48,954 bases of DNA from Eledone cirrhosa (Eukaryota), in contig CAXHJY010000002.1 in NCBI GenBank assembly GCA_964016885.1, forward strand, positions 1 through 48,954, read 5' to 3'. The translations under genes were made by a program, and so were the position numbers. The notes beneath the pieces were generated by a model. The model worked only from the letters and a program-made list of their open reading frames with translations. It was not told the DNA's origin and searched no databases. The stretch's first letter is position 1. Every line of letters begins with the position of its first letter. This document shows, one piece after another, positions 1-48,954 of this stretch.

Positions 1-2131
<2,131 letters not shown>

Positions 2132-2278
2132 ATAAATTTATTATAATAAATTGAAGTGAAAGCAACTGGTGCGTGTGTTTCTTATTGGCAACATGACCCT
2201 CCCAAAGTATAACAATATCGGTTTCAACACACGATTTCAGATAAAGAATCTTACTAAACAAATTCAGAAACGAAATAT

Positions 2279-2310
<32 letters not shown>

Positions 2311-2429
2311 TATATATATTAAATATATATATATTATATATATATATATATATATTATATATATTATAAATTTATAAATTTCTGGTTGGTTGGTTGGTTG
2401 GTTCCACAACCAGATAGTTGTTTATATAT

Positions 2430-2474
2430 AGTCATAGTTCTTTCGTCACACACTCTGTGACCTCTTCAGTGACT
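2430..2474 (-). ncRNA. Minimal type I hammerhead ribozyme motif in the downstream pseudo-LTR
   Basis: Minus strand reads AGUCA-CUGAAGA-G-GUCAC(agagugu)GUGAC-GAAA-G(AA)C-UA-UGACU. Stems I and II pair, stem III is very short, cleavage triplet CUA. Confidence 0.75.
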
Positions 2475-2673
2475 GGGGATTCCTTTCTTTGTTTCTGTGC
2501 CTCTCCTTTTCTCTGTCCTACGCCATTTTATTTCTGTGTGTGTGTTATGTGCTCAGTTTGCGCATGCGCCACATCCGGGTGTCTGTGTGTGTTTATGTTC
2601 ATTTATTTATTTGTTATTTACATGTTACTGGTTGGTTGTTTGTTCTATGTGTGCGTGTGTTTTCATTTTGGCC

Positions 2674-5600
2674 TTAATTGTAAGTTGTGATGTTGCTGTT
2701 CCACTCATATTTTCTATTTAATTTTGCTTGTAATTCTTTTATGTTTATTGCCTCTGTAATTTGTCTAAAGATTGCGTCTTTTCTGTGTGTAGATTCTATT
2801 TTTATTTCTATGTTCTCTAATTTACCCTTGTGTTCTATTTTAGCATGTTGGTAGAGTACAGATGATTCTTTATTATCTTGAAGGTCTCGCCAGTGTTCAT
2901 TTATCCGTTCCCCTACACTACGAGCTGTCTCACCTACGTACACTATAGTTTTGTCTCTACATTGTCCTTCAGTACATCTTATGCTATACACTACATTTCT
3001 AGTTTTACAGTTAATATGGGGGCTTATTTTACAGGTTATACATTTCTTATCTATACATGAGGGTCTTTGAAAAGGGTATGTCTTGCTAATAAGTGTTTTT
3101 ACGGAGGTACCTGGTCTTTCTACTATCTTAATATTGAGTTTATGTTTATTTAGGGCCCTTCTAAATTTGTAAGCTAATTCACCTCTAGGGGTTGTATCGA
3201 TGAACATTACACTCTGGTATTTATTGCTATCATACCATGAGTTTATTCTATTAGCATTGTTCCTAGTTCTTTCTATTCTATTCCAAAATTTGCTCCTATA
3301 CAAGGGGCAGGTCCCATTTATGTCATTATTTACCATTTTTTCCCATTTGGTTCTGGCTCCTCTATACACTCTGATTTTATCTCTCTGCTTGTAGCCAGAG
3401 AACTGCATACAGTGGATGAAGTGTTGTATGTCTGTTTCTAGTTCTTCGGGGTTGCACATGCGGGACACATTTCTCATCACCCGTACCAAATCCGCAATCA
3501 GTATGTTGATTTTGGTATGGTCCGAAACGGCCGAGTTTCGGGGGATCAGATGTTTGGAAGTCATGGGTTTGGCATAATGGGAATGGAGGATTTGTTTTTT
3601 GTTGTTAATGGTATCTAACCAGAGCTCTGTGTCTAGTACAGGTAATCGATGGTTGGGGTGTTTACTTGGGTAGTCTATAGTTACTCTAATGCTCTGGTGG
3701 ATGGAGTTTGCTATTTGCTGGATGCTTTCCATTGTGTTTTTCTCTAGTTCCTGACTGTTCTCTAGTGGGGGTGTCTTAACTACGATGTTTATATCATCAA
3801 CGTAGCGGGAGTACATTATCAGGGTTAAGGGGTCTTCTAATTGTTCTTTAAGTTTAAGTCTACTGTCCCACCATACCATGAATAAGTTAGCTATGTCGCC
3901 TGCAATGCTAACACCAATGGCTGCTCCTTCCTCTTGGGCATATGTTTTTCCATTAAATTTGAACATATGTTCCTTAAGGGTTAGTTTTATGCTGGCCCCT
4001 ACCGCATGTGCAATCATTTTCTTCAGTTCATCGTGGTTTTCGGGTGTCAGTATGGCTCTGGTCCACCCGTTCCATCTATCTGTGTGGGTTTTCTTGGCCA
4101 TTGAGGTAATGGTAGGTGGTCTGCCTCTTGCTGGTCTTGTAGGGCACAGGTTGCTAAGGTCATAAGTGTCTAGGTAATTATTACTATAGGTAAGCTTAAG
4201 TAGGAGTCCCAGCTCACTGGTATCAATCCCACGGAACTCAACCTTGCTCTCACTGATCATTTCTACGCATTTCTCCACAGCAAAATCCACGTCAATAGAT
4301 GGATACAGGGACACAACATCCATACTGCCTATTATGCAGTTTGTTAGGTCCCTAGATCGGTTACTCACGCCGATTCTGCTGAGGAGGTCCTCCGTGCTGT
4401 CACATACATCTGGGGACATTTCAATGATGGGGCGTATGATCAGGGAGAGGAAGTAGGACAGTCTGTAGTTACTAGCAATGTTAGCTCCACAGACTGGCCG
4501 TGTTGGTGGTCCCGCGACAGGGTCACAGCCCGTTTTATGGTCTTTTCGAAGCCCATACAACGCCGGCACGTCATTGTTCCAGGCCTGGAAGTTGTTGGCA
4601 GTCCTTTTGTTGGGCTGCATTATATTCGTCCACATCACCATATGGGCATTGAGGGCTTTTTCTCTATCCTCATGCTCCTGTGGTGTTAACTCTCTTGTGT
4701 TAGTGATGTGGGGTTGCCTTGCCTGGATGTAGTTTGGCAGGCTGTCAACCGACATTCTGTCAGACTTGTCTGTTGGAAAGCATGCTATCTCTCCATTACG
4801 TGAGCGCTGCATGAGCTTACGCAAGCCATTTGCAGATTTTTCTCCCAGTTGCTGGGCCTCCATTCTATTATGCTTCTTGCTATACTGTTCTATAATATTT
4901 CTAAGTTCGGATCTAGCTATACTAAATTGTGCTTCTGTTTGTTCATCGACCTGCGACGGCAATTGCGTGCGTTTGTTAAATGGTAAAGTCGTGGCGTGGA
5001 CTCGTCGCAGGTCGAACGATTTATTGGAGGGATTATAAAACGTAGAGTTCCAGGCTGCTGCTTTATGTGTACTAGTGCTATTGTTATTGTTAGTTGTGTT
5101 ATTTCTATTTCCACCAACAGCCTCATGGTTGTTTCTATGTCTCTCACAATTACTCCTGTCTCTTTCCACTGGCTCATTGTTGTTATCTACCTTATTTTGT
5201 GTGTCTGTGTGTTCGTCTTGGTTATTCTCTTTGTCCTTAGTCTCCCTTCTCTTTTTAATCCTATTACTTTCCCTTATTTCTGTGATTTCTGTGCTACTGT
5301 CATTACTTGTTTTCTGTGTCTGTGTGTTTAAGATTGTGGTGGTGGTGAGAGGCATTGAATGTGTGTGTGTTGTTGTTGTTGATGTGTGCTGTTGTTGTGT
5401 GTTGTCTCCGTGTGTGTTATTGTTGTTGTGTGTGTTGTTATTGTTGTTTGTGTCTGCGTGTCTGTTGTTGTTGTTTCTGGGTATGTTGTTGGTGGTGGTG
5501 GTGTTGGTGGTTGTGGTGTGGTGTGTGTTGTTGTTATTGTTGTTTGTGTCTGTGTGTCTGTTGTTGTTGGGATGTGTGTTGTATATGTGTGTGCGTATAT

Positions 5601-6360
5601 TGTTGTTTTTGTTTTTGTTTTTAAGGCTCCAGCGTAGTTTTGTAAATGATTTTTCTATTTCTGACAGACAACTAATCATATTTACCTTCTTGAATGTCGC
5701 AAATTTCGGTGGAAGTTGTAATGCAGATAATTCATCATTATCTATCATTGTGTTGCCGTATATATTTGTGTTGTTGTTGTTGTTGTTGAACTCATCTGTT
5801 AATGAGGTGTCGGCCATATTTACACCGTCAATTTTGTCGGGATATCTATTGGTATTCTCTATAGTATCCTGATTTAGCTTTATCTGCTTAAGCCACTTTA
5901 GTTTCTTGTTAAAGTGCTTATCACATTCTTGAGTAATGTACTGTTCTTCAGGACGTATAAGGCTTATAAATATTAGTTTCTCTCTTGGTGTTGTGATCCT
6001 AGCTATTTCTTGTATTAGGTTACGCTTATGTTTTTCTTGATGACTTAATTCTCTATAGATCTTCTTTTTTATGTTTAGAATTAATGTTCGTTTTAGCCTA
6101 TCTGCTTGTTTTTTGGTGAGTTGTAATCTTCTAACGTCGGTGTGAATGGTGTTGGTGTAAACTCGGGACGAGGCACATTCTTTTATGAAGTGTAGTTGTC
6201 GAGATGTTATGGTTTTTCGTAGACAACAGAACATGGTGGTTTTCAGTATCTTGTTAGCCTGGCTAAGGCTTACGATATTTCGTTTCTGAATTTGTTTAGC
6301 AAGATTCTTTATCTGAAATCGTGTGTTGAAACCGATATTGTTGTACTTTGGGAGAGTCAT
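2674..6360 (-). CDS. PLE polyprotein: reverse transcriptase + Cys linker + GIY-YIG endonuclease (first ATG at 6360; the ORF track starts at GTG 6384)
   Basis: Uninterrupted ~1230 aa. RT motifs TDKS, LYGLRKDHK, SMDVVSLYPSI, QEEGAAIG, YSRYVDD, LPVLD. Linker CIDKKCITC. Endonuclease NVVYSIRC...VYVGETARSVGERINEH. Confidence 0.93.
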   Translation of the reverse strand: MTLPKYNNIGFNTRFQIKNLAKQIQKRNIVSLSQANKILKTTMFCCLRKTITSRQLHFIKECASSRVYTNTIHTDVRRLQLTKKQADRLKRTLILNIKKKIYRELSHQEKHKRNLIQEIARITTPREKLIFISLIRPEEQYITQECDKHFNKKLKWLKQIKLNQDTIENTNRYPDKIDGVNMADTSLTDEFNNNNNNTNIYGNTMIDNDELSALQLPPKFATFKKVNMISCLSEIEKSFTKLRWSLKNKNKNNNIRTHIYNTHPNNNRHTDTNNNNNNTHHTTTTNTTTTNNIPRNNNNRHADTNNNNNTHNNNNTHGDNTQQQHTSTTTTHTHSMPLTTTTILNTQTQKTSNDSSTEITEIRESNRIKKRRETKDKENNQDEHTDTQNKVDNNNEPVERDRSNCERHRNNHEAVGGNRNNTTNNNNSTSTHKAAAWNSTFYNPSNKSFDLRRVHATTLPFNKRTQLPSQVDEQTEAQFSIARSELRNIIEQYSKKHNRMEAQQLGEKSANGLRKLMQRSRNGEIACFPTDKSDRMSVDSLPNYIQARQPHITNTRELTPQEHEDREKALNAHMVMWTNIMQPNKRTANNFQAWNNDVPALYGLRKDHKTGCDPVAGPPTRPVCGANIASNYRLSYFLSLIIRPIIEMSPDVCDSTEDLLSRIGVSNRSRDLTNCIIGSMDVVSLYPSIDVDFAVEKCVEMISESKVEFRGIDTSELGLLLKLTYSNNYLDTYDLSNLCPTRPARGRPPTITSMAKKTHTDRWNGWTRAILTPENHDELKKMIAHAVGASIKLTLKEHMFKFNGKTYAQEEGAAIGVSIAGDIANLFMVWWDSRLKLKEQLEDPLTLIMYSRYVDDINIVVKTPPLENSQELEKNTMESIQQIANSIHQSIRVTIDYPSKHPNHRLPVLDTELWLDTINNKKQILHSHYAKPMTSKHLIPRNSAVSDHTKINILIADLVRVMRNVSRMCNPEELETDIQHFIHCMQFSGYKQRDKIRVYRGARTKWEKMVNNDINGTCPLYRSKFWNRIERTRNNANRINSWYDSNKYQSVMFIDTTPRGELAYKFRRALNKHKLNIKIVERPGTSVKTLISKTYPFQRPSCIDKKCITCKISPHINCKTRNVVYSIRCTEGQCRDKTIVYVGETARSVGERINEHWRDLQDNKESSVLYQHAKIEHKGKLENIEIKIESTHRKDAIFRQITEAINIKELQAKLNRKYEWNSNITTYN

Positions 6361-6479
6361 GTTGCCAATAAGAAACACACGCACCAGTTGCTTTCACTTC
6401 AATTTATTATAATAAATTTATAAATTTATAAATTTCTGGTTGGTTGGTTGGTTCCACAACCAGATAGTTGTTTATATAT

Positions 6480-6524
6480 AATCATAGTTCTTTCGTCACA
6501 CACTCTGTGACCTCTTCAGTGACT
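6480..6524 (-). ncRNA. Minimal type I hammerhead ribozyme motif in the upstream pseudo-LTR
   Basis: Same as 2430-2474, except stem I 3' strand is UGAUU (a G-U wobble keeps the pairing). Confidence 0.75.
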
Positions 6525-6843
6525 GGGGATTCCTTTCTTTGTTTCTGTGCCTCTCCTTTGTTCTGTCCTACGCCATTTTGTTTCTGTGTGTGTGCTGTGT
6601 GCTCAGTCTGCGCATACGCCACATCCGGGTGTCTGTGTGTGTTTATGTTCACTTATTTATTTGTTTATTTACATGTTACTGGTTGGTTGTTTGTTCTATG
6701 TGTGTGTGTGTTTTCATTTTGTGAGGCAATAAACATAAAAGAATTACAACCAAAATTAAATAGAAAATATGAGTGGAACAGCAACATCACAACTTACAAT
6801 TAAGGACAATTTTCTTTTTTCAGTTCACTATTGTTATGTTTAT

Positions 6844-7350
6844 CTAATATAAATAATGCATCATCACGATATAAACCTCCGGCAATTTCCTATGTATGGC
6901 GTTAAGAATGAAGATGCCAACGAGGTCTGTAACTTGAGCTGAGTCCAAAGAACCCATCGTAATATCAAAATTATTCGGTTTATCAACTCTAGACCAGAGA
7001 TCGTTGTTAAATTCAGGAAGGGTTTTTGGTGCAGTTAATATAATGTTTATTTCTTCACTAGAAAAGTCAGTATGTTTGGATGTGTATATTAGTGCTTTAT
7101 TAAGTAAATTAGGAGTTATTGAAGAATAGTAGTTAGCTATATCCATTTGTATAAATTTAGTATTATTTTTAGATTTAATGTTTACAAACCAATCTATTAC
7201 TTCATTTGTACCGTTCCAAAGCTTGAGATATGATTTTTGTTTGAGTATTGGTATAATTTTGTCAAGTATATTTTTACTAATAATTCCTAGATCGGATTTA
7301 GACTGTGTTATAAGCCTGACTGGTAGGTCTGCTTCAAAATTTCTTTTCAT
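6844..7350 (-). pseudogene. Truncated RT fragment of a second PLE family (resembles the Naiad clade)
   Basis: RLITQSKSDLGIISKNILDKI, LWNGTNEVIDWF, FIQMDIANYYSSIT, FDITMGSLDSAQVTDLVG. The ORF breaks before the catalytic YxDD. Confidence 0.8.
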
Positions 7351-7877
7351 AGTATTAATTTTAATACTATGAAAAGAAATACTATGCTAAAAAATAAATA
7401 CACTCGTATATATTATGTGTAAATACGATGTATATTCAATCACATAACCACATGACTAATATTATATTGTAATTGTTTTAAGGAATAATAATTCTTAATT
7501 TACTACAATACATTATAATTCTCATCTAAATATTATAAATACATCCATATTCTTAAAATATATATATTAAAAAATAAATAAGTATAATTATGTGATTCCT
7601 TCTAAACTCATGTATATATCTTTGAGTGTATATATCTATAACTATCTCTAAAATAACCCTACAATAATTTTTTAACCTATAACAAACCCATAAACAATAT
7701 AATTAAGGATTTAATAAAAATCTATCAGGCGTCTAAATTTAACGGGTTTTTTCAGGTTTAACGTATCCTCATTAACATCTTATCCCTTGAGTTTTGAATT
7801 TTTCAATCACTATCTTCATTTCACTTATAACATTAAGTTCACATGAAGATATGTCACTATCTTAACACCAAATATCA

Positions 7878-7938
7878 TATTTTATCTGACGAAAGCGTAC
7901 TTAAATATTAGTACCCTTGAAATACGTATAATAAAATA
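7878..7938 (+). ncRNA. Minimal hammerhead motif in a PLE pseudo-LTR remnant (~7700-7985)
   Basis: tattttat-CTGACGA-aagc-gtac...gtac-cctt-GAAA-TACGTA(palindromic)-TA-ataaaata. Same family as the arms at 9103-9437. Confidence 0.65.
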
Positions 7939-7981
7939 AATATGGTTTTATAAAGATATTTTCCATTTATTTATAGGCTTG

Positions 7982-8020
<39 letters not shown>

Positions 8021-8024
<4 letters not shown>

Positions 8025-8343
8025 CAGGAAAGAAGGTTTACATAGTTTGCTATACAAAAAAGTTTTTAATCACATAGCTTACATTTGTTTCACTGAACTG
8101 GTCTGTCTAGAGATCGCTATCCGCCTAATTTTGCGTCACTCGATCGCCAATACAGAATTATAACCAGTCAGATTCTCGCATGCTCCGAAGATCTGACTGG
8201 TTATAATTCTGTATTGGCGATCGAGTGACGCAAAATTAGGCGGATAGCGATCTCTAGACAGACCAGTTCAGTGAAACAAATGTAAGCTATGTGATTAAAA
8301 ACTTTTTTGTATAGCAAACCATGTAAACCTTCTTTCCTGATTT
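8021..8343. repeat. Long near-perfect inverted repeat (153-bp arms, 17-nt spacer) abutting (TA)n
   Basis: 8021-8173 is the reverse complement of 8191-8343, with one mismatch seen. Confidence 0.95.
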
Positions 8344-8512
8344 ATTATTACTCCAAGTGTTTACAACATAGGAATTACAGCATACCCGCAGCATCACTAT
8401 GAAAACGCCTTGTTGAGTCAAACCAAGCCAAGCGTTAATATCATCCACTACCTGGAATACCATAACTGGACTTCACCTAAGTGGACTGCATTTAACTATT
8501 ATTTGTTAATCC

Positions 8513-8569
<57 letters not shown>

Positions 8570-8572
<3 letters not shown>

Positions 8573-8974
8573 ACTCCTTACTAGAGAATTTGACTCGACG
8601 GTATCCTTTGACTCCTATAAATATCGAAGCTGTGGAATATGGTATATTTGTACAGAAGAGACCATCTCTCTCTATATGTAAGCAAGTATATCACCAAGAA
8701 AAATATAGACTTCGCTGAAGCCTATATTTTTCTTGGTCTATACTTGCTTACATATAGAGAGAGATGGCAACATGAATGGACTAGTCACTTTTTCTCTAAA
8801 AACATATTTTCCAATTCCATCCCGCCCGTCTTTTCATTATTTATTCTGATGAAAGACTAGCCTCCGAAACGTTCAGACCTTCTTCCAGGTATTTCAAGCG
8901 TCGTTAACACCTGATATATTCCTTCCATATACTGTACCGATTGTGTTATTTCTGTTTATCTTTTACATACATAC

Positions 8975-8975
<1 letters not shown>
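8570..8975 (+). mobile_element. PLE 3'-end remnant with a degenerate minimal hammerhead (~8842-8877)
   Basis: Lies between TA tracts and contains CTGATGA-aagactagcctcc-GAAACGTT. Related cores occur at 15312-15347 (-) and 42138-42173 (-). Confidence 0.5.
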
Positions 8976-9015
<40 letters not shown>

Positions 9016-9102
9016 CAAAAGGGATATTTAATAGGTTGGTAATTCAACAAATATATATGTTTATAACTGATTCGAAGCACTCGACAGATTTTCTGGAGTA
9101 TA

Positions 9103-9437
9103 ATATCAATGATATTAAATAAATGGAAACTATATTTATAAAACCATATTTATTCTATTATACATATTTCAAGGGTACCAACACTTTGGTACGCACTCAT
9201 CAGATAAAATACAAAGTTTGTTTTATAAATATTGACATATCCATATTGACTTAACGGTTCAAGTTTTTCCTGGAAAAACTTGAACCGTTAAGTCAATATG
9301 GATATGTCAATATTTATAAAACAAACTTTGTATTTTATCTGATGAGTGCGTACCAAAGTTTTGGTACCCTTGAAATATATAATAGAATAAATATGGTTTT
9401 ATAAATATAGTTTCCATTCATTTAATAACATTGATAT
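9103..9437. repeat. Palindrome (~167-bp arms, 1-nt centre at 9271) with a hammerhead motif in each arm
   Basis: The arms are reverse complements with a few mismatches. Hammerhead motifs at 9331-9389 (+) and 9151-9211 (-). Confidence 0.93.
9331..9389 (+). ncRNA. Minimal type I hammerhead motif
   Basis: tattttat-CTGATGA-gtgc-gtacca(aagttt)tggtac-cctt-GAAA-TATA-TA-atagaata. Confidence 0.7.
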
Positions 9438-9994
9438 ATATATATATATATATATATATTTCACTTAAATCTGCTCCCAAACAAACAAGTCTATCCGATT
9501 GATTTTAACTATCTTATAGGGTCACTGCCTTGACAATGGCTTTTTAAACCCATTATCAAATATTTGGGATCGTTAAATTTGCTAAGGTAAGATTCTTTTG
9601 TTATCTTGGTAATTTTAACAATCTCTATAACGCATTGTGTTGGTCTTCAAAATTTAAATTTATGTTTCCTATTAAACAATGCTTCAAGCAAGCTAGAAAC
9701 TAAGTTTTAGAAGATCCCGTTAAGGGTGAAAGCAGCGATTCCTTGCTCAAACTTTAATCTGTTATTATAATACGGGATGTTTGTTTACAAACACACCGAG
9801 CATTATAATAAATGTTCGGTGAATCCATACGTACATGTATATATGTGTGCATGTATGTATATATATATATATATATATATATACATACTACTGTACGTCT
9901 GTATACATATATGTATGTACGTGTACATACTTATATTTAAGTAACAGCCGTACTAAGAGTGGGAAATGAATTTTCATTTCATTTTTTCCGTTTA

Positions 9995-11245
9995 TCTATA
10001 TATATAAAACTGAGGTTGTCTGTCTGTCTATCGATTTTTGGCACACATCTCCTCTTAGAATCTCTCACGGAATTGCACCGAAATTGCTATACTTGTACAT
10101 TGAGCCCTAGCGAAGACATCGGAAAAAAAATATTTCAAATTGACCCGCCCTATCTGACGAAATCGAATATAATGTATCGATTTTTGAGCGTAAGTGATCA
10201 GTTATTTCCCTTTGTTCTGTTTACATTCAGCGTAGCGTCTTATGTTCTCTTTACATTTTCTGCGTGCAAAAATTAAAAAAATGATTTCCCTTTGTTCTGT
10301 TTACATTCACCGTAGCGTCTTACGTTCTGTTTACATTTTCTGCGTGCAAAAATTAAAAAAATTACGCTGGCAAAAATTAAAAAAATTACGCTGGCTTTCT
10401 CAGCGTTTAAAATGACATTAACACAATACACGAACAGTTGTCGAGCCATCAAAATTTTGACCTGCAAAATTCATCAGTTCGAACACTAAGCTTCCGTTTT
10501 GCTTCATTTCCATTTAAAAGCCTTTTAAAACAATATTTTTACTTGAAAACAAGTCTATTTAAAGACTACGTAAAACAAGCAAATATTTCGTAAAAAAAAG
10601 CAAAAATTATATAAGTTTATTTAAAATATATGTATCTGTAAATTTCGTTAGGCGTGCAGACAGACAGTCGTGCAGACAGACAGTCGTGCAGAGAGGTGAT
10701 ATAGGCGTGCAGACAGACAGTCGTGCAGAGAGGTGATATAGGCGTGCAGACAGACAGTCGTGCAGATAGGTGATATAGGCGTGCAGACAGACAGTCGTGC
10801 AGAGAGTTGATATAGGCGTGCAGACAGACAGTCGTGCAGAGAGGTGATATAGGCGTGCAGACAGACAGTCGTGCAGAGAGGTGATATAGGCGTGCAGACA
10901 GACAGTCGTGCAGAGAGGTGATATAGGCGTGCAGACAGACATAACTGATAATTTGGTTACGCTAATGTTTTTCTCTGCGTTGCAGTGTTTACATTTTCGA
11001 TCTTTGTTAATAAATAACCAGTGCAGTTTTTATCCCAGCATCCTCTTTTGTCATAACATTCGGGTTATCGTTATGTTTTCTTAACTTCATAAGGCATATT
11101 GTTGGTTGAGGGAATATTAATCAAAAACACCACATGCAAGTCTGCACAGTAGACACTACAGTTTTTAAGCCAAAAAAGAAACTTAACATTGTAACTTTAA
11201 CACAGCTACTGAGCGACCCCGAGCAACGCCGGGCTTTACTGCTAG
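9995..11245 (+). mobile_element. Non-autonomous Helitron
   Basis: Begins A|TCTATATATATAAA...(ctgt)n. Ends with the hairpin cccgagcaacgccggg (11218-11233), then CTAG|T. Inserted between A and T with no TSD. Confidence 0.82.
10649..10940. repeat. 37-bp minisatellite inside the Helitron (~8 units)
   Basis: Unit 'taggcgtgcagacagacagtcgtgcagagaggtgata'. Confidence 0.95.
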
Positions 11246-11558
11246 TATATATATATATGTGTCCGCATGTATCTGTGTGTTTCTAAATATATTGTTAATA
11301 ACTCCCTCTGGTCGAGCAATCTTTGAAGTGTGGGGACAACTGGAAAGCTTCCATTACTCATACTTTTCGCCTTCTTCACCACCTCTTCTACGGCCTCGAT
11401 ATGAATACCCCCTCCGCCTCCGTGGTATTTTCTTCGTGGTTATAAGAGGCTTAGCTCTGTTTCTCGACCGTTATATCGCGTGACTATCTCCCCCTCCGCC
11501 TTTTGGGATTCTTTCTCACGTCGTGTAGACGCGTTCTTGAGACTAGTAAAATGAGGTA

Positions 11559-11646
11559 TCCTCTTGATAAGTCGGCAGACCTCGCAAGGACTCTATATCT
11601 TTGATATATTGTTTTTGTTTATGCCACGAAACTACGTAGTCGAGGA
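11559..11646 (+). ncRNA. Hammerhead motif with a U3:A8 core variant
   Basis: tcctc-TTGATAA-gtcggca...tgccac-GAAA-CTACGTAG(palindrome)-TC-gagga. GUC cleavage triplet and a 5-bp stem I. Confidence 0.65.
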
Positions 11647-11712
11647 ATTTAGGAGCAGTTTAGGTATGATACATTTTATTACTAATTATATCTAAATGTT
11701 TCTTCTCTCTTC

Positions 11713-11766
<54 letters not shown>

Positions 11767-11916
11767 AAGTCAATAGGTTAGAATTTACTTCATTTATTTC
11801 TGTTTACTCCGGAGTAAACAGACTCACCTTTGTACTTTGTCGAGTGCTGTATCGTGCATACAGTAGTGTTGATGATTAACTAACACATACTTTACCAAAT
11901 ATATATATATACTGAA

Positions 11917-12032
11917 GGCGTGTGGCTGAGTGGTTAGAGAATTGGATTCAGAATCGTTAGGTTGTGAGTTCGATTCCTGGACCGGGCGATGCGTTATGTC
12001 CTTGAGCAAGAGACTTTATTTCACGTTGCTCC
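11917..12032 (+). mobile_element. tRNA-derived SINE, family 2 (5' part)
   Basis: A-box tggctgagtgg, B-box gagttcgattcc, body 'gtccttgagcaag...tttatttcacgttgctcc'. Confidence 0.8.
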
Positions 12033-12174
12033 TTCTACCTGGATTTGCGACCGATAGATAGTATTAGCAATTGGAAAGACCTATATATATATATATATAA
12101 TAAAAATAAGAGTGACAGACACAGACAGACAAACAGACCAATCTCAAGTTACAGAATGGCAAAGTGTTTATTAC

Positions 12175-12264
12175 CCCGGTTACAAAAGATGTCGTGATCA
12201 CGAAATGCCCTCCGATTGTGATACCAATTTCTGTAGATCTCATTCGGTCGAGGAAAAACGATAG
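12175..12264 (-). CDS. GRL-A exon 3 (LSFFLDRMRSTEIGITIGGHFVITTSFVTG; TM7a region)
   Basis: ttcag| 90 nt |gtaata, phase 0. Same length and motif as GRL-C exon 3 (L.mFL..L....GvsvGG..VI..S.V). Confidence 0.88.
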
Positions 12265-12303
12265 CTGAAGTATAAATAAATAATATATCATTACTAATAA
12301 TTA

Positions 12304-12492
12304 ATTGTTTCTACTTTTGGCACAAGGACAGCAATCACCCAGTGTATTACTGGTACTTTATTTTATCGACCCCGTAAGAATGAAAAGCAAAGTTAACCTC
12401 GGCGGGATTTGAACTCAGAATGGCAAGGGCCGTAACTCCATGCGTCAAAGCATGGCGTCCGACCCTCTACCGATACTGCCAACCCACCGCCG
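12304..12492 (-). mobile_element. SINE family 1
   Basis: Full-length match to the family consensus seen elsewhere in the window. Confidence 0.88.
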
Positions 12493-12779
12493 TGCAATAC
12501 TAATAATTAATGGCAGTATAAAGCGGAAGTGACAAATCATCAGAACCTCACAGACATTTTTTTATATGTAGACACTTTACTTTCTGAATATAAATGTTGC
12601 TATTTTTGATATTGACTTTATGATACGGTTGCCTATAAAATATGTTTAATGTGAGGACTGGGTCCGATGTAATCGATTAGATTCCAAACATGGCCAAATA
12701 TGTTCATATTTGGCCATGTTTTTAGCATATAATTTTATATCCTTGCGTCCAAATTGCGACGCAGTTGTATAACACCTTG

Positions 12780-12823
<44 letters not shown>

Positions 12824-12839
12824 AGCAGCTCTCTCGCTC

Positions 12840-12872
<33 letters not shown>

Positions 12873-13008
12873 TGTGTGTGTGCAAATAATGTGTATATGC
12901 CTGATCTCTTCCTATTCTCATTGCTAAACTATGTGATGCTATATGTCTCGTCGGGATAAATGCGACGATAGTGGGTCTGGAATCCTTGTCCGACAATGTA
13001 TACGAGCG

Positions 13009-13142
<134 letters not shown>

Positions 13143-13143
13143 G

Positions 13144-13928
13144 TGTGGGATGCTTTGCGGTAGGCCGTTTGAGCACTCGATGTTCTTACAGAGCAGAGTA
13201 TAATATCACATAAGAAACGGAGACTGAGTGTTGCGACGAATTAAAATTTATTAAGCATATTACAATCGTTCCTCTGGCGACCAGCTCGAGATGCGATGAT
13301 CAAACCTGACTCTGAAATCGCAAGTTCTTCAGACATGTCTCAATCCTTCGAAGCAGAGTTTCCAAATGTCCTGTTTATCCCACTGGCCTTCGCTCGCCAG
13401 CTTCTATCCTGCTCTTGTCGGTCGATGAATGGTCAAGAATTGTACACGTCATCGGTATTTCTGACCACTCATGGTCGTCTATTTTTCTCGTTCCATTCAT
13501 ATGTCACCTGTCAATCAAAGTTGGCCCTTTTAGCGGAATTACTGCCGTAGGAGGTAAGGGGTTGTGTGAGTGAAACGTCCGCGCACTGCCACAGCTGTTT
13601 CGGCCTGTAGACAGCCACACACGTATCCATGGTTGCAGATGTGTGTATGATTGTTGTGTGTGTATACGACCCCATATGTATTGCGCTTGGGCTCACCATG
13701 GATACGTGTGTGCTGGTAGGGCCATGTCGAGCGCAACGAGGGCTGGATCAGCAAAGTGATGAATGTCGATCCAAAGAGGCGGTAGAGGCCCAGGAAGCCC
13801 ATAAAGGACTTGGTCGGAAGGTGTCCGTCGGGATCAAGCTAAGCTTGGCCTGACCCAAGTGAGACAAGCGGACAGAAACACATGGAGCGGGGTGCTAAGG
13901 AGCGTTGTTAGGCAACACCCACCCCATA
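13144..13928 (-). mobile_element. Probable solo LTR
   Basis: GC-richer ~785-bp block with imperfect terminal inverted repeats (tgtgggatg ... caccccata) and a minus-strand AATAAA near 13250. No clear TSD. Confidence 0.45.
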
Positions 13929-14010
13929 CTTAGGGATTAATTGTGCCCTGCATAAACAAAAACTGGATGATGATATCATATTAAAAATATTAGAAATATC
14001 ATAGACTTAC

Positions 14011-14079
14011 TTTTATGGCAAATTCCTGTGGTAATGCCTGTATTGGTACAGCATATAGATGTTCTGCCAGCTGATGAAC
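14011..14079 (-). CDS. GRL-A exon 2 (VHQLAEHLYAVPIQALPQEFAIK)
   Basis: ttttctgctacgttag| 69 nt |gtaagt, phase 0. Same length as GRL-C exon 2 and homologous to it (IHGVVEYLYD...LK). Confidence 0.88.
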
Positions 14080-14247
14080 CTAACGTAGCAGAAAATGAAT
14101 TCCATATAATATATTGAAACAGTGAGAGAGTGTATGGACAGGTTAACGCTCAAACGTCACGTAAAACGAAAAATGGATAATTTAGACAGCTATATTTCAA
14201 GTAGACTAGATCGTAATTTCATTGAAAAACCGAATAATGGGCATTAC

Positions 14248-14317
<70 letters not shown>

Positions 14318-14336
14318 ACACACACCACACACACCA

Positions 14337-14458
<122 letters not shown>

Positions 14459-14683
14459 ATGTGTGTGTAATTTCCTTGGAATGAAACAGTCCTAGTCCTG
14501 TAGAAACTATTTCTATATCAAATATATATATATATATATATAGGAAAATTTCTGGAATAGCCGTCGAAACGGCTTGAGCTCTGCCGTCGGGGTCAAACAT
14601 TTTCCTATTACCCACTGTACTACCCTAAGTATTGAGTACTCTGGTGCTTTATGGTCCATCTGGTTCCTTACCACACCACCTTC

Positions 14684-14788
<105 letters not shown>

Positions 14789-15138
14789 CAGCCGGGCACA
14801 CGAGAAGAAGGGCGTGTTTTTTCCCTGCGGCATATCATAAAATCGTATTTTTTCAACTGAAGATACCGTTCCCATAACAACAAGTGCATGAGTTACATCA
14901 TGGATTACACAAGGGCGTCGTTGAAATAATTATTATGAATAAACGATTCATGTAGCATCAGCATTTTTCTTAATGTTATTATTATACTGAAATACTAAAA
15001 TACCAGTAATGCACTGGTTATTGCTGGCCTTGTGCCTAACGTAGAAACAGTTATTCTTATACTGAATCTCCATCGTAACTACGAACGTAGAGAGCTTTCT
15101 CTGGCTTACTCCTGTTTTTACCAAAACAACTTCTACTG

Positions 15139-15209
<71 letters not shown>

Positions 15210-16088
15210 GTATAAACACACACACATATAAAAGGTAAACAGAAATAACAAAGGAAACGACACAGTACACAGAAGAAATATATTAGTTTAACGCTTGAAA
15301 TAGCAAAAGAGTCTTAACGTTTCGGACACTAGTTTTTCGCCAGAAGATAGATTTATAAGTAGAAGATAAATAGAAAGAAAAGAGTGAGAAGAGGATGGAG
15401 CGGGGAAAAATGAGGACAAAAAGGAAAAAAAACACACACACACACACACACACACTGCTCCGTATTAACAATAGTAATATATATATATATATATTTCAGT
15501 GTGGCCTATCCTTGGTGGTAGGGTCCGTACCATAGATAGAACTCAATATAATCCAATGGTGAGTAATTCCGAAGAAGACGGTTTGATCGAACCTATATAT
15601 GAGGTCTGATAGTATACAGTTATATAACTGCTATAGATTTGACAATATGTCAATCTGATCAACCCTTCGAAACGATCGTCAAACAATGATATGAATAGGT
15701 AAAATAACTTGACTTTGTTGTTTTTATTTTCATTGTTAATTCAATACACGTATATATACATATAGTAATAATAATAACTTTGAAGACTAAAATCCAAAGA
15801 GGGCTCGATAAGGATAAATATATATCAAATATATAAGAACCGTAGAGCAAATATTTATTAAAATAAAAGATTAAAGTTTAAGCAAAGAATCGCTGTTAAT
15901 TTTCACCGAAATATGCGATAGATATATATATGTACATATACAGCATCGACGTAACATAGATTGCCTCATTTTTATTTTTTATTTTTTTTAAAACACTAGT
16001 CTTTATTGTGTTGTATCAAATGAAAGAATGGTATTTAACTAATGTATTGGTACGCGATGGTGCCCACCCACAGCCCCGATTATGTATA

Positions 16089-16270
16089 GGGCGGTGGATT
16101 GGCAGTATCGGTAGAGCGTCAGACACCATGATTTATAGCATAGAGTTACGGCCCTTTAAGTTCTGAGTTCAAATCCTGCCGAGGTTAACTTTGTTTTTCA
16201 TCCTTACGGGGTCGATAAAATAAAGCACCAATAATGTACTGGGTAATTGCTGGCCTTGTGCCAAAAGTAG
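16089..16270 (+). mobile_element. SINE family 1 at the left boundary of the tandem duplication
   Basis: A-box-like tggcagtatcgg and B-box gagttcaaatcc. The body matches the SINE at 27444. Confidence 0.9.
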
Positions 16271-16359
16271 TAATTATACATAGTGGCTGAGAAAATATTT
16301 GATGCCACTATGTATTATAGTATTGTAACTAGCTGTACAATTCTACGTATAGTTAATAA

Positions 16360-16983
16360 TTGTTACTACTTTTGGCACAAGGCCAGCAATTATGCCAGTG
16401 TATTACTGGTACTTTATTTTATCGACCCCGTAAGGATGAAAAGCAAAGTTAACGTATAGTTAATAATGGAGGCACTCCATCGTTTATGACGAGTGTTCCA
16501 GTTGATACGATCAATGGAACAGCTTGCTCGTGGAATTAGCGTGCAAGTGGTTGAGCATTCCACAAACACGCGTACCCTTTCCGTAGTTATCAGGAAGATT
16601 CAGTGTGACACAGTGTGTGACAAGGCTGGTCCTTTGTACTGTGGGTGTATCTCATTTTTGTCAGCTGAGTAGACAGGAGCAACGTGAAATAAAGTGTCTT
16701 GCTCAAGGACACAACGCGCCATCGGGAATCGAACACACAGCCTTACGATTGTGTGCTGAACGCTCTAATCCCAAAGCCACGCACCTTCACATAGTTCATA
16801 ATAATTGTTTCTAGTTTTGGCACAAGGCCAGCAATTACTCCAGTGTATTACTGGTGCTTTATTTTATCGACCCCGTAAGGATGAAAGGCAAAGTTAATCT
16901 CGGCGGGATTTGAACTCAGACCGTAAAAGATCGTAACTTTGTGCTGCAAAGCATGGCATCCGACCCTCTACCGATACTGCCAA
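16360..16983 (-). mobile_element. SINE cluster (partial family 1, family 2 at ~16466-16790, family 1 at ~16804-16983); duplicated at ~27718-28338
   Basis: Reverse-complement matches to both SINE families. Confidence 0.82.
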
Positions 16984-17434
16984 TGTTTCCTTGTTTGTGT
17001 GGCTCGTGATGTTGTTGAGGATGTGAGTTGGATTGTGTTTGCTTTTATTTTTTACTTTGTAAAGTTGTTTTTGTTTGTGGTTAAATTGAAATTTTTTATT
17101 GGTGTGGTGTCCTACTTGTGACCTTTAGCTTCCTTCTGCCAACTGTTTACGGTTATATATTTAGATGCAATATTAAAAAAAAAAATTGATAATAATACAT
17201 TTAATCTACCGTATTTCCCGGAGCCGAAGTCGCTTCGTCCTCGAGGACGCACTCTAATTCTGACAACCGAAAATTTGAAAAAAATAATAAACAACCTTCG
17301 GCCTCCAGAACGCATGGTAGATTTTTGAGACTTATTTTAGGAAAAAAGTAGCGTCTTTGACACCGGGAAATATGGTATATCAGGTTCGAAGAATTATTTA
17401 ATACCAATGAAAAAAAAAAAAGTTGAATACTTAC

Positions 17435-18478
17435 TTTCCCATTAATCTGGAGTCCAGTATGTATATAGAATACACAATATAGAGCTGTCATTATTCCCAA
17501 GAATAATTGTAACATGAAAGTGTTTAAATTTACGAACCCTTTCGAAATTTCAAATGATATCAAACAGCAGATTAGAACAAGCGTTATCGTTGTAAATAAC
17601 ATAGGAGTGGAAGTGGCTGAGTTTATAAATTTCAATAATCTACAAAGTCTATCATATTGAATAATTATCTGATACAATATTCGATTCCACTGAGCACTTG
17701 GATGAAATATTCCTGTACTTTTGATGTGCATTTCCCTGAAAATGTTTTCCAGCTTCTCAGACATATATTTAAATTCATCTATTATTATTCCCACTGTTAC
17801 AAAGAACAATGCACTGTTCGGAAATATGATTGAATAAACCACTATGTCTGTAATAAAATACATTACTAAAGCTAATGCAAATAAACTGTTCTCACGTGAT
17901 ATTGGGAAAGCAAAGACATCAATACAGTATGAACTATCTATGACCAATGGTAATAATAGATTGATAACAATATGTATTACTATACAAAAAGCGAATTCCA
18001 TTTTGATGGAAAACTTAGCCCATTTCTGACAACGAACTATATGTTTTCCATTTTGGTTTATTAGTAGATAATTTTCAAATTCACGAATTAATTCGTTCGT
18101 ACAATTTCTCTTCCAAAGCATAGTTATTGCTAATGCAGATGCAATAAACGTTTGGTATAACAGAAATAATTTCATGAGTAGACACAAAGTAATGCTAGTT
18201 GAATAGTTTGTTAAAATGAACCATAAAAAACGAGCCAGCTTAAATAGAAGAACTAAATACAATAAAGGAAGGAAACTGTATACAATGCGGTTTTTTATAC
18301 CAGACGATTTCCAAATTTCTAGATTAATTTTAGGAGGAAAATAATTAATAATGGAAAACCTTTGAATGTACTTCAATACTGAATTAAGAACTGTGTCTTT
18401 TATTTGTTTCAATTTATCTTCATCAATATTTATATTGAAAGATTCGCTTCCTTCAATTGTTGATACAGATGATTCCAT
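17435..18478 (-). CDS. GRL-A exon 1 (348 aa, TM1-TM6 of a gustatory-receptor-like 7TM protein)
   Basis: The ORF has about six hydrophobic segments and the GR-type pre-TM5 motif QYDRLCRLLKFINSATSTPML. First ATG is at 18478 (MESSVST). It ends GLQINGK|gtaagt at phase 0; the rest of the ORF-track protein is intron read-through. Confidence 0.88.
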
Positions 18479-19385
18479 ATTTGAAAGAATGGTTGGTAAA
18501 GATAGCCAAACTATTGCACATTTGTATAAGCATAAAATAAATTCTATGCACACTTCCAGAGAGATATAATTTCGGTCGTTGTGAGAATACAATTTTGAGG
18601 TTGAATATGATGTCAATAGATATTAACGATAATATTTATACTCACTGTATAAATAGTAATAGTGGAGGCGTGTTACTATAACAATCATAATGTCGTGGGT
18701 TCTATTCCTGGACAGGGTTGTGTGTTGTGTTCTTGAGCAAACTACGTCCTTCAATGTTGCTTCAGTATAGTCAGCTGAAAATGAGTACCAACAATAGCTG
18801 GGGCTTTAGATCTGCGATGATGAGATGTTTTGTCCAAGGGTGTTCTTGTACTCTCAGTCGCTTAACGCTACAAAACCGGGATAAACACCAGCCAGACGAG
18901 CCTCCGGGATTGCGATACACTTTAACATTGTGATGAGCTGGCGTCCTGTCCAGGGGTAGTCTTGTACTCTCAGTGGCTTCACGCCACGAAACCAGAATAT
19001 GCACTAGTCCAACGAGCCTCCTGGCTTATGACATACACAAGACTTACGTGTATAACTACTAAATATTATCTCTGAAAGATAAAACCTCACTCAGTTCGTA
19101 GATAGATTATAAGGTTTCCTAGTCGTGTTTATTGTGAAAGTATACATAATTGAATTTCCATTTACTGTAATGAATTTATAAGAAGTTTATTTGTATAGCT
19201 GGCTCATACACGATCTTTAGTAAAGTGATATATTGATTGTAGAGAAAAGCAGAGTTAATTATCAAACACATTATTTCAGAGCTGATTATTTAGTTAACTC
19301 ACTCAACAGGAAACCAGAACATAATTACAAACAACAACATATATTTGGCTCCCTCGGTTGAGCACTCTATTGACTTATATTCAAC

Positions 19386-20100
19386 ATGCAGAAACAACAC
19401 CTGAATATTTCTACAAAGAACATACCCGTACCTAGCAGGAAGACACATCTAAAACTTCTGATACAGAAAACGGATTCGTTCCTTAAAAGGTTGCGTTGGC
19501 GTGCCTTTTATTTCGATAACCAGGAAAAAGCGGACAATAAACAGGATAAATTTGGGTTTAAAACTTATAATAACCCTCCGAGTAACCCAGCATTGCTACC
19601 CTTCGAAAACGATGTCTTGGAACTCATACGGAGTATCAAATTTCGAAATAGGAGCAATTCCTTCCAGCAGGACCTGAAGAATAGAATTCGTTCTATTAAG
19701 GCTTCTAATGCCGTGCACATCCACTCCGACAAAACTGGCAATCTATATCAAGTGGAGCATAGTACTTACCATCAATTGCTACATAATGTCGTAAATTAGG
19801 ATTACTGGAAAACCAATCGGAGTGTCATTTATGACATCAAAGATGCTGGGTTTAAAATCACTTCTGAATTTAGGACCGGACTGAACCTCTGGACCCTATT
19901 TCTCCCCACTTTTACCCTGAAGGATCACAAACCGTATTTCGCCAACAACCCCTCTATTCGGCTAATTAACCCTACGAAGTCTGATTTAGGTAGACTTAGA
20001 AAAAGGATTTTAGATAGAATTATACCTGTAATTAGAAGCTTGGTCCCTCTTGCACTGTGGAATAATTCTTTCGCGGTGATTGATTGGTTCACGACCATCA
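19386..20100 (+). pseudogene. 5' fragment of a PLE ORF (Naiad-like N-terminus and start of RT), interrupted; duplicated at 30746-31460
   Basis: STKNIPVPS...LIQKTDSFLKRLRWRAFYF, FGFKT, SDKTGNLY; after a stop/frameshift: TLKDHKP, RLINPTKSDLG, LWNNSFAVIDWF. Confidence 0.8.
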
Positions 20101-20795
20101 ACAACAACACCAACAATGACACGGGTAACCACATCAACATAAAAAAACAGCCGGACCTCCACCAGCACCGAAACCAACCCAAGGAGAAAACAAGGAAGGC
20201 TCTCCCACTCCCCTACCCCTCAAATTATACACATGGACAAAACCATAAATGCACACTCAGACACAGATACACTCACAGCCACAGACCCTTTGTCTTCCAG
20301 TATTGAAGATGAAGGAAAACTCCAAAGTGCCAAAAAGCAAAAGAGAAAGCTCACAAAAAGCCCCCACAAAACACAAAAACATACACAACAAAAAATACAA
20401 ACACCACCAACGCAAACACTTCCCCAATAACATAAACACCACCCTCACATTTCCTTAAACGCAAACAACCTAAACAAACACAAGAACAAATAAACACAGA
20501 CAACTGAAATCGCAGACACCACACCTACAACAAACACAGACATACTCGAAACAACACCATCAAAACCGTCACCACCACAGTCACTGAAACGAAAGCAAAT
20601 AATGTCGCTCGATTCCTACAAAGAAATTCGAGACAGCTTTCCTCAGGACGTAGGAACCCCGAAAGTGAAACCCACATCCAGACTTTTAAAGGGGTTCCCA
20701 AAAGAAACCCCACCAACCATGGAGGTCGAACCACCCGACCTTCACAAGACTCCGGGAGGTAAGTAAACCTTTCCCCTCTCTTTTAGCTTGCCAAC

Positions 20796-23700
20796 ATGGC
20801 CATATTAAGAGTAGGAAGTTTAAATGTTCGTGGCCTGGGGTCACCCTGGAAGCAGGATCGCCTGCACAACGACCTCAGATCTCTGGAAATGGATGTGATT
20901 GCCGTCAGCGAGACAGTAGGATTTACAACACGCGTGCACTAGCCCCCATTTTCGACGACTATCAGATCTTCGCATCTGTTAACAGGCCGGGTTGGGAGGT
21001 GCGGTAGTAGTACTGTTTAGGAAAGGCCTGGATCTCAAGGTAAGGTCGATCTTCCAGGACCCGGACGGTAAGTTGGTGGTCCTGGATGTGAGCAATAGCG
21101 AAGGGGGTGCCTTTAGACTGCTGGCCGTCTATGCCCCTACCGGGGCCGGACGACCGGACTTCTTTAAGCGCCTGGAAGCCTTTCTGGGTATGACTCACCC
21201 TTTACTGTTAGCAGGGGACTGGAACGGCATCTTAGACGCACGATGAGATTGTGTGGGAGTAGTTCCAACTGTCTGACAGGTACCGACTAGAGAGGATCTT
21301 CATCAGGAAAATAGGTAGAAATACTGTAGGCTGCCCACTTTTTAAAACGGTCGCCTATTCAGATCACAAATTTGTGATCTGTATAGTAGACCTAGATAAA
21401 ACGCGTAGGTTAGGACCTGGTTACTGGAAGCTGAACATGTCATTTCCGGCACGTAAGGCTTACAGGGACAGGGTCAACAATTTAGTTAAGCAAAAGTTGA
21501 CAGGGGGAATCGTCAACATCAGATGGTGAGGGGCTCTCAAAAGAGAGATTAGAGTAACTTCGATAGGGTTTAGCAAAGAAGTAGCGTTAGAGAAAAATAA
21601 AAAGGAAGGGGAGCTGGTAGATAAGTTAGACGAGGTTATTTGTAGTGGCATTCCAACGTGCTAGCGGCGAGAACAGCATTAGACCATTTTTTCAATGCGA
21701 AACACGAAGGCTGCATTATCAGAGCTAAGGCGCGTGCTCTGAGAAACGAGGGAACCAAAGCTGTTCGATGGGCCCGCGTGGCGGAGGCGCAGCGTGGTAA
21801 TAAAAGTACAATTCGGTTTTTGGTGGACCGAGACGGACACGAGATAAGCGATTCCAAGCGGATGTGTGAGGCCTTTCTCCAGCACTTTGCTCGATTGTTC
21901 GTGGAGAGTGGCGGGTCAGAGACAGTAGCGGACTTTAGTCCCTACCTTGATGGCTTGCCGTGCATCTCGACGGTCGACGTTGAGCGCTGCGAAAGGCCGA
22001 TAACTTCAGCCGAAATCCAGGTCGCCCTTGTCAGCTGCACGAGGCGCAAGTCACCCGGTTTGGATGGCCTGCCCTACGAGCTTTACGTAAATATGCTAGA
22101 CTTGTTCTCCGATCTCCTCGAAGCGCTCTACTGTAACTGGCAGCAGATTGGGAAAGACGAGAACAAGAGGGATACATTAGACAACTTCAGGCCCATAACT
22201 CTGCTGAACACAGAGTTTAAGATTTTGGCCAAGGTGTTAGCAAATAGATTAACGCTTGTCGTCGAGGATTTGGCGCAAACTTCCGCAATCCCAGCCAGGT
22301 CCATACACGACAACCTCCGCCTCATGTGATACATCATAGAGAGGGTAGGGTGTAAACCTGGCTTCGGTGGGGCACTGATCAATTTAGATCAATCGAAAGT
22401 ATTCGATAGGGTCAACCATCGGTATCTGAAGGCTGTCCTCAAAACAGCTGGCTTCGGCCCTGTCTTCAGAAGCTGGATATCTGCAATGCACAGCGGCATC
22501 TGCTCGATGGTCAAGGTTAATGGCCATCTCTCGGAACCGTTTCGTCTCCCGATCGGTCCGTCAAGGGTGCCCTCTCTCTCTTGCCTTCTGTACGTAGTGA
22601 TTCTCGAGCCTTTACTGCAGAAGCTGGAGCTGATGCAGGGCATCCCGCTCGAACCGGGACGCGGAAAGGCTGTGTCAGCTTATGCGGACGACATCACCGT
22701 GATGGTATCTGACACCTCGGAAATCGAGGTGGTCGGCACCTTATTGAAGGAATATGAAAGGTTGATAGAAACGAAACTTAACTCGGAAAAGTCGGTGGGC
22801 TTGCAGCTCGGCACCTGGAGAGTTAAGTCCATGTCGCCCAACAGCGTCGTTGGGCGTGGACCGAAGGAGCGGTAAAGTTGCTCGGGGCTTGGTTCGGACC
22901 AGACCTCCAAGTGGAAAAGAATTGGGGCGAGGTAACGAGCAGGGTAGCTACTCTCACCAAAAAATGGGCTGCGAGGAAGCTATCACTGAAAGGTCGCACG
23001 GAGGTGGCGAACGCGTACATCGTATTCGTCATATACTACCGCCTGATGGTCGTGCCTTACCCCCGTCTGCGCCTCACCAAGCTGGAACGACTCCTCTTCA
23101 AATTCTTGTGGAGAGGACAAGTCCCGTTGGTGAGGCGGTCCATCTGCTGCCAGCACCCTCTAAGCGGAGGACTGGGCATGCTGTGGCTAATGATGCGCAG
23201 ACATGCGCTGAGGCTGCGCCATCTCCATATATTCTGCCTAAACGGCGAACAGGTGTGGTCGCCGTTTATCAGACGGGCCTTTCCGCAACTCGTTTCTTTG
23301 ACTGAGCTGCAGTCCTGTGTCAAGAAGAGACCAAGACTGGGTGACTGGCACCTGGAATGTTGCTAGGCACTCTCTGCCTTCTACCAAGTGAGCAATGCGA
23401 TCAGTGGAACTTCTACTCTCGAGTTCTATAGAGGATTAGTGGTGGGCAAGTCCGATGACGCAATCCGAGAGGCTTTGGACTTCGATGAAGTGGAACTGAC
23501 CAGTTTGTTCCGGAGGACTTTCGAGCCGGGGACGATGGATAACTTCCAGAAATCCCTCGATTGTTCGGGATAAAATCTACAGGCACGGAAGTGCTGTCAG
23601 ACGGACCTGCCCAAGATGCGCAGAGAGCGACGAAACCGTTCTGCACGCACTTGTTCAATGTCCGTGTATTACTGACTTGTGAAGTTATGTTGAACAGCTA

Positions 23701-24340
23701 CTGTCGCGTGTAGAACGGATCCAGCTATCGGTCGAGTCCATAGTGAAGGTCGACCCGCCGCTTTCCATTGGCCAGGAAGGACAGGCAATTTTCCTCTGTC
23801 TGGTGGCAGTTGCGAAAGAGGTTGTATAGTGGACCAGATTGAAAGGACTGAAGACAGACACTTTTCTCTTCGGCCAATCCCTCATCAACTTCTTCAAGTT
23901 TCACCTGGAAAGAAGATGAGGGTGGAGAGAGAAGTGCTGCCTCCCAGTACATTTGCTGAAAGGTGGGTGAATGTGGCGAGAATGCCCCGTGTGAGTGGGC
24001 CTACTCTGACCATGCGCCTATAGGCTGGCTAATTCGAGGAGGAGAGGGGTGCTCTCCCCGGGTGCCCTAGAAGCGCAGGGTGGTTTTTTTTTTGGGGGGG
24101 GGGGGTCCCTAAGTCACCCCTGGGTCGTCCACCCTCCTATTGTGGAATTTATTATGTTATATTTATGCATAGTTTATTACATATATATTTTTATATCTTC
24201 ATTGTTAAATTAGTCTTGCTATTATGCACTTTTGTTCGAGCTTATTGTAAATCCCCCACTGTCCGTGTCTTTGTATTGTTTCCTAAAAGCGGCCCTTGTG
24301 GCCAATAAATGAAATCATTATTATTATTATTATTGTTATT
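20796..24340 (+). mobile_element. Degenerate Tx1/L1-type LINE ORF2 (APE endonuclease, RT, C-terminal zinc finger) with 3' UTR
   Basis: MAILRVGSLNVRGL, AGDWN, KSPGLDGLP, NFRPITLLNTEFKILAK, YADDITV, CPRC...ETVLHALVQC. Many stops and frameshifts. AATAAA plus a (TAT)n tail at ~24304-24340. Confidence 0.9.
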
Positions 24341-24344
24341 ATGA

Positions 24345-24512
24345 GTTGGCAGTATCGACGCCATGCTTAGCAACATAGAGTTACGACCCTTTATGATCTG
24401 AGTTCAAATTCCGCCGAGGTTAACTTTGCCTTTCATCCTTTCGGGGTCGATAAAATAAAGTTCCAGTAATGTAGTGGGGTAAATGCTATCCTTGTGCCAA
24501 CAGTAGAAACAA
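24345..24512 (+). mobile_element. SINE family 1 (duplicated at ~34494-34661)
   Basis: Matches the family consensus. Confidence 0.85.
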
Positions 24513-25599
24513 TTATTACTATTATTATTGCTTTCATTCTAGTTATTTTTTCATGTATCTATAAATACTAGCGCACTCTATAATGTACACAGATCAGTAT
24601 TCTAATGATTTGGTCGGGTATCAACTGTAGTTAAAATCGAGTAACGTAGCATCTTGCGAACAGCGATTTTTAGACACACCGGACTAATGAAACAATTGTT
24701 AATACTTTGAATAAACCCTATTGTACTGTAGTGGTAGTGTAGCGGTAGTGTAGTGGTATTGTAGTGGCACTGTTGTGGTAGTGTAGTGGCATTCATCTTT
24801 ACTATTGACATAAAATAGTGTCACAGCTCATAATAGGATCAGTGTGGCTCCCTTATATTTTTGTCAGTGTTGTCTTAGCACTGACACCTTTACTTCGTTT
24901 ATGCAGGTAAAATTCCGTTATAAAGAATACCACTATAGCGAATTTTTCAGTACAACGAATTTTTCTTTGTTTCTTATTACCCGAGGTAATAAGAAACAAA
25001 GGCTTAATTTGTTTCGGGCGATCTCGTAATAAAGAATTTCACTGTTTGTATACATATATATATAATGAAGATTTAATATAGAAAAAGCTTCTACAGAACT
25101 AGAACTGCTTTATTCGTATGAAGTCTGGAACTCACCGTCGAAATGGCAAGAGCTCAGCTCTCGGGCCCCGACCCTCTATTATATATGAACTCTATTATCC
25201 CAAGTATCGAGTACTCTGCTGATTAATGGCTTTGTTAGTGTAAAACTGCTATAATCCACCCACGCGCACGCACACGCAAGCACGATGGCTGCCCCCTCAT
25301 TATCGAGTTTGGCCATTGCGCAATATAACATTTAATTCTATCGTGCAATGCCTGTGCGTGAAGAATATTTTTAAAGTGAAGAAAGACTGTGCACTGAGCC
25401 AATCCCACTATCTGAGCGACTAGCCGTGACCCGAAAAGAAGAAAAGATCAACATCGTCGGTAACTACCGAGTCGCAGGTTTTATGTCGGAGTTATCCCAG
25501 TTTCCTGAGTTGCTTTCTCCTAGAAGAATGCCCTGACAAAGGCTAGGGGTCCTTCACTCCCAGTGGTTTAACATACATATATATACATGCACGCACACG

Positions 25600-25672
<73 letters not shown>

Positions 25673-25733
25673 AGAGAACACTGGAAGGTAATAACCGTAA
25701 TGGTAGACCACTCAGTCCATGGGACGAGTTAGG

Positions 25734-25842
25734 TAGAAGTGGTAACACAACAGTTAGTTCACCATACTGAGAACAATTGTTTCACCTTCCGCTAAGGTAA
25801 ACAATTGTTCTCGGTATGGTGAACTAACTGTTGTGTTACCAC

Positions 25843-25847
<5 letters not shown>
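25734..25847. repeat. Hairpin element (~55-bp arms) abutting (TA)n; duplicated at ~35951-36061
   Basis: tagaagtggtaacacaacagttagttcaccatac...acctt-ccgct-aaggt...gtatggtgaactaactgttgtgttaccacttcta. Confidence 0.9.
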
Positions 25848-25890
<43 letters not shown>

Positions 25891-26062
25891 TTTCTGCAGA
25901 TGATGGTCAATCGAACAGGAATTTCGAAACTGGAAATAGGTAGTAAACTAACCACTACCATGCTGATCGATCTTCCACGATCAATGGACCCTCTGAAATG
26001 ATCGTAATTCAGTGAACTAATTAACTAACTACTTCTGACTTCCGTCTTGTTTTCATTGTTCT

Positions 26063-26101
<39 letters not shown>

Positions 26102-26442
26102 TTTATAAAACACAACGCAGTCAGACTGTATATGAACGAATGTTTTATTAACTCGTCCTTTTGGCCATCGGTATACATCAGCTGATAAGTTTATAACATT
26201 GTTCACGACAATATTGAAGGAAGCATATGTGTTCAGGTAGCAGGAAAAAAGCATACATAAGATATAATCATGAATTACAGAATAAAACGATATAGAGGTA
26301 GATTTCAGTTCAAACTTCATATTTAGAGTGAAAAAAATAATGATGTTGAAGTGAAAATATTAAAAACCAAATTAGAATTTCTTTTTTTGCTCTAACATAG
26401 CGGATACGTAAATGTATTCGTGAGTTTTATGCCGAATAATAA

Positions 26443-26633
26443 TAATTGTTTCTACTCTTGGTACAAGACCAGTAATTATCCCAGTGCATTACTGATGCTT
26501 TATTTTATCGATCCCGTAAAGATGAAAGGCAAAGCTAACCTCGGCGGGATTTGAACTCAGAACGTAAAACGCCATAACTCTATGCTGCAAAGTATGGCGT
26601 CTGACGTTCTACGGATACTGCCAACGCACCGCT
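26443..26633 (-). mobile_element. SINE family 1 (duplicated at ~36638-36826)
   Basis: Matches the family consensus. Confidence 0.85.
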
Positions 26634-26762
26634 CTAATATTCGGTTCGATTGCAAGCAAACAGCCTCATTACGTTATGTTTTTTAAATAACTACTGTCAT
26701 AGCTTTGTTCCAGCGGTGACACTGCTTGCAAACGAATCGAATATTATTATTATTACTAGTAG

Positions 26763-26946
26763 GCGGTGGATTGGCAGTATCGGTAGAGGGTCGGACGCCA
26801 TGCTTTCCAGCATAGTTACGTCCCTTTACGATCTGAGTTCAAATTCCCGCCGAGGTTGACTTTGCCTTTCATCCTTACGGGGTAGATAAAATAAAGTACC
26901 AGTAATGCACTGGGTAATTGCTGGCCGTGTGCCTAAAGTAGAAACA
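26763..26946 (+). mobile_element. Young SINE family 1 insertion with a 17-bp TSD, absent from duplicate unit B
   Basis: Flanked by attattattactagtag at 26746-26762 and 26947-26963. The empty site is at ~36939-36955. Confidence 0.92.
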
Positions 26947-28794
26947 ATTATTATTACTAGTAGCAGAAAAACCACCCTTCGTGGGTTATCTGCTAGCATG
27001 TGTAGTGTGTATATTGATATTATATGGAAATATACATACATGTAGATATGATACGTCAAATATAATCGTAATTGACAATATACACAGAAATTGAAGAGAG
27101 ACTGTGTTACACTGTCTTCTGTAATCAGTAAAGTAATCCATGATACATTTTAAAAAGACGATATTATATATAAACTGCATTACGGTGAAATGTTGTGAAC
27201 ACAAAAAGGAGAAAATTAGCGACAGAAATATAAACGTTATGATATAACGATGGAAATATATGAATGTTTATATAAGTGATATGATATAGCATCCGTTATA
27301 TCATACGGGAAGTATTGACATTTGAAAATTTTAAAAGAAGTGAATCTTAAAATAAGCAATCATTATATATAAGAATATTTATGTTTAATCAACAGCTACG
27401 AAATTTAGTACATAAATTATGCAATATTCATTCATTATTTATTCGGTGGATTGGCAGTATCGGTAGAGCGTCAGACACCATGATTTATAGCATAGAGTTA
27501 CGGCCCTTTAAGTTCTGAGTTCAAATCCTGCCGAGGTTAACTTTGTTTTTCATCCTTACGGGGTCGATAAAATAAAGCACCAATAATGTACTGGGTAATT
27601 GCTGGCCTTGTGCCAAAAGTAGTAATTATACATAGTGGCTGAGAAAATATTTGATGCCACTATGTATTATAGTATTGTAACTAGCTGTAAAATTCTACGT
27701 CTATACGTTAATAAATATTTCTACTTTTGGCACAAGGCCAGCAATTATCCCAGTGTATTACTCGTACTTTATTTTATCGACCCCGTAAGGATGAAAAGCA
27801 AAGTTAACGTATAGTTAATAATGGAGGCACTCCATCGTTTATGACGAGTGTTCCAGTTGATACGATCAATGGAACAGCTTGCTCGTGGAATTAGCGTGCA
27901 AGTGGTTGAGCATTCCACAAACACGCGTACCCTTTCCGTAGTTATCAGGAAGATTCAGTGTGACACAGTGTGTGACTAGGCTAGTCCTTCGTACTGTGGG
28001 TGAATCTCATTTTTGTCAGCTGAGTAGACAGGAGCAACGTGAAATAAAGTGTCTTGCTCAAGGACACAACGCGCCATCGGGAATCGAACACACAGCCTTA
28101 CGATTGTGTGCTGAACGCTCTAATCCCAAAGCCACGCACCTTCACATAGTTCATAATAATTGTTTCTAGTTTTGGCACAAGGCCAGCAATTACTCCAGTG
28201 TATTACTGGTGCTTTATTTTATCGACCCCGTAAGGATGAAAGGCAAAGTTAATCTCGGCGGGATTTGAACTCAGACCGTAAAAGATCATAACTTTGTGCT
28301 GCAAAGCATGGCATCCGACCCTCTACCGATACTGCCAATGTTTCCTTGTTTGTGTGGCTCGTGATGTTGTTGAGGATGTGAGTTGGATTGTGTTTGCTTT
28401 TATTTTTTACTTTGTAAAGTTGTTTTTGTTTGTGGTTAAATTGAAATTTTTTATTGGTGTGGTGTCCTACTTGTGACCTTTAGCTTCCTTCTGCCAACTG
28501 TTTACGGTTATATATTATATTTAGATGCAATATTAAAAAAAAAAATTGATAATAATACATTTAATCTACCGTATTTCCCGGAGCCGAAGTCGCTTCGTCC
28601 TCGAGGACGCACTCTAATTCTGACAACCGAAAATTTGAAAAAAATAATAAACAACCTTCGGCCTCCAGAACGCATGGTAGATTTTTGAGACTTATTTTAG
28701 GAAAAAAGTAGCGTCTTTGACACCGGGAAATATGGTATATCAGGTTCGAAGAATTATTTAATACCAATGAAAAAAAAAAAAGTTGAATACTTAC

Positions 28795-29838
28795 TTTCCC
28801 ATTAATCTGGAGTCCAGTATGTATATAGATGACACAAGATAGAGCTGTCATTATTCCCAAGATTAATTGTAACATGAAAGTGTTTAAATTTACGAACTCT
28901 TTCGAAATTTCAAATGATATCAAACAGCAGATTAGAACAAGCGTTATCGTTGTAAATAACATAGGAGTGGAAGTGGCTGAGTTTATAAATTTCAATAATC
29001 TACAAAGTCTATCATATTGAATAATTATCTGATACAATATTCGATTCCACTGAGCACATGGATAAAATATTCCTGTACTTTTGATGTGCATTTCCCTCAA
29101 AATGTTTTCCAGCTTCTCAGACATATATTTAAATTCATCTATTATTATTCCTACTGTTACAAAGAACAATGCACTGTTCGGAAATATGATTAAATAAACC
29201 ACTATGTCTGTAATAAAATACATTACTAAAGCTAATGCAAATAAACTGTTGTCACGTGATATTGGGAAAGCAAAGACATCAATACAGTATGAACTATCTA
29301 TGACCAATGGTAATAATAGAGTGATTACAGTATTTATTACTATATAAAAAGCGAATTCCATTTTGATGGAAAACTTAGCCCATTTCTGACAACGAACTAT
29401 ATGTTTTCCATTTTGGTTTATTAGTAGATAATTTTCAAATTCACGAATTAATTCGTTCGTACAATTTCTCTTCCAAAGGGTAGTTATTGCTAATGCAGAT
29501 GGAATAAACGTTTGGTATAACAGAAATAATTTCATGAGTAGACACAAAGTAATGCTAGTTGAATAGTTTGTTAAAATGAACCATAAAACACGAGCCAGCT
29601 TAAATAGAAGAACTAAATACAATAAAGGAAGGAAACTGTATACAATGCGGTTTTTTATACCAGACGATTTCCAAATTTCTAGATTAATTTTAGGAGGAAA
29701 ATAATTAATAATGGAAAACCTTTGAATGTACTTTAATACTGAATTAAGAACTGTGTCTTTTATTTGTTTCAATTTATCTTCATCGATATTTATATTGAAA
29801 GATTCGCTTCCTTCAATTGTTGATACAGATGATTCCAT
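28795..29838 (-). CDS. GRL-B: duplicated long first exon (348 aa, TM1-TM6) with no exons 2-4 of its own
   Basis: Open frame, ATG at 29838, intact donor GK|gtaagt. 16 aa differences from GRL-A exon 1. Confidence 0.8.
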
Positions 29839-32142
29839 ATTTAAAAGAATGGTTGGTAAAGATAGCCAAACTATTGCACATTTGTATAAGCATAAAATAA
29901 ATTCTATGCACACTTCCAGAGAGATATAATTTCGGTCGTTGTGAGAATACAATTTTGAGGTTGAATATGATGTCAATAGATATTAACGATAATATTTATA
30001 CTCACTGTATAAATAGTAATAGTGGAAGCGTGTTACTATAACAATCATAATGTCGTGGGTTCTATTCCTGGACAGGGTTGTGTGTTGTGTTCTTGAGCAA
30101 ACTACGTCCTTCAATGTTGCTTCAGTATAGTCAGCTGAAAATGAGTACCAACAATAGCTGGGGCTTTAGACCTGCGATGATCAGATGTTTTGTCCAAGGG
30201 TGTTCTTGTACTCTCAGTCGCTTTACGCCACAAAACCGGGATAAACACCATCCAGACGAGCCTCCGGGATTGCGATACACTTTAACATTGTGATGAGCTG
30301 GCGTCCTGTCCAGGGGTAGTCTTGTATTCTCAGTGGCTTCACGCCACGAAACCAGAAAATGCACTAGTACAACGAGCCTCCTGGCTTATGACATACATAA
30401 GACTTACGTGTATAACTACTAAATATTATCTCTGAAAGATAAAACCTCACTCAGTTCGTAGATAGATTATAAGGTTTCCTAGTCGTGTTTATTGTGAAAG
30501 TATACATAATTGAATTTCCATTTACTGTAATGAATTTATAAGAGGTTTATTTGTATAGCTGGCTCATACACGATCTTTAGTAAAGTGATATATTGATTGT
30601 AGAGAAAAGCAGAGTTAATTATCAAACACATTATTTCAGAGCTGATTATTTAGTTAACTCACTCAACAGGAAACCAGAACATAATTACAAACAACAACAT
30701 ATATTTGGCTCCCTCGGTTGAGCACTCTATTGACTTATATTCAACATGCAGAAACAACACCTGAATATTTCTACAAAGAACATACCCGTACCTAGCAGGA
30801 AGACATACCTAAAACTTCTGATACAGAAAACGGATTCGTTCCTTAAAAGGTTGCGTTGGCGTGCCTTTTATTTCGATAACCAGGAAAAAGCGGACAATAA
30901 ACAGGATAAATTTGGGTTTAAAACTTATAATAACCCTCCGAGTAACCCAGCATTGCTACCCTTCGAAAACGATGTCTTGGAACTCATACGGAGTATCAAA
31001 TTTCGAAATAGGAGCAATTCCTTCCAGCAGGACCTGAAGAATAGAATTCGTTCTATTAAGGATTCTAATGCCATGCACATCCACTCCGACAAAACTGGCA
31101 ATCTATATCAAGTGGAGCATAGTACTTACCATCAATTGCTACATAATGTCGTAAATTAGGATTACTGGAAAACCAATCGGAGTGTCATTTATGACATCAA
31201 AGATGCTGGGTTTAAAATCACTTCTGAATTTAGGACCGGACTGAACCTCTGGACCCTATTTCTCCCCACTTTTACCCTGAAGGATCACAAACCGTATTTC
31301 GCCAACAACCCCTCTATTCGGCTAATTAACCCTACGAAGTCTGATTTAGGTAGACTTAGAAAAAGGATTTTAGATAGAATTATACCTGTAATTAGAAGCT
31401 TGGCTCCTGTTGCACTGTGGAATAATTCTTTCGCGGTGATTGATTGGTTCACGACCACCAACAATGACACGGGTAACCACACCAACATAAAAAACAGCCG
31501 GACCACCACCAGCACCGAAACCAACCCAAGGGGAAAACAAGGAAGGCTCTCCCACTCCCCTACCCCTCAAATTATACACATGGACAAAACCATAAATGCA
31601 CACTCAGACACAGATACACTCACAGCCACAGACCCTTTGTCTTCCAGTATTGAAGATGAAGGAAAACCCCAAAGTGCCAAAAAGCAAAAGAGAAAGCTCA
31701 CAAAAAGCCCCCACAAAACACAAAAACATACACAACAAAAAATACAAACACCATCAACGCAAACAGTTCCCCAATAACATCAACACCACTCTCACATTTC
31801 CTTAAACGCAAACAACCTAAACAAACACAAGAACAAATAAACACAGACACCTGAAATTGCAGACACCACACCTACAACAAACACAGACATACTCTAAACA
31901 ACACCATCAAAACCGTCACCACCACAGTCACTAAAACGAAAGCAAATAATGTCGCTCGATTTCTACAAAGAAATTCGAGACAGCTTTCCTCAGGACGTAG
32001 GAACCCCGAAAGTGAAACCCACATCCAGACTTTTAAAGGGGTTCCCAAAAGAAACCCCACCAACCATGGAGGTCGAACCACCCGACCTTCACAAGACTCC
32101 GGGAGGTAAGTAAACCTTCCCTCTCTCTTTTAGCTTGCCAAC

Positions 32143-34490
32143 ATGGCCATATTAAGAGTAGGAAGTTTAAATGTTCGTGGCCTGGGGTCACCCTGGAAGC
32201 AGGGTCGCCTGCACAACGACCTCAGATCTCTGGAAATGGATGTGATTGCCGTCAGCGAGACAGTAGGATTTACAACACGCGTGCACTAGCCCCCATTTTC
32301 GACGACTATCAGATCTTCGCATCTGTTAACAGGCCGGGTTGGGAGGTGCGGTAGTAGTACTGTTTAGGAAAGGCCTGGATCTCAAGGTAAGGTCGATCTT
32401 CCAGGACCCGGACGGTAAGTTGGTGGTCCTGGATGTGAGCAATAGCGAAGGGGGTGCCTTTAGACTGCTGGCCGTCTATGCCCCTACCGGGGCCGGACGA
32501 CCGGACTTCTTTAAGCGCCTGGAAGCCTTTCTGGGTATCAATCGAAAGTATTCGATAGGGTCAACCATCGGTATCTGAAGGCTGTCCTCAAAACAGCTGG
32601 CTTCGGCCCTGTCTTCAGAAGCTGGATATCTGCAATGCACAGCGGCATCTGCTCGATGGTCAAGGTTAATGGCCATCTCTCGGAACCGTTTCGTCTCCCG
32701 ATCGGTCCGTCAAGGGTGCCCTCTCTCTCTTGCCTTCTGTACGTAGTGATTCTCGAGCCTTTACTGCAGAAGCTGGAGCTGATGCAGGGCATCCCGCTCG
32801 AACCGGGACGCGGAAAGGCTGTGTCAGCTTATGCGGACGACATCACCGTGATGGTATCTGACACCTCGGAAATCGAGGTGGTCGGCACCTTATTGAAGGA
32901 ACATGAAAGGTTGATAGAAGCGAAACTTAACCCGGAAAAGTCGGTGGGCTTGCAGCTCGGCACCTGGAGAGGTAAGTCCATGTCATCCAACAGCGTCGTT
33001 GGGCGTGGACGGACGGAGCGGTAAAGTTGCTCGGGGCTTGGTTCGGACCAGACCTCCAAGTGGAAAAGAATTGGGGCGAGGTAACGAGCAGGGTAGCTAC
33101 TCTCACCAAAAAATGGGCTGCGAGGAAGCTATCACTGAAAGGTCGCACGTAGGTGGCGAATGCGTACACCGTATTCGTCATATACTACCGCCTGATGGTC
33201 GTGCCTTGCCCCCGTCTGCGCCTCACCAAGCTGGAACGACTCCTCTTCAAATTCTTGTGGAGAGGACAAGTCCCGTTGGTGAGGCGGTCCATCTGCTGCC
33301 AGCACCCTCTACACGGAGGACTGGGCATGCTGTGGCTAATGATGCGCAGACATGCGCTGAGGCTGCGCCATCTCCATATATTCTGCCTAAACGGTGAACA
33401 GGTGTGGTCGCCGTTTATCAGACGGGCCTTTCCGCAACTCGTTTCTTTGACTGAGCTGCAGTCCTGTGTCAAGAAGAGACCAAGACTGGGTGACTGGCAC
33501 CTGGAATGTTGCTAGGCACTCACTGCCTTCTACCAAGTGAGCAATGCGATCAGTAGAACTTCTACTCTCGAGTTCTATAGAGGATTAGTGGTGGGCAAGT
33601 CCGATGACGCAATCCGAGAGGCTTTGGGCTTCGATGAAGTGGAACTGACCAGTTTGTTCCGGAGGACTTTCGAGCCGGGGACGATGGATAACTTCCAGAA
33701 ATCCCTCGATTGTTCGGGATAAAATCTACAGGCACGGAAGTGCTGTCAGACGGACCTGCCCAAGATGCGCAGAGAGCGACGAAACCGTTCTGCACGCACT
33801 TGTTCAATGTCCGTGTATTACTGACTTGTGAAGTTATGTCGAACAGCTACTGTCGCATGTAGAACGGATCCAGCTATCGGTCGAGTCCATAGTGAAGGTC
33901 GACCCGCCGCTTTCCATTGGCCAGGAAGGACAGGCAATTTTCCTCTGTCTGGTGGCAGTTGCGAAAGAGGTTGTATAGTGGACCAGATTGAAAGGACTGA
34001 AGACAGACACTTTTCTCTTCGGCCAATCCCTCATCAACTTCTTCAAGTTTCACCTGGAAAGAAGATGAGGGTGGAGAGAGAAGTGCTGCCTCCCAGTACA
34101 TTTGCTGAAAGGTGGGTGAATGTGGCGAGAATGCCCCGTGTGAGTGGGCCTACTCTGACCATGCGCCTATAGGCTGGCTAATTCGAGGAGGAGAGGGGTG
34201 CTCTCCCCGGGTGCCCTAGAAGCGCAGGGTGGTTTTTTTTGGGGGGGGGGAGGTCCCTAAGTCACCCCTGGGTCGTCCACCCTCCTATTGTGGAATTTAT
34301 TATGTTATATTTATGCATAGTTTATTACATATATATTGTTATATCTTCATTGTTAAATTAGTCTTGCTATTATGCACTTTTGTTCGAGCTTATTGTAAAT
34401 CCCCCACTGTCCGTGTCTTTGTATTGTTTCCTAAATGTCGGCCCTTGTGGCCAATAAATGAAATCATTATTATTATTATTATTGTTATTA
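32143..34490 (+). mobile_element. Duplicate Tx1/L1-type LINE with a ~1.2-kb internal deletion
   Basis: The junction ctgggtat|caatcgaaag at ~32538 joins the equivalents of ~21191 and ~22390. Confidence 0.9.
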
Positions 34491-35738
34491 TGAGTTGGCA
34501 GTATCGACGCCATGCTTAGCAACATAGAGTTACGGCCCTTTATGATCTGAGTTCAAATTCCGCCGAGGTTAACTTTGCCTTTCATCCTTTCGGGGTCGAT
34601 AAAATAAAGTTCCAGTAATGTAGTGGGGTAAATGCTATCCTTGTGCCAACAGTAGAAACAATTATTACTATTATTATTGCTTTCATTCTAGTTATTTTTT
34701 CATGTATCTATAAATACTAGCGCACTCTATAATGTACACAGATCAGTATTCTAATGATTTGGTCGGGTATCAACTGTAGTTAAAATCGAGTAACGTAGCA
34801 TCTTGCGAACAGCGATTTTTAGACACACCGGACTAATGAAACAATTGTTAATACTTTGAATAAACCCTATTGTACTGTAGTGGTAGTGTAGCGGTAGTGT
34901 AGTGGTATTGTAGTGGCACTGTTGTGGTAGTGTAGTGGCATTCATCTTTACTATTGACATAAAATAGTGTCACAGCTCATAATAGGATCAGTGTGGCTCC
35001 CTTATATTTTTGTCAGTGTTGTCTTAGCACTGACACCTTTACTTCGTTTATGCAGGTAAAATTCCGTTATAAAGAATACCACTATAGCGAATTTTTCAGT
35101 ACACCGAATTTTTCTTTGTTTCTTATTACCCGAGGTAATAAGAAACAAAGGCTTAATTTGTTTCGGGCGATCTCGTAATAAAGAATTTCACTGTTTGTAT
35201 ACATATATATATAATGAAGATTTAATATAGAAAAAGCTTCTACAGAACTAGAACTGCTTTATTCGTATGAAGTCTGGAACTCACCGTCGAAATGGCAAGA
35301 GCTCAGCTCTCGGGCCCCGACCCTCTATTATATATGAACTCTATTATCCCAAGTATCGAGTACTCTGCTGATTAATGGCTTTGTTAGTGTAAAACTGCTA
35401 TAATCCACCCACGCGCACGCACACGCAAGCACGATGGCTGCCCCCTCATTATCGAGTTTGGCCATTGCGCAATATAACATTTAATTCTATCGTGCAATGC
35501 CTGTGCGTGAAGAATATTTTTAAAGTGAAGAAAGACTGTGCACTGAGCCAATCCCACTCTCTGAGCGACTAGCCGTGACCCGAAAAGAAGAAAAGATCAA
35601 CATCGTCGGTAACTACCGAGTCGCAGGTTTTATGTCGGAGTTATCCCAGTTTCCTGAGTTGCCTTCTCCTAGAAGAATGCCCTGACAAAGGCTAGGGGTC
35701 CTTCACTCCCAGTGGTTTAACATACATATATATACACG

Positions 35739-35886
<148 letters not shown>

Positions 35887-36058
35887 AGTAGAACACTGGA
35901 AGGTAATAACCGTAATGGTAGACCACTCAGTCCATGGGACGAGTTAGGTTGAAGTGGTAACACAACAGTTAGTTCACCATACTGAGAACAATTGTTTCAC
36001 CTTCCGCTAAGGTGAAACAATTGTTCTCGGTATGGTGAACTAACTGTTGTGTTACCAC

Positions 36059-36102
<44 letters not shown>

Positions 36103-37436
36103 TTTCTGCAGATGATGGTCAATCGAACAGGAATTTCGAAACTGGAAATAGGTAGTAAACTAACCACTACCATGCTGATCGATCTTCCACGATCAATCGA
36201 CCCTCTGAAATGATCGTAAATCAGTGAACTAATTAACTAACTACTTCTGACTTCCGTCTTGTTTTCATTGTTCTACAGCGAGAGAGAGAGAGATGTTTAT
36301 AAAACACAACGCAGTCAGACTGTATATGAACGAATGTTTTATTAACTCGTCCTTTTGGCCATCGGTATACATCAGCTGATAAGTTTATAACATTGTTCAC
36401 GACAATATTGAAGGAAGCATATGTGTTCAGGCAGCAGGAAAAAAGCATACATAAGATATAATCATGAATTACAGAATAAAACGATATAGAGGTAGATTTC
36501 AGTTCAAACTTCATATTTAGAGTGAAAAAAATAATGATGTGGAAGTGAAAATATTAAAAACCAAATTAGAATTTCTTTTTTTGCTCTAACATAGCGGATA
36601 CGTAAATGTATTCGTGAGTTTTATGCCGAATAATAATAATTGTTTCTACTCTTGGTACAACACCAGTAATTATCCCAGTGCATTACTGATGCTTTATTTT
36701 ATCGATCCCGTAAAGATGAAAGGCAAAGCTAACCTCGGCGGGATTTGAACTCAGAACGTAAAGCGCCATAACTCTATGCTGCAAAGTATGGCGTCTGACG
36801 TTCTACGGATACTGCCAACCCACCGCTCTAATATTCGGTTCGATTACAAGCAAACAGCCTCATTACGTTATGTTTTTTAAATAACTACCGTCATAGCTTT
36901 GTTCCAGCGGTGACACTGTTTGCAAACGAATCGAATATTATTATTATTACTAGTAGCAGAAAAACCACCCTTCGTGGGTTATCTGCTAGCATGTGTAGTG
37001 TGTATATTGATATTATACGGAAATATACATGCATGTAGATATGATACGTCAAATATAATCGTAATTGACAATATGCACAGAAATTGAAGAGAGACTGTGT
37101 TACACTGTCTTCTGTAATCAGTAAAGTAATCCATGATACATTTTAAAAAGACGATATTATATATAAACTGCATTACGGTGAAATGTTGTGAAAACAAAAA
37201 GGAGAAAATTAGCGACAGAAATATAAACGTTATGATATAACGATGGAAATATATGAATGTTTATATAAGTGATATGATATAGCATCCGTTATATCATACG
37301 GGAAGTATTGACATTTGAAAATTTTAAAAGAAGTGAATCTTAAAATAAGCAATCATTATATATCAGAATATTTATGTTTAATCAACAGCTACGAAATTTA
37401 GTACATAAATTATGCAATATTCATTCATTATTTATT

Positions 37437-37623
37437 CGGTGGATTGGCAGTATCGGTAGAGGGTCGGACGCCATGCTTTCCAGCATAGCTACGTCTCTTT
37501 ACGATCTGAGTTCAAATTCCCGCCGAGGTTGACTTTGCCTTTTCATCTTCACGGGGTCGATAAAATAAAGTACCAGTAATGCACTGGTAAATTGCTGGCC
37601 TTGTGCCTAAAGTAGAAACAATT
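37437..37623 (+). mobile_element. SINE family 1 at the right boundary of the duplication
   Basis: Matches the family consensus and shares its first ~25 nt with the 16092 and 27444 SINEs. Confidence 0.9.
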
Positions 37624-37804
37624 ATTTATTCAAAGTAATCCAACTTATTTTACTAACGGGATAAAAAAAAATACCCAGGACGCAGTCCCGCACTCCTCCC
37701 TTTATTATATTATGATTCGATATATAACTAACGAATACAGTGAAAATATTGTTTTCCCCAGTTCCTGCATAATATGATTTGAAATCATCCTGATCACTCC
37801 TGGG

Positions 37805-37867
37805 TCAATGTGTGTCTTGCTTGGTCTGTATGATAACAATCACATATGTAAGCAGGTTGCAAAATAT
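37805..37867 (-). CDS. GRL-C exon 4 (IFCNLLTYVIVIIQTKQDTH*; TM7b pore helix)
   Basis: Polypyrimidine tract + atag| at phase 0. Contains TY-hhhhh-Q, the signature of the GR/OR/GRL superfamily. Stop TGA at 37805-37807. Confidence 0.9.
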   Translation of the reverse strand: MFCNLLTYVIVIIQTKQDTH

Positions 37868-38516
37868 CTATGGATATAATTGGAAGAGAAAAAGAATTGA
37901 TGTATTACATACGAATGTAGATGTTACAAATGATGAAAAATAAATATTTAATGTTAAAAATAATATAGATTTCTAATTTCTAATTTAGACTCGATGCCAG
38001 AATATTTGGAGGAACGGCAAAGTTGAGTGTATTCTTGGGTCACCCTTAATCGTCTTTTCTCTGCTTATTAATTTTCCAGATTTTTTTCTAACCACACCCT
38101 CTCGTATCTCATCCCTGCTTATTATGTTTTGGTAATCTATCTCCGGAAAAATTTTATTTTAAATGGTAGCATTCTTGCGATAATTAATTTCCTTAGACAT
38201 TAAAAAGCATTATATATGACAAAAAAGAACAGTACAAAAAACCCATACGTTTTAAAAGAAACAGGATGGGTTGGGGCCCAATATATAAACTAAACGATCA
38301 GTTCTTGTTTTTAAAAAAACCCCAAGGGAGACAACCTACAAATATTACCGATTTTCCGACACACCGCATATTCCAACTCCACCCCTATTATTTAGGACCC
38401 GAGAGTATCAACACCAGTACTTGATTGATACTTTATTTTATTGACTCTGGTAGGATGAAAGGCACAGTTGATCTCTGCGGGATTTGAACTCAGAATGTAA
38501 AGAACTAGATATTAAG

Positions 38517-40140
38517 AACGATATTAAGGTGATGAAAACGATATTAAGGTGATGGAAACGATATTAAGGTGATGGAAACGATATTAGGGTGATGGAAACG
38601 ATATTAAGGTGATGAAAACGATATTAAGGTGATGAAAACGATATTAAGGTGATGAAAACGATATTAGGGTGATGGAAACGATATTAAGGTGATGAAAACG
38701 ATATTAAGGTGATGAAAACGATATTAAGGTGATGAAAACGATATTAAGGTGATGGAAACGATATTAAGGTGATGGAAACGATATTAAGGTGATGAAAACG
38801 ATATTAAGGTGATGAAAACGATATTAAGGTGATGAAAACGATATTAAGGTGATGAAAACGATATTAAGGTGATGAAAACGATATTAAGGTGATGGAAACG
38901 ATATTAAGGTGATGGAAACGATATTAAGGTGATGAAAACGATATTAAGGTGATGAACACGATATTAAGGTGATGGAAACGATATTAAGGTGATGGAAACG
39001 ATATTATGGTGATGGAAACGATATTAAGGTGATGGAAACGATATTATGGTGATGAACACGATATTAAGGTGATGGAAACGATATTAAGGTGATGGAAACG
39101 ATATTATGGTGATGAAAACGATATTAAGGTGATGGAAACGATATTAAGGTGATGGAAACGATATTATGGTGATGGAAACGATATTATGGTGATGAACACG
39201 ATATTAAGGTGATGGAAACGATATTAAGGTGATGGAAACGATATTATGGTGATGAAAACGATATTAAGGTGATGGAAACGATATTAAGGTGATGGAAACG
39301 ATATTAAGGTGATGAAAACGATATTAAGGTGATGAAAACGATATTAAGGTGATGGAAACGATATTAAGGTGATGAAAACGATATTAAGGTGATGAAAACG
39401 ATATTAAGGTGATGGAAACGATATTATGGTGATGAACACGATATTAAGGTGATGGAAACGATATTAAGGTGATGGAAACGATATTAAGGTGATGGAAACG
39501 ATATTAAGGTGATGAAAACGATATTAAGGTGATGGAAACGATATTAAGGTGATGAAAACGATATTATGGTGATGAAAACGATATTAAGGTGATGGAAACG
39601 ATATTATGGTGATGAACACGATATTAAGGTGATGGAAACGATATTATGGTGATGAACACGATATTAAGGTGATGGAAACGATATTAAGGTGATGGAAACG
39701 ATATTAAGGTGATGAAAACGATATTAAGGTGATGAAAACGATATTAAGGTGATGGAAACGATATTAAGGTGATGGAAACGATATTAAGGTGATGGAAACG
39801 ATATTAAGGTGATGAAAACGATATTAAGGTGATGGAAACGATATTAAGGTGATGAAAACGATATTAAGGTGATGGAAACGATATTAAGGTGATGAAAACG
39901 ATATTAAGGTGATGAAAACGATATTAAGGTGATGGAAACGATATTAAGGTGATGGAAACGATATTAAGGTGATGGAAACGATATTAAGGTGATGAAAACG
40001 ATATTAAGGTGATGGAAACGATATTAAGGTGATGAAAACGATATTAAGGTGATGAAAACGATATTAAGGTGATGGAAACGATATTAAGGTGATGAAAACG
40101 ATATTAAGGTGATGGAAACGATAGTAAGGTGATGGAAACG
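38517..40140. repeat. 20-bp minisatellite, ~81 units
   Basis: Unit aacgatattaaggtgatg(g/a)a with a few recurrent variants and no spacers. Confidence 0.98.
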
Positions 40141-40154
40141 ATTATTATATTTAC

Positions 40155-40244
40155 CGTAAAAACAGAAGATGGCTTTATTACACACCAACCACCGACACTG
40201 ACACCCATTGAGGTTGTTGTTAATTGGTTGAGAAACATCGTCAG
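40155..40244 (-). CDS. GRL-C exon 3 (LTMFLNQLTTTSMGVSVGGWCVIKPSSVFT)
   Basis: tttcttccctatttctcttcacag| 90 nt |gtaaat, phase 0. Confidence 0.92.
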
Positions 40245-40284
40245 CTGTGAAGAGAAATAGGGAAGAAATAGATAAATTTAATAT

Positions 40285-40871
40285 TAATAACTACAATATC
40301 ACACTACAATATTTTGTACGTGGTTAGTTAATAACTACAATATCACACTACAATATTTTGTACGTGGTCAGTTAATAACTACAATATCACACTACAGTAT
40401 TTTGTACCTGGTCGATTAACTGGTAACTACAATATCACACTGCGGTATTTTGTACCTGGTTAGTTAATAACTACAATATCACACTACAGTATTTTGTACC
40501 TGGTCAATTAACTGGTAACTACAATATCACACTACAATATTTTGTACCTGGTCGATTAACTGGTAACTACAATATCACACTGCGGTATTTTGTACCTGGT
40601 CAGTTAATAACTACAATATCACACTACAATATTTTGTACCTGGTTAGTTAATAACTACAATATCACACTGCGGTATTTTGTACCTGGTCAGTTAATAACT
40701 ACAATATCACACTACAATATTTTGTACCTGGTTAGTTAATAACTACAATATCACACTACAGTATTTTGTACCTGGTCAATTAACTGGTAACTACAATATC
40801 ACACTGCGGTATTTTGTACCTGGTTAGTTAATAAATACAATATCACACTGCGGTATTTTGTACCTGGTCAA
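40285..40871. repeat. 44/48-bp minisatellite, ~13 units
   Basis: Unit ataactacaatatcacactacaatattttgtacctggttagtta, with a 4-nt longer variant. Confidence 0.96.
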
Positions 40872-41045
40872 TAAAAATAAAAGTTACTTAAGATGTGTGC
40901 AACATGTTATATCTGTTTATCTGTTTATGGAAACCTATGAGCAATACATGGCTGCATGCTGCAGCTACACCATTTTATTTACATAATGGATTGAATTTAT
41001 GACTGATCTCCCGAAGATGTTTATTCTAATCCATCTCGTACTTAC

Positions 41046-41114
41046 CTTAAGGTTTGTTTCGTTTGTCAAACCTTCAAAATTTGTATCGTACAGGTATTCA
41101 ACAACACCGTGGAT
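41046..41114 (-). CDS. GRL-C exon 2 (IHGVVEYLYDTNFEGLTNETNLK)
   Basis: tatgtatcatag| 69 nt |gtaagt, phase 0. Confidence 0.9.
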
Positions 41115-41257
41115 CTATGATACATAAATAAGTTGAAATATTATATATTTCATAGGAAATATTTAGCATAATATCATGGATACGTAGCTTAGTGGTTAGG
41201 GTATTGAGTTCGACTCTTAGACCGGGCCATGTGTTATGTCCATCAGCAAACCATTTT

Positions 41258-41448
41258 AATAACATTATTTCAGTCGTATTGCACCTTAAATATGTCAATA
41301 CAATTACAGGATAAAAACTATGATTTGTAGAGCTTATTTATTTAAAGTATATCAAGGTGTAATTATATTAAAAGTAAGCATTGCAAGCAAAAATACATTT
41401 TAAAAGAAAAAATATAATTTTACCTAAACAATTTTACCTATATTTTTG

Positions 41449-41482
<34 letters not shown>

Positions 41483-41981
41483 AATGTATGTATAGTATAT
41501 TTGGCAATGTACTGTATGTTTAATTAAAAACATTTAGAAGACTATTCGCTATGAGTTTTAAAGTAGTGACTGTATCACTTAATTATTCTCAGAAAAAACA
41601 ACAGAGAGCGACCGACAGGCAGTCTGTTTCTCGCTTGTGAGTGTTTATCAAGACCACACACTCAGTTGCCTTTGCCGAGAATTATAGAGGCTGGATTCTT
41701 ATAGTATTCCAGTAATAATCAGGAGCTGATTATACAGAGCGATTGCAGGTCCAGCAAAAATTAGGTATTAGTAGTGGTCTTGATAAACGCTCACAAGCGA
41801 GAAACAGACTGTCTGTTGGCCACTCTCTCTTGTTATTTGCCGAGAATAAGTAAGTGACATAGTCACTACTTTAAAACTCATAGCGAATGGTCTTCTAGAT
41901 GTTTTTAATTAAACATACAGTACATTGCCAAATATACTATACATACATTCATGTATACATCGCTGTTTCAGAGCACCAATC

Positions 41982-42044
<63 letters not shown>

Positions 42045-42387
42045 ATGTATGTAAAAGGTAAACAGAAATAACAACACAATCAGTACAGTTTATGGAAGGA
42101 ATATATTAGGTTAACGCTTGAAATAGCAGGAAGAGGGTCTTAACGTTTCGGACGCTAGTTCTTTATCAGAAGAAAGAATGAGAAATAAGATAGATTGAGA
42201 GCGGGTTGGAATTGGAAAAAATGTCTTTAGATAAAAATAACATATATATATATTTATTATAAGAACAGATTAAAGTTTAAGCAAAGAATCGTTGCTTTCA
42301 CCCTTTTAAGCTCTAAAAAATATAGTTTTTATCCTGTAACTGTATTGATCTATTTAAGGTGCAATATGGCTGAAATAATGTTATTTT
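41258..42387. repeat. Nested inverted repeats in GRL-C intron 1 (outer ~41258-41336/42307-42385; inner ~41483-41657/41774-41949)
   Basis: Reverse-complement matches read directly. The inner arms carry hammerhead motifs. Confidence 0.88.
41773..41824 (+). ncRNA. Hammerhead motif with a U3:A8 core (diverged inverted copy at 41608-41657, minus strand)
   Basis: agtggtc-TTGATAA-a-cgct(caca)agcg-a-GAAA-caga(ctg)tctg-TT-ggccact. All three stems pair. Confidence 0.68.
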
Positions 42388-42418
42388 AGTCTCTCTCTCT
42401 CTCTCTCTCTCTCCTCTC

Positions 42419-42486
<68 letters not shown>

Positions 42487-42494
42487 ACCCTCTC

Positions 42495-42532
<38 letters not shown>

Positions 42533-42635
42533 AAAGTTCTATTTAAAATTGTTGGGATACAATTGTTGGTATCCCTGAAATATGTATAATGAAATAGATA
42601 TGGTTTTATAAATATAGTTTCCATTTATTAATATC

Positions 42636-42675
<40 letters not shown>

Positions 42676-42960
42676 GCACATAATTATAGTTATATCATTT
42701 CAGATTATATAATAATTTTGTTTAAATCTCATTAATTATTCCGTTAATATAATTATTTTCTTTGATCAAAATAGAAAATTAACCACAGTGCATTAAATAT
42801 AAATAGTCTTTGCATTAAGAATTTAGGGGGGTGCGGGCGCTTTTTCATCATGTAATGTGGGCTGTTTAGGAAATGATTAAATAAAAATTAAATAAATGGT
42901 TGAATAAAATGGTGTCCCCCTTAAAAAGTCAATATTGCAGAGTCAATATTTCTCCTTCAC

Positions 42961-43270
42961 TTTAGTGGTTAGACCGTTGGCTTGTAATCATGAGGCTGTG
43001 AGTTCGATTCTCGGACAGTTGATGCATTGTGTCCTTGAGAAGTCACTTTATTTCACGTTGCTCCAGATTACGCACTTGTAGAGATGAGTTGTGACGTCAC
43101 TGGTACCATGTTGTATCGGCCTTTCTCTTTCCCTTGGAGTACATTGGTGGCGTGGAGAGGGGAGACTACTATGCATGGGCAACTACTGGTATCCATAAAT
43201 AACCTTGCTCGGACTTGTGCCTCGTAGGGGAACTTTCTCGGCACAAATCCCATGGACATTTGTGACCGAG
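42961..43270 (+). mobile_element. SINE family 2
   Basis: tagtggttag...gagttcgattc...gtccttgagaag...tttatttcacgttgctccag. Confidence 0.75.
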
Positions 43271-43406
43271 GGGGGGGGGGGCGTGAGGGTATTTATCCTT
43301 TACATTTTAAAAGAATGTAATGGCTTTACTTCCGGTAAAAACAATGCTGGTTATTATCTTTTATAGATTATTTACAGAAGAATTATAGAAATGTTCTAAT
43401 ACTTAC

Positions 43407-44420
43407 ATTTTCATGTAGAGCCAATCCTTTATAAATTATTATACTGCATACCAGTAACGTTACTGGTAGTAAAATATATATACATACTAGTTCTGCTTCG
43501 AAAAAACCAGGATTAAAAAATACATATAAACAGGCACATATGCTTAGGATCATATTCATCATAATTGCAGCTATGTTATACTGTATAGTTGGGTTTGCAT
43601 GTTCCAATAAACTGCACATTTCCTCATGTTTAGTACAATAATACATAATCATTTCGTTTCGGTACATGCACTCAGCATTGAATTGTTTATTTGCCTCTGT
43701 ATTGAAAACTTCGTGGAATTTGTCTTTCAAAACGTCAAATTCTATAGTCAGATATTGAATTAAGAACCAACTAAAGTCGTATTGGTTTAAAATTTGCAAA
43801 ATAACCAATATGGATGTGAAGCAGTTGAAACAAAGTAACAAAGAAACAAAATCATTATTAGTATGAAGAGGGTAAAAAAATAGCTCGAAAATGTTATATT
43901 GATTGCCCCAAAATAATGGTAAAATAAGTGTCACAAGTGGAAAAATTACAGATATTAGCATAAGTTCGAATATATATTGAATCTTCTTGATTTTTATCAA
44001 ACTGGCCAGCTTAGCATCACAATTATCACACACACACAAAATTGTATGGTTCATAAAATTTTGTTTGACTTCGTTATATTGTTTGTTTCTATTAAATATT
44101 AAGATAGAAGTGAACCAATAGTAAAATTTCCATTGCATCACCATCAAAACAGCCACTGATTTGTTTGATTTCTTATTTGTTAATGCATGCAAAAAAAATA
44201 GGGCAGAACGCACGAAGTCAGCAAGCATGCAAATGAGACTCATCCAGTACAAAATACACTTGCACCTTTTTGTGTGACTTAATGTGGACCAAGCAAATAA
44301 TGAAGTTCTCACATTGAAGTTGGCTATGTTAAATCTCTCCCAAAATTTAAATATATCACTCAGCCTATTTCCAACGATATTCTCTCTAACTGCACCGAAA
44401 TTCTTATGATTGTCTGTCAT
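43407..44420 (-). CDS. GRL-C exon 1 (338 aa, TM1-TM6); spliced protein 411 aa
   Basis: ATG at 44420 (MTDNHKN). Multiple TM segments and the motif KHEEMCSLLEHAN. Ends GLALHEN|gtaagt at phase 0, the same position as in GRL-A/B. Confidence 0.9.
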
Positions 44421-44581
44421 ATTTATTTCAAATCTGCCAAAATAATACAAAAGGAACAGATATATAGATATGATTTATCAGAAAAATTACCGTTTTAAGC
44501 ATTTAAAATTGTCATATTAAAAGCGAACATTCTTGACGTGTGGAATAAACCAAAATTATGTTTATATATATATATATATAT

Positions 44582-44890
44582 AGGGAGGGAGGGGCATGTA
44601 CCTCTGTAGGGGGGGGGGCAGCTTTTCAGGACAGCTCGTACTGCATTGGGTCCCACTGAGACTCAGCTCTCACCTGCGGCCACACCCTGGTAAACCGCAT
44701 TGGCTGGCGGGCCGAACCAGGTTGAGGGTAGCCGGACGAGTCTGAATCCCCCCCCCCCCCCCCAGGTGAGTTAGATAGGCGATACCTGCCCCTGCATGCG
44801 AAGACTGGACCCGGCGGAGTGAGTGGTGGAGGACAACATCGTCCCAACGGTCACTACGGCGGCGACAGCAAAACGGTGTGGAGCGCTATA
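44582..44890 (+). mobile_element. GC-rich fragment resembling a non-LTR retrotransposon 5' UTR
   Basis: Abrupt GC-rich block after (TA)n with a long imperfect stem-loop (~44666-44730). Family not established. Confidence 0.35.
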
Positions 44891-44934
44891 TTTTCCTATT
44901 CTTTTTTTCTTTTTTATTATTGTTGTCAATTACA

Positions 44935-45150
44935 GGGCGGTGGGTTGGCAGTATCGGTAGAGGTTCGGACGCCATGCTTTGCAGCAAAGAGTTACGGCCC
45001 TTTATGATCTGAGTTCAAATCGCGCCAAGGTTAACTTTGCCTTTCATCCTCATGCGGTCGATAAAATAAAGTACCAGTCACGCACTGGGGTCGATTTAAT
45101 TGACTTTCCCCTCCCCCAAAATTGCAGGCCTTGTGCCTAAAGTAGAAACC
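44935..45150 (+). mobile_element. SINE family 1 (longer variant)
   Basis: Matches the family consensus, with an extra 'ggggtcgatttaattgact' segment. Confidence 0.85.
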
Positions 45151-45169
45151 GTTATTGTTGTCATTTACT

Positions 45170-45650
45170 AACATATAGAAACGTACATAAAAAAAACTCA
45201 TCTCAAGAATAATCTCTAAAAATATTGGTCCACATACCACCAGCATAACATCTAATATCAAACACAACACTGTAACTACATCACAACCAGCCGGTCGACA
45301 CTCTACAACACACCAACAAAACGTAAATAGACCAACATCCCAGCCTGATTCAAGCCATATATCAGACTGTAACTTAGTGGCTTTCCTGTGTAGTGGTTCT
45401 AAGTGTATATTGCCACCTACCAGATAAATGCCCACTACAGAACAAATACCTTGAATCCAATTTAGTGTATCTATGTACCATAAAATAGAGTGACCAGGAA
45501 CGGAACGGTACTACATATGTTCTACAGCAAAAGAATTCAAGAAACGCTGGTATGTACATAGGCACTCGATTAAAAAGTGCAAACTCAAAAACACAATGAC
45601 TCTGGCCAATAAAGTCTGGCAGCTTGCGGATAAGAAACAAGAATACCAAA
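45170..45650 (+). pseudogene. Degenerate PLE GIY-YIG endonuclease fragment
   Basis: Frameshifted translation gives DKCPLQNKYLESNLVYLCTIK ... YICSTAKEFKKRWYVHRHS. Confidence 0.65.
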
Positions 45651-45651
45651 T

Positions 45652-46165
45652 AGTGGGGGGCTTACAATAAGCTCGAGCAAAAGTGCACTATGTCAAGACT
45701 AATTTAACAATGAAGATATAAAAAATATATAAAATAAATTATGCATAAATATAACAAAATAAATTCCTCAATAGGTAACTCAGGTACCCCACCAATCCTG
45801 AACTACCCTGCGCTTCTAGTGCACCCGGAGATAGCACCCCTCTCCTCATCAAATTAGCCAACCTATAGGCGCATGGTCAGAGGAGGCCAACTTACATGGG
45901 GCATTCTCGCCATATTCACCCACCTTTCAGCACTTCTCTCTCCACCCTCACCTTCCTTTCCAGGTGAAACTTGAAGAAGTTGATGAGGGATTGGCCGAAG
46001 AGAAAAGTGTCTGTCTTCAGTCCTTTCAAGCTGGTCCACCATACAACCTCTTTCGCTACTGCCACCAGACAGGAAAATTGCCTGTCCTTCCTGGTCAAAG
46101 GAAAGCGGCGGGTCGATCTTCACTATGGACTGGGCCGATAGCCGGATCCATTCTACACGCGACAA
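45652..46165 (-). mobile_element. 5'-truncated copy of the Tx1/L1-type LINE (3' end)
   Basis: Diverged reverse complement of ~23700-24260. Confidence 0.88.
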
Positions 46166-46341
46166 TAGCAATATAATGACAACAACAGTAATAATAAATA
46201 ATCTTATTAACAGTGGATAATTTAATTGACTCCCTATCAAGTTTTGTAACCCAGACAATAATTTCCACAGGATATTGGCTATCAAAAGAGTTGCTTTCTG
46301 TAATTAATAATAGAATCCTAGAGTAAGAAAATGGACAAAAT

Positions 46342-46711
46342 AATTGTTTCTACTTTTGGCACAAGGCCAGCAATTACCCAGTACATTACTGGTACTTTAT
46401 TTTATAGACCCCCGTAAGGATGAAAGGCAAAGTTAACCTCGGCGGGATTTGAACTCAGAATGGCAAATCTTAACTATAATAAAGGAAGGTCTGCGGGATT
46501 GCGTCCAGAATATATTTTTTACCCCGTTTGTAAAATATGTTGGATTACTTTGAATAAATAATTGTTTCTACTTTTGGCACAAGGCCAGCAATTATCCCAG
46601 TGCATTACTGGTACTTTATTTTATCGACCCCGAAAGGCAAAGTGAACCTCGGCGTGATTTGAACTCAGACCGTAAAGGGACGTAACTATGCTGGAAAGCA
46701 TGGCGTTCGAC
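46342..46711 (-). mobile_element. Two partial SINE family 1 copies (46342-46465, 46560-46711)
   Basis: Match the family consensus. Confidence 0.85.
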
Positions 46712-46747
46712 TCAATAATGATATATAAGCTAGTTTCGAGAAACAGC

Positions 46748-46763
46748 CTGTGGTAACGATGTT

Positions 46764-46832
<69 letters not shown>

Positions 46833-46844
46833 TGGCAACGATGT

Positions 46845-46889
<45 letters not shown>

Positions 46890-47018
46890 GGCAACGCTGT
46901 TAGGGGAGAGAGAGAGACAATGGCAAGGTTGTTAAGAGAGAGAGAGAGAGAGATAGAGAGAGACAATGGCAAGGTTGTTAAGAGAGAGAGAGATAGAGAG
47001 AGACTGTGGCAAGGTTGT

Positions 47019-47071
<53 letters not shown>

Positions 47072-47245
47072 ATAGGTTGAGAGAGACTATGGCAACAATG
47101 TTAGGAGAGAGAGAGAGAGACTGTGGCAACGCTGTTAGGGGAGAGAGAGAGACAATGGCAAGGTTGTTGAGAGAGAGAGAGAGAGAGAGAGATAGAGAGA
47201 CTGTGGCAAGGTTGTTAGGAGAGAGAGAGAGAGAGAGAAGAGAGA
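46748..47245. repeat. Compound (GA)n array punctuated by a recurrent 'ctgtggcaaggttgttag'-like motif
   Basis: About 11 variants of the motif, separated by GA runs of variable length. Confidence 0.9.
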
Positions 47246-47534
47246 AGTATAATTCTGAGTTTATATACCTTTGTTCGATGGCAAGGTTCAGTGGACTGTC
47301 AAGGAGGTCGGTACGACTAATATGTGCGTTGTAAAGAAAGATACTTATAACTACACACACATACACACTCACACACTCACACTCTCCCTCTTCAAGTACA
47401 TACACGCAAGCACAACACACAAGCACTCACACACACACATATATATATATAAATAGATAATATATATATACACATAATATATATACATATAATAACATAT
47501 ATATATATAAAAACATATAAACCTAACTTTATCG

Positions 47535-47576
<42 letters not shown>

Positions 47577-47761
47577 TCTCACTATATATATATATATACA
47601 CGGATACCCCCCCCCCCACTCTCAAGCGTTAAACTAATAATGATAACATTTGTACTGTACTGCCTCTTCGATTATCTGTTTTTTGTTCTCTGTTTACTTA
47701 AATAAAAATATATATATTGTGAAAAGTGGAATGGGTACAAAACAGAGAGGCAGTACGAACA

Positions 47762-47767
<6 letters not shown>

Positions 47768-47792
<25 letters not shown>

Positions 47793-48109
47793 TATATATA
47801 TAAAATATATATATTATATATATATATATATATAAAATATATATATTATACTCATTTACCTGTTTCAGTCATCCGGCTGAGGCCATGCTGGGGCACCGCC
47901 CTTATAATATATATATTATATATATATATAATATATATACAAAAAATATATTATATATATATATATTATATATATATTATATAATATATACATATATTAT
48001 ATATATAAATATATTATATATATATATATATTATATATATATATATATAATATATAAATATATTATATATATATATATTATATATATAATATATATAAAA
48101 AAAATATAT

Positions 48110-48143
<34 letters not shown>

Positions 48144-48239
48144 ATATATAATTATATAAATATATTATATATATATATATTATATATATATATATAAAAA
48201 AAAATATTATATATATATATATTATATATATATATATAT

Positions 48240-48270
<31 letters not shown>

Positions 48271-48328
48271 TATATTATATATATATATATATAATATATA
48301 AATATATTATATATATATATATAATATA

Positions 48329-48372
<44 letters not shown>

Positions 48373-48954
48373 ATAGAATATATACATATATTATATATAT
48401 ATATATATAATATATAAATATATTATATATATATATATAATATAAATATATTATATATATATATATAATATATATATATTATATATATATATAGAATATA
48501 TACATATATTATATATATATATATATAATATATAAATATATTATATATATATATATAATATATATATATATAATATATATATATATATATAATATATATA
48601 TATATAATATTTTTATATATATATTATATATAATATATATATATATATTATATATAATATATATATTATATATATATATAATATATATATATAATATATA
48701 TATATAATATATATATATTATATATAATATATATATATATTATATATATACAATATATTATATAATATATATATATATATTATATATATATATATATAAT
48801 ATATATATATATAATATATATATATTATATATATATATACTATATATATATTATATATATATATTATATATATATATATATTATATATACATATATATAT
48901 ATACTATATATATAATATATATATAATATATATATATTATATATATATATATAC
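47768..48954. repeat. Degenerate (TA)n field with a short SINE/LINE-like scrap at ~47850-47903
   Basis: Near-continuous TA repeats. Confidence 0.95.

What the first reader, a model, noticed from the sequence alone, without database searches (positions are those of the whole stretch)
37805..44420. Complete 411-aa GRL-C gene model reconstructed from four exons
Seen: 338+23+30+20 codons, all introns GT-AG and phase 0, no stops, spread across introns full of minisatellites and palindromes. A polypyrimidine-cag acceptor sits ~13 nt upstream of the ATG (ttttgtattattttggcag|atttgaaataaatATG), suggesting an additional non-coding 5' exon. Inference: this is the best intact candidate in the window for functional testing.
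Basis: partly seen in the sequence, partly recalled or inferred. Interest (0 to 1): 0.72.

Follow-up and report, generated by a model that had tools for sequence, protein, structure and literature searches.

The report
Intact octopus taste-receptor-like channel gene
This is an intact four-exon gene, most likely from an octopus, of the family of insect taste and smell ion channels; it likely encodes a chemical-gated channel subunit, and it shares with two other octopus relatives a water-liking amino acid where the channel's gate is usually oily, but neither its expression nor its function has been shown.

Summary
Confirmed. On the minus strand, exons 44420-43407, 41114-41046, 40244-40155 and 37867-37805 (338+23+30+20 codons, three GT-AG phase-0 introns) give a stop-free 411-aa protein. 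The joins have outside support. A 408-aa Octopus sinensis protein aligns 174/406 with no gap at any join. A profile of outside homologues picks all four exons from 2,037 peptides. Neighbouring paralogue A has the same 23- and 30-codon exons. The O. sinensis stand-in passes Pfam 7tm_7 and folds like insect OR/GR channels. The gene is therefore an animal gustatory-receptor-like (GRL/7TMIC) gene with the family's three 3' phase-0 introns. Its pore motif TYVIVIIQT has Thr at the usual F/L/M gate, as in both Octopus homologues. The acceptor 13 nt before the ATG is real but untested. No RNA, tetramer model or whole genome was available. It is the only complete copy in the window. Copy B is a first exon without tail exons of its own, possibly spliced onto A's. 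This scan noted octopus GRL arrays before on other DNA; eight literature searches showed no paper on them. New member of a known kind.

The parts
43407..44420 (-). GRL-C exon 1, 338 codons: N-terminus and predicted helices S1-S6 (the likely ligand-binding body)
   Evidence: 135/342 identical to O. sinensis XP_036361416.1, E 4e-78, both starting at the same Met
41046..41114 (-). GRL-C exon 2, 23 codons: cytosolic end of S6 and linker
   Evidence: 13/23 identical to the O. sinensis protein without gaps; same length in paralogue A
40155..40244 (-). GRL-C exon 3, 30 codons: predicted S7a, hairpin loop and start of S7b
   Evidence: 18/30 and 20/30 identical to the two Octopus proteins; profile E 1.3e-8
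37805..37867 (-). GRL-C exon 4, 20 codons + TGA: pore helix S7b with the motif TYVIVIIQT (residues 398-406; Thr at the gate position)
   Evidence: 12/20 identical to the O. sinensis protein
44434..44455 (-). Candidate splice acceptor (pyrimidine tract + CAG) 13 nt before the ATG; would imply a non-coding 5' exon, which was not located
   Evidence: 1 of 6 strong sites among 288 AGs
37701..37706 (-). First AATAAA downstream of the stop, candidate poly(A) signal
   Evidence: use not shown
38517..40147 (.). 20-bp minisatellite, 81.5 copies, filling most of intron 3 and starting 8 nt into it
40284..40870 (.). 44-bp minisatellite, 13 copies, in intron 2
41475..41957 (.). Palindromic high-copy element (MITE-like, label inferred) in intron 1
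   Evidence: summed contig depth 6e4-2.5e5 against 0-5 on exon 1
17435..18478 (-). Paralogue A exon 1, 348 codons, donor GTAAGT; 20% identical to C exon 1
14011..14079 (-). Paralogue A exon 2, 23 codons, phase 0
   Evidence: score 37 against C exon 2, next best 3, among 99 candidates
12175..12264 (-). Paralogue A exon 3, 30 codons, phase 0
   Evidence: score 54, next best -2, among 87 candidates; profile E 2.6e-5
28795..29838 (-). Copy B: open first exon with intact donor and no tail exons of its own; recent duplicate of A exon 1, candidate alternative first exon

Best explanation
An intact four-exon gustatory-receptor-like (GRL / 7TMIC) gene, most likely of an octopod, that likely encodes one subunit of a tetrameric, ligand-gated cation channel and so would be a candidate chemoreceptor. 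Shown: the open spliced frame, the conserved exon structure, homology to Octopus 7tm_7 proteins, and the pore motif. Inferred from insect GR structures (PMC12635824, section 5): the long first exon would build S1-S6 with an outward-facing ligand pocket. The three short exons would supply the cytosolic anchor (end of S6, S7a) that holds four subunits together, and the pore helix S7b. Ligand binding would tilt S7b so that Gln405 replaces the gate residue and cations pass. Here the gate position is Thr406 rather than F/L/M; I take it to act like the similarly shaped Val468 gate of MhOr5, possibly with altered leak or selectivity. Transcription probably starts in a non-coding exon spliced to the acceptor 13 nt before the ATG (inferred).
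For: Gene model with no stops. Gap-free joins against a full-length O. sinensis protein: 131/333, 13/23, 18/30, 12/20 per exon. Blind profile recovery of all four exons. Same 23/30-codon phase-0 exons in paralogue A. The stand-in passes Pfam 7tm_7 at 31.7 bits against a cut-off of 26.6, and the O. bimaculoides homologue at 35 bits. Atlas model of the stand-in (pTM 0.72): TM 0.75-0.76 over 370-382 residues to GR clusters. Own model of the stand-in (pLDDT 55.5, pTM 0.53): all 20 rows listed among ranks 1-23 are insect OR, GR or Orco, 9 at E<=0.001, first unrelated row at E 0.52. Exon 1 of C itself: nearest Atlas clusters are 7tm_6/7tm_7, score 0.95. Inner segments of 55, 38, 68 and 54 aa carry 23 K+R; outer loops of 10, 20 and 6 aa plus the tail carry 4 (hand-set limits). 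The tail (anchor and pore) is better kept than exon 1, 59% against 39%. C keeps 39 of 57 sites fixed in the other three homologues, much like the O. sinensis protein's 39 of 54, so there is no sign of decay.
Against: C exon 1 alone, and exons 2, 3 and 4 alone, hit no Pfam family, so the family call for C rests on transfer from a 43%-identical stand-in. The model of C exon 1 is poor (pLDDT 47, pTM 0.35) and its fold matches are not significant (best E 0.67; best Z 7.5 at rmsd 8.6). The fourth motif position departs from F/L/M. Some residues fixed in the other three homologues are changed in C (W200, P212, W251). A sensory role is not established for non-arthropod GRLs; a cnidarian GRL acts in body patterning (PMC5850775, passage citing Saina 2015).
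Confidence: 0.7

Rival explanations
1. C is not a stand-alone gene. Exons 2-4 are a shared constant tail, and exon 1 is only the nearest of several alternative first exons, the others lying upstream beyond the window. The channel mechanism is unchanged; the locus would make many receptors.
For: The two Octopus homologues are 65/148 identical before the first join and 71/74 after it, the pattern of different first exons on one tail. Copy B is an open first exon with an intact donor and no tail of its own. The design is described for insect GRs with three shared short exons (PMC6175461, passages). Earlier scan notes report such arrays in octopus (unchecked).
Against: No further first exon in the 4.5 kb upstream of C (profile search). 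C has its own tail, only 59% like the Octopus one, and A has another (35% and 47% for exons 2 and 3).
Confidence: 0.3
2. A real channel subunit with a non-sensory or internal job (development, internal nutrient, heat or light sensing) rather than tasting the outside world.
For: NvecGrl1 acts in early body patterning (PMC5850775, passage). [quoted passage not shown]
Against: Tandem, fast-diverging paralogues (C against A 20%) and recent duplication of a first exon fit a chemoreceptor family better than a conserved developmental gene (inference).
Confidence: 0.2
3. A recently silenced copy: the frame is still open but the gene is no longer expressed or no longer works.
For: W200, P212 and W251, fixed in three homologues, are changed in C. 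The introns are loaded with repeats, one array starting 8 nt into intron 3.
Against: All four exons are open and all six splice sites canonical despite 57% protein divergence from the nearest full-length homologue. Loss of conserved sites is no greater than in the annotated O. sinensis protein.
Confidence: 0.12
4. A G-protein-coupled receptor or another unrelated seven-helix protein.
For: Only the number of hydrophobic helices.
Against: Long basic loops on the N-terminal side; 7tm_7 hits and OR/GR fold of the stand-in, with the first GPCR row at rank 32, E 1.2; the GR motif and three 3' phase-0 introns.
Confidence: 0.01

Closest known systems
Octopus sinensis XP_036361416.1 (LOC118764606, uncharacterized, 408 aa) and Octopus bimaculoides A0A0L8FL56 ('Gustatory receptor', 224-aa fragment)
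   Same: Same length and start, collinear across all three exon joins, same CxCDxC and YCTKHxEMC segments (the first not covered by the fragment), same TY-hhhhh-QT motif.
   Different: C is only 39-41% identical in exon 1 and about 59% in the tail, whereas the two Octopus tails are 96% identical to each other; C is thus a separate tail set or comes from a more distant octopod. Neither database entry has a tested function that I saw.
Insect gustatory and odorant receptors (BmGr9 8vc2, DmGr43a 8jm9, DmGr64a 8jme, MhOr5 7lic, AgamOR28 8v3c, Orco 6c70)
   Same: Predicted fold of the stand-in (TM up to 0.63; 0.75-0.76 to Atlas GR models), inverted topology, split S7, and TY and Q of the S7b motif.
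   Different: 12-16% sequence identity; Thr at the gate position where GRs have Phe and MhOr5 has Val; no ligand known; tetramer not tested.
Animal GRL genes with three 3' phase-0 introns, e.g. Blattella germanica Gr51-94 and Gr418-430, including alternatively spliced Gr60a-m (PMC6175461, passages)
   Same: One long first exon plus three short phase-0 exons; tandem copies; a 5'-UTR intron is also reported there for some (intronless-class) GRs.
   Different: For C only one first exon is visible; alternative splicing is suggested only for A/B and by the two Octopus proteins, and there is no RNA support here.
Cephalopod chemotactile receptors (CRs; PMC11526382, passages)
   Same: Candidate role only: lineage-expanded ionotropic chemosensors of octopus.
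   Different: Unrelated family, derived from acetylcholine receptors; no sequence or fold relation appeared in any call.

Membership tests
Animal GRL / 7TMIC (criteria of PMC7746228 section 5 and bioRxiv 2023.08.30.555482 passages) | Length about 350-500 aa | tested here: met
   411 aa
Animal GRL / 7TMIC | Best homologues are GR/GRL family members | tested here: met
   3 hits among 1.84 billion representatives; the two that carry the tail pass PF08395; Atlas neighbours of exon 1 are 7tm_6/7tm_7
Animal GRL / 7TMIC | Seven transmembrane helices, intracellular N-terminus, inner loops longer than outer | tested here: met
   Hydropathy and hand-set helix limits: inner 55/38/68/54 aa with 23 K+R, outer 10/20/6 aa plus tail with 4. 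A prediction; no dedicated topology program was available.
Animal GRL / 7TMIC | OR/GR fold with long S4-S6 and split S7 | tested here: met
   Met on the 43%-identical O. sinensis stand-in. For C exon 1 alone the model was too poor to judge.
Animal GRL / 7TMIC | [quoted passage not shown] | tested here: met
   the first two are conserved in paralogue A; feature as stated in PMC6175461. Exact positional homology to insect introns was not aligned.
Animal GRL / 7TMIC | TM7 motif (T/S)Yhhhhh(Q/K/E)(F/L/M) | tested here: inconclusive
   T, Y, five hydrophobic residues and Q are met; the last position is Thr in C and in both Octopus homologues. PMC7746228 calls the motif diagnostic but not definitive, with divergent members known.
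Pfam 7tm_7 (PF08395) | Score at or above the gathering cut-off of 26.6 bits | tested here: inconclusive
   The spliced protein was not scanned; single exons give no hit; the homologues score 31.7 and 35 bits
Animal GRL / 7TMIC | Tetrameric assembly around an S7b pore | not tested
Animal GRL / 7TMIC | Ligand-gated cation conductance | not testable with these tools
   Needs electrophysiology
Alternatively spliced GR loci (Gr60a-m type) | Several long first exons spliced onto one set of three short exons | tested here: inconclusive
   For C no second first exon within 4.5 kb upstream; sequence beyond the window and RNA were not available. The pattern fits A/B and the two Octopus proteins.

The most novel reading that the evidence does not exclude
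Octopods have a second, unreported family of ionotropic chemosensors beside the chemotactile receptors: GRL channels built from many fast-evolving sensor exons and several distinct pore-exon sets (C's, A's and the Octopus one). The branch that includes C has swapped the hydrophobic gate for a polar Thr, giving a leaky, differently selective or partner-dependent channel used for taste in suckers or the olfactory organ.
Probability: 0.25. Interest if true: 0.75.

Novelty: new member of a known kind. Interest (0 to 1): 0.42.

Why it matters
GRLs are known across animals, molluscs included, so the family is not new. The cephalopod chemosensation passages I read discuss chemotactile receptors, ionotropic receptors and GPCRs (PMC11682238, PMC11526382), and eight searches of the held library showed no paper on octopus GRLs; most subscription papers are not held. 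The public protein sets are nearly empty for this branch: 3 representatives at 50% identity and 2 named proteins. A complete, well-supported coding model makes two questions testable: whether a non-arthropod GRL is a chemically gated channel, and what a Thr at the gate does. It is a useful reagent rather than a new mechanism, and this scan has noted octopus GRL arrays before on other DNA.

Tried and rejected
No whole genome is held, so family size and the sequence flanking the window could not be examined. No RNA holder listed; this is no evidence on expression. Contigs of three runs of one sample, possibly the source of the assembly and so not independent, match exon 2 and 645 of 1014 nt of exon 1 without a difference; the rest had no cover. 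An apparent 2-nt gap in exon 1 is a 31-nt chance piece of a 673/676-nt contig with loose ends on both sides; rejected as a frameshift allele. A shorter exon 3 (63 nt, donor GTAATA) was rejected because both homologues and paralogue A need 30 codons. The word-based protein search with exon 1 found nothing among 669 candidates; two later ones returned only the two Octopus proteins. Sequence search of solved structures with the stand-in: 0 hits. The AlphaFold model of exon 1 on an 8-row alignment was too poor to use; OR/GR chains topped both fold searches but not significantly. The wide structural search on the stand-in model could not be run, machine busy. Exon 4 of paralogue A was not found among 306 minus-strand candidates below 12175, nor by tblastn with the O. 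sinensis last exon. Positive selection between A and B first exons: 16 changed against 5 silent codons, pN/pS about 0.85, no departure from neutral (p 0.79). Rfam: 0 matches in 36500-48954. Saina 2015 was not held and Robertson 2015 was not read; both are cited only through other papers. No supplements were read; intron alignments and GRL lists in the supplements of PMC5850775 and the Benton/Himmel papers could already include cephalopod sequences. My first script had two internal exons off by one base, corrected.
Full report
Observation. On the minus strand, exon 1 (44420-43407, 338 codons), exon 2 (41114-41046, 23), exon 3 (40244-40155, 30) and exon 4 (37867-37805, 20 plus TGA) are joined by GT-AG introns of 2292, 801 and 2287 nt, all phase 0, and give 411 residues without a stop. 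Exon 1 stayed open in 0 of 20,000 base shuffles. The donors rank 5, 1 and 9 of 375 GT sites on a generic matrix recalled from memory. The introns hold a 20-bp x 81.5 and a 44-bp x 13 minisatellite and a palindromic element at 41475-41957 that is very high-copy in genomic contigs. An AATAAA lies about 100 nt after the stop.

Independent support for the joins. A search of 1.84 billion representatives with exon 1 found 3 proteins: an unnamed exon-1 read-through, Octopus sinensis XP_036361416.1 (408 aa) and Octopus bimaculoides A0A0L8FL56 (224 aa). The spliced C protein aligns with the O. sinensis protein at 131/333, 13/23, 18/30 and 12/20 per exon, with no gap at any join and the same start Met. 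That protein is itself a database gene model, and I did not see its RNA support. A profile built only from these three outside proteins was run over 2,037 six-frame peptides of the window. It gave seven hits at E<=0.002: all four C exons, the first exons of copies A and B, and A exon 3; the next was at E 1.4. Paralogue A, only 20% identical in exon 1, has exons of the same 69 and 90 nt in phase 0, the best non-self matches among 99 and 87 candidates (37 against 3, and 54 against -2). The organism is most likely an octopod: both named homologues are Octopus, and earlier notes on this genome say the same (unchecked).

Family. Single exons of C hit no Pfam family, and the spliced protein was not scanned. 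The two Octopus proteins pass 7tm_7 (31.7 and 35 bits, cut-off 26.6). The Atlas places C exon 1 beside 7tm_6/7tm_7 clusters (0.95), and its model of the O. sinensis protein matches GR models at TM 0.75-0.76 over 370-382 residues. My model of that stand-in was middling (pLDDT 55.5, pTM 0.53), yet all 20 rows listed among ranks 1-23 are insect OR, GR or Orco structures, 9 at E<=0.001, and the first unrelated row is at E 0.52. The model of C exon 1 was poor (pLDDT 47). OR/GR chains headed its searches without significance, and I give that little weight. Hand-set helix limits give inner segments of 55, 38, 68 and 54 residues with 23 Lys/Arg, against outer loops of 10, 20 and 6 plus a 6-residue tail with 4, as expected for an intracellular N-terminus. 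[quoted passage not shown]

Mechanism. From insect GR structures (PMC12635824, section 5 read whole): four subunits surround a pore lined by S7b; S7a and the cytosolic parts of S4-S6 form the anchor; ligand binds in an outer pocket of S1-S6; on opening, the motif Gln replaces the Phe gate. Mapped on C (inferred), exon 1 is the sensor body and exons 2-4 finish the anchor and supply the pore. The tail is better conserved than exon 1 (59% against 39%), as that division predicts. The motif in C is TYVIVIIQT (398-406). The consensus is (T/S)Yhhhhh(Q/K/E)(F/L/M); its last residue is part of the gate, and its mutation alters selectivity in Orco (PMC7746228, section 5 read whole). Thr stands there in C and in both Octopus proteins, so it is a trait of this branch, not decay. 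MhOr5 has Val at the gate, and Thr has the shape of Val (general knowledge), so the simplest reading is a working but more polar gate.

Is it alive? No RNA run was listed, which says nothing either way. C keeps 39 of 57 sites fixed in the other three homologues, close to the 39 of 54 kept by the O. sinensis protein; losses include W200, P212 and W251. An apparent 2-nt gap in genomic contigs proved to be a 31-nt chance match. The acceptor 13 nt before the ATG is one of 6 strong sites among 288 AGs, so a non-coding first exon is plausible but unlocated; A and B have only weak sites there (8-9 of 16 pyrimidines).

Surroundings. C is the only complete copy in the window. A has exons 1-3 (18478-17435, 14079-14011, 12264-12175); its exon 4 was not found and may lie left of the window. 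B (29838-28795) lies in a tandem duplicate, 16092-27622 against 27444-37615, 95-99% identical, whose ends fall on copies of one repeat of about 180 bp, as unequal crossing-over would give (inferred). B is open, keeps its donor, differs from A at 22 of 1044 nt and has no tail exons, so it could splice onto A's tail. The two Octopus proteins show the same logic: 65/148 identical before the first join, 71/74 after. Such loci are well described in insects (PMC6175461 and PMC6080948, passages), and four earlier notes of this scan report them in octopus on other DNA (unchecked; they prompted this reading). For C no second first exon was seen in the 4.5 kb upstream, but the window ends there. C's tail is 59% like the Octopus tail, and A's exons 2 and 3 are 35% and 47% like it, so this locus carries two distinct tail sets.

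Novelty. GRLs are already reported in Mollusca (PMC7746228, passage) and annelids (PMC11730519, passages), and one homologue is already labelled 'Gustatory receptor' in UniProt. Eight searches of the held library showed no paper on cephalopod GRLs. Passages of PMC5850775, PMC11526382, PMC6408891, PMC11682238, PMC6150509 and bioRxiv 2023.08.30.555482 that I searched name none. Subscription papers and all supplements were not seen. Verdict: a real, well-supported gene and a new member of a known family. Its value is as a ready test case for octopus chemosensation and for a Thr gate. Interest 0.42.

Noticed in passing
window 16092-27622 and 27444-37615: Tandem duplication of about 10-11 kb (95-99% identical, with a 1.2-kb indel near 21191-22388) whose ends fall on copies of one SINE-like repeat of about 180 bp at 16092, 27444 and 37437; it copied GRL-A exon 1 to make B. 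A falsely duplicated haplotype is not excluded.
   Followed up: partly
window 17435-18478 against 28795-29838: A and B first exons differ at 2.1% of bases against about 1% in the flanks of the duplicate (Fisher p 0.005), but the replacement/silent ratio is neutral (16:5 codons, p 0.79); changes cluster at residues 165-173 and 314-337.
   Followed up: partly
window below 12175, minus strand: No exon 4 for paralogue A within 12 kb; it is either beyond the left end of the window or lost.
   Followed up: yes
window 43407-44420, C residues about 129-134 and 262-269: Cytosolic Cys/His clusters (CxCDxC in the first inner loop; C-x2-H-x3-C in the second) are shared with the Octopus homologues, and C269 also with A and B; a possible metal site or lipidation site, untested.
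   Followed up: no
window 2674-6393, minus strand: Open 1239-codon frame with reverse-transcriptase-like and GIY-YIG-like motifs, Penelope-like by recalled motifs; Pfam gave no hit.
   Followed up: partly
window 41258-41336 and 42307-42385: A second pair of inverted arms (79 nt, 90%) encloses the intron-1 palindrome, suggesting nested mobile elements.
   Followed up: no
window 8022-8345, 9110-9420 and 8660-8770: Further long near-perfect palindromes seen by eye below paralogue A exon 3.
   Followed up: no
window 19374-20306, 21646-23366, 30734-33515, 45863-46303: Broken LINE-like reverse-transcriptase fragments, most of them inside the duplicated block (label from recalled motifs).
   Followed up: no
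P0002 against P0003: The O. sinensis and O. bimaculoides proteins share a 96%-identical tail but 44%-identical first-exon parts, the signature of alternative first exons on one conserved tail.
   Followed up: partly
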